64,000 nt of DNA from Malacoraja senta. Its lineage: Eukaryota. The translations under genes and the position numbers were made by a program. Of this stretch, positions 1 through 64,000 are shown piece by piece (position 1 is the stretch's first letter; the number at the start of each line of letters is the position of its first letter). The stretch covers positions 11,596,001 through 11,660,000 of the forward strand of contig CM075989.1 in NCBI GenBank assembly GCA_038087875.1, read 5' to 3'. The notes under the pieces are model-generated. The model ran no database searches. It was given only the letters and a program-made list of their open reading frames with translations, and had not been told where the DNA came from.

Positions 1-619
1 TATTTTTGACCATTTAACATTTAATAAATCAGTTGTATATTAGACAATTTAAATAAATGCATGCCAAAAAATTCACATGGCACTAAGATTGTTATTTGAC
101 ATTCTACAATATGACACCGCACGACAATTGTCCAAAAATGCAGACGTTAAATGTCTTTGCACAGATCAACATTTTAATGCGGTCTAGCGGCTGTAATTGT
201 GCAAAGAAAATGCGTGTCATCTTTATTTTATAAATATTCCAAGGTTGTGGTTTGCACTGAGAACTACCTCATCAATGTTATTGATTTATAATTTATATTT
301 TCCACTGCTTTGAACGAATGACCCTTTGCTTCAATGTCTGAGATTACAGCATCAGTTGCTATGCAACCATTAGAACTGGCAGACTAAAGATGTTGAGAAT
401 GGTAGATGATGCAGCAGCTGGCAGCTCTGAATGTATTCACATTAGACAATAATAGGTAATCTGGATAAATGCATTTCAAATCAGAAATCTGCTGTGGTGC
501 AGACAAGACAGTTAATCACTTGGATAGTAATGCAACCCCAACTCTCTAGACTAACACCAAATGAAACAGGATGATGGCTAAAATGGGAAATACTGTAAAA
601 CAAGTTACATTCATACAAT

Positions 620-990
620 TTGTGGGAAAGAACTGCAGATGCTGCTTTGAATCGAAGGTAGATCACAAAATGCCGGAGTAACTCAGCAGGACAGGCAGCA
701 TCTCTGGAGAGAAGTTTGTTTCGGTGATGAGTAATGTTTCGGGTCGAGACCCTTCTTCAGACTGATGTCGGGGAGGGCGGGACAGAGATAGAATGTAGTC
801 AGACAGTAAGACTGGTGGGAGAACTGTGAGGGGAGGGGATGGAGAAAGAGGGAAAGCAAGGGCTATGTGAAGGTAGAGAAATCAATGTTCATACCGCTGG
901 GGTGTAAGCTACCCAAGCGAAATATGAGGTACTGTTTGTTCAATTTGCGCTGGGCATCACTCTGACAATGGAGGAGGCCCAGGACAGAAA
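620..990 (-). mobile_element. Penelope 3' end / terminal repeat
   Basis: Matches 30120-30430; hammerhead-like motif at 733-760 with the GUC site mutated. Confidence 0.8.
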
Positions 991-1266
991 GCTCATTCAA
1001 GTTTAATCCAGACAACTGCATCCTTCCATTTACCTTAGAAAGAACTAAAATCCAAGTTAAAAACTAGTTGCCAAGGGTCAAAGAACAAAGCATACAAGTC
1101 GATCTGCACGTTACATGTTAAACTATTTAATATATTAACACCAGTTTTCAGTGATACATTGTTTCACAAATTCTGGTCATTTATACTAAACATTGTTTTT
1201 GGACATAATTTTAATTTTGTATCCAAATCAAACTTATTTGATTAACAAATGTCACTAGCTTTCTGC

Positions 1267-1302
1267 CAAAGATACTAGAGGAGCGCTCCTCTAGTATCTT
1301 TG
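1267..1302. repeat. Perfect 36-bp palindrome, probable TIR-only MITE
   Basis: CAAAGATACTAGAGGAGC|GCTCCTCTAGTATCTTTG; related degenerate copy at about 22507-22542. Confidence 0.85.
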
Positions 1303-1880
1303 CTTTCAGAAGCCTTGCAATATTTACCGCAACATTCACATCAGCGTTCAAGTTCTTTCAGTTTAAACCATAAATTCACTATGGCACATCAAGCCCATGC
1401 CAGCTCTCAGCATAGCAATTCATCTAGTCATTACTCAACACTTTCCTGATATCATCCACATTATTTTCCTCAAATACCTATTTAATTATTTTTGAAAACC
1501 TGTATTGATCATTTTCAATGATGTCGTAAGCAGCAAGATTTTAACATCAATATTTTAAATAGTCTGTCCTTTGCTCGTGTCCGACAGTCCTACATACACC
1601 TGCTAATGGGTAATCCAAAGGCAAAACAATTACAGGTGCAGGAAATCTGAAATAACAAAATGCTAGAAACACCCGCAGTCAAACAGGTTTAAAGTTTCAG
1701 GCTAATGACCTTTCATCAGGTGAAATTTCATCAACCCAAAAACATTAACTATTCCTCTCTTCACAGATGCCGTCTGACATGATTTAAAGTAAAATTATAA
1801 CTAATAAGACAGCTCGATTTCAATTGTCAATTCCATCGCTATCAGTACAAAAGACAAAAGAGAGAATCATCAATATTTTA

Positions 1881-2006
<126 letters not shown>

Positions 2007-2039
2007 TCAGACAAATCAAAATTAACAGTATAGCAATGA

Positions 2040-4090
2040 CCAGCCATAGATCTGTACGGCAGAGCATTTGGACATTTGGCCCAATACGTCCTTGATGCCT
2101 ATTTACATGCATCCCATATGACCCCATTAGGCCAGTACTCTTCTCCAATTACTTGACCAAGTGCCCTTAATTCACTTAACTGTATCTGCCTTTAGTACTT
2201 CCTCTGGCAGTGTGTTCTATACCTAGGTATGTTACAATACTTACCTTCAGCGGCGCTGCAATTCTGCCACTGGCCGTGTGCGCAATTTTGGCGCCTTTAA
2301 GGGGGGGGGGGGGGCGGGGTTAAAACACGGGTTTCTCCTACCTTGTCCTGAATTATATTTCGTTGGAGTACAAGCGTTTGCTGAAAAATCGTTCCTACGG
2401 GGGTTTTGTGTATTTTTTATTTTTATTAAATCGACAATGTCAGCGCTGGAGTTATTTTAAAATCAGCTTCGAAAGTCGTCAACGGGGACGGATTTCACAC
2501 ACGGGACAGGTAAACGAAAGTAGTTTATTTTAATGTATAAAAGTGCTTCTTAAGAAGCCTTTAATTCATATTTTTTAATGCGAAGGTGATTCTTTTCCCC
2601 GAACTAACGGCAGAATTATTCATGTCGATACGGGGTTAAATTCACCGCAAATCAACGTTCCAAATGATCGCGTTCTAGAAAACCTCACTCGCAAAATGAT
2701 TTAAATGGCCATTAATTTACAGGTATTAAACATTCAATTCCTTCCATTTGGCCTGTAAATCCATGACAATGAGATTTAAAAATTATGTTATATTGTGAAT
2801 TCTTGTGAGAATGTTATTTGGACACTTACGCTATTTAAAAATGTTAATATTCTTAAGAAATTGATAGATGTTTAGATCTAGTAATTGAATTTTGTAATTA
2901 GCTACAATTAGGTAACTAACTAATTATATGCTTTATTTTCATGTCATCTAAGTAAGATTGTTTCATATTTGTTTCAGAATGCTTCAATCTATAATAACTG
3001 AAAATTTCTTTCGGTTCTCTTAATTTTTAAGAAAGTTATGGGATTTTGACTGTCCTCGATCACAGCTTTTGTGTTAAGTCAATGGAAAAGCAATAGGGAA
3101 CAAGATGCTAATTTCCGAGTATGAAAATGGCCATAACGTTTTTAATACTGAAGATATGAAAGTGAATTAGGTGTCAAATTAAACTTCTTTTTATGCTTTA
3201 TCTGATGGGATAAATTGCAGACTTTATTTTTAAAATCTCAAAATTTTGTAACATTGCTTCTATACCATCACAGCTGTGAAAAATTCCAGAGATCTTTTTT
3301 AATTTCTTCCCTCTCATCTTAAACCCTTGCCTTCTTGTTTTATACTTCCCTACTAAAGAAAAGACTAATTGTCTACCTATTCATGTTCCTAATAGTCTAT
3401 ATATTCTTTCTATATTCACCCCCGTTTCCTACATTCCAGTGAGAATAAATCCAGCCTATTCAATTTCCTTCTAAGTAAAGCCCTGCATTCCAGTCAACAT
3501 CTTGTGAATCTCTTCTGCACTCTTTCTAATGCTACCACATTCTTCCTCCAGCGTAGCAACCAATACTCCAAGTCCGATTTGACCAATGTTTTGTACAGCT
3601 GCAACATGTCCCAACTCTGATACTGCGCCGCAACAGCATAGACAAGGATACTTAATGCTTTCTGCACTACCCTATCCTCCTGTGTCACCATTTTCAGAGG
3701 TATGAATTTGCATCCAAAGATCCCTCTGTGGCGACATCTGCCCTAACTCTTCTTTCTTCACATCCTTCTCCCCGGTGACAAATATTCATTTAGGATGCAG
3801 CTCATATCCATTTACTCGACATAGATTCTCTTTTGGTCCCTGAGGACTTACCCATTCCCTAGCTATCCTCTTGCTTCTAATATACTTCTGAAAGATCTTA
3901 GGATTCCCCATAACCTTATTTTTGTCCTCCTTATTTCTTTCTTAAGTTCTCTCTAACATCAAATATAAACTCCAAAGGACTCACTTAAAACCAAATACCT
4001 ATACCTGACATGTCCTTTTTTCTTATTTCTGATCAAACCTACAATCTCCCTTGTAAATCACGGTTCCCCAATCCTACCATCTTTGCTTCT
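2040..4090 (-). mobile_element. CR1 LINE fragments, interrupted by a DNA transposon at 2224-3258
   Basis: LQLYKTLVKSDLEY...VALERVQKRFTR on the minus strand; the flanks of the DNA element rejoin as continuous CR1 3' sequence. Confidence 0.75.
2224..3258. mobile_element. Non-autonomous hAT-like DNA transposon (about 1.03 kb)
   Basis: Imperfect TIRs TAGGTATGTTACAA / TTGTAACATTGCT; 8-bp TSD TCTATACC at 2216-2223 and 3259-3266; no ORF. Confidence 0.7.
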
Positions 4091-4104
4091 TACAGGGTCG
4101 TGGC

Positions 4105-4630
4105 GACTCTGAGCTCATACTATCTCATTTTAGATAGCAGAACCACAAGACATTGGGATCCAGCAATGACAGCAAGGGGGAAACCACATTTAGTAAAGAA
4201 AGCAGACATCTCAATGTCCCAGAATGGAAAGCCTCTTCTTGGGAGCAGACGACAGTGAAATTGAGAGTAGGGGATAGCGTCTTTGCAAGAGGCAGGGGGT
4301 GTATTCCAGATAAATGTGGGAGTCATTGGGTTTGTAGTTAACGTCAGTCAGTAATCTGTCTCCTGTGAAGGAGACAGATCAAGAAAGAGGTGAGAGGTAT
4401 CGGAGATAGTTCGTGAATTTGAGGCAAGGTTCGGAGTTATTGGTATAGTTCATGAAATCAACGAGTTCTGCAAGGGTGCAGGAAGCAGCCCCAATACAGT
4501 CATCAATGTAGCTGAGAAAGAGTTGGGGGATGGTGCCAATGTATGTTTTTAACAAAGATTGTTCCATATAAAGCATCAGAAAAGCAGACATAGCTGGGGC
4601 CCTAGCGAGTGCCCATGACTATACCTAGGA
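4105..4630 (-). mobile_element. Penelope RT fragment
   Basis: PQLFLSYIDDCIGAASCT (YIDD) and SCKDAIPYSQF motifs. Confidence 0.85.
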
Positions 4631-5679
4631 GAAAGCGAGAGTTAAAAGGTCCTGCTTTATACCTTTGTCATCAACCCTCCTCCAATTTAAGACCTTAACC
4701 TTCAGACCAACCTTATAATTTCCAAGACAAACATTAATCTTATTGAATCTAATCTTGCAAAGAAATCCTCCACAATACCTCCACCACCTGTTAAACCTCA
4801 TTCCCCAAGGTTGAGTGCAGTCTCTTCCCTACATACTACTTTACAAATTCAACCCCATAAGCCCCTTAGAGGCATTGCCAGTAAATGCTGGGAAAGTTAA
4901 AATCACCCACTGCCACAACCCCTTTGTGAATTGCCTACACATCTGTTTTTCTCATTCCCACTGACTATCGTAAAGTGATTGCCATTTTCTGTTTAACCAT
5001 ACAGCTTCATTAAACAATCCCTCCAGGATATCCTCCCAATACTGTCACGATGCTCTTCTTGAGCAGCAGTGCAGCAGCACCCATCCCCTTTTATACCCCA
5101 TCAGTCACACCTGAAACTACTTTCCCAGTACATTGAGCTATCAGTCGTGCCCCTCCCTCAACCACATTTCTGTGATTGTAATATCATAATCCCATGTGCT
5201 GATCCATATTCTCAGTTCAGTCTTATCTGCAAGCCCCTTTGCATTAATGTCAATGCAGTTTAGTCTACCAGCCCTCCCATGCTTCCCAGTGTGTCCACTG
5301 AACTTGACTGTTCTATTTTCTACAATGTTCCGACTCCCCATCTGCTGCACTATCATTACACCCATGGGCCTCACTCATTTAAGCTCACCGTGGTAGGACC
5401 AGCAAACCTCACTCCAAAGATACACCATATTAATAACGAATGCAAGAAAAATATTTACCACCAATGAGTGTAAGAGTGTACACGTGTCAGATTTTCACCC
5501 ATGGCAAGTGTTTTTTGTATTCTTCAATGCACAGGTGGCTCAGAATTGAAATGCACTAAAATCTTGCGGAATGTTTGTCTCTGCCATCTCTACACAGGCG
5601 TTAGTGAACACAATGAGCATGGTGTATACTCCCCAATTAAAAGCTCCAAACCCCCAAATTAAATACTGGTGTTTACGAA

Positions 5680-6368
5680 CTTATTTAAGTTTCTGGGCAC
5701 CTATATCTGAAATAATCTAAAATGGCACATCAATGCTGACCACATCATTAAGAAAGGACAACAACGCCTATACTTCCTCAGACAGCTCAAGAAGTTCAGA
5801 GTCCACAAACACCTCCTGGTACGCTTCTATCAATCCATCATTGAAAGCATCATCACCTCCTCAATCACAGTCTGGTACGGAAACACTGACAGTCACTCAC
5901 TACACAGAATACAGCACATGGTCTCCAAGGCCTCTAGGATCATCAACTCTCCCCTCCCCTCAATCCATTCCATTTACCTCCAACGTACCTCAAAACGGGC
6001 AACAAAGATCATCTCGGACCCCTCCCATCCAGCAAACCACCTTTTCCAGTCTCTCCCTTCAGGGAGGCGCCTTAGGTCACTTGCTACAAAATCCACCCGT
6101 TTTAAAAACAGTTTCTTCCCCTCAGCAATAAGAACACTTAATTCCCTCCAATAACTTTTTGACTTTGATGTATACAGTGTCTTGCCTATGGTTTTTGTCT
6201 GTTCTTTTGCACTATGTATTGTTGGTGAGATTTGTGATTTGTGATGTGCTTTATTATTATTGTTGTTAGTGTTAATGTGCTAAAGCAGTGTACCATCATG
6301 TACCGAACCCAATTACCACCAACCCTGGTCGTGTGGCAAATAAAGTTTCTATTCTATTCTATTCTATT
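5680..6368 (+). mobile_element. Rex1/Babar-like non-LTR retrotransposon 3' fragment
   Basis: Translates KKGQQRLYFLRQLKKF...FYQSIIES...ITVWYG...DPSHPANHLFQSLPSGRRLRS...RFKNSFFPSAIR; ends in AATAAA plus an (TTCTA)n tail. Confidence 0.85.
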
Positions 6369-6449
6369 ACTTGAATAAAAACAAAGTGCTGGAAACACTC
6401 AACTAGGGGGCAGGGGGAGAGGGATTCAGGAAGTTTAGATTTATGATCA

Positions 6450-7630
6450 CCTGGTAGGGCAGAGACTAAGAGATAGTCAGCATGGCTTTGTCCTATCTGA
6501 ACAATCTTATTACATTTTGTGAGGAGTTAACTAAGTGCATTGCTGAGGGCAGAAAAAAATCATGCCCTTTCCGAATACATTTTCCATGTTGTTGAAACTG
6601 AGCATAGATGCTGTCACATGCATCAACCAATACAAAAATTATACATGAGTGGTCCATGAAGAATTATTTTCACAAATTTACCAGGCTTCATTTAAAGAGT
6701 TAATTAAGAATTGCCAAAACCTCGAGTTACAATTAGGAAATATAAATTGTACAGAATCGATAAAGCATGATTGGAAGGTTTTAGAAGTGGCTAGTGAAAT
6801 AGCAGATACATTAGTTTTAATTTAACAAAATTCCCCAGCTTGGAGGAAGATTCAATTAAATTAGAAAACAGTGAACATAAATCCTTGATTCATAAAGAGA
6901 GTGTCAGAGGCAGACAACTAGTCAGTCAGCTTACCATCTGTCAAAGAAAAGATTGGAAATTATATTACTGATGTTACAACAGGACGTTAGGGGAAAAAAT
7001 AATCAAGGCAATCAGCTAAAGTCAATATGGCTTTGTGAGAAAATTATATTTGATCAACTTAGTAGAGCTCTTTCAAGTGTACTGCAGACAAAGGACATAT
7101 TATACTTAAATTTCCAGAAGGCATTTGATGACGTACTGTTTCACTGTTAATGTGGAAAATAAGCTTGATGCAAGTGAAACATACCAGCATGGATAGGGGA
7201 TCAGCTGGCTGACACAAAGTATAGTAGGAACAATACGTTTTCTTTCTGGTTGGCAAGATGTAACAAACGGTACATTACAGAGTGGTACCGCAGCCGCAAT
7301 ATTTTATATAAATGACTTGGACGAAGTGTCTGAACATATGCTAAATTTGTTGTTGACGCAAAGGCAAGTAGGAAATTAGGTTGCGAATAGGACAAGTCAG
7401 CTACAAAGGAATATGGATGGAACGAATAAATAAACAAAGATCTCATAAACGGAATATGCAGAAAATTTGACTGTCCATTTTGGCAGAAAACAATAAAGAG
7501 CACATTAACTAACTGGTGAGATATTGCGAAGGGATTTGGATTTCCAATGCAGGGCTACTGTGTACTGAATTAATTTCCTTATTTACGGAAAGTTGTTTTC
7601 ACTTTGGAAGCAAATCAAAGAAGTTTTCCT
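6450..7630 (+). mobile_element. Old CR1 LINE fragments
   Basis: LYLNFQKAFD motif at about 7100 and CAGCATGGCTTTG remnants. Confidence 0.65.
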
Positions 7631-8819
7631 TGAATGAATGAATCTTTATAGTCACATGTACCTAGGGTATCTAGTTAGGATGAAATGGTTTATTTTACAT
7701 ACAACTTAGACAGTACACAAGTGTTGCCACGTGTTGGTGCCAAAAAGTTTTAAAAAGTACTGAACAGTCCTATCTACTGCAGCACACGGCCGCACATGGC
7801 AGCAACCCCCCCCCCCCCACAGTTCCCCCCTTGTTCTCAAATCCCCCTACCCCCTTCACTGATACCTAGATTAATATAGGGAAGAACTACAGATGCTGGT
7901 TCAAATCAAAGATAGACACAAAATGCTGGAGTAACTCAGACAGAAGAAGGGTCTCGACCCAAAACGTCACTCATTCCTCCTCTCCACAGATGCTGCCTAT
8001 CCTGCTGAGTTACTCCAGCATTTTGTGCCTACCCTGGATTAGTTTGTCTCAAAGTTTGGACAGGTTAGTCCCGTTTCCTCTTGTAGAGGAATTTAGAATT
8101 ACGGGTTACAATTTAAAAATAGGTGATTGTCCATTAAGGACAGATAAGGTGAGATTTTTCTCTCAGGCGGGGGGGGGGTGATGAGATTTTGCAAAGCTCT
8201 TCCTGAAAGATCAGTAGAACTGGAGGCAATAAATATTTTTAAGGTAGAAATAGATAGGGCATTATAGTTAGGCCAGGGGAGTAGGATCACTCACTATAGG
8301 TAAACTGGAAGTGAGAGTTGTAAACAAAATAGTACAGCACAGCAGCATGATGTCTGTGCAGAACACGATGACAAAGTAAACTAATCCCTTCTGCCTGCAC
8401 ATATCCCTCCATACCTTGCACATTCATCTACCCATCTCAAAGTCTCTTAAATGCCACTATTATATCCGCTTCCACCGCTATAACTAGATGCGTGTTCCAG
8501 GCATCTACTACTTTCTGTGCAAAAGAAAGCAAGATGTTCATCTAGTTTGCATTTGGCCGCACCATGGTAGTGGAGAAGGCCGAGGAGAGAGAGGACGGTG
8601 TGGGAACGGAAAGGGAAATTAAAATGACATGCAATTGGAAACTCAAAAAGATTCATGTTTTGGACAGAACAGACAGAAAATGTAGTTCTTAAACTTGTTT
8701 CTTGATACCACTGGATAAACCATTTGTATATTATTTGAGCATATTATTAACTATGGGTGATAAATTACATTGCATGCCAAAATCTAATACTTTGGCCAAT
8801 TCAATGGTTCAATTCTTAC

Positions 8820-8874
8820 CTTGTAACCGATGAATGAAAGACAGCTGATCTGTTACATTATTTTGAAATTTAAC
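8820..8874 (-). CDS. GOLM2: GOLM2/CASC4 coding exon 3 (55 nt)
   Basis: Polypyrimidine tract plus CTCCAG|GTT acceptor, donor G|GTAAGA. Encodes VKFQNNVTDQLSFIHRLQ plus 1 nt, similar to CASC4 VKLQNNISYQMADIHHLK (recalled). Confidence 0.9.
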
Positions 8875-10139
8875 CTGGAGGAGAAAAGGAAAAAAGCTGT
8901 AACACTTAAAGCTGATTGGCACATAACATCTACAATTCAAACAAGATTAATTAATTTTCAAAACGAGTGTAAAAACACAATCTTTTGATAACTCTAAATA
9001 CAAACTTTAAATTATATTAACCCACTCAGATTTCATGCTTAAAACTTCCTGATTGTTTTTTACCCAGTAGCTCAGAATGTACAGACTAACATTTAATCCT
9101 TTGTCTTTGCTGAGGTACAACCACTAGCATTTATAAAACCTCTCCAATGCAGAAAAAAAATCTACTGATCAGACAAACTTATGGAGAGTCAAAGGATGAA
9201 TTAGATGACAAAAGTAGCATCACATAACTTGATGAAATGTGGATCAGAATCAAGTGCCAAGCACTTCAGCTGTGGGCTGAAGTGCTTGCTTCCATGCTGA
9301 ACGACTTGAGACAATATGGTCTGTATTACTCTTATTTCTTGTGATTTTACACAAGGAGGCTCAAAAGAGTTATTCCAGCATTTTATTGTTGAGTTGGGAT
9401 TGTAGGACAGAAAAAAGGTTATGGCATAGAGAGAGCAAGACCATGAAAGGATGACAAGTCCTTGGAGATTAGGAATCAGTGACGGCTAATCGCAATTGAA
9501 CTGTTCTCTCCATTTCTGGACTTGAGGGAAATACATTTGCTTCTTCATAGCTTTCCAGTAAATCATGTTAAATAACCACAGCATCCAGCTCACCTACAAG
9601 TTTTGTTACAGCTGCATGCCCTAATAGCCACCGAATTACACAAGAACATAAAAAAAGAAATAGATATTTTGTCTCACATAACTGCTTAACCATTCAATAA
9701 GATCAGAGTGATCTTTTACATTCACACCACTATCCAACGTTGCTCACATGACTTCTAATTGAAAATTAGTTCCAATCACTACAGTAACTCATGACATTAA
9801 GTACCACTTTTAATTCGTTTCATATCTTCACAAGCCATCAAGTCTGCCTAAACTGCCGAGGAGTCCAGTTAGACTCTCCAATTTGAAAATAAGAGGTAAT
9901 CTAAGAGGTAACAAATACCTTGGTTCATGAAATGTGGCAGATTAAAGTGACAAACTTAATGATGTCTGCAATCATAACTCATAACAAAGCCCAGAATGCG
10001 TTTCAAATGATTCATGTTTTATAAATGAAATGGCTTCTGAACCATGGCAAAATTAACAAAGCCAATAACTTGTAAAGAAAATGCTAAAAATCAAGCTAGA
10101 TTTCCAGAATTTCAATAAAAAGCCCGTAAATTAAATATT

Positions 10140-10700
10140 GCACAGGAATGTAACATGCTACAGTTGTACAAAATGTTGGTTGGGCCACATCTACAGTACT
10201 ATGTACTGTCCTGGTTTGCACACCATGGGTGGATGCGATTAAACTAAAGAGAGCGCAGAAAAGATTCACAAGGATGTTGTATCGATTGGAGTGCTTGAGT
10301 TACAAGGAGACAGGAAAGATTTGTTCTCAAAAGGGGGTTGGGAGGGGACATGATAGAGGTATTTAAAATTGTGAGGGGCATAAATTAGTAAACAACAAGT
10401 TGCTGTTTCCCATGGTAGGGTATCTAAAACTAGAGGGCATAAGCTTGAGACAGGGAGGAGGTATAATAGGGATCCGAGGGCTAAATTATTCAAAGGTTAG
10501 TTAGTATTTGGAATGAGCTACCTGGGGAGAGGGTGGTGGCAGGTACAGTAACAATATTTAAGAGGTATCTGACTAGGTACTTGAATGAGCAAGGCAGAGA
10601 GGGATGTGCAATTATGTAGGATGAATATAGATAGGTATGATTGTTGGCATAGACACGTGGACTGAATATCCTGTTTCTATGCTATGCCACTCTATGACTC
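10140..10700 (+). mobile_element. CR1 LINE 3' fragment
   Basis: Typical CR1 3' ORF2 and UTR (AAAACTAGAGGGCATAAG, TGGAATGAGCTACC, CTGTTTCTATGCTATG...CTCTATGACTCT tail). Confidence 0.8.
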
Positions 10701-11789
10701 TGAACAGAAGGTCAAGTCACTGCCACATATCTGCTGGAAATGTGAAGCTCAGGTCCAACAGAGAGCAGAGGTGACTACACTCATTTACTTGACAACAAAT
10801 ACCTAAAAAAAATGCATGTCAGTTAAACTAATCAATCTTTGTCCTGATCTTAATAATACTAAATGTGGAAAAATATTCAATATCAGCAATAGGATAAATG
10901 AAATGGCATAGAATGCTATGTGTGTAATAAAGCAATAAAATAACATTGAGATCAAGCATTCTCAAGGGTTCAGTTACAAACTTTTCTGAGGTTCTGTCAA
11001 TCTTGAGACTCTCCAGAACTTCTCACCTACTACCAGAGATCAAATTCAGGAACATATTACAATAATGCAACTCAGATTTAAGATCTACCACATATTTCTT
11101 TTTTTTTGCTAAGAAAATATACATACATTACATTAAAAATATAGTAGACTCTATAGTCCAATCTGGACAATGTGCAAAGCCACTTCTAAAGAAAACTGTT
11201 CAATGAGGAATCCATCCACTTTATAACAAATATCTGACATTTTATCACTCATCAGTTAAGTAGGAAACAAAACTCTGAACTACCGTAATTACTTCTAGTA
11301 CACCCATAAACAAGAGAGCATATTATCTTTAAGTTTATTTATATTGAAGTCCTTATAGAAACATAGAAAAAAGGTGCAGGAGTAGGCCATTCGGCCCTTC
11401 GAGCCAGCACTACCATCCAATATGATCATGGCTGATCATCCAAAATCAGTACCCCGTTCAGTTTTTCCTCCTCGGAGGTCATATTGTGAAATTTTTAACA
11501 ATTTAGCCCTAGAAATAAAAATAATTGCACTTCTGTTTTATACACTTCCTCAGCCATATCATCTCCATCTCAGTGCAATGTTGCAGCATTTAAAACTTTG
11601 TCTACAATAAATCCTCCAAACTTCAGACCTGTCTGAGAGATCGAGTTTATGGTGGAAGCGTAGATTAAAATTTAAGATTTGAACTCAAATTCACTTAAAT
11701 TTTCCACTGTGGCATTAAAAAAAAATTATAAATATTCAACAGCAATCAACACATACAGAAAATTCAAATTTCAGGTATAAATTCCTCAC

Positions 11790-12470
11790 TTACACAGACA
11801 CTTAGGACAACAATGTCTATGCCAAACACAATACCAAGATCGTCTCTTATCTACCTGCACTTAATCCATATCCCTCCATATCCATATGTCTATCTAAAGG
11901 TCTCCTTTTGACTATCTATTCTATCTAGCCTCTCATAATTTTATATACTATCACGTTTCCCTGCATCTCTGGCATTCCATGGAAAAGAATCCATGTCTGT
12001 ATAATCTCTGTAGCTAATGCATCATTCTAGTAAACTCGGCACCCTTTCCAAAGCCTCCTCATCCTTCCTCAATTGGGGCGACCAGAACGGCAGGCAATAT
12101 TCCAAATGCAGCCAACCGAAATCCTATAAAGCTGCATCATGATTTCATGACTCATACTCAATGCCTCGATCTATGAAAGCAAGCATACCATGCACCTTCT
12201 TTACCACTCTATCTACTTGTGTTGCCACTTTCAGGGAGTTATGGACTTGGACCCCAAGTTCCCTCTGTACAGGAATGCTGTTAAGGATCATGTCATTAAT
12301 TGTAAATGTTCCTCTTATATTTGACCTCCCAAAGTGCAACACCTCACACTTGCTCAGATTAAACTCCATCTGCCATTTCTCTGTTCATTTCTGTACCTGA
12401 TCTATAACCTGCTGTACACCTTGACAGCCTTCCTCACAGCCAGTGACTCCAACAATTTGTGTCATCTGCA
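11790..12470 (-). mobile_element. CR1 LINE 3' fragment
   Basis: MEFNLSKCEVLHFGRSN...LGVQVHNSLKVATQVDRVVKK...RGIEY. Confidence 0.85.
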
Positions 12471-13329
12471 ACGTGTTGGATGATACCCAAAGTATAACTC
12501 ACCTGATTTATCTCCACAAATGCTGACTGGCCTACAGAGCATTTTCTGCAGTGTCAGTTTTGCATATGCAGTTGTGCTTTAAGCCTTCCTTTCAGATTAA
12601 ACAGTTCAGCTACTACAGCTCTTGGTTATTGTCCAAGCAAGAATTGGCCAAGGAAAACGTGGCTAGAATTGTACTTGGCATATGCTTTAAAGTAGAACTT
12701 GATTCTACATCAGGAGCATTCACAATTGTTATTGACAGTCATTTCCATTCCTGAAAAAAATTATATCAACAGAGAAACTCTTTAAAACCTGCTACAGCTA
12801 CTAAATCTACTCCCCAAAACAAACAAATTTAAATTTCATCACTTGGTTGAATTTTTTTCCCTGCCAATAAATCAACGGAATCTGTCCTTTTTCAATATCC
12901 TAACTTTTTTACTCATGAAGGCAAGTACAATATACTCATTCAGACAGAAAATGACACCTCAGAGTATTTATATCCAAACATCTGTTTGTAATTGCTGAAA
13001 TAGCTCCCCCACACACATGGTTCTGGCTTCTTTCATTAGATTGCAATACACCATTTTATTAAAGGCCTTGTAGAACTGTAATGCCCTCTACAGTCGTTCA
13101 GTTTAAAATCATCCTGCTACAAAAATTTTACATTGTCACATGCTTCCTTTGAGGCCCAAAATACCACACAAATAAGTAAACTGGTTTCAAGGGGTCATTA
13201 TTTGTCAAATGTGATCGATACATTTCATCAGGATCAGTTGCTCCAAGAAGATTTACACACCTCACACATGAAATACAAACAAAATAGTAAAAAGTGCATC
13301 ATTTAAGTTGTAAAGTTGTAGAGCTGTCC

Positions 13330-13720
13330 GAGAATATTCTTGGGCATAATATGAATGTGATTGGACCAGGACAAATCGTTGATGATATTAACACCTGGAA
13401 ACCTTAAGGTCTCAACTATCTCCACTTCAGCACCATTGACACAGATTGGGGCATACATTCCAGCTGGCTTCCTGAAGTCAATCACCAGTTCCTTCATTTT
13501 ATTGACATTGAGGGAGGCTTCACACCATGCTATCAAGCTCTTTATCTCCTTTCTGTACTCATTCACGTCATTGTTTGAGATCCAACCCAATGTATCATCT
13601 GAAAACTTGTAAATGGAGTTTGAGCGGAATTTGGCTCTACAGTTTGTTATGTGTCATAGAGTATAGGAAAGAGCAGCGATCACAGCCCTGTGGGGCACCC
13701 GTGTTAAGGATCATCCTGGA
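13330..13720 (-). mobile_element. Rex1-like LINE RT fragment, degraded
   Basis: LNVNKMKELVIDFRK...NGAEVEIVE...PGVNIINDLSWSNH, typical of Rex1 RT; GAPQGC motif near 13690. Confidence 0.75.
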
Positions 13721-16189
13721 GGAACATTATCCAGATACTCCAGGAATGAATGTTGTGCCAGGGTGATGTCATCAACCTGTGTGGCAGTAGATAAACCGCA
13801 GTTGCTAAAGGATGTCTGGGAGGTGCGTGAGCACCCTCGGGTGCACTGATACCACGGTCACCACCACAGCCGTCAAATTGCCCTTCCTGAGTGATTCTGT
13901 GGAAAGCGACTGACCGGAGGGTGGAAATCTTTAACCTTTCCCCCCACCAATCTGAGGTTCCCACCAGCTTTAAGATGACACTATTATCCAGATGGCAAAA
14001 AAAAATAAGGCGGTGTGTCTTAATGACTAGCGAACAACGGCTTTGACATCATGAAGTGCTAACTAAGGATCCAACAGGCAAATCGCAAGGGTAACAACGC
14101 AAATCAGTGCAATTCATCTTCCCTACTGGACTTTGAGAAAACAGATAAGACCTTCTAAACATAGTAAGTTCAGCACTTTGCTCTTTGACGCTGTATGCAA
14201 GGAGCCCAGGAATTACTATTGTTTCTGGAGAGAAAGAATGGGTGACGTTTTGGGTCGAGATCCTTCTTCAGTCTGAGTTAGTCCAGCATTTTGTGTCTAC
14301 CTTCGATTTAAACCAGCATCTGCAGTTCTTTCCTACACATTACTATTGTTTCAACAACTAAAGCAGAAAAACTGACTATAGTCAGTGAAGTCCATCCCCA
14401 AAGAAACCAAACATTGGTGCATTGCTGCAGTAATAACCACTTTAAAATCCTAATAAATCTGGTCAAGAAAGACAAAGAATAGAAAGCAATAAGAAATACA
14501 GATTTACAGTCAAATCCCAAGGAAGTACTTATCAAAATGTCAGCTCTCATTTCAAGTGTGCAACTAAAACATCAATTGCATTGCAGATCAATAGTGCGTC
14601 AGGCAATCTGGTTGCAAGATGAATATATTTCGATCAGGAAAAGGAAAAATATTAACTCCATTTAATACCAAACTTCTATTCCAGACATCTTGACAAATGA
14701 CAAAAATATCAGTACTTTGTTTCCAGAATTGAGTATTATATTCAGTCAACTTAGTGTTAAAGTAAACATTTGAAACCATGGATTTTAGTAGTAAGACGTA
14801 AATCACAATCCCCAGGTGGCAGTAGAGTAAAATAATTGCAAGAAAAGACTAGAGAACGTCTTTTCTTATTCATGTGCCTCAAGATAACAAGATCCTGTTA
14901 TTTTGGTTTGCATTAAATCAACCCTACATATCGCACTTTTAGATTTAACTAAAATGTAATAAAAGTGCTCAAGTCAGGCAGCATCTGTGGTGAGAGAACA
15001 TTTAAATATTCCAAAACATGAACCGTTTTTCACACCAGATACTGTCCAACCTGCTGGGTACTTCCATGCTGACTATGGATCACCCATTCACATTAATTCT
15101 ATGTTATCCCACTTTCGCATACACTTCTGACACATTAGACAAATATCTACAGACAGAGGCCAATTTCTGATACACTGCTAGTGGAAGTTAACCATCAGAC
15201 ACAGTAGATTTCCATATTATGAGGTCGTTTAACTATTTTTAATCCTGGAGTTTCTGTAATCTTATAAAATGCCAATGTTTTCTGAAAGAGATTGTAAAAA
15301 TCACAGTCTAAGACCGAGCGCCAGACCTGACCTTCCCAATACGAACGGACACCTCGGTCACAACTGGCATTGCCTCCTAGCATCAGAGACCCAGGTTTGT
15401 CTTCTATAACCAAATTCTGTTACAAAGAGGTAAATAATAACAAGGGTAGACTGCAATCGTATCCACCACCTCTGCTGGTAGCACATTCTCGATATCAACC
15501 ACTCTGTTAAAAAAATCTCCTAATTCCCACAAAGATGCACTCACGATTTGATACTCATACCTTGGAAAAAAGTTAACTTTGTATCCTATTCATGCCTCTC
15601 AATTTTTTATAGACATAGAACAGTACAGCACAGGGGTAGGCCCTTCAGCTCACAATATCTGGGCTGAACACGTAATGTCCTCTGCTTGCTTGTGATCCAT
15701 TTCCCTTCATATCCATGTGTTGATCTAAAAGTCTCTTAAACATCACTATCGTATTTCCTTCCACCAACCCTGGCACCTGTTCAAAGTTGTTTTTACTTCA
15801 GTCACTATACATTTCCATCGGGGTACATCAGCCTTCACTTCAAGAAAAATAAGCCCAGCCTATACATAACTAAAGTACTCTCAACTAAGGTATGTAATTC
15901 TAGATTTACCACATCCTGTGCTCTCTCAAACACAATCGCATGCTTCCTTGTGTGGCTACCAGAACTGCACACAATACTCCAAGTGTGGCCTAATCAATGT
16001 TTTGTGAAGTTGCAACACAAATATTATATTTAAGGCCCTAAATTAAATATATGTCAAACTTACCATATGTGATTTCACCACCCTTGTCATTTTCATTGTT
16101 ACTTTAAGGAAACAAAGAGCCTGGATACTGGGACTCTGTTCATCCACAGCCTACCATTGTATATGTATATCATATACTTATACACACAC

Positions 16190-16860
16190 CAACAAGATCA
16201 GAGTTTTAATATGTGTACTTCGTGAAAAAACTACGCGGTAACGATAACATTTTTACATATTCCGGTTGACATTGTTCCCGTCCAGGCCGGGATCACCTTA
16301 TTTCAACATTTCATGCTTTATTTCTCGACTGATTACGGATTAAAGTTTAAAAACATCAAAAGACTGACATTAAAACCACCAGCTTCTAATGATGACGTCA
16401 CAATGGCTCAGCTAGCAGAGACCAGCCGGAATGAAGATGTCATCCTATATTTCACACGTTATTTGCGATTAAAGCTTTAAAAATGCCAACTTTCACAAGA
16501 TTTTTACATATTCTGATTCACATTTTTCCCTTCGAGGCAGAGATCACTTTCACTGAATATTTTATGCTTTATTTCTCGACTTATTACTGATTAAATTTAA
16601 AAAATAAAAATAGTTTAAATTTCAAACCGACTAGCTTCAAATGATGACATCACAATGGCTCGACTAGCAGGGGGAGGGCGAATTGCTATTACAACACGCA
16701 GGGCAAGTGCAATTGGAATTTTTCTTAAAGATCACTGCTGAGGAAGGCAAGGGAATGCTGGATTCTTATGTTCGGGAACGGCTTGAGCTGGAGGACCTCG
16801 CCTCCCTTGGGGGCTACGGGCAGGGAACGGGTGCGTTGGGGGATATAGATATAGATTTAT
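16190..16860. mobile_element. Non-coding DNA-transposon/Helitron-like repeat fragment with an internal diverged duplication, nested in CR1
   Basis: Two diverged copies of about 170 bp (16249-16419, 16500-16670); CpG-richer than the flanks; bordered by TA-rich simple repeats; CR1 remnants on both sides. Class assignment is tentative. Confidence 0.45.
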
Positions 16861-18120
16861 ATATCTCTATCTTTTTATACTATTATACTGAATATGTCCT
16901 AGCCCTTTCTCCAAATACACCACCTCACACTTGTTATGATCCATCTGCCAATGTTCTACCCAACTGATACGTATCCTGCTGAAGCCTTAAACAACCACCC
17001 CCTCAATACCACCAATTTTCGTCAAACGCAAATTTACTAATCATTTCTGTTACGTTCCCATCCAACTCTAACATATGTCACAAACAGCATAGGTTCCAGT
17101 ACTAATCCATAGAATATCAGTCACTTTTAATCAGAAAACCATCCTTCCCATTAGCCAGCTCACCTTGGACTCCATATGCCTTAGCCTTCTTGATCAGTCT
17201 ACCACGTGGAACATTGTCAACTGCCTCACTAAATTCCAAACATTACTGACCTGTCTTCATCAATCTTCAGTTACCACTTATAACAATCAATCAAATTTAT
17301 AGGATAGGATTTCCCCATCACAAAGGCAAGCTCTACTATCCTTAATCAGCCCCCATTTTTCCAAAAGAATGTCTCAGAATTTTGAGCTGAGTTTGAGTTG
17401 AGTTTAGCTTGTCACGTACGAGGTACAGCGAAAAGCCTTTGTCGTGTGCTAGCCAGTCAGCAGAGAGACATTATATTATTACAATCAAGGCATCCACAGT
17501 GTACAGACATAAAGGGAATAATATTACATCTTAAAGAGAAAGTTTTGATTTTATTTTCCTCCAATTGTGCAGTGTTTTGTGCTAGGACACATCTCAATAG
17601 ATGTCTGTTAGACATCCTCATCCATGTCTCCAGATGATCAAAGATGAAGGGAATTCACAAAAGTTATCATAACCGAGTTGGGCCTTGTTCTCGCCCAAAA
17701 TCTACATAAAAGGAACTGAAAATAAAACAGGATGCTGGCACACTTAAGGTTCTTAAAACAGAACGCAGTTGATTTGCTTTTTTTTTTACCTCTGCTTTAA
17801 TACAATGTTGTGTACAGTGATCAATAGTAACCAGTTTAATAAGTGCAATACACTTTCCATTCAAGTATCTACCTGGAGAGTTTAAGTAAATTAACCAAGC
17901 ACAACCCAGTATTTGGTCTGTGATTTAAGCCAAGAAATCTTTTAACAAGGATTAAAATCGGAAAAGACAGGAATAACATCCAAGGCATGTTTCTTCCAAT
18001 CAAATAGATATTGAAGTTGATGACTTATAAACAAAATAGTCACAGATTGTAAATCAAAATCATCCGACTTGTTTATTTATACCCTCAACTTTGTTCAATC
18101 CCGCCAAGGATTGGAAAATA

Positions 18121-18262
18121 CAGTGCCCTCCATAATGTTTAGGACAAAGACCCATCATTTATTTATTTGCCTCTGTACTCCACAATTTGAGATTTGTAAT
18201 AGAAAAAAAATCACATGTGGTTAAAGTGCACATCGTCAGATGTTATTAAAGGCCATTTTATA
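18121..18262 (+). mobile_element. Tc1/mariner left-end fragment
   Basis: TA|CAGTGCCCTCCATAATGTTTAGGACA terminus typical of Tc1-like TIRs; no right end seen. Confidence 0.65.
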
Positions 18263-19303
18263 TCCAAATATATATTTTAGTTTATGGTCATATACAGCAG
18301 TATACAATGGAATTCCTTCTTCGCACGGAGCTCAGAATAAACAGAATACACGGTATACCCAATTGGTATTAAAAGGAAACTAATATGCTACATTGACTAT
18401 AATTAGAAGCATTTTCAAACATGTACTGACACACTATTTACTAAGCAACTCCATGCATATTTTGGATACAGACTTCTAAGGCATCTGTTTGAGCTAAATC
18501 AAACAATTGGAAATTGGTGATTTAAGAGATATCTTATCCTAAACTTAGTTCCACTCTTAACTGTACATGTATAATATGAATATATAACATACTATGGTTG
18601 ATATGATTAACTCACTTTATTGTCTGTTTATAAAATTTAGTGCTCACCTATTTTAGACATGGGATTTTTTTTTTTTTTTAAACTGCACTAACCTTTACAG
18701 AACACATCATACGACATAGCTTAAAGTTTTGACATGGTTAACAAACATAAATGCAGAGATTGCTCGCTACATAGTTTGACAAAGGACTTGAATGTAGATT
18801 CATGGCAAGTCAATATTATTCATTTTGTTTCTCAGGCTCAATTTGTTTCTATCCAATTTCCTGTTAAGTTATGGTACTGGTAACAGCCACTGGGTAAGCA
18901 AACAAAATTATTCATGTGCAAGCTTCACTGCAATGCTGGCTAATAGGCTTTGAACACTGAAATATGATTAAAGACACATTTGTTATTGCAATCGTGCAGC
19001 ACTGTGATTTTGATTAGCTTTGCTCATGGAAGAAAATGTCCTATGGCCATGGTACTACTATCAAATAAAAACACAACAAAGAGGTTAAAGTACTGCCCTG
19101 GCAATCCTGAATTATGTATCTCAGTAATTTGATAGCTGCACTGGAATTCAGTTCCAAGGTAGTTCAATCTAATAAATTTCATATAGAAATTGAGTCAAAG
19201 GTATGACAATGTGCATTATGAGTGTAACATAATGCAATTTTTTTTTAACTGCCAGCTTTGGTTTATACATTATGATCAGAACATAATGAACATGCTCTAT
19301 TAC

Positions 19304-19474
19304 CTTCTCCTCAATGCATTTTTTCATCAAAGTCTCTCTACTTTGCAGCTGATTACCCAAATTATGACATTCATCCTCCTTTTCATCAAGCCGTCTCCTA
19401 TGAGTATCCACTTGGCCCATGAGCTCAGAGTTCCTCTTCTCTAGACGACTTTTAGCAGTATCTGTCTTTTTCAC
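19304..19474 (-). CDS. GOLM2: GOLM2/CASC4 coding exon 2 (171 nt, coiled coil)
   Basis: Acceptor TTCTTCACCAG|GTG, donor AAG|GTAATA. Encodes VKKTDTAKSRLEKRNSELMGQVDTHRRRLDEKEDECHNLGNQLQSRETLMKKCIEEK, containing the CASC4 RLEKRNS...VDTH motif; phase 0/0 and in frame with exon 1. Confidence 0.92.
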
Positions 19475-22400
19475 CTGGTGAAGAACAAAAAGCAGATGAA
19501 TGAAGTAATGACTTGAACATTTTACAGGAACCCAAGAGATTCAGAATTAAGAGGTATGATTGAAATTAAAGTTTGATAATTTTATGCACAAATAACATAC
19601 CACTTAACCACAGGGAGACAGCATGAGAAGGCGTGATTGAAATAAAAAAGGTTTGGCTTGGTTTAAATGTCCTCTTAAGTTTTAATATGTTGTTTGTGGG
19701 AATTAACCAATTCCCTGCGGTCCATGAAGAATTACTTGAAAATACTACATTCATAGAAATCACATCCTTGGACAAGATGGACTTAATGTAAACACTTCAA
19801 AGAAAACTAATGTAAACATCACAAATTATATAGTTGATGCAATTTTCATTTTGTCCACATCCCCTTTATGAATCAGGCATCATGACATGGGCTCAAGCGA
19901 TTCTGGCATTCCCAGAAATTAGACCACCAGAATTCTTAGCATTTTGTACCTACAGAAGGAAAGATCAAATGTAGTCAAGTACATTCAGTTTGTACAAATT
20001 CTTAATGTTCAGATACTTTTGGATTGGCACCAAGTCTAATCCAATGTTTATTAAGACAACATAACTACCCAATACACCACCTCAGTGCAATAAGGGTCGG
20101 TCTGTGTGTCAAAAAATGATCAATACCATAAGTTTCCAAGCAAATAAAAATGATTGAACTGAAGCTTCAGAGTTATGGGCAAAGCAAGACTCTCAGTGCA
20201 AAATAAATTTCCCCCGCCTTTCCTGTTCATAGTATGAATGACATTACAAAGTCAGTGAATAGAGGCTTCAGCTGCATTCATAACCCCAATAACCACAAAA
20301 TGAAATATAATAGATGCAAGAAGTCTGGAATAAAACATTAAAATGCTCGCCAGGCAGCATATTTGGGGTGGTGGTGGAGGAAGGAAATATGGCGAGAACA
20401 TTGCTGATGCTATTATTTCAGGCCGAAAATCTTTTATCAGAACTACTAAAAAATAAAGATAGTGTGTTTTAAGAAACATAGGAAGGGAGGGGAAACAAAA
20501 AGGATAGATGGCAGGAGAGGTCAAATGACTGAAGGTAGCAGGGTTGTAAATGCCAAATAATTGTCTGAATTTATCACGGTAACACAGTTAATCTGCTAGA
20601 AATACTACATGAAATAAAAACACTGGAAATGCTGCTTAATTTGAATTTCAGTGGCAACTCCAGAAATCTGTAATGTAGCACCATATGAGGAAATCCATTG
20701 TACTTCAACTGAAAGTATAAATCACATTGAGTTGCACCTCCCACAGATGCATAGAAGAGAACACTGAACGGAGGTAGTTTAGTTGGTAGAGAGACCCAGA
20801 GCACCAACGTTTTCTGGAGAAATCAGTTACCTTGGAATACTGAAAGGGAGTAAAGTACATCAGATGGTTGCCACCAGCAACCATCCATTAAGCGAGCCTG
20901 ATGCGTTCAACAGCAAAAGCTAAAGAAATCCCATCTAGTTCAGGGATGGGGATGAAGGCACAAAAGTAAAAGTGCAGGAAGTGAAGTAAGAATAATCATG
21001 GGGCCCAAACTATTATGCTAATCAAAATTAATGTAAAATGCATTGCTCATTGCAAGTAATAGTCACACATTCATGTTCAATAATCAGGTAATAGTCATCA
21101 TCACCATCACAAAGATGCCCAGTGACTCCTGCTTATTTGCTGCAAAAAGCTTTTGTCACCTCCATCATCTCCTCTCAGTTTACCACATTTTCACCTTCCA
21201 TAAACTCCAGCTTACTGAACTGAACTCTGAAGATCCCAGTCTATAACATCAAGCCCTATTCCTTCCTGGAATTACTGGTTTTCTCTATTCCTCTCATGGC
21301 TGAGCAGCATTACCACTTAGTTAAATGTCTTTCTATAACAAAAAACTCACTGATATAAAACCATGCAATTAGCTAACCTTCTCTAGTCCTACCATTTGCA
21401 AACCTAAACTCGTATACATCCATCCCAATCTCAATCCAGTACTAGCAGTCAAGCCGGTTACTGCCTGGATCATCCCTAAATTCAGTCCATAAACAATGAT
21501 ACCACATCATCCTCTTCAATAAACCACCTCGCTGAATCTTTACTCACCACCAACCACACTCACAACCTCAACCTCACTAATCCACCCCAGCAAAAAAATA
21601 TTTAGCTTAACATCCATTCTCTTCACATCTCTGAAGGTTCTTGGGGCACTAAAAGTACTTGATTATCCAAATTGACACAATTCACAGAAATTTAAATTGT
21701 GCAGTATTTGAAAAAATTGTTGCACTGTCCAATGGAAATATAGCAAACAAAAGTTAACCTAAAATTAATTTGATCCATGGAGACCCAAGAGACTGCAGAT
21801 GCTGGAATCTTGAAGAAAAAAAACCACATACCGCTGGAGGAATACAGCGAATAAGGCTGTGGAGGGAAAGGAATGATTAATATTTCAGGCCAAGATACTG
21901 GGTCGTGACCATTCCATCCACAGATACTGCCTGATCTATTGAGTTCCTCCAGTAGTTTGTTTTTTGATTCATTTGATCCATGTCATGTGCTCACCAAACT
22001 TTGCCTGACAATCTACCAAACTGACATGCCTTTTCTACTGGCCTTCTACGTCTTTCTGTAGAAAAGGTTCTAGTATATCAAAAAATGTAACTGCAGCCTG
22101 ACTTTAATTACATTAACATTACTTATTGTTTTATATTCTATGAAACAAATAAAAAGGGTTTCATTATCTCCTCCGTAGTAACATCAACTGCTGTCTTTGA
22201 AAGCTTGTGCATCTAAATGCCAAGCTAGCTCTATTCCTCCATTGCATTTTAAACTGTTGACACATAACATGTGCACATTGTCTTATGTTTTAAGATGTAG
22301 CACCAGAGTCATTTTTAACATTGCACAAGGGACAAACTTCATCACCTGCACTGCTATTATTTTAAGATTGCCAATGGGTGATGGCATTTGTACAACTCCA

Positions 22401-23639
22401 CTGAAGTGAAAGTCATATTAATTTTTCCCAATTGATTTTTCTTTGGCATTACTACCAAGTCAGCAGGAAAAAGGCAGAGTTACCTGGTTATTCAATGACT
22501 GAGAACCAAAGATACTAGCTGAGAACCTCCTCTCTAGTATTTAGCTTTGTCTTTATGGAGCAGCAGAAATTTGGGTTTTGGGTCAAGTCCACCAACTTAA
22601 AACAAAAGCTGGGTGGGATACTACCAATATCTTTTCCCAACATCACCCAAAAATTATCTTAAAAAATACAAGCCTCAGCTATTTCTTTTGTAAATGTGAT
22701 TAGGTAATCCACATGAAGGCAAAAAGTCAGAAAAATGGGTGCAGGATTAGAATAGCTCATCCTGACATATATTAGAGCCTTCCAATGGGAAACTATTAAA
22801 AAAAAAAAATTGCCCTAAACAATATTCTGTGTTGGCCGTCTTAGAGATACAGACCCAGACACAACTTAAAATTCACTGATCAACAATCACAAGATTAAAA
22901 CATTGATTTCAATAATACAATACTGGAAAGGAGCAGAAAGGTGTATATTCATTTTAATTGGAGACACATTTCTCTAATGTTCACATCTTTTAATGACTTC
23001 ACTGCAGTATAGAGAAAAATCTAAAGCCTATACTTGCATATCCTCAAAACTGCTCCAAGCCCAGCTATTGATTGTACAAAAGCAGTGTTTCTATTTTCTG
23101 AAATTTTTGGATCATTTACAAAATTGGTAAAGAAACTGAATGTTCTTGGCAAAGCACACACTATATTGGTACCTGGAAATACTTTGTCCAGATTGACAGA
23201 ACATCACAAGTTCAAGGCAAAGAGGCCGTTTGGCCCACTGTCTGGGTTATCAATACAATTTCATTACTTTGCTCTTTCACTGTAGCCTGATACTGTATTC
23301 ACTTCAAAGAGTTTCAAACTGCAAGCGAAAAATCATTATTCAGAAATGGCTCCGAAAGAAAGTCAAGTGCAATCTTGAAGCTTGCAAAATGTTATGGCTA
23401 TTGCTGCAAAAATCATGGGTTCAACAACTTTTTCAGAATCGGTTTAAAATTCTTCTTTCTAACTCAAATGATCTTTCAAAACCCCTTCTACCACCCAAGA
23501 AAGAAGTGCTTCAAATGTGAAAAGCAATATGATATATTTGTTTAAAAAAGAACTGCAGCTGCTGGAAAAATCGAAGGTAGACAAAAATGCTGGAGAAACT
23601 CAGCGGGTGAGGCAGCATCTATGGAGGGAAGGAATACGT

Positions 23640-23667
23640 GACGTTTCAGGTCGAGACCCTTCTTCAG
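23640..23667 (-). ncRNA. Minimal type-I hammerhead ribozyme motif (candidate)
   Basis: CUGAAGA-A-GGGU(CUCG)ACCU-GAAA-CG-UC, with a G-U pair closing stem II. Confidence 0.55.
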
Positions 23668-24379
23668 ACTCATATATATTTGTGTAACTTCCATTTTCTT
23701 CACTGGCAACAATAACATGCAAACTTTCAAAAAATTTAAAATGCTTCTTTTCCAGATTTATTTTGAAAGAAAAAGTAATAAATATTGACGACAGGACCCA
23801 AACACCTACACCGAACCCCAGATCATGCACTGTAGCAGTGGATTCTCAAGCAGTGCGGTTGCATATTACAAAAACGTGCACCATGAATAGTTTGCCAGGG
23901 ATAACAATGTCAAAGCAAGCCCATAAGATAGCCAGCAATGACATAGAGAGCATCAGAATCTTTGTCTATCATTCCCAATCCTGTTACTTCACAGGGTATT
24001 CAAACAGTGATCCGTTTAGAGAAGTTCTTGCTACCAATATTCATTCTTTGGTCACCTTGATATTCACATTAAACTGGTATTTTCATTGCCTTTTCACGTT
24101 TTATGATGGTTTCAACTATTGTTCCTTTAGCACCATCCAAAACACTGGAGTTCAGCAGTGCCTGTTGCATTTACTGATCTAATTATTAAAATATAATAAC
24201 TGTACTGATGTGTTCAGAAAAATCAAATTCCAACCAACAAACAAGGTATGCAAGACCCATGTACTAGGTACAACATTAATACAATTTGTATTTTTTTTTA
24301 TTGGAACTTCATTGTTGCATCACATATTCTTAAATTAGTAACCACAGAATTGTTCGTAAAAATGAACCATCCTCTTGGA

Positions 24380-24605
24380 CAACGGTTCCCAACCTGGGGT
24401 AAATTTACCCCCAAGGGGTAAATTTTGCCTACCCAGGGGGTAAATTTGTTGATTCTGGATTTGTACATATTTTTTCTCATTGACTTACTGTGTTTAGTTC
24501 TGGTATCTGTTCATCATTAGTTGTTCAGAAATAAGTGAAATAACATTGTTATGTGCTATTGAAGTTGTCAGGGGTAAATTGGACGAAAAAAGTTGGGAAC
24601 TCCTG
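24380..24605. mobile_element. hAT-Charlie-like MITE (226 bp)
   Basis: TIRs CAACGGTTCCCAACC / AGTTGGGAACTCCTG; 8-bp TSD CTCTTGGA versus CTCTAGGA (7/8); repeated GGGGTAAATT subterminal motifs. Confidence 0.8.
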
Positions 24606-25689
24606 CTCTAGGAGTCTAGGTCACTGCATACCATCAAGTAGAAGAGTTCTTTTTTTTATAATGGTGTTTCAGTGTGAAACAGAATGTATAATTCTGTTGA
24701 AGTGCATTCTTTTAAGACTGTGGTATAAACATTCTTTGCTGTTATCAATTACTACATTCTACTTCACAGATGTTCAGGTCAATTGGAAGTCAGACTTGGA
24801 GACAAGAAACACAAGAGACTAGATAGAATCTTGAGCACAAAAACAGTGCCTCAGGAACTCAGGCAGCATCTGTGAAGGGAAATGGACAGGCAACACTTTG
24901 GCACCTTTCTTCATAACCCTTGATGCCTTTAACCTTCAGAAGTCTTTCAAACTATGCTTTGAGTGCAATCAATCACTGAACTACCACAACCTGGGGGATA
25001 AATCACAAAAAAGATTTGAATTAAATTAATTCACGAGTCAAAATCTAGGGGTCATGGTGTTATAATAAAGAATAGGCCTTTTAGTATTGAAATTAGAATT
25101 CTTTAAGTCTGGGGAAACATCCTGCCCACATCTACTCTGTTGCTCCCCCCAAGAATGTTGTACATTTTGACAGTTACCTCTCATTCTTCTGAACTCCAGA
25201 AGAAAGAGGCCTAGGCCTCACCAGTCTCTCTTTATTCACTACAGGGAACCAAGACCAAAGCTCAGGTTTTCAAGTACATTTCTAGACAGAATCTGATGGA
25301 GCTCATCCAATAACTTGTTGGCATGGACCCATGCCATTAAGATTGTCTAGCATTTGGCACTAAATTAGCAAACTCATCCAGAAAACCTATATAACACGTC
25401 TATAGTGTTTTAAGGGTGAATAGTCTGATCTTAGCGTGGTCACATATTACATGTAATAGGCCTTAACCCCGAGATCTGAACATGGAGGTTCAAATTGGCA
25501 GCAGGCAATGAATTGAGTATAATGTAGAAAAACTGAGGCCATAGCAAGATACTTAGAAAATCAGGTCAAAATGATTTAATGAAAGGAAAATAGTTTGACA
25601 AATCTGTGTCTTTTAAAATGTAACAAAAGTATTAGGTGATCAGCACCCAGTGGAAGTAGAGCAGTCCGATTTCCAGAGCAAGAGCGAAG

Positions 25690-27180
25690 CTGCTGGGTAT
25701 CGATGAGACACGTTTGAGAGCCTCATCTTAAGAGAGACCTCACAGCTCCGCTCCTGCTTCCCCCCCACTCGTCACAACAGGTCCTAGTCCCGACCTTTCA
25801 CCCTATCAGCCGTCACTTACAACACATAAGCGGCATTTTCACAACTTCCAATGGGATCCCACCACTAGTCACATCTTCTCATATTCATCCCTTTCCGCCT
25901 TCCGCAGAGATCGTCCCCTCCGCAACTCCCTGGTTAACTCATCCCTTCCCACCCAAACCACCCATTCCCCAGGTACCTTCCCCTGCAAACCAGAAGATGC
26001 AACACCTGTCGCTATACCTCCTCCCTCGACTCTGTCCAGGGACCCCGACAGGTTAGGCAGAGGTTCGCTTGCACCTCCTCCAACCTCACCTACCTTGTTG
26101 TTCAAGGTTAGGACTCATAGATCGGTGAGACCAAACGTAGACTGGGCGATTGTTTCGCTGAACACCTTCGCTCAGTCCACCTGGACCTAACTGATCTCCC
26201 GGATGCCAAACACCTTGCATCACCCGGCGTGGCTTTAATGGCCGCGGGACAATCACCATCGCCCGCCGGGGGCTTTGACTTTGACTCTGACATCGGGGGG
26301 GGAGTGCAGTGGAGAGATACGTTTTTTTTGCCTTCCATCACAGCACTGTGATGGATGTATGTGTAAATTTTGTTGTGTCTCGGGTCTTCTTCGTTTTGTA
26401 ATGTATGGCTGCAGAAACGACATTTCGTTTGGACCTCAACGGGGTCCAAATGACAAATAAATTGTATTGTATTGTATTGTATTCCCCTTCCCACACTGAT
26501 CTTTCTGTCCTCGGCCTCCTCCATTGTCAGAGTGAGGCCAAACGCAAATTGGAGGAACAGCATCTCATTTTTCGCATTGGCGACTTACAACCCAGTGGTA
26601 TGATTATTGATTTCTCTACCTTCAAGTAATACTTGCATTCCCTCTCTCTCTCTATCCCTCCACACCCAAGTTGTACCAGCTTCAAAGTCATCTTGTTGAG
26701 CATGTTTAAGAAGGAACTGCAGATGCTGGAAAATTGAAGCTAGACAAAAATGCTGGAGAAACTCAGCGGGTGAGGCAGCATCTATGGAGCGAAGGAAATA
26801 GGCGACGTTTCGGGTCAAGCCCGAAATGTCGCATATTTCCTTCGTTCCATAGATGCTGCCTCACCCGCTGAGTTTCTCCAGCATATTTGTCTACCTTTGT
26901 TGAGCTTCATTATCTGTACTCGTTCTCACATAGGTCGCAGCTAACAATGGCCTTTATCCTTTATCATTGTTACTTTTTTGCATATCTTTCATTCATTTGT
27001 TCTATATCTCTCTCTATACCACCAACTATATCTCTCGTTTCCCTTTCCCCCCCGACAGTCTGAAGGGTCTCGACCCGAAACATCACCTATTCCCTTTCTC
27101 CAATGATGCTGTCTGACACGCTGAGTTACTCCAGCTTTGTGTCTATCATCAGTTCAAACTGCAGTTCATTCCTACATACA
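25690..27180 (+). mobile_element. Penelope-like element with nested insertions (26218-26482 retroposon tail; 26702-26896 fold-back unit)
   Basis: AFRRDRPLRNSLV, IGETKRRLGD and SVLGLLHCQSEAKRKLEEQHLIFR motifs; terminal repeat at about 27055-27180; nested (ATTGT)n-tailed fragment. Confidence 0.85.
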
Positions 27181-29569
27181 AGGTTAGTATCACAGCAACT
27201 GTTTCCTTTTTTCATTGCATGAAAGCATTTCATTCAGACATCATTAAGATGCGAAATAGTCAAGTTGAAACAAAGGCAAGGAAATTTCAAAAATGCAAAA
27301 ATAAATCATTGTAAATCATAAACATCAGGGAATCAATGTCTTGAAATTTACAGTCAATGTGAAGTAACAGAAAGTCATCAACATCCTTTCAAATAGTTCC
27401 TTAAAAATGATCTGGCAAAACTGTGGCAAGAACCTCTGCTTTCCCAGACTTCTGATTGGTTCAGGCACAGGTTGAAGAGGATCCCTACAAGTCCAAGCTT
27501 GCAAAGCTACCCAACTCTCATAGACAAAGGAAGAGATTCATTCATTTTAATTTAAGTTTTAACCATTTTACAACATACTAAAGATTGAAGCATAGTAATT
27601 AAAACAGAAGCTGTACTATCAGAAAGGAAAACAAATATAAATATCCCTTACAGTAAATTATTTTTAAGGTAATTCAAATACACACACAATTTATTATTTT
27701 AGGACCAGAGAATTTGTTGTAATATTTCCCTGGTATATTAAAAAGACACTGGGTCAACCAAGTGGAACAAGGAAACTAATTAAATACAGACTGAAACATA
27801 CAGTGGATTATAAAATGGTGGACATCAAGGGAGAAATTAAACTTTGCCAAATACACAAGCTATTCAAAAGTACAATTGGATAAAAGCATAAAGACCAAAA
27901 CTGCATTGGTTTAACAAATGGGAGATTTATCAGAACAACTAATTTATATATTCTGTGTTGCAGGCCCTTATTCCATAAGAACTGTTTGTAACCCAAACAG
28001 TTCACAAGTCAGAAATGCACCACCTACCAACATTTAAGCCAAAGCGTTTGGAAATGTAACAGGTTAGGTTAGGTATCATGTAACATAGCAGATGGTGCCC
28101 GCAGTCCTGTAGCAGCAACAAATCCATCTTGTTCGTCTCCAAAATGCTCATTTGTATGCATAGCTTGCACATAAGGCAGGCATTGGAAGGACCTCTAGAG
28201 CTGCCCACCTTTTATTACAGTCATTCTGACAGAAAAAGTTGACAATGGGCAATGACTACAATGGTGCCAATACAAGTATAGTTATGTAAAGAATTAAAAC
28301 AATGAGATGATTTTCATTGGAACAGAGTATAAGGCAATTTAATGGAGCTTGTGAAAATAATGAGAGCATTTGAATTATTAATTCCCATAACCAGTGAAGA
28401 TATCAGCAATTTAAAAGTACTAAGAATAAGGAAAGAGTTGTTATAAACAATGGCATTCCAGTACGTAGCTGATCTAAAAGCATTACATCACCGGGGAAAA
28501 TTAATTACAAACCTTTGGATTACACTAAAATACAGGGCTGCGAGGGAAGGGCAGTGGGATTAGTTTGACTTGCTCCTTTTCTATGAATGTTCAAGTGAGA
28601 CCAATTTATGATGCAGGTTATTCTACCAACATTAATTCCTCTCAAAAGTCCATTACATATTCTGGAAGAGCAAGGTACAGAATAAAACACGTTTTAAATT
28701 CCAAGTTTAAAAAAAGTTACTCCAAAAGACCAATACCCCCTTAGAATGCTGAAAAATTGAGCTCATAAAGAGGCCTTGAGAGTTCTGTTTTTGTTACAGT
28801 TAGCACAAGACCAAATTAAAGGTACTAGTGCCCTCTTCACTGATTAATGCATGGCCTTCCCCATGGAATAATATTTCGCCTTCATGTATTGCAAATATCC
28901 AACTCCATTCAAGTCCCAGGGTAGCAACCACATTGGCCCTGGCAGCTAATACATAGTCCATCATGTTCGACAAAAAAAGTTACCAAATTGGGGCCTCGCA
29001 TTCAGGAATAAAAAGTTTCTACAGTTCAATCACTGAGTCTTAAGTAGATAAACTATATGTAAAAGAAATATCAGTCTGAGTGTGAACAAGTACATCCATA
29101 TCATCTAGCAATAATCCCAGGCAGATATATTATTGGCTCAGACCCAGATATGGGATTGTCAGTGAATGATTAACTCTCGGAAACTATAATCTATACCATG
29201 TCTAATATAGAATATAAATGGTGCTATATTTCTATTTTGCACACTTAGAATGAAATATTAAACAACAAATGAGTAATTCATTAAAGTCAGGAACTCGAGT
29301 AAGAGGAAATTTAATGTGGAAAAAATATTTCTACCAGTTCAACTACAAATAAATGACAAGGGAATAGTCTGTCCCTTAACCTCCAAATACAGTGAATGAA
29401 AAGGCAACAAGAGATGAGGAATTAGTTTTTAATCCCCTAAAGTTTGCGACTACTGTGTGTGACCCTCCATTGCACTCTCAGAAATCAAGCATACGTTCCC
29501 TTCAATTTTTGTTCAATCTAGGTCAAGACAAGGAAGGTTTTGTTAGTCAAAAAACAATAGACAATAGAC

Positions 29570-30020
29570 ACCCAGCTTTGTGTCATCTGCAAATTTGCTA
29601 ATGTTACTTTGAATCCCTTCATCTAAATCATTGGTATATTGTAAATAGCTGCGGTCCCAGCACCGAACCTTGTGGTACCTCACTAGACACTGCCTGCCAT
29701 TCTGAAAGGGACCCATTAATCCCTACTCTTTGTTTCCTGTCTGCAAACCAATTTTCTATCCATGTCTGCACTCTACCCCCAATACCATGTGCCCTAATTT
29801 TGCCCACTAATCTCCTATGTGGGACCTTATCAAATGCTTTCTGAAAGTCCAGGTACACTACATCCACTGGCTCTCCCTTGTCCATTTTCCTAGTTACATC
29901 CTCAAAAAATTCCAGAAGATTAGTCAAGCATGATTTCCCCTTTGTAAATCCACACTGACTCGGCCCGATCCTGTTACTGCTATCCAAATATGCCGCTATT
30001 TCATCTTTTATAATTGACAA
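29570..30020 (-). mobile_element. CR1 LINE RT fragment
   Basis: GFTKGKSCLTNLLEFFEDVT...YLDFQKAFDKVPH...VPQGSVLGPQLF; highly similar to the 61.6-kb copy. Confidence 0.92.
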
Positions 30021-30119
30021 AAGGCTGGAGGGACTCAGTGGGTCAGGCAGCATTTGTGGAGAGAATGGGCAGACAACATTTTGGGTCAGGATCCTTCTGC
30101 TTGGAGAAGGGGTGATAAA

Positions 30120-31190
30120 GCTGAAGGTAGACAAAAATGCTGGAGAAACTCAGCGGGTGAGGCAGCATCTATGGAGCGAAGGAATAGGTGACGTTTCGGG
30201 TCGAGACCCTTCTTCAGACTGATGAAGGGGTGGGGGGCTGGAAGAAGCAGAGACAGTGGGTAGTGGGAGAGCTGGCAAGGGGGGGGAAGGAGGGAGAAAG
30301 CAAGGACTACCTGAAATTGGAGAAGTCAATGTTCATACCGCTGTGGTGTAAACCAAGCAAAATATGAGGTGCTGCTCCTCCAATTTGCAGTGGGACTCAC
30401 TCTGGCCATGGAGGAGGCCCAGGGCAGAAAGGTCGGATACAGAATGGGAGGGGGAGTTGAAGTGCTGAGCCACTGGGAGATTGGGTTGGTTAATGCAAAC
30501 TGTGCGGAGGTGTTGGGCGAAGCGATCGCCAAGCCTGCGCTTGGTCTCACCGATGAAGAGCAGTTGACACCTAGAGCAGCGGATGCAATAGATGAGGTGC
30601 AGGTGAACCTCTGCCTCACCTGGAAAGACTGCTTGGATCCTTGGATGGAGTCGAGGGGGGGAGGTAAAGCGGCAAGTGTAGCATTTCCTGCGGTTGCAAG
30701 GGAAAGTACCAGGGGAGGGGGTAGTTTGGGTGGGAAGGGACGAATTGACCAGTGAGTTATGGAGGGAGCGGTCTCCGCAGAAAGCCAAAAGGGGAGGAGA
30801 TGGGAAGATGTGGCCAGTGGCGGGATCCCATTGGAGGTGGCGAAAATGTCAGAGGATTATCTGTTGTATGTGACGGCTGGTAGGGTGGAAGGTGAGGACG
30901 GGGGGGGGGGATGTTTTACAAGTCCTTGTTATGAGTGGGGGGAATGGGGAGTGAGAGCAGAGCTACGGGATGTAGAAGAGACCCTGGTGAGAGCTTCATC
31001 TATAGTCAAAGAGGGGGACCCCCGTTCCCTAAAGAATGAGGACATCTCCGATGCCCTGGTTTGGAACACCTCATCCTGGGTGCAGATGCGGCGCAGACGG
31101 AGGATTTGGGACTAGGGGATAGAGTCCTTACAGGAAGCAGGGTAGGAAGAAGTGTAGTCCAGATAGTCATGGGAGTCAGTGGGTTTGTAG
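30120..31190 (-). mobile_element. Penelope-like element (RT C-terminus, GIY-YIG endonuclease, terminal repeat with hammerhead motif)
   Basis: PGTFPCNRRKCYTC, IYCIRCSRCQLLFIGETKRRLGDRFAQH and KLEEQHLIFCL motifs; hammerhead motif at 30190-30217. Confidence 0.9.
30190..30217 (-). ncRNA. Minimal type-I hammerhead ribozyme motif (candidate) in a Penelope terminal repeat
   Basis: CUGAAGA-A-GGGU(CUCG)ACCC-GAAA-CG-UC. Confidence 0.65.
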
Positions 31191-32819
31191 TAGAAAAAGC
31201 TGTAGTAGATAATGCTGGAAGAGGTCGAGGTGGGGCAAATCCTGACCAGTGACATGTGAATACATATTGGGGGGGGGGGGGGAGTGTGATTGGCAGATGG
31301 GTGAAGATAGTTACAAAGGCTAGAGGTGAAAAGACCAGGGTTGAGGGGAAGGGGGTGGCAGGGGCAGAGATTGGATAAAAGTGAAATGTGGGACTCGGGT
31401 TAGGAGATGAATGAATGGAGTGGAACGGAGCAAGGTGACTTGGGTGTGCGAGAAATGTGTGCACAAGAGAGGAGAGGTAGGGGAGTATTCTTTGAAATTG
31501 GAAAATTCAATGCTTATGCCATTGGGTTGCAAGCCATCCAAGGGGCATGCAAGGTGCTGTTCATCTGGTTTGCATGTGACCTCACTCTGGCAAAGCAGAT
31601 AGAAATAAGCAGCGCAAGGGTGGAGAACCATAGAGTTGGAGGCTGTGAGGGGAGATAAGATCTGGAGATGGTGACCCAGTGTTCGCCAGCGAGGTCATGG
31701 TCAAGTGGTGGGCATGAGGAAGTGTCCGAGAACTGACACCTAACCTCAGCATGGAGGGGGTCATTCTGTCAGACTACAAAAGCCACTCCCTTTTTTGCTC
31801 ATGCTCAGACTCACCATCTTCACCTTTTACATAAAAAGTTTCTCATCACTTTAAAATGTGTTTTTTATATTTACAATTTCAAACGAGCAGACTAAACTGA
31901 TGATCATTTGAATAAACCCAAAATACACAGGTGTTGTTCCCATAATCAACCGACAAGCACAAAATGATCCAACTACTTATTGCCACTTCTGGAACTATAC
32001 TTCCTAAATAAATGAAAACACTTAACTAATAAGAGAAATGCATCAAATATTCCCCTAACTTCCTTTAAATTGCTTTGAATCATTTATGTGATTGAATATA
32101 ACCAAGTTAATAAAATTAAATTTCTTTATCACTTACTTCATGTCCCACACTATTTTCAAGCTGTTAAAGCAATTCCAGGAGAATAAAACTTTGCTAATGT
32201 TCCACATACAAATCAAAATGTCAATTTTTAATCACATTCTTGGCATAGTGGATTTGTTTAGAATGCAACATCTCTGCAGAAACTAGTTCGAATTACTTTT
32301 TTAGCATCAGGTCATTTATTGGTTTACAGTAAAATATGGGAATAGGCAGGAAAATTATGTTAAGATAGAAGCTGTCAGGTTTGAGAGGATGAATGGCCTA
32401 CTCTTGCTCCTATTTCTTCATTTCATGATATGTTCAGGTTTATTGTGTTATCAAGCTACTCCAACAAATCAAAATTGTCATTGATCAGATATCAGGCAGA
32501 AGTGAACTATTGATATAATGTTACACACTGCAGGGTATAAATAGGTGTGTACTCTTTGCATTTATTTTATAACCTATCTATCACCTGCAGCTCGTGCTGA
32601 CATGTTACAATCTTTGACTCTATTCATTTTATGGTAGCAGAGCATTAGAAGAAATTCAGTTTGTGGAACAAGGAAATATACAAATCATTTGGTATTTAGA
32701 TGTGGCAACTACATCTTCCAACAGGTGGATTACCTTTCATAAAGCCTATCCCAAAGTTATATTTTCTTTGCTTTCTCATTGCACTGCAACAGGCACTTGG
32801 TAATATAGCCTGCTCACAT

Positions 32820-35600
32820 TAGAGTGATACAGTTTGGAAACATGCCCTTTGGCCCAACTCACCCACACCAGCCAACAATGCCCCAGCTACACTAGTCCCA
32901 CTTGCCTGCGTTTGGTTCATATCCCTCCAAACCTGTCCTATCTATGTACCTGTCTAGCTGTTTCTTAAACGATGAGGTAGTCCCAGCTTCAATTAGACTG
33001 TGCATTTACCCAATCTATTCCACTCATGATTTTGTATACCTCTATAAGATCTCCCCTCATCCTCCTGCGCTCCATGGAATAAACTCTCTCTATAGCTCAC
33101 ACCCTCTAGTCCTGGCAACATCCTCATAAATCTTTTCTGAACCTTTTCAAACTTGATAATATCTTTCCTATAACATGGTGTCCAGAACTGAAAACAATAT
33201 TCTAAATACAGTCTCACCAATGTCTAAGACAACTGCAACACGACCTCCCAACTTCTATACTCAATATTCTGATTGGTGATGCCCAAAGAGCCATAAGCCT
33301 TTTTGACCACCTTATCTACCTGCAACTCGACCTTCAAGGAACCATGCACCTGTATGCCTAGATCCCCGTGCTCTACACTACCCAGAAGCCTACCATTTAC
33401 TGTGTAGGTCATGCCCTTGTTCAACATTCCAAAATGCAACACCTCACTTCTCTGTATTAAATTCCATCAACCATTCCTCTGCCACCTGGCCAATCGATCC
33501 AGATCCTGCCCCAATTGTTCACAACCATCTTCACTATCTGGAAAACCACTAACTTTTGTATCAGCAAACTTGCTAATCTTGCCCTGTATGTTCTCATCCA
33601 AATCATTGATGTAGATGACAAACAGTAATGGGCCTAGCACCAAACCCTGAGGCACACTAGTCACAGGCATCCAGTCTGCGAAGCAACCTCCACCATTAAC
33701 CTCTGCTTCTTTCCATGGAGCCAATTTGCTATCCATTCAGTTATCTCTCCTTGGATCCCATGCGATCTAACCTTCCAGAGCAGCCTACCATGTGGAACCT
33801 TGTCGAACACCTTACTGAAGTCCATGTGCACAACATCTACAGCTCTGTCCTCAACCTTTTTTGGTCACGTCTTCAAAAAAAATCAATCAGATTTTTGAGA
33901 CACGACCTCCCACGTACAAAACCATGCTGACTCTCTCTAATCAGCCCTTGCCCATCCAAATGCCTGTATAACCTATCCCTCAGAATACTCTCCAGTAACT
34001 TACCAACTACAGATGTTAAGTTCACCGGCCTACGGTTCCCAGCATTTTCCCTGCAGCCCTTCTTGAAAAGAGATACAACAATTGCCACCCTTCAGCCTTC
34101 CGGCACCTCTCCTGTACTTAAGGACGACTCGTAAATTTCAACCAGGGCTCACACAACTTCCTCTCTAGTTTCCCACAATGTCTTCGGATATATCAGAACA
34201 GGCCCTGGAGATTTGTCTACCTTCAAACACGACAGTACCTTCAGTACTTTTTCAGCAGTAACCCCGACTGCTCTCCAGACACTACCAGTGACAGCTCCAA
34301 TTTCCTCCATCCTATTGTCTTTCTCCTCGGTAAATACAGAGGATAAATACACATTTAGGACCTTGCCCATCTCTTGTGGCTCCAGACAGGTGACCGCTTT
34401 GATTCCCGAGAGGTCCCACTCTCTCTCTAGTTACCCTTTTCCCCCTTAAGTATTTATAAAATATTTTGGGATTGTCCTTAATACTACCCGCCAGAGCTAT
34501 CTCCTGGCCCCCTTTTGCCCTTCTGATTTCCTTTTTTAGTTTACTCCTTAGTTCCCGAAACTCCTATAGGGATGCACTTGATCCCAGCTGTCTATACCTG
34601 TCACATGCATCCTTCTTGTTTTTGACTAACGTCTCAATTTCCCTCGTCAGTCAAGCTTCCGTACGTTTGCCTGTTTTGCCCTTCGCTCTAATGGGGACGT
34701 ACACATCTTGAGCTCTCTTCAGTACACTTTTAAAAACATCCCACTTGGTCAATGTCCTTTCCCCTCTAATAACATACTCCAGTCAACTTGAGCGAGACCT
34801 TCTCTCATACCCTCAAAGTTGGCCTTACCCCACCCAGTTGAGCATTTCAACATGTGGATCCTCTCTGTCCCTATCCATAACTATCTTAAACCTAATTGAA
34901 CTGTGGTCCACTGGTCCAAAAAGGCTCCTCCACACACACTTCATTAACTTGCCCTTCCCAATTTCCCAATACTAGATCCAGCGTTGGCCTCTCACATGTG
35001 GGGGCCTCCACATACTGCTTAAAACTCTCCTGAACACTTGAGGAATTGCACCCCATCTGAACCCTTCGTGCTATGATTTTCCCAGTCTATATTGGGACAG
35101 TTATAAACCCCTACTATAACAACCTTATTTGACCTGCAGCTAGCTGTCGGCAATCTCCCGGTGCATTTGTTCTTCTAACTCCCCTTGACTATTCTGCGAT
35201 CTGCAGTACACCCCCAACAAGGTGATCATCCCTTTCTTGTTCCTCAGTTCCACCCATATAGCCTCACTAGACAAACCATCCGTAATGTCACCTCTGAACA
35301 CAGCCGTTTGCACATTCTCCCCATGACCACGTGGGTTTTCTCTGAGATCTTCGGTTTCCTCCCACACGCCAAATACGTACAGGTTCGTAGGTTAATTGGG
35401 TGGTATAAATGTGAATTGTCAATTGTCCCTAGTGTGTGTAGATAGTGTTAATGTGCAGGGATTGCTGGTCAATGCAGACTCGGTGGGCTGAAGGGCCTAT
35501 TTCTGCGCTGTATCTCTAAACTTCTAGCCTCTCACTTACCTCTGTCCTGCACGAGATCCCACCCCCTTGCCAATCTAGTTTAAACCCACCCGTGTAACAT
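32820..35600 (-). mobile_element. CR1 LINE, about 2.8 kb, degraded, with a SINE inserted at about 35305-35522
   Basis: Successive ORF2 fragments: EAIWVELRNKKG (endonuclease), DKSPGP, QHGFVRGRSCL, PQGLVLGPLLF, SKFADT, LEYCFQFW; 3' UTR near 32830-32900. Confidence 0.9.
35305..35522 (+). mobile_element. V-SINE (HE1-like), 5'-truncated
   Basis: V-domain TTTGCACATTCTCCCC...CGGTTTCCTCCCACAC and GGGCTGAAGGGCC tail. Confidence 0.8.
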
Positions 35601-36272
35601 TCTATTTGTAGTGGTTTTTCCAAGGACAGATAACAAGATAATGCAGTCTCTGATGATTTCCCTTCATTCACACAATCATTCTATTCCTATGGGCATCACC
35701 TTCCCACACTCAGAATTTCAGAGTCATTTCCAATTTCAAATACCAATAGCAGAGACATTATCCACAGTTATTAATTCTACAACTGAATGTGTGTGTCACC
35801 ACCCACGCCTTCAAACACCAACAAACTAAATTAATGTCATTGCCTCCAATTAGACACATCTGGGTCAAAGATCAGCACATGGATATGCTTGGAACAGAGG
35901 GACATGAATTATATGTAGGTTGATAAGATTAGTTTATCTTGGTATCATGGTCTGTACAAACATTGTGGTCTGAAGGGCCAGTTCTTCTACTGTACATTTC
36001 TATGTTTTACATAAACCTGCTGCACTTTCAGTGCATGTAAAAGTATGAGCACCAAACATTTTCTGTAATAATTTGAGTAAAATGAATAATAAATATGCAA
36101 AGTAAAGCCACAGGTGAGTGTATTTCATGTGGGAGACACAGTAAGCCAGTTCCAACATGCCTTTTTTCAACCCTGGGTTCACAGGTTCAATTCCGTTGGT
36201 CTCAGAAGATGGACACAAAATGCTGGAGTAACTCAACAGGTCAGGCAGCATCGCTGGAGAAAAGGAATAGGT

Positions 36273-36300
36273 GACGTTTCGGGTCAAGACCCTTCATCAG
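36273..36300 (-). ncRNA. Minimal type-I hammerhead ribozyme motif (candidate)
   Basis: Minus strand reads CUGAUGA-A-GGGU(CUUG)ACCC-GAAA-CG-UC: intact core, 4-bp stem II, palindromic ACGU stem III, GUC cleavage triplet. Stem I is only about 2 bp. Confidence 0.65.
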
Positions 36301-36849
36301 ACGGTTGGTCTCAGATGGGTTCATAAGTGGGTGTACACCTATATTTTGTACCCGTGTGCCTAAGCCTATATAGATTTGGGCACAGCTAACACTCACCCGC
36401 CCCTTGCATTTGATGAATGGGTCCACACCAATATTAGGGTATTGGTGGATTAAGCGAACTAGGTGCATCCATGACAAGTGATGTGTATGATTGTACATGC
36501 TTCCTGTCACCACTTCAGATTCAACTTTATTGTCATTGTGCAGTGTACAGTACAGTTGAATCTGAAGTGGTGACAGGAAGCGGAAGCATGTACATGCTTC
36601 CTGTCACCACTTTACCCACCTTGCCTGGGTGTCTCACACCAATCTACCCACCATGTTCATAGTTCTAGGAGCAGAATTTGGCCATTCAGCCCATCAAGTT
36701 ACTCTGCTATTTAATATTGGATGATCTATCCGTCCCTCTCAACCCCATCTGGTTTTCCCCATAACCCCAGACTCACTAATCAAGTTTGAGTGTCTCACTC
36801 ACCCACTCCACCCACCGGGAAGAGGATGGTGTGCATGTACACAGGATCC

Positions 36850-37900
<1,051 letters not shown>

Positions 37901-40900
37901 CCGCATTCGTTGAACTTGGGGAAATGAATTGGTGTGATGGAGGATAAAGTATCAACAACAACATTGATATTTACCTTCCGTAAACGAATACATTTCTACC
38001 ACCTGCTTCCCCCTTGACTTGCATTTTACAATGTTCTCTTTGTAAACAATATTACATTGCTAAGAAAAACACACACAAAATGCTGGAGGAGTTCTGGCGT
38101 GCTGGCGGGTCAGGTAGCTTCTGCCGAGGGAAGGGACAGACGGCATCTCGGGTCGGGACCTTTCTTCAGGCTGCCCGTTTTATCGTTTTAAAAGATGTTG
38201 AGTCTTGGACGAACAATTAGCTACTTCCCATTTCATTTATTTCCAGTTCCAGGATATTATTTATTTAATCTTGATGTGTTCCTGTTAATTTACAGGATGT
38301 GATTGTCACTGGTATAGACTGTATTTATTACCCCTTTTCTAATTGCCCTTGAGAAGACAGAGTGAACTACATTCTCGAACCGCAGGTGCTTCCACAGTAC
38401 AATTGGGGAGGGAATTCCGGGGTTAATGATGATTAATAAATAGAGATATATTATCAAATCAGGATGATCTGTGTCTTGGAATCTGGTGACATCACCCAGT
38501 GAGCCCCAGGAAAATAACCTGCCATCCATCCCCAATCTGGTCTATGTGTGACTCCAATGTTATCAATCGGGTGATGTATTTGTCTCTTCAATGCTGGTGC
38601 AGTATAAAATAGATCAACCTAATGCTTAGATATGTATTCTGAATCTATCCCATTTAGCTAATTGAGAAATAAGGACCTGCAGATGCTGGTTAACATCCCA
38701 GGTCAAAGACCTTTCATCAGACCTGAAGATTCTTCAGTCTGCAATATTGGCTCTGCAAATACTTAATTCTTACTGTGTTTTGACATAATGGCTCTGATCT
38801 ACCTAGACTGAGCACTTGCTATACCATTTCAGAGAGAAATTCAGATTCTAATACACTGCTGCATATATTTCCTTCTCTAAAGCACATTAGTGAATGAACC
38901 AAGTGTATTTTCACGACATTCATTAGTTTCAATATCAGCATTACAATAAGAATGTTTTTTGATTCTAACTTTTTAAAACTAATTTAAGTACATTTAACTT
39001 CAGCTGTTTTGGAACACATTTTAATTAATATAAAAAATTCACCCTTGTATGTATTCTTGTTAAAGTTCATTAGGAAATCAAGAGCCAAGTGTATTATTGC
39101 CATATGTCCCGAAATGGAACAATTAAATTCTTACTTGTAGCAGCGCAAGTTCAACAGATTTGTAAACATTGTACACTGTATACATCATAATAAACAAAAA
39201 ACGTTCAGTGTATATATACATTTTAAAAAAAACAGTAATGCCCCCCAAGTCTATGTAGTTCAGAGCTGTGGGTCTCTGACAATGCTGGCTGTCTTTTTGA
39301 GGCAGCAACTATCATAGATCCCTTCGATGGTGGGAGGTCAGTACCCGTGATGGACTGGGCAGTGTTCAGCAATTCTTCACCTTTCTTCTGTAAAAATATC
39401 TTCACCGTTCTACTGAATGAAGCAGTGGTGGGTTCAAATTAAAGATTTTCTCAGTAGCTGGGCATCTTTAACTTTGAATTTCATGACTTCAATAAATGTA
39501 GTCCAGTCGGGTTTGTTGTCATATGCTCAAATACGATGAGGTACAGGTGCAATGAAAACGTTGCCTCTGCAGCAACATGACAGATACATAGATTCAGAGA
39601 GCACACAAAAATGTGAATTATACATAAATTACACATGTTCTACAAGTGTAAAGAAAAGGTCTGTGTAAAAACAAGACTTTCGTGCAAAGCACAATTAGTT
39701 AACATGTAAGGGAGTGCAGGTTCACTGTATTTGGGTCCACGTGACAATAATAAATCAGTATCAATATTGAATGTAGATTACAAGATTCTGCCCAAGTCCC
39801 TGTGTACGTTTGTCATGAAGGAGTGAAAAGGAATGCAATGATCTTTAGCAAGGTTTGTCCCAAGCAGCTTTGTAATGCAGTACTCTGTGCAGTTTTACAT
39901 GTTTTGCCTTTTGCACAGAAACATAGTGAGACAAATATTGAATGCTGCAAGAAAATCATCAACTCAGTGAAAGAAGAACTTTGGCCTGCTCGTAACATTT
40001 GTCTCCAAAGCATAGAGATGTCCACAACTGATTGCACATTCTATAGTGCGGGAGTGTGTGCTGAGGAATGCACTGAAGCCTGATGAAGCAACAATCTAGG
40101 GTCATGCGTCACTGGACATGGCAGGCCTGTCCCATGTACAGCTTCTCAAATGCTTCAAGGCTGCATCATTTAACAGTGAAACATTGGAAATGATGACTTT
40201 TTTTTAAGGAAATGTGCTGAATTGCTTGAATTTTTAAAAATGTTGTGTCCCAATTGCATTCACTGTACATATTGTGAAGATAATGTATTGTTGGGGGGAA
40301 ATAAAATGTGTGTCCTCGTGATCTCCAGATCAATAATGAATGTTTTAGCAACAACCCCCTGATTTTGCCTGGAGAAATCACATTAATGATGTGACTGCCA
40401 ACTGTTGCATGTGATAGCAACTTCTGAGTACCCTTGCAAGTGCAGAAGCCCTGAACTGCCATTAGTTATTTCTCAATAATAATTTAGAGCCCTGCGGCCA
40501 AATGCAAGAGCGTGAAGATTACACCAGATCATGCTTCAGGCCTCATCTAAACAAATTCAGGTGTACCACAGTAACAGTGGTTCTGAAAATAACAGCTGTG
40601 TTGACCCAGGAAGCTTTCAGTTAATGTACATATACAGTTAGTATTTTAGATTATTGACATGTTTTTAAAATGAATATAAATGTTTGCAGTGTTATTTTGT
40701 AAAACTAAATAATTTCATTTTTTTTTATAATTTGAAGGTTTGTAATTATTTTGAACGGATATGAGAAATATTCGGTAGTTCAAAGCCTTAACAGCTGGTT
40801 AATGGCGCATGACTTAGCTGGCTGTCAAAGAGCTTTGGGCAGTTTCATGGGCGGGCCTCGTTTTGGTTCACTCACTCCATGATTCTGCTGCCAGGCAGTG

Positions 40901-41669
40901 GTTTCCCCGTTGGATCAACTTGGGGTTGCAAGGTGTCATCTGGGATTGACTTACAAGTAAATCCGGATTTAATGCATTAGTCGGAGATGAGAACTGAGAA
41001 GCTCCCCTTCTTAGGAAATTCTGCTCAATTATTCAATAATTTCTTGATAGGAAATGAAGACATGAATACATTAAGTAGCTGCATTCATTTCCTATCCAAA
41101 TTAATTGACAAGATGGCTGGCGGAAGTCTAGGGATAATAACCTTGGACTTTTACTCCAGATTCCATCATGTCAGTTTTGAATTGAAAGATAACTGGAAGT
41201 GGAAAGTTTTTTGATTCTATGGCACATTTCAAAGAAGGTCTGGGGAGCTCCAGTCAGTCCAAAATTGGTCCCACCACCATAATTAAAAGGTATGGTTACG
41301 AATATGCTGCTTTATGTCAGAGTTTGCTGTATGTAAACTGCTCATTTCCCACATTATAACGGTGTCAATTCTACATTTAATTAATTCTGGTCCATTTCAG
41401 GCCAGTAACAGGGTCGGAGCCTCCAGTTTCCCTCAGGCTTTAGTTTCCTGTCCGAGTGTGGAGGGGGGAGGACTACAAGACGAGCTTTGCCGTTTTTAAT
41501 TATTAAACGACTGGTCAATTAAGCAATGTGATCGATTTCAAAGTTCTCATCCTTCTCTTCACTCGGCTTCCCTTCATATCTTTGTAATCTTCTCCAACCC
41601 TGTGACATTCTGAGATCTCAGTGTTCTTCTATTTCTGGCATCTTGATTTCCTTGAAATGAATCTCATAC

Positions 41670-43090
41670 AAATTGGGATAAGAAGTAGGTCACCAGGCCC
41701 CACTAGCCTGGTCCGCCATTCCATGTCACAGTGACTCGCTTAACTTCATTCTTGACTACCCAGGACACCATATCATCCCATTTCCTTATCAAAGATCCAG
41801 CTGTTTCTCTTAAAAATATTCAGAGTCTTTCTCTGCCTTTTAAGGAGGAGAGTCCCAAAGGCAAGTGACCACTGAGCAAAAAATCTCCACTCTTTGTTTT
41901 AAATAGTGGAACCCTTTATTTTTGAATAATGAATCCTCGTTCACATTTTCCCACAAGAGGAAACATCTCCCTCATATTCACGCTGTCAAGAAATTTAGGG
42001 CTCTTACATGTTTAAATCACGTCTAAATTCCAGTGGATACAAGCTGAACCTACCCAATATTGCCTCTTCAAACAATAGGTATCAGTCTAATTCATTACAT
42101 CTTTGAACTACATCTAACAAATTAAAATCCTCCTTCAAATAAGGGGGCCGGTACTATGCACATATTCCAAATATAGTCTCACCAATGCTGCATATAACTG
42201 AAGCATGACCTTCTACTTCTGTATTTAATTTGCCTGGATTAACAAATAACATTCTGTTATCTTTACTAGCTGCCTTTTGTATCTGTATACCATCCTTACA
42301 TCACGCAACAGGATATACCCTTCCTTCTCTATCTCAGGGCTCTGCAGTCTGTCACAATTTAGATAATATACTTCACTGTTACTTTCCCAGATGAAGTGGA
42401 TAATTTCACATTTTCTTTAATTATACTCCATTTGGTCAGATTTTCCTCCATTCACAACCACTTGATACCCCTTGGAGCCTCCTCTGCCCGCTTGATAATT
42501 ACTATCTTAGTATCATTGGCACTGCGCTCCAGATAACCTATGTCCACATCAATGTTACCTTCCTTCGTGAGCTTTCATTTTCCTCAATGACCTCTGATGC
42601 AACACTTATCATTGTCGCTGGTTCCCCTTTATACACAGAGCAAATTACTTCTTCAAAGAGCTTCAATCAGTCAAACATAATTCCCCTTCACCTAAACCAT
42701 GTTGATTTAAACTGATCACTTTGAATTTTCCTAAATGTTTTGTGATTACATCTTCAGTAATAGCTCTTAACATTCTCCCTGAGAAAGCTGATTGACCTAT
42801 GGTTCCCTTTTTTGTATCTCTCGCTCTCTTGGAATGGAACATTCAGCAAATCAAGGGAAGTTTTAAAAAAACAGAAGTAAATGCATCAGCTATCTCACTG
42901 GTCTCTTTTTTTGGACCCTTGGATGAAATCCTTCAGGACCCTGTGACTTGTCCACCATCTGCCCCAACAATTTGCTCAGTGTCACTTCCCTGGTGATTGC
43001 AATGTTCCTTCTAGTTCAGAATTATTTCTGGGATGTTACTTGTATTCTCAGTGATGAAAACTGATGCAAAATGTTCATCTGCTATTTCTT
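41670..43090 (-). mobile_element. Old CR1 LINE fragment
   Basis: Reverse-complement CR1-like phrases (e.g. CATATTCCAAATATAGTCTCACCAATG, TTATACTCCATTTG), heavily diverged. Confidence 0.6.
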
Positions 43091-44712
43091 CATCCTTCCT
43101 GGCCATTCCTTCAGCTGCTGGGGACCTAAACTCTGGAATTCCCTCCATAAATCTCTTTGTCCCTCTGTCTCTCTTTCATTTTGTAAAGATGCTGGCTAGA
43201 ACTTAATCCCTTGTCCAAGCTAACAGTCACCCATTCTGGTATCATTATATGCAGCCAATCTACAACAGACGTTGATGAGGCTCCCGTGAAGAGGTTTTGC
43301 ATATTTTGCTTTTTAAAGACGCTGTATAAATGAAAGTTGTTGTTTATGCAATGAATATCAGCCCTCTTTGGCCTTGACATGTTTCAAAGCCAGATTAATG
43401 AGACCAAGTAAAACCAGACTGAATGATTGATTTGACATGAGCAGACCGATGAGCTAATTGAAGCAACTGAGTCTTGATTAAAACGGTTAATCTTTCTTCA
43501 TTAAAGCAATCTGAATATTTGGGATTATCCTTTTTTACCAGGGTATAATCAGATCTGATGCTCTACGACTGAAGAAACACTGAGAAAAGTCCTAACATCC
43601 AATCAAAGATACCCTGTTGCTTCCTTTAATTTTATACACAGATGGTACAGAAAACAATGCACCACATACAGAGCGCACCTGATCATAAAGGTCTAGCACT
43701 GCTCACTGCAAGGACCAGCACCAAAGGATGACCTCGAATCTGGAACTGGGATCAGGAGAACACTATCCCCTGACCATTGTGTTCATTCCATTTTGTGCAT
43801 TCTTTGTACGGATAATATTTAATGTGAGTGAATTACATGTCAGGATGATATATGAAAATAGGAACAAGGAATTGCAAATGCTGGTTTACAAAAAGACAGT
43901 GCTGGAGTAACTCAGCAGGTCAGGCAGCATCTCTGGTAAATGTGGATAGGTGATATTTCGGGTCTGGACCGTTCTTCAGACACACGCATCAGCTATCCAT
44001 GTTCTCCAGAGATGTTGCCTTACCCGCTGAGTTACTCCAGCACTTTGTGTCATTTTTATGACATATTAGTATATTGTCCACACCTATTGTTCTCTGGTAT
44101 ATTTTTATGAGGCAGATGAAGGAAGGAGGATCAACATTTTCACCTGCATATCTTCCTTAGGGTAATGGAGTCAGAAACTAGATGGCATAGGAGTAAAGTA
44201 AAATGAAAAATATTCAAAAAGGACCTGAGGGGCAATTTTCTCACACGCATATACATATGCATATATGAATATATATAAAGCAAGCTGCCATGAGAGGTGG
44301 TAAAGGCAGGTACAACTACAACATTTAAAAGGCACGGGCAGGTACATGGATAGGGAGATTTGGGCCATGGGCCAGATACAGGCAAGTGGGACTGGTTCAG
44401 TTAAGTAACTTGGTTGGCATGGATGAGTTGGGACAAAGGGCCTATTCCCTGCTATATAACTCTATGATGTTATTTGGAACGCCCCATGTTTTTTTCAATG
44501 TTTCTATAAATGTTAATAAATGTTTCTATAAATGTTAATATATTCCCTTGTGCATATATCCTTCCATGGTCTCCTCCTTCCTTGTCGCTGTATTTTCACT
44601 GTTTTCAATTCCCCATCTCCCCACATATGTGGGCTTGACAAATGTTGTCCTCTTGTGTATTGCTGCTTTCAATTGTTCCATCACTGAGGAATGTGTATTT
44701 CCTCAAAATATC

Positions 44713-44959
<247 letters not shown>

Positions 44960-46029
44960 ATTAAATGCTACATTATCATTTGGTCTCATCCTACCAGAGA
45001 CATTCTGTTTGTTCTACCCATTCCTCTCCCACTTTCTCTTCTGCTAAAAAAAACGAACTTGGATTCTTTATTTCCCAGTTCTGACAAATGATTCCAGACC
45101 TGAAATGTTAATTGTTGTTCTGTCCACAGTTACTGTCAGACCTGCTGAGTATTTCCACTAGTTTCTGTTTTGGTATTGGTTTATTATTGTCATGTGTACT
45201 GAGATACAGAATCCCCTCCAGTAACTTACTCACCACTAATGTTTAGCTCACCGGTCTGTAGATCCCAGACTTTTCCTTATGGCCTTTCTTAAATAGAGAT
45301 ACAATGTTGGCCACCCTCCCGTCTTCCGGCACTTCACCTGTGCCTATCGATAATAGAAATATATCTTCATCACTGTACTAGGTGTACAAAACAGAAGAAG
45401 GAACTCAGTGAGATAAGCAGTATCTGTGGAATAATAGGAATTGTCAATGTTTCAGGTCATGACCCTGCATCTGGATGCATAACTTTGACTATTCCTTTCT
45501 CTTAACTCCATATTTTGGTTGACGCGCTGAGTTCCTCCAGCAGTGTTGTTTTTCTGCAGATTACAGCATCTGCAATACCTCTCTACTTGGTGCTTGTGTG
45601 AGTGAGCTAATGATCGTTGGTTTCAGTTCCACCATGGGGCTGCCTGAAAATTTAATCAGGTTATAGAAACCTAAAAACGTGAAGTTAGTCTTTGAAAGTG
45701 ACCACAAATCTAACATGGCCGATCTTTTGCCTCAGTCCCATTTCCTGCATTAATACCACATCCCTCAACTATCTTAATATCCCAAAATATATTTGGCTCA
45801 TCTGCTTTTGGGAAGGAAACTTGAAACTCCAGTCTAGATGGGATGACTGATTCCTGCTTGGCCTCCAAGGTGGCCTAGTGAAGCAGTCGATTGGTTCAAC
45901 CATCACCCCACGTGGAAATAATGGTTTGAGTTGAATGTTCATTGTCTCCTTCAAGATAAATGGAGAGGAGCAGAATCTGCACCAAAGTCTTCACCTTGGA
46001 TCTCATTTGAAATGTTGCTGGGAATGTAC

Positions 46030-46446
46030 CATGTGCAGAAAGTAGTGATTGTGTAAATCAAGCAACCTTGCCGTGCTTGAGTTGATAGGGATGTAAAGGT
46101 TACATTCCAGAAATGCGGCTGCCACTCCCAAAGTAGTACTTACAATGTAAAATTACCTCTGTGCAATGACAATAAAACATATTATTATTATTATTAAATG
46201 TAAACCCGGTATTGAACCATCTCCAATTCTTAACACCAACCAAATAGTTATTTCTTATTCGCCATATAAATCACAAAATTGCAGAAATTAAAACAATTTA
46301 AGATTATGTTTGGTTTTTAGGTAATGTTGCAAAGGTTGATTCAGAGAAAATTACGGGGCTCATAACACAATTCCAACCTTTACATCCCTATCAACTCAAG
46401 CACGGCAAGGTTGCTTGATTTACACAATCACTACTTTCTGCACATG
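46030..46446. repeat. Perfect 72-bp inverted repeat (46030-46101 / 46375-46446)
   Basis: The arms are exact reverse complements with a 273-bp spacer. Confidence 0.95.
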
Positions 46447-46669
46447 ATATCACAGAGCTAGCCCCACCTATTTAATCAGAGAGATTTATAAATATCTATC
46501 TGTCTAAAAGACAATCGATCGATTCAGAGGCCACTGGGACTTTTGGCATATCGACAAGCCTCTTCCATTCCCCCTGTCATGACCTAGCAACTGAAACTGG
46601 CTCTTGGACAATTGGTGGACCTGTGGTTGTGTGTAACTCTAGCTTCCTTCAATAGCACTGCCCATCTCC

Positions 46670-47548
46670 TCTCATATTTGCTTGTTCATAATCAAAGACC
46701 TTTCCCATTCCAATCATTCCTTCCTTTCCCAGCTTCCATCGGGCAGAAGGTACAGAAGCTTGAAAGCATGCATCACCAGACTCAGGGACAGCTTCTTCCC
46801 CCCGGTTATCAGGTTTGAACAATCCTTCCATAACCTAGGGCAGAATGCACTTCTCCTCCAGCTCGCTGCTTACATTGAACTGTCTCTGGGACATTTGCAC
46901 TCTAATGCTGAGAACTATAGTTTGCTCTCTGTATCTTTCCCTTTGCTCTACTTGAGTTTGGTTTGATTGTTTTTATGTATATTATTATCTGATTTGGAAC
47001 AAGTTTATTCATGGATAACCCCTTGAGATGGACAGTCATCTCGTTTTCGAGGGGGTCCAACATAGAAATACAGCACAAGACATAACATACATAGAGGCTC
47101 TCATTGACCCACCTACCCACACACCAATCCCAAAACCCCTCCATCCCCACTTGTTATAGTTTATAACAATTGTTAATTAACTTTACAAATCCAATAATAA
47201 CAAAAGTTATGTGTTACAGCATAATGTTAGTGCATAATACCATATACCACCTATCATACATCGTACGTTAATACATACTATCAACATTATTACATAATAT
47301 ATGATTTCATGATATTGTGACATAATACAATATAAGACCTTGTTACACTATGCAATACAATAATACATAAGTGTAATGGCCATGCATATACAATAGTTAT
47401 GCCAAATGATCACACTCAGAGCAAGCTAGATAAAGGAACTCGAAGTCTCTAATACTAGAAACTACTAGATTTCATTTGATAGCATACAAAACAAAGCTTT
47501 TCATTGTACATCTGTACAGGTGATAATAATAAACCTAAACCTAAACCC
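46670..47548 (+). mobile_element. Rex1-like 3' end with (CTAAAC)n tail, interrupted by an antisense LINE 3' end (about 46999-47478)
   Basis: IKDLSHSNHS...LPSGRRYRSLK...RLRDSFFP motif. The inserted segment has AATAAA and a stem-loop (CCCCTTGAGATG...CATCTC...GAGGGG) on the minus strand. Confidence 0.6.
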
Positions 47549-50284
47549 AAATACTGCTGTAGTTACATTCCAGAAATGCGGCTGCCAGTCCCAAAATAGT
47601 ACTTGCAATTATTGTCATGTTAAAGCCAGGTTATTTTGCCACTTCAAGCAAGAAACAAGTGACTTCCTCCTTCCCTTTCAGAAAAGGGGAGCCCCAGCAA
47701 AAGCAATTATTTCTGTGACCCACAGAATGATTAGAAGAGTATGGGAAAAGGACAGTAATCCGTCAACAAAGACGTTTCTGATTAAATATTCCTTGCCATC
47801 TGGTCAAGGAATAATGGAGAACAGAAATCTGGATAAATATTCTGGCTGTCAGAGCAGCATTGGTCAATAAAGGACTTTGTTTCAGGAGGCCATCTGGTCA
47901 TGGAATAATGGATAACTGAAATCAGGATAAATATTCTTCAGCTTTACTTGGTTACGATGTCAGGGCAGGCCTCTCTCAGTCTGCTGTCCTGTACCTTGGT
48001 AAACCAGCACAATGATACCAGGGAAAACCGCACCAGCCCATCCAGCCTCTCCCTGTAGCTAATAGTCTCACATCCTGGTAACATCCTTGTGAATCTTCAC
48101 TGTCAGGTCCTCACTATGACCTGAATTATCCCTGCTCAGGAATCTTATCATGTATGTATACACTGTAGATGGTTCGATTAAAATCATGTATTGTCTTTCC
48201 ACTGACTGGATTGCGTGTAACAAAAGCTTTTCACTGTACCTCAGTACATGTGACAATAAACTAAACTAACTGACTAATCTCGACCTCTCTTTCAAACAGA
48301 AATAAGATATTCCACAAGCATGCTTTGTTAATATGGCAGAACTCCTTTGAAAAGTATACAAATTGTTTATGTAGTTTAGTTTAGTTCAGTTAACTTATTT
48401 AGTTTAGAAAAAAACAGCATGGAAACAGGCCCTTCGGTCCACCGGGTCCATGCCGACCATCGATCACCCATTCACACTAGTTTTTATCTTATTTCACATC
48501 CACTCCTTGCACACTAGGAGCAATATTTGTAGAGACTAATTAACCTACTAACCAGTTTAAGCAATTCAGCCCCCGAGAACTGAATACATATAGCACAATC
48601 AAACAATGTAAATATTAATCATTTGCAGATTTATCTGTCTTGTTGTCCAAAGCTCAGCCGCAATTTTTAGTCCATCCTACAATTTACATACAATGTTGGT
48701 TATTCAACTAATCTAACAAACCCTTGCTCTATTTTACAAACCACAGTTATCTGGTTACTCTTGTTTTGTAGCTATTATTATCTGCTTTGCAATAAAAGAA
48801 AATGCTGCAAACACATCAGGCAGCTTCAATGGAGAAAAAAACAGAATTACATTTCAGGTCAATGACCCTTCATCATAATTGGGAAACATTGGAGAGGGAA
48901 ATTTTAAGATGGCGAGAAAGGGCAGAGATGAAAATACAGGAAAAGGGCTTAAATGGCCTTTACCAGTTCTCTGATCTCTTAAATTCCCTCCTACATTTCC
49001 CCCTCTCAACGAGCATTACCATTCTCCTTTGTTCTCACCTCTTCATCCAAGCTTTTGATCAAAGGAGCCAATCCGTCCTTCTGTACTTTGACATTTACCC
49101 TTATTGCTAAATCTCTTTTGAAACAACTTGGACAGTCTTGCTGCATTAAAGAATGCCATATGAATTAAGGTTACCGGGTAAAATGTCAACACTGACATTA
49201 CCGGTTGGGCCAGTGTTTCCATGTTGAACATTTTCAGTGATCCTTGATCCACTGTTACTTAGAGATTATATCGCATTTGATCTCAGTAACACACTGTGAT
49301 ACGCTGAGAGGATATGAAAGTTGATATAGAAATACTTTTTTTTTGCATGGAGATTTGCACATTATACTGTGCTATTGCCCAATGTTTCAACACAATGTTG
49401 TTGAATATCAATTTCCTATGCAGTGATCGGTTTCCACTATTCGCTGCTGTGAGAGGTTTTGTTTGACTTTCCCTCCCCTTCACTGTTTCTGAGAATTGCC
49501 TGCTACCAAATCCCCTGTTCTTCCACTTTTTCCTTTGCGGCCACTGGATGGCACTTTGAGTGAAGGAGATCAGAATGAGAGTGCCTTGTGATTCTGACTG
49601 CCCACAGCCAACAGTGGCGGCAGCGGAGAATTTTAACACCACCACACTCTTATCGATTAGACTTGCAGAGATTCCCGGAAGTGCAATGCAATATCCCTTC
49701 AATGCTCCGAAGCTCACTGAGGCCTTGGAGATTTCAAGGGGGATTCTGTAAGCCCAAATCACAAAGCCATTACTCCACATCCTACTGGTAAAAGTGAATT
49801 TTACTGGATAAGACTTACAATTATAGAGACCAGAAATGTACCTGTTACATTGTGTGATCTAACCAAAGTTCTATACTAGTTTCACTGTGGTTTGAATTTA
49901 TTCCTCTGAATAACAATCCCCATTGATCTCCTTATAATTCCACCTCCATATTGAAATGTGCAGGTAGTTTTAGTAACTCGTGTCTCTGGGCTCAGGATCC
50001 CTTTGCTCCTCCAGTCCACTTCCAACAGTGATCTTCCAAACCCGGACCTGGAGCCAGGAATAGAAGGGACAACCGGTGCAGTGGAACACCACCACCCAAA
50101 GGCTCCCTCCAAACACTGCATTACCCTGACCTGGAAATACGTCGTTGTTCTTTCACCGATGTTGAATCTAAATCCTGGAACTCCCTCCCCAGCAGCAGCG
50201 AGAACCCGCAGCAGAAGGACCTCAGTGATTCATGGCAGCACACCACACTCTGTCAAGGACAATTAGGGGTGGACAATAAATAAG

Positions 50285-50605
50285 AGTGGCACGATGGCGC
50301 AGCGGTAGAGCTACTGCCTCACAGTGCTAGAGTCCCAGGTCCGGAGTACCAGCCCTGATTACGGGTGCTGTCTGTGCGGAATTTGTACATTCTCCCTGCG
50401 GCCGCGTGGGTTTTCTCCGGATGCTCCGGTTTCCTCCCACACGTTAAAGACGTGCAGGTTTGTAGGTTAATTAGCTTCTGTAAAGTATCACTAATGTGTA
50501 GGAAGTGCCACGAAAGTGGCCTAACATAGAGGTGATTGATGGTGAGCTAGGACTTGGTGGTTTGAAGGGCCTGTTTGTTTCTATGCTGTGTTTCTAAACT
50601 AAATC
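50285..50605 (+). mobile_element. tRNA-derived V-SINE (HE1-like), near full length
   Basis: A-box TGGCGCAGCGGTAG; V-domain TCTGTGCGGAATTTGTACATTCTCCC...GCTCCGGTTTCCTCCCACA; CR1-like tail GAAGGGCCTGTTT...CTAAACTAAA. Confidence 0.85.
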
Positions 50606-51929
50606 TCTACATAAATACTGGCTTGCAGAATGGGCTACCAATTTCTTCCTGGTTTTATACGCACCTCTGCAAATAGAAGTTTCAACATCATCAATATTCT
50701 GAAAAAACATTACTTGCAATTATTAACTTTAGTACCTGTTAATAGAAAGTATTTCATATTTACTCCAGAGCAAAGTTTCCCATTGGATTTGTTCCCTTTC
50801 AAGGACGTATTGGACGGAGTGTTTGTTGTCTCCAGGAGGGGGCAGCGTTTCCCACTTTAATTCTCATTGCAGCGACTGATCGCTGCCTCTCAGTGAACGT
50901 TTGACTCTTTCAAAGGTAAAATCTGAGCAAAATCGATTCACAGCAAAACATTATGCCTTTGAGCAGAAACATTTTCTGTTTGAACTAAAGCAAGCACTCG
51001 CAATGTGATTTTTTTTACCAGCAGATGCTATGCAATCAAATTCTTTGAACTAATTTGATGCCTCTTAAATGTTCATATATATATATATATATATCGGTTT
51101 TCCTACAGCATAGTGGTTCTGACCCTAACCAGTTTTAAGAAGGGTCTCGACCCGAAACGTCACCCTTTCCTTTTCTCCAGAGACGCTGCCTGTCCCGCTC
51201 AATTACTCCAGCTTTTTGTGTCTACCTTCGGTTTAAACCAGCATCTGCAGTTCCTTCTTATACATAGTGGTTCTGTTCCTGGACTAGACATATAGCGAAC
51301 GGGGTTAAAATTCTGATGTGGTGATTTGCGAGTTTAAATTCGCATTAAAACAGAATTGCAAATGAAAACTTGGTCTCAGCATAAGTGGCCGCATCTCTGT
51401 CAGTTTGTGTGACAGCCCATCTGGTTCATAGCGTCCAACAGGAAGAACACCTGCCACTCCCTCCCAGGGGAACGTGACTCGGCTACTACACTGGCAGATT
51501 TGTCTGCTATAACTTCCCTCTGAAGGGCCCTGTCTTATCAAACTGCTTGCCCAGTTTCTCAGGGTCAGCAATGAAAGGTCCCCAGAAGTGTGTTTTTTTA
51601 CATCCCCCTGCGTGGACGACTGCAACTTTTGTCTCGATTCGTTTGCAGTTGGGTCTCTTGACACTTGAAGAAGAGTCGAAGCTGACTCTCACTGCAAGAC
51701 AAGTCAAGTCGAGCTTCTTGTCATATGCGTAGATGGTGAGGTACAGGTACAATGAAGAACTGAAGGAGTGATGCACTGGGCTGGGATTGTGATTGGGAAA
51801 TGTCCAGGGTTCACGCAAAGCTACCACTGTAATTCTCTCGACAGAAGTGCCAGCTGGTTTCGGGGCTCCAGTGTGGACACAGGTCCTACATTTACTGGTC
51901 GAGTTCTGTCAGCCATTCCATGGGCTCCT

Positions 51930-52312
51930 CGTGAAGTCCAGTGTTGAAGCAGAACCACGCCGCGTGGAAGCCTGGGTCGGGGCCTCGCGGGTCGGCGAAG
52001 CGGCCGGCGGGGCCCATGGCCAGGGTCCAAAGATTATAGAGCAGAGCACCACGGAGGCGGGAAATGGGGCGTCAACAGCGGTGAGGCCTCGCGATGATGG
52101 GGCCTAGGCGGTGGTGAAGCCTCGCGGCGGCGGCGATGCCTCGCGGGTCGACGGTCGATGAGAGCGTGGAGAACCACCGTGAGGGAAGAACAATGGGGGC
52201 CCGACGGGGATGGACTGTAAGGGTGGGAGGGGAACAAAAGAGGGAGCCGGTGTGCTTTGTAACCTTGTCAGCGCCGTGGGTGGCTGCTATTTGTATACAC
52301 TGTGCCTAGTCA
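51930..52312 (+). repeat. Unclassified GC-rich interspersed repeat 3' end, interrupted by the L2 insertion (continues 53128-53165)
   Basis: The flanks of the L2 rejoin as ...CACTGTGCCTAGTCACATGACAGTAAAGTATTCC, resembling retroposon tails elsewhere in the window (e.g. 48230-48270). Confidence 0.45.
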
Positions 52313-53127
52313 ATCAAATTGATAGCAGGCAGCCTTGGAAGCCTTACCCCACTACTCAAACCTCACGTCAAAAACCTTGGCGTGATATTTGACTCAGCAC
52401 TGAAATTTGACAAACAAGTCAATGCCGTGGTAAAAGCTAGCTTCTTTCAGCTTCAGACGATAGCTAAAATAAAACAATTCCTCCAGTTTGATGACCTGGA
52501 AAAGATCATCCACACATTCATCTCCTCCCGCCTAGATTACTGCAACTCCCTTTACACTGGCATCAGCCAATCTTCCCTGTCCCGCCTGCAACTGGTCCAA
52601 AACGCCACAGCGAGGCTCCTGACGGGCACCCGAAAAAGGGACCACATCACCCCGATCCTGGCCTCTCTCCACTGGCTCCCTGTGCGGTTCCATATAAACT
52701 TCAAGATCCTCCTCCATGTCTACAAAGCCCTCAATGGGCTTGCCCCCACCACATAAAAAGTCTTCTCACCCACCACTCCACCTTCAGGCCCCTCAGATCG
52801 GCCGACTTGGGGTTGCTGAATATCCCATGGTCTAGGCATAAGCTCAGGGGCGACCGCGCCTTTGCGGTTGCAGCCCCTAGACTGTGGAACAGCATCCCCT
52901 TTCCCATCAGAACCGCCCCCTCCATCGACTCTTTTAAGTCAAGACTAAAGACTTATCTATACTCCCAAGCCTTTCCTGACGTCCTCTGAGTGAGGGCTAC
53001 ATGTATATATGTATGTAGTTTGTTTTGTTGTGCTATTCTTATAACAAATGTAAAGCACTTTGGCCAACGAGAGTTGTTTTTTAAATGTGCTATATAAATA
53101 AATGTGACTTGACTTGACTTGACTTGA
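52313..53127 (+). mobile_element. L2-clade LINE, 5'-truncated 3' end
   Basis: KNLGVIFDS...SRLDYCNSL...LHWLPV...APRLWNS...FKSRLKT, typical of the L2 ORF2 C-terminus. (GACTT)n tail at 53106-53127; CTAGTCA duplicated at 52306-52312 and 53128-53134. Confidence 0.88.
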
Positions 53128-53316
53128 CTAGTCACATGACAGTAAAGTATTCCTTCCTATCCTATGCTTAGATGTAACACTGCTCACAGATGCCGTGTAG
53201 CATTGCCGCCAGTGCTGCTACTGCACAGCTTCAGTGACTGGGAACAGGACTGATAGAATTACTTGCTGAAAATGGCGTGAATGTGAAGGGCCAAAAAACC
53301 TCTTCTAATATCATGG

Positions 53317-53496
53317 TGTAGCGGCGCCACCTAGCGCACGCAGATATCGAACCCGGCGTTCGGAAGCCGCGGTCACGTTGTTTTCGGAGGGGCCGTTTTC
53401 GCGCGGTTTTCCCTTGGCGCGAGTTAGTTGAGTGCTGACAAACCTGTGTACTGCAACTTACTTTCGAATAAAGTTTTGGTTGAAACTCCAGTAGTC
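53317..53496 (+). repeat. 5' LTR (3'-truncated)
   Basis: Matches the 3' LTR from TGTAGCGGCGCCACC to ...TCCAGTAGTC, then joins directly to protease codons; AATAAA at 53467. Confidence 0.9.
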
Positions 53497-56400
53497 CAAA
53501 GTTTCCTGGTAGATTCAGGTGCCCATGTCAGTATCCTGCCTCCAAACACCCGGGACCTCCGTGCAGGTAAGGTGGGACCTGTCCTCTCGGCCGTAAACGG
53601 GAGCAATATTCGCACCTACGGTACGCGGACCGCGAAACTAAATTTCGACTCCCACCAGTACAGGTGGAAGTTCATCGTTGCTGACGTCGCCCAATCGATT
53701 CTGGGCGCCGATTTCTTGCGCGCGTTCTCCCTGTTAGTCGATGTACGGGGTGGTCGAATGATCCCTGCATCGGGACCATGCCCTGACACACCGCGCAACC
53801 CGTCAACGCCCTCGCAGCAACTATCTGAGGTAGCTGAGATCCAGAAACCTTTCACAACCCTGCTCGCCGATTTTCCCGGGTTACTCATGCCCTGGTTCGA
53901 CGGGGCCGCACCCCGTCATGGCGTAGTCAATCACATTCCCACCAAGGGTCCGCCAGTGCACGCCCGCGCGCGCCGTCTCCCGCCCGATAAACTGCGCATC
54001 ACGCGGGACGAGTTCCAGCTCATGGAGGACCTGGGAATTGTCCGGCGGTCGGATAGCCCATGGGCTTCCCCGTTACACATGGTACCTAAAGCGTCCGGGG
54101 GTTGGAGACCTTGCGGCGACTATCGACGTCTAAACGCAATAACCACGGCCGACCGGTATCCTGTCCCAAACATTCAGGATTTCTCGGCCCATTTGGAAGG
54201 GGCGACTGTCTTCTCGAAGGTCGACCTCATCCGCGGGTATAACCAAATCCCGGTCCACCCTGACGACATCCCTAAGACGGCCACCATTACCCCGTTCGGC
54301 CTTTTCGAGTGGCTCAGAATGCCTTTTGGCCTGAAGAACGCAGCCCAGGTGTTCCAAAGGTTAATGGATCAGGTCGGCCGGGGTTTGCTGTTCATTTTCA
54401 TCTACCTGGATGACATCCTGGTAGCCAGCCGCTCGGAGGCAGAACATACCAAACACCTCCGCTTACTTTTCGAACGGCTGCACGAACACGGGTTGGTAAT
54501 CAATCCCGAGAAGTTCCAGTTCGGGCTGCGCTCTATCTCGTTCTTGGGGCATAGTATCACTTCCCAGGGAGCGCAACCCCTTCCCGAGAAAGTTGACGCC
54601 ATTCAGCAATTCCCCAGGCCATTGTCGATTAAGGGTCTCCAGGAGTTTATCGGGATGGTTAACTTCTATCACCGTTTCGTCTCGTCGGCAGCTGCCATCA
54701 TGCGGCCACTATTCCAATGCCTGGCCGGTAAGCCCAAGGACCTAGTTTGGTCTAAGGAGACGCAGAAAGCTTTCGAAGGGGCCAAGACGGCATTGGCCAA
54801 CGCCACTATGTTAGTACACCCCAGGGCTTCGGCCCAAACGGCACTAACCGTAGACGCCTCCGATGTCGCGGTGGGGGCCGTCCTTGAGCTGCGGGTAGGC
54901 AGTCGCTGGGTGCAGCTGCCGTTTTTCAGCAGGCAACTGCGCGCCCCGGAAATTAAATACTGCGCTTTACCTAGCAATCCGCCATTACCGCTATTTCCTA
55001 GAAGGGCGAGCTTTCACTGCGTTCACCGATCACAAGCCACTAACGTTCGCTTTGACCAAGGTTTCCGATCCGTGGTCCGCTAGACAGCAACGGCACCTTG
55101 CCTACATTTCGGAATTCACGTCTGACATTCGACATGTGGCAGGAAAGCTGAATGTCGTGGCCGACGCATTATCTCGTCCAGCGCTGCCCGAGGTCTCCGC
55201 GCTCAGTCTGGGTATCGATTACCAGGAGTTGGCCGCTGCCCAACGGGCAGACACCGGTATGGGGATTTACCACAACACTGAATCTGGACTGAAACTGGTT
55301 GAAGTGCCTTGTGGCGCCTCCGGCGCGCGAGTCCTTTGTGATGTTTCCACCGGTAAAGCCCGACCAATTGTCCCGGTCGCTTGGCGACGCCGGATCTTCG
55401 ACACCATCCATAGTTTAGCACACCTGTCAATTCGCGCTACCTCTGCCCTAGTCGCTGCGAAGTTCGTCTGGCACGGCTTGAGGAAGCAAGTCGCTGCATG
55501 GGCTCGTTCCTGTATCCCATGCCAGACCTCCAAAGTGCAGAGACATGTACACCCGCCGGTCCAGGATTTCGATGTCCCGGACGGCCGGTTCCTGCACATC
55601 CATGTAGACCTGGTAGGTCCCTTACCTTGTTCGCGCGGGGCTACCCACTTACTGACTATCGTGGACAGGTTTACCAGGTGGGCAGAGGCCATCCCGTTAG
55701 CGGATACCTCCGCCGAGGCATGCGTGAGGGCCATTGTCTCAAATTGGGTCGCCTGTTTCGGGGTCCCCTCAGATATAACGACGGACCGCGGGGCCCAGTT
55801 CACATCTTCCCTATGGGGCAGTATGGCGCAGATGTACGGCGCCAAGTTACATCAAACTACTGCTTACCACCCTGAGTCTAACGGGCTGGTCGAGCGATTC
55901 CACAGACATCTTAAGTCGGCGTTAAAGGCACGACTCACCGGCCCTGATTGGGTCGACCAGTTACCTTGGGTCCTCCTGGGCATCAGGACAACGCCCAAGG
56001 AAGACCTCAAAGCCTCCTCGGCCGAGTTAGTTTATGGCTAGGTTTTGCGGGTTCCCGGGGATTTCTTGCCTGCCCCCCAGGGATCAGGAGAATGCCACCT
56101 CGCAGGTGTTGGAGGACCTTAACGAGCGGGCGCGCGCTTTGGTCCCAGTTCCAACTTCCCGGCACGGTTCGTCTTCGGTTCATGTGCCTTCTGTGTTATG
56201 GGAATGCGCTTATGTTTTTCTCCGTAGAGACGCTCATCGCTCGCCGTTACAGCGGGTGTATGAGGGTCCGTACAAGGTGCTCAATGCGGGGGTTTCAACA
56301 TTCACTTTGGACATGGGCGGCAGAGAGGAGTTTGTTTCTGTAGGCCGCCTCAAGCCTGCACATGTCGACGAGGATAGCCCAGTGACAGTTGCTACCCCAC

Positions 56401-56620
56401 GGCATAGAGGACGTCCACCTGCCGTTTTGACACCCTCTACACCTGTTCCCTCCGGTCGCGTTTCTCTGGTCCCCTTTGTTACGCCCGTCCCTCGGTTGCG
56501 GTTTTCGCGTCCCTCCGGTCCTGTTGTGCCAGTCCCAAATGTTACACTCGCCCTGCGACTTCGGACTACACGTTCCGGTCGCACCGTCCGTTTACCCGCA
56601 CGTTTCCGTACCGCGGATTC
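53497..56620 (+). pseudogene. Gypsy pol (protease, RT, RNase H, integrase), disrupted
   Basis: Protease LVDSGA (53506); RT motifs [20 protein letters not shown] and YLDD (54403); RNase H TVDAS; integrase HHCC, HVDLVGP/TDRG/ESNGLVERFH and GPY. Frameshifting deletion near 54967, TAG at 56039-56041 and a further frameshift just downstream. Confidence 0.92.
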
Positions 56621-56632
56621 TGGGGGGGGCCA

Positions 56633-56858
56633 TGTAGCGGCGCCACCTAGCGCACGCAGATATCGAACCCGGCGTTCGGAAGTCGCGGTCACGTGATCCG
56701 GGAGGGGCCGTTGTTTTCGCGCGGTTTTCCCTTGGCGCGAGTTAGTTGAGTGCTGACCACCGATGTGGTCAGACGTGTTTGACAAACCTGTGTACTGCAA
56801 CTTACTTTCGAATAAAGTTTTGGTTGAAACTCCAGTAGTCGTTTCTCAAACCGCTAAA
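56633..56858 (+). repeat. 3' LTR (226 bp)
   Basis: Follows the PPT; TGTAGCGG...CCGCTAAA; AATAAA at 56811; followed by the ATGG TSD. Confidence 0.9.
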
Positions 56859-57189
56859 ATGGGAAAATATGACAGTATGACCCAGTACCAGGTTAGATCA
56901 GGTAAAGGACCCAGCAGAGAGTCCTGGGCAGTAGAAAGGGGCACAAAGCAACATCTTTTAAATTATTTGTATTTTGTTTAATGTTGTTATTTTAAAGTCA
57001 TTAAGTTGGTTTTATTTTTGGTTAATTCCAAATATTGCTTCATCCAGGTTAGAGCATGTAGAGTCTATTTGGTTGGAAGTAAAAATAGCAAGGGAATGAA
57101 AACATTGGTAGGAGCCATGCATATTGCCTGAAAGGTAGATATAAAATAGACATAATATTCAAAAAAGAACATAAATAGCAGAGAGCTAG

Positions 57190-57500
57190 AACTGTAGCGT
57201 GATACAGTACAGAAACTGGTCCTTCAGTGCAGCCATCCACACTGACCATCAAGCGCTGATCTTCACTCTAATCACACACACATTTATTTTATTTTTCTCC
57301 ACATTCCTATTAACTTTCCTCAGATTCTAAATCCACCACACACTAGCAGCAACTGGTGGATGTGGAGGATACCCGAGCACCCGGAGGAAAGCCTGTTGTC
57401 ACAAGGAAAACGTGCAAACTCCACACAGACAGCAACTAAAGTCAGAATTTAACCTGTGCCAGTGGGGCTGTGAAGCAGTAGCTTGACTATCTGTGCCACT
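57190..57500 (-). mobile_element. V-SINE, degraded
   Basis: Reverse-complement V-domain GAGCACCCGGAGGAAA...ACGTGCAAACTCCACACAGACAGC. Confidence 0.7.
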
Positions 57501-57559
57501 TACTACTGAACCCACTCCAGCTAATGCTTTCTTCAAAGTATGCTAATAAATCTGTCAGA

Positions 57560-60380
57560 AAGGATTCCCATTCAGGACGCCATGTAGAGGTAGTAATGTA
57601 TTAATCACGGGTAACTTTAATCTTCATGTAGAGTGGGTTAATCGTATTGGAAATGGTAGCCACATGAATGAATTCATGGAGTGCAGTCAGGATAGTATCT
57701 TGAAGTAAAGTGTTATGGAGCCAACCAAGGAACAGCCTATCTTAGATCCAGTAATGTCTAAAGAGACAGGTTTAATAAATGATTTCAAAGTAAAAGATCC
57801 CTTTGGAAGCAGTGAATGCATTATGATATAATTTACATTTGGCTAGAGAGTAAAAAACATGAATCTGAAACAGCCTTGTGCAAGTTAAACAAGGGGAATT
57901 ACAAAGGCATGAGGGTAGAAGTGGACTGGGCAAGTAGATAAGCAGGTATTCATGGATAAGCAGTGCCAGCTGTTTACGAAGATAATTCATAATTCCCAGC
58001 AAAATTATATCCCATCGAGGAGGAGAGAATGTAAGGGGAGGAACCAATCATAACTAACCAAGGAGATTAAGGAGAGTGTTAAACTGAAAAGCAAACACAA
58101 TGTGGCAAAAATTATCAGTAGATCCGAATAGTGGAATAATTTCAGAGCCAACAAAGAAGGACTGGAATCAAAACTAATGAGAAACGCAGAGTAACTGGTG
58201 AGAAATAGTAAAAAAAAATCACACAAGAACACTTTTAAGTACATAAATAAACAGGAAGAGGGAGAGGTCAAAGACTTCTTAGAAAATGAGGCTAGCAAAT
58301 TGTTACAGAGAACATGGAATAGGAAGCAGTTAACAGATATTTTGTGAGAATCTAATGGTCACAAGTAATTTGAAATCCTTGACAATGCTAAAAAATACAG
58401 ACAAGAATATAAATTAGTAATTAAAATGAACTGCAGATGCTGGTTTATACTAAAGCTAGATGCAAAATGCTGGAGTAGCCTCATCCTTCCCAACCTGAAA
58501 TGTCACTTATTCATTTTCTTCAGAGTTGCTGCCTGACACACTGAGTTACTCCAGCAGTTTGTGTCTAACTTTGGTATAAACCAGCATCTGCGGTTCCTTG
58601 TTTCTACATGTTTGAAAGAGATTTGAACCGGACCATGGATTTGTGTCAATCTTTAGCAGATAATTAGTATCAGGCAAACCAATAGTGCTGAAATCTGGAC
58701 CTAATACTTTGCATAAAAATAACCAAAATTAATTGTCGATGGAGATAATTAATGCACCATTTGCAATCTTTCAAAAAACCCGGGATTCTGGAGAAGTCCT
58801 GGAGGATTTCAAAAGCTGCCAATCTTGAAACACATTCAAAAAAGATGGAGAAGGAGGGGGTGCAAGAAATAGATAGCTATAGTTTGATTAGAATAAAGGC
58901 TATTATTGAAAAATATTCAAATCAAATATTAAGGAGGTAATAGTCGGGACCGGCATTGGGAAAGTTGTAGCCTGGTCATGCAGAGTCATGGCTTTGTGAA
59001 AGGTAATCATGTCTGAAAGATTTATCAAACAAGTATCAGCTAAAGTGATGGAGGGAGACTAAAATATATAATATCTGGATGCAAAATTGTCTTGGCGGGA
59101 GGAGTCCAAGGGTAGTAGTGGAGATTTCTGTTTCAGATCAGAGGCATGTCACCAGTGATGTGTTGCAGCAGGGATTGGTGCTGGGTGCAGTGTTGTTCGT
59201 CACCTACATTAACAAACTGGATGAGAATGTAGTTAGCAAGTTTGCAGCTGAGACCAATACACGAGGTATAGTGGACAGTGAGGAAGTTTATCCAAGACTA
59301 CACAAGGATCTAGACCAACTGGGAAAGTGGGCCAAGGATTGGGAGATAGAACTTAACTCTGACAAGTGCAAAGAGCTGCATTTTGGTAAATTAAACTATT
59401 AATTGACTGGGCCCTGGGAAGTGTTGAGGAGCAGAAAGATCTAAGGGTACAAGTACATTGTTTCCTGAAAGTTAGATAGGGTGGTGAAGAAGACATTTGC
59501 CATGACTGCCTATATAAGTCAGGACATTGAATACAAGAGTTGGAATGTCATGTTACAACTGTACAGGACATTGGTGATACCACACTTGCAGTATTGTGTG
59601 CAGTACTGATCACTGAAGAAATTTATTCTCAGTCCTGAATGTCAAAGGGCGGATGAGCTTCTAGCGAGCCAAGGGCCATCCACACTTCAGTAGAAGTTGC
59701 AATCACTGTCGTACATAGCATTGTAAGGAATGATGATAAAGCACACACACCATAATCCTATACTTCCAGCGGCGGAAGTCCGCAGGAACTGGAGGGCGGA
59801 GATGTGTGGTGCGTCCGTTATCGTTCCCGTCGGAAACCAGCACCACTGTCGCTAATGTTTTCAACGATGATGAATGAAGTCTGATCACTTAGCTATAGGA
59901 AGGTTGTCATGAAGCTGGGAAGGGTGCAAAAAAAATTGCCAAGAATATTGCGGGACTGGAGGGCTTGAGTTATAAGGAGAGACTAGATAAGACTTTTTCC
60001 TCTGAAACTAGGAGACTGAGGGGTGATCCTGCAGCTGTACATAAAATCATGAGGGTCAGAGATAAATTGAATGGTCACAGTCTTTTTCCCAGGGCAGGAG
60101 AATCTAAATTTAGAGAGCATCGATTTAACGTGAGAGTAGAAAGATTAAAGAGGACCTGAGGGGCAACTTTTCACACATGATACGTATGTAGTAGAAATGT
60201 GGAACGTGCTGCCAGAGGAAGTAGGGGAGGTGGGTACAATTATAGTGTTGGTTAGGAACATGCATAGGAATGGTTTATACAAATATGGGTGTAATACAGG
60301 CAAATGGGACCAGCTCATCTGGGTAAAGTAATTAGTAACCCGAATGTCCCTGTTCTGTGCTGCATGACTCTATGACCCTG
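57560..60380 (+). mobile_element. Degraded CR1 LINE fragments with nested insertions
   Basis: GNFNL/GSSEC endonuclease remnants, QGLVLGAVLF, KCKELHFG and RLRGD motifs in several frames. Confidence 0.8.
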
Positions 60381-61574
60381 TGTACTTAGAAATTCAAAAG
60401 ATGTCTAACAATCCTGACAATAGGTTTATTTGTGAGGTAAGAACTCATGGTGTGTGTGTGGGGGGTGAGAGAGAAGGGTAGAATGTTGAATTGATAGAGG
60501 ATTTAATAACGCAGCAAACAGTGAATAGAGTTACAGGGGGTCCTTGTCAGGTTGCCAATCTATGACCAGTGAGGTAGCACAGGGATCAATACTGGGGCTG
60601 CATCTCTTTGATACACTGACGAGGAAGGAACCAAACACAATGTAGCCATAAATTTGGATGATACAACAGGTGGAGGGACAGCAAGCTGTGAGGAGGATTC
60701 CAGGGGTTTACTCGGAGAGATTAAATAGATTGAAGAAGGGTCCTGACCTGAGATGTTACCTATCCCTGTATCCCTGTTCTTCAGCAATGTTGCCTGACCT
60801 GCTGAGTTTCTCCAGCACTTTGAGCCATTTTGTAGATTGGGTCTATACTTGACCATCCTGATACAGGGCCTCCAACCTCAAATGTAGACTGTTTCTCTCT
60901 ATCCCTGTTGAGTGTTTCCAACATTTAAAAAAATATTTCAAATTTCTAGCATTTTTAAAATAATGTTATTTAATTTAGATCTGTACTCCAATAGATTAAG
61001 GGGTGGTCTTGTTGAAATATTTTACAAAGGCCTGACGGTTTGACAGTTTCCCCTGACTGGAGAATTCCAAACCAGTGCCATAGTCTGAACATTCAGGACT
61101 GAGAATAAATTTCTTCAGCAGAGGGTAGTGAATCTTGGAATTCTCTCCCCAACAGGGCTGTGGAGATTCAGTTGCTGACTACTTTAAAACAGTGATTAAG
61201 AGTTTTGGGTAATAAGGGAATCAGCAGAGATGGGGTTACTGAGGAACAGTAGTGCTCAGGTGATGTTGCTAACCATTTTAACACCCCTTCCCATTCCCAT
61301 GCAAACCTTTCTGTCCTGGGCCTCCTCCATTGCCAGAGTAAGGCCACCTGCAAACTGGAGGAACAGCACCTCATATTCTGCTTGAGTAGCTTGTAACCCA
61401 GCGGTATGAACATTGAATTCTCTAATTTCAAGTAACCCCTACAAAACCATTTCTCCCCCACACCCTCCCCTCGGCCCCACCTAGACCTCCAGATCTCTCC
61501 TCTCCCCCTCCACCTACATTCCTTCTTCTGGGTTCACAATGCATAACTATTTCCTCCTTTTGTCTCGCCTGTTT

Positions 61575-62875
61575 TTTAATCTCTGGTCTTTGTCCAACTA
61601 TCTGGAATTTTTTGAGGATGTAATAAGTAGAATGGATAAGGGAAAGCCAGTGGACGTGGTGTATCTGGACTTTCAAAAAGCCTTTGACAAGGTCCCACAC
61701 AAGAGATCAGTGCACAAAATTAGAGCACATGCTATTGGGGGTAGGGTATTGACATGGATAGAGAACTGGTTGGCAGACAGGAAGCAAAGAGTAGGAATTA
61801 ACGGGTCTTTTTCAGATTGGCAGGCAGTGACCAGTGGGGTATCACAAGGTTCGGTGCTGGGACCCCAGTTATTTACAATATATATTAACGATGTAGACGA
61901 GGGAATTAAACGTGACATCTCCAAGTTTGCAGATGACAAAACGCTGGGTGGCAGTGTGAGCTGCGAGGAGGATGCTATGAGGCTGCAGGGTGACTTGGAT
62001 AGGTTGGGTGAGTGGGCAGATGCATGGCAGGTGCAGTATAATATGGATAAATGTGAGGTTATCCACTTTGGTGGCAAAAAACAGAAGGCAGATTATTATC
62101 TGAATGGTGTCAGATTAGGAAAAGGGAATTTGCAACGAGAGCTGGGTGTGCTTGTGCATCAGTCACTGAAAGTAAGCATGCAGATACAGCAGGCAGTGAA
62201 GAAAGCTAATGGCATGTTGGCCTTCATTGCTAGAGGATTTTAGTTTAGGAGCAAGGAGTTCCTATTGCAGTTGTACAGGGCCCTGGTGAGACCGCACCTG
62301 GAGTATTTTGTGTAATTTTGGTCTCCTAATTTGAGGAAGGACATTATTGCTATTGAGGGAGTGCAGCGTAGGTTCACCAGGTTAATTCCAGGGATGGCAG
62401 GAATGACCTTTGATGAAAGAATGGGTCAACTGGGCTTGTATTCACTGGAATTTAGAAGGATGAGAGGATATCTTGTACAAACATTTAAAATTCCTAAAGG
62501 ATTGGACAGGCTAGATGCAGGAAAAATGTTCCCGATGTTGGAGGAGTCCAGAACCAGGGGTCACAGTTTAAGAATAAGGGGAAGGCCATTTACAGTTTAA
62601 GAATAAGGGGAAGGCCATTTACGACTGAGATGAGGAATAACTTTTTCACCCAGAGAGTTGTGAATCTGTGGAATTCTCTGCCACTGAAGGCAGTGGAGGC
62701 CAATTCACTGCATGTTTACAAGAGGGAGTTAGATTTAGCTCTTAGGGTTCTAGGAATCAAGGGATATGAGGAAAAAGCAGGAATGGGGTACCGATTTTAG
62801 ATGATCAGCCATTATCATATTGAATGGCGGTGCTGGTTCGAAGGGCCGAATGGCCTACTCCGTCACCTGTTTCTA
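61575..62875 (+). mobile_element. CR1-clade LINE (HER1-like) 3' part, relatively young
   Basis: YLDFQKAFDKVPH, QGSVLGPQLF, SKFADD and KCEVIHFG motifs; 3' UTR GGGCCGAATGGCCTACTCC; internal 29-bp tandem duplication at 62563-62620. Confidence 0.92.
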
Positions 62876-63169
62876 TCTGACTATCACCACCACCCCCGCC
62901 CCTTCATATGTCATCTATTACCTACCACGCTCTGTCCTACCCCTCCTATCTTCCAGTACTCTCCCCCCCCCCCCCCCGCAACAATCAGTCTGAAGAAGGG
63001 TCCCGACCAGAAAGGTTACCAATCCACATTTTATAGGGATGTTGCCTGCCTGACCCGTTGAATTACTCCAGCACTTTGTGTCATTTTTTGCGCTAATATG
63101 ATGGATCGGCCACAAAGTTATTGAATAGCAATCACGGGGAGCCGAATGGCCTGCACCTCCTTCTATTTC

Positions 63170-64000
63170 TTATGCACCGTGGCGGTGCTGGCACTGGAGG
63201 AGCCTTTTGTCTCCTTGGATTCGCTGCCTGCCTGTGCTTTCTCCGGCTACGGACTCTCTCCACCGACCTCTTCACCGTAACATTCCCAACGGGGCTGAAA
63301 CTGTTCCTGGGAATGGGAGCAGATCCAGCGTTGTGGCTGAATCCCACCTTGTACCGATCCCCCCCAACCGATCTGCCAGATAATAAAGGCAGATTTATGC
63401 AGAACAGCAACCAGGAGCTGTGCAGAGGCGCTGCAGACACGCGGAGAGAACAAATCAAACCCGGTGATGTCGGAGCCATTATTACACGACATTTACAAGG
63501 CAGAAGGCACAATGGGAAATGCAGAACCAGCGGACAAAAAATACGAAACAATTCGATGCAAATACCGAGTTAAAATCCTGGCAGATCACATTATTTATTG
63601 CATTGCAAAAAAAAAGAAGCATTTAACTCGGAGTCCTGCACAAGATTGCCTCCAATTCCTGCAACGACCTTCCTCTCCAGTGTACACGCTCCCTCTGCCG
63701 GGCCCGCCGGTCTCTGCCCGCCTATTGGTTGGCGTTAAGCCCTGCCTATCTCGACCCCGCGGCTATTGGGTGGAACCCACGCCACTCAGGCAACGCGTGT
63801 CGTTGATTGGAGCAGCGGGCTGCCCGTCAGGGGCTGCTCCAGACCCCGCCCCCCAGGGGCAGACGGATACTTTTGTGGCGGCCGATAGTTTGTGTTAAAG
63901 GGCCGCGTCAGCTGGCGGCAGCGATGAGAGGGCAGCCCGGCCACAGCGCGTTAGCGAGCAGCTGGCGACCGAGGTGAAAGCCCAGCAAAACACACACAGC
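63170..64000. promoter_or_regulatory. CpG island, probable promoter of the neighbouring gene (extends past the window)
   Basis: CpG-rich and not recognisably repetitive. Three ATTGG boxes (63724, 63765, 63806) and a GC box CCCCGCCCC near 63844. Confidence 0.65.

What the first reader, a model, noticed from the sequence alone, without database searches (positions are those of the whole stretch)
36195..36315. 97-bp mobile unit with an intact CUGAUGA hammerhead ribozyme core, sense to GOLM2 intron 1
Seen: 36207-36303 is flanked by a perfect 12-bp duplication (GTTGGTCTCAGA). On the minus strand, which is the GOLM2 pre-mRNA strand, it carries CUGAUGA-A-GGGU(CUUG)ACCC-GAAA-CGUC. Established: Penelope-like elements carry minimal type-I hammerheads whose palindromic stem III favours dimeric cleavage. 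Inference: this is a tiny non-autonomous, ribozyme-bearing retroposon (retrozyme-like) that places a potential self-cleavage site about 820 nt downstream of the exon-1 donor. Stem I is short, so monomer activity may be weak.
Basis: partly seen in the sequence, partly recalled or inferred. Interest (0 to 1): 0.7.

Follow-up and report, generated by a model that had tools for sequence, protein, structure and literature searches.

The report
Penelope retrotransposon stub with minimal hammerhead
This is a short end-piece of a very common jumping gene (a Penelope-like retrotransposon) in the first intron of the GOLM2 gene of what is likely a skate or ray; it carries an already known self-cutting RNA motif that likely does not cut here, so it is real but ordinary.

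Summary
In detail: 97 bp (36207-36303, minus strand), an exact 12-bp duplication, all 12 hammerhead core bases, sense to GOLM2 intron 1. It is not a unique or independent retrozyme. It is the hammerhead end (pseudo-LTR) of a Neptune-type Penelope-like element. The window holds 28 matches. Two directly follow endonuclease-coding remnants, and others show the Penelope hallmarks: optional 35-nt tail, inverted pairs and 11-14-bp duplications. About 100,000 contigs per sequencing run match it. The insertion is old, present at the same site in six related organisms. Cleavage is unlikely: helix I has 2 bp, the copy is a monomer, and the predicted share of the active-like fold is about 2e-5. Across copies the core is no more conserved than the rest (0.81 vs 0.78, p 0.29). 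Two more core-complete sense copies sit in the same intron. The one point of interest is that many stubs begin 3-12 nt before the CUGA box, not at the cut site. This suggests uncleaved templates whose RNA starts there. The scan has noted this family and this edge before in other shark and ray genomes. Interest is low.

The parts
36195..36206 (.). Target-site duplication, copy at the element's 3' end; its 2 bases next to the element also match the family's usual 3' end (possible priming microhomology)
36304..36315 (.). Target-site duplication, copy at the element's 5' end
36207..36303 (-). Solo pseudo-LTR stub of a Penelope-like element: 3 nt, hammerhead core, about 66 nt downstream; no 35-nt tail; 87 of 96 positions match the majority of 15 other window copies
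36294..36300 (-). Hammerhead CUGANGA box (C3-A9), followed by the extra A at 36293 typical of Penelope minimal hammerheads
   Evidence: PMC4209133
36281..36292 (-). Helix II, 4 bp with G10.1-C11.1 closing the core, CUUG loop
36273..36280 (-). GAAA box, ACGU palindrome (36277-36274) standing in for helix III, C17 at 36273; predicted cut between 36273 and 36272
36271..36302 (-). Helix I: only two pairs, 36301-36272 and 36302-36271
36220..36251 (-). Hairpin downstream of the cut site, shared by the family (outer 6 bp; 78% and 91% of cells paired in its two helices); candidate protein-binding or reverse-transcription start signal (inference)
37125..37274 (-). GOLM2 coding part of exon 1; donor at 37125/37124
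19301..19477 (-). GOLM2 exon 2 (intron 1 spans about 19478-37124)
30123..31330 (-). Degraded 5'-truncated Neptune-type Penelope-like element in the same intron: thumb region, CX4CxxC linker finger, GIY-YIG endonuclease (coding match 30354-31192), pyrimidine-rich 3' UTR, then the same hammerhead unit (30123-30221) with a complete core
610..1000 (-). Second element end: endonuclease C-terminal remnant (869-997), 3' UTR, hammerhead unit (655-764), 35-nt tail
23532..23687 (-). Another solo stub in GOLM2 intron 1, sense, complete core, with tail and a 14-bp duplication (1 mismatch)
51109..51275 (+). Solo stub with tail and exact 13-bp duplication; core has 2 mismatches
14212..14352 (.). Inverted-pair insertion with exact 14-bp duplication; the inverted arm ends at the same 5' edge just before the CUGA box

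Best explanation
The 97-bp unit is a solo end-piece (pseudo-LTR) of an abundant Penelope-like retrotransposon, likely inserted long ago by target-primed reverse transcription and now likely a neutral passenger whose hammerhead does not cut GOLM2 RNA. Shown: the same unit directly ends endonuclease-coding remnants in this window; the family has 11-14-bp duplications, an optional tail and inverted arms; the site is shared by six relatives. Inferred: the element's endonuclease nicked the target with a 12-nt stagger. Its reverse transcriptase started inside the RNA about 66 nt downstream of the hammerhead, at the nearer of two start sites (hence no tail). It copied through an uncleaved hammerhead and stopped 3 nt beyond the CUGA box. 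[quoted passage not shown]
For: 28 matches in 64 kb, 0 in each of 5 reversed or shuffled controls. Units at 30123-30221 and 655-764 lie directly downstream of remnants matching shark proteins with RT motif YIDD, a linker finger and a GIY-YIG-type endonuclease; the zebra-shark homologue P0003 reads on into the same motif at its C-terminus. Tail motif after 10 of 28 hits, and 6 inverted pairs. Duplications of 11 bp or more, at most 1 mismatch, at 5 of 15 insertions examined. These are the Penelope hallmarks in Craig et al. and Arkhipova et al.. Frangieh et al. showed two internal start sites that define the tail, use of unprocessed RNA, and no cleavage without protein. 104,653-113,195 contigs per run laid on the stretch, depth concentrated on the unit. 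Element present at this site in organisms B and C (31 element letters plus flank) and D-G (4 of 4); flanks differ at 10-16 of about 332 and 10-13 of about 194 letters. Joint probability of helices I and II with a free core in a 61-nt monomer is 1.8e-5; helix II is 0.03 in 400-nt context. Core 0.81 vs downstream 0.78 identity, permutation p 0.29. 11 sense vs 6 antisense hits in the gene, p 0.33. 5' ends: 10 of 28 at the edge, 12 inside, 6 running into the UTR; post hoc p 0.007, or 0.0002 on the 18 strongest.
Against: No empty site was found, so the duplication is not proven to be a target duplication by comparison. This copy has kept all 12 core bases although old; only 6 of 21 aligned copies did, though at 91% identity that is not unusual. 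Nearest-neighbour folding ignores core tertiary contacts and protein help, and a 2-bp helix I has a precedent in D. virilis Penelope. The Pfam GIY-YIG match is below its curated cut-off (18.4 vs 22.6 bits). No full-length element is in the window, so the RNA-start step is untested. The edge test is post hoc, counts both arms of inverted pairs, and depends on where the profile begins.
Confidence: 0.8

Rival explanations
1. The stubs are an independent non-autonomous mini-element (SINE-like or retrozyme-like): short units are themselves transcribed and re-mobilised in trans by the Penelope protein, perhaps through rare tandem or circular forms.
For: Fixed 5' edge and own duplications on solo units. 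Stubs outnumber coding remnants in the window. Head-to-tail joints with a 91-nt period occur in 13, 19 and 25 contigs of three runs (the list was cut and counts are incomplete). Li et al. 2026 report retrozymes derived from pseudo-LTRs, including in one cartilaginous fish.
Against: This copy is a monomer. Tandem joints are rare against about 100,000 laid contigs. The stub is 87% identical to the end of the coding remnant at 30123, with no separate promoter seen. RNA reads of the family lie equally on both strands (4272 vs 4281 depth), as expected from read-through of many host loci rather than from a dedicated transcript.
Confidence: 0.13
2. The copy is an active or host-retained ribozyme that cuts GOLM2 pre-mRNA 852 nt after the first donor, alone, as a dimer with another copy, or with help from the element's protein.
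For: All 12 core bases, G10.1-C11.1 and the ACGU palindrome are intact. Sense orientation. Retained at the site in seven organisms. The Anolis Penelope hammerhead cleaves when its protein is present. Two more core-complete sense copies lie on the same pre-mRNA at 30123 and 23573.
Against: 2-bp helix I and disfavoured fold. The ACGU duplex is only -1.7 kcal/mol, the nearest core-complete partner is 6 kb away, and the predicted dimer pairs helix II strands between molecules instead of forming the hammerhead. Single minimal hammerheads showed no detectable cleavage in vitro, and 8 of 9 Xenopus dimers were inactive. No excess core conservation across copies, no sense depletion. No pile-up of read ends in one RNA run (a weak test, no read came from this locus's unique flanks).
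Confidence: 0.04
3. The stub is plain random 5' truncation, or what remains after deletion or recombination of a longer copy; the apparent edge is an artefact of the C-rich UTR or of the profile's start.
For: 5' truncation is typical of these elements. 12 of 28 hits do start inside the unit. Solo pseudo-LTRs in rotifers were ascribed to recombination or deletion. The UTR just upstream is a pyrimidine tract that could stall copying.
Against: The duplication abuts both ends, which argues for a single insertion event. Three duplication-bounded solo copies start 3, about 4-6 and 12 nt before C3, and inversion junctions fall at the same place.
Confidence: 0.2

Closest known systems
Minimal type-I hammerheads (min-HHR) in pseudo-LTRs of metazoan Penelope-like elements (Cervera and De la Pena 2014, PMC4209133; parts 1-2 of 4 read)
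   Same: CUGANGA and GAAA boxes, extra base between 9 and 10.1, G10.1-C11.1, palindromic 15.2-16.2 with no helix III; mostly dispersed single copies or opposite-strand pairs tied to truncated elements.
   Different: Helix I is 2 bp (paper: 4-5 bp; 2 bp only in the D. virilis variant). Helix II is 4-5 bp (7-8 bp in the Schistosoma families). The parts I read name bony fish, coelacanth, frog and reptiles, not sharks or rays.
Neptune-clade endonuclease-positive Penelope-like elements (Craig et al., bioRxiv 2021.04.23.441226, passages; Arkhipova et al. PMC3846280, passages)
   Same: C-terminal GIY-YIG endonuclease with a CX2-5CxxC linker finger, 5' truncation, inverted 5' copy, optional 30-40-bp tail, variable-length duplications, solo pseudo-LTRs.
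   Different: Only degraded remnants here; clade assigned by the linker finger, not by a tree. Solo stubs dominate and share a sharp 5' edge, which I did not see described in the passages read.
Poseidon element of Anolis, PAc (Frangieh et al. 2024, PMC11167929; parts 1-2 of 4 read)
   Same: Two 3' end positions separated by a tail; inserted copies contain the whole hammerhead, as expected from uncleaved template.
   Different: Different clade. In PAc the ORF starts inside helix II; whether that holds here was not tested.
Non-LTR retrozymes of animals (Cervera and De la Pena 2020, PMC7229834, passages; Li et al. 2026 preprint, parts 1-3 of 5)
   Same: Non-coding, type-I hammerhead, related to pseudo-LTRs, can occur as monomers.
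   Different: Defined by tandem units, in the 2020 paper with canonical, efficient hammerheads and circular RNA. This is a monomer with a minimal hammerhead and its own duplication.

Membership tests
min-HHR of Penelope-like elements | Conserved core boxes CUGANGA, GAAA, UH | tested here: met
   12 of 12 core positions
min-HHR of Penelope-like elements | Extra base between 9 and 10.1, and G10.1-C11.1 pair | tested here: met
   A36293; G36292-C36281; features
min-HHR of Penelope-like elements | Palindromic 15.2-16.2, no helix III | tested here: met
   ACGU at 36277-36274
min-HHR of Penelope-like elements | Helix I of 4-5 bp | tested here: not met
   2 contiguous pairs; a 2-bp helix I is described for the D. 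virilis variant
min-HHR of Penelope-like elements | Lies in the terminal repeat of a Penelope-like element | tested here: met
   Same unit follows endonuclease remnants at 30354-31192 and 869-997
min-HHR of Penelope-like elements | Self-cleavage (weak, as dimer or with protein) | not testable with these tools
   Needs a bench assay; folding predicts the helices are rarely formed
Rfam hammerhead families | Covariance-model match | tested here: not met
   0 hits at gathering in the window; none of 6 hits at E up to 10 is a hammerhead
Neptune-type Penelope-like element (parent) | C-terminal GIY-YIG endonuclease with two cysteines inside the motif | tested here: met
   Motif present; Pfam PF01541 E 0.0028, below the curated cut-off; 11 homologues, best E 1e-48
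Neptune-type Penelope-like element (parent) | CX2-5CxxC linker finger | tested here: met
   Present in the 30333-30848 frame and in P0001, P0002, P0004, P0006
Neptune-type Penelope-like element (parent) | Reverse transcriptase upstream of the endonuclease | tested here: inconclusive
   YIDD in 5 of 8 homologues checked; in the window only the thumb region precedes the endonuclease, with a separate RT piece at 4298-4646
Neptune-type Penelope-like element (parent) | Optional 30-40-bp tail, inverted 5' copies, variable duplications | tested here: met
   Tail 10 of 28 hits, 6 inverted pairs; duplications of 11-14 bp at 5 of 15 insertions
Neptune-type Penelope-like element (parent) | Placement in the Neptune clade by RT phylogeny | not tested
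   No reference set fetched
Non-LTR retrozyme | Two or more consecutive units, each with a complete hammerhead | tested here: not met
   Monomer at this locus; head-to-tail joints elsewhere are rare
Non-LTR retrozyme | Canonical type-I hammerhead with 6-bp helix I and loop contacts | tested here: not met
   2-bp helix I; canonical form described
Non-LTR retrozyme | Abundant circular RNA | not testable with these tools
   Only one poly(A) run of a relative was laid, about 6 in 100 of it read

The most novel reading that the evidence does not exclude
Skate and ray genomes carry a very large number of fixed-length hammerhead stubs made by 'strong-stop' copying of the 5' end of the Penelope RNA. 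The core-intact sense copies in introns, this one included, are latent ribozymes that cut host pre-mRNAs when the element's protein is expressed, giving a transposon-switched, genome-wide layer of intronic cleavage. The fixed-length origin alone is more likely (about 0.4) but less surprising.
Probability: 0.04. Interest if true: 0.7.

Novelty: new member of a known kind. Interest (0 to 1): 0.14.

Why it matters
As it stands it matters little: it is one of very many fossil ends of a known retrotransposon class. The family is useful as a record of mechanism. Its two 3' ends and sharp 5' edge can test, on thousands of natural insertions, where Penelope reverse transcription starts and stops and whether the hammerhead is cut before copying, which is still open. 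If intronic sense copies could be switched on by the element's protein, that would be a new way for a transposon to affect host transcripts, but nothing here points to it.

Tried and rejected
Whole-genome search: no genome is held for this window, so family statistics rest on the 64-kb window and on laid contigs. Rfam: no hammerhead match. Two scans of metagenome contigs for more copies with flanks found 0 each. Empty-site search: none in 6 relatives; for D-G only 20 element letters lay inside the stretch, below the tool's 31-letter bridging rule, but no loose end or joint was listed at the boundary. Core conservation at the orthologous site could not be read: differences near contig ends were not listed (4-6 unlisted per run). 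No RNA holder was listed for the stretch; this is no evidence on expression. Covariation on alignment A1 (21 copies): 80.9% of cells paired, helix II has 0 of 5 pairs with two-sided change; the two-sided changes in helix I coincide with decayed or misaligned rows, so I do not count them. For the core-conservation test I used 15 of the 20 other rows, dropping 5 that were cut or misaligned at the 5' end. The link between PLE fragment 25735-26626 and the copy at 26812, which I first noted, is not clean: the inverted pair there has its own 11-bp duplication. Literature: two searches for this family in sharks, skates or rays gave no paper describing it among those listed (25 of 1,057 listed, 3 of 3); that is not proof it is unpublished, and Repbase was not available. 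Lunse et al. 2016 on Penelope hammerhead dimers could not be read; I saw only its title and a review's passage. Supplements of PMC4209133 and of the 2026 preprint were not seen and may list this family.

Full report
Observation. Positions 36207-36303 are flanked by an exact 12-bp direct repeat that cannot be extended outward; 5 of 3000 random flank pairs reached 12 or more anywhere in comparable zones. On the minus strand all 12 hammerhead core positions are present, with an extra A after A9, a 4-bp helix II closed by G10.1-C11.1, an ACGU palindrome where helix III would be, and C17 at 36273. The host gene is GOLM2 on the minus strand: exon 1 matches named GOLM2 proteins of skates and rays at 92-94% and of sharks at 72-77%, and three more exons map further down. 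The organism is therefore most likely a skate or ray (inference). The element begins 822 nt, and the predicted cut lies 852 nt, after the donor. Rfam models do not detect the motif.

It is one copy of a very common repeat. A profile from 8 copies finds 28 matches covering 3.4% of the window, and none in five reversed or shuffled controls. In three public runs 104,653, 105,439 and 113,195 contigs were laid on a 1.4-kb stretch, with depth concentrated on the unit. The tool warns that depth is no copy number, but with the window density this points to roughly 10^5-10^6 copies per genome (inference). The focal copy matches the majority of 15 other copies at 87 of 96 positions.

The repeat is the end of a Penelope-like element. 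The copy at 30123-30221 lies directly downstream of a degraded frame encoding a thumb region, a CX4CxxC linker finger and a GIY-YIG-type endonuclease, with a pyrimidine-rich 3' UTR in between. The Pfam match is weak (E 0.0028, below the cut-off), but 11 homologues were found, the best at E 1e-48 from sharks and rays; 5 of 8 checked carry the RT motif YIDD, and one reads on into the same hammerhead sequence. The copy at 655-764 has the same arrangement. The linker finger marks Neptune and Nematis elements (passages); I did not build a tree. The family also shows the other hallmarks given there and in PMC3846280 (passages): a tail motif after 10 of 28 hits, 6 inverted pairs, and duplications of 11-14 bp at 5 of 15 insertions examined. 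Cervera and De la Pena described such minimal hammerheads as mostly single, dispersed and tied to truncated elements.

Age. Contigs of organisms B and C run from the left flank 25 letters into the element and from 31 letters inside it into the right flank. Four of four further organisms gave one contig each that aligns from 36284 through the right flank with no loose end at the boundary; only 20 element letters were inside that stretch, below the tool's bridging rule. Flanks differ at 10-16 of about 332 and 10-13 of about 194 letters. The insertion thus predates the split of these organisms. No empty site was seen, so the duplication is not confirmed that way. Run X1 is identical to the window in its unique contigs and may be its source, so it is not independent.

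How it most likely arose. Frangieh et al. showed for an Anolis element that reverse transcription starts at two internal sites that define the optional tail, that unprocessed RNA is the main substrate, and that the hammerhead cuts only with protein. This fits: the focal copy ends at the nearer position, without tail, and contains the core upstream of the cut, which a cleaved 3' product would lack. Its 5' end is 3 nt before C3. Of 28 hits, 10 start at that edge with no UTR upstream, 12 start inside the unit and 6 continue into pyrimidine-rich sequence. A post hoc binomial gives p 0.007, or 0.0002 on the 18 strongest hits; it counts both arms of inverted pairs and depends on the profile's start, so it is only a lead. 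The duplication-bounded solo copies start 3, about 4-6 and 12 nt before C3. I infer that the template RNA often begins there, so that copying from the nearer repeat runs off its 5' end. D. virilis Penelope transcripts start inside the upstream repeat (passages), and its intron ends at the 5' side of helix I; in this family a pyrimidine tract and CAG also precede the box, so a spliced 5' end is a second possibility. A strong pause is a third. None was tested. Earlier notes of this scan on other shark and ray genomes report the same family and edge. They prompted this count and are not independent support.

Is it likely to cut GOLM2 RNA? Probably not. Helix I has two pairs, with predicted probabilities of 0.001-0.002. 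The joint probability of helices I and II with an unpaired core is 1.8e-5 in a 61-nt monomer, and helix II falls to 0.03 in 400-nt context. The ACGU duplex is worth -1.7 kcal/mol and the predicted dimer is not a hammerhead. These models omit tertiary contacts and proteins. Published single minimal hammerheads gave no detectable cleavage, and 8 of 9 Xenopus dimers were inactive. Helix II shows no two-sided changes. In the GOLM2 unit 11 of 17 hits are sense (p 0.33), and copies at 30123 and 23573 are also sense, in intron 1 and core-complete, so there is no sign of selection against them; the numbers are small. One poly(A) run of a relative (about 6 in 100 read) covered the unit equally on both strands, showed no pile-up of ends, and had no reads on the unique flanks next to the element or on exon 1; 99 in 100 reads came from other copies, so it says nothing about this locus. 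In favour of activity: the core is fully intact in an old copy (6 of 21 aligned copies are), and a 2-bp helix I has a precedent.

Comparison and verdict. It works like, and by four of five sequence features tested is, a Penelope minimal hammerhead; helix I is shorter than the usual 4-5 bp. It fails the two retrozyme features tested (tandem units, canonical ribozyme), although 91-nt head-to-tail joints exist in 13-25 contigs per run and retrozymes are reported in one cartilaginous fish. My two searches found no paper on this family in sharks or rays, Repbase and the supplements were not seen, and Lunse et al. 2016 was not available. Verdict: real, a new member of a known kind, an old and likely inert insertion. 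Interest 0.14.

Noticed in passing
window 30123-30340 (minus): The element end in GOLM2 intron 1 keeps a pyrimidine tract followed by CAG just before the CUGA box, in the sense direction; it resembles a splice acceptor, as at the D. virilis Penelope hammerhead. The focal stub lacks it.
   Followed up: no
window 26693-26907 and 43845-44066: Inverted pairs with different junctions: at 26737/26812 both arms start within the helix II palindrome (fold-back); at 43891/43960 one arm starts at the 5' edge and the other, by eye, near the GAAAC-GUC region.
   Followed up: partly
window 30016-30221 (minus): Two units in direct tandem 22 nt apart; the downstream one is much older (70 of 96 vs 89 of 95 matches to the majority) with a broken core, so it is not a working dimer.
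   Followed up: partly
joint 36302 to 36212: Head-to-tail joints with a 91-nt period in 13, 19 and 25 contigs of three DNA-type runs and 3 RNA reads; could be rare mini-tandems formed at a short shared motif at both ends of the unit.
   Followed up: no
window 53428-56696 (plus): Gypsy-type LTR retrotransposon pol (protease, RT, RNase H, integrase by Pfam), split over several frames.
   Followed up: no
window 4129-4646, 25735-26626, 61265-61492, 8522-8668, 31491-31598: Further Penelope-like coding remnants (RT or endonuclease pieces) by tblastn; 61265-61492 is followed by a LINE-type RT fragment and may belong with the unit at 62986.
   Followed up: partly
window 36480-36620: Short inverted-repeat structure (about 36503-36540 against 36544-36585) with a nearby direct repeat, partly matching another high-copy repeat.
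   Followed up: no
window 35400-35520 and 35947-35993: Fragments that look like a common shark and ray SINE (label recalled, not tested).
   Followed up: no
window 1694-1734 and 38701-38737 (minus): Two short hairpin-like pieces with CUGAUGA and GAAA-like boxes, diverged from the main family; possibly an older hammerhead subfamily.
   Followed up: no
window 37275-37415 (minus): The frame upstream of the GOLM2 ATG stays open and matches an unnamed protein (P0013) for about 47 more residues; may be only an open 5' UTR.
   Followed up: no
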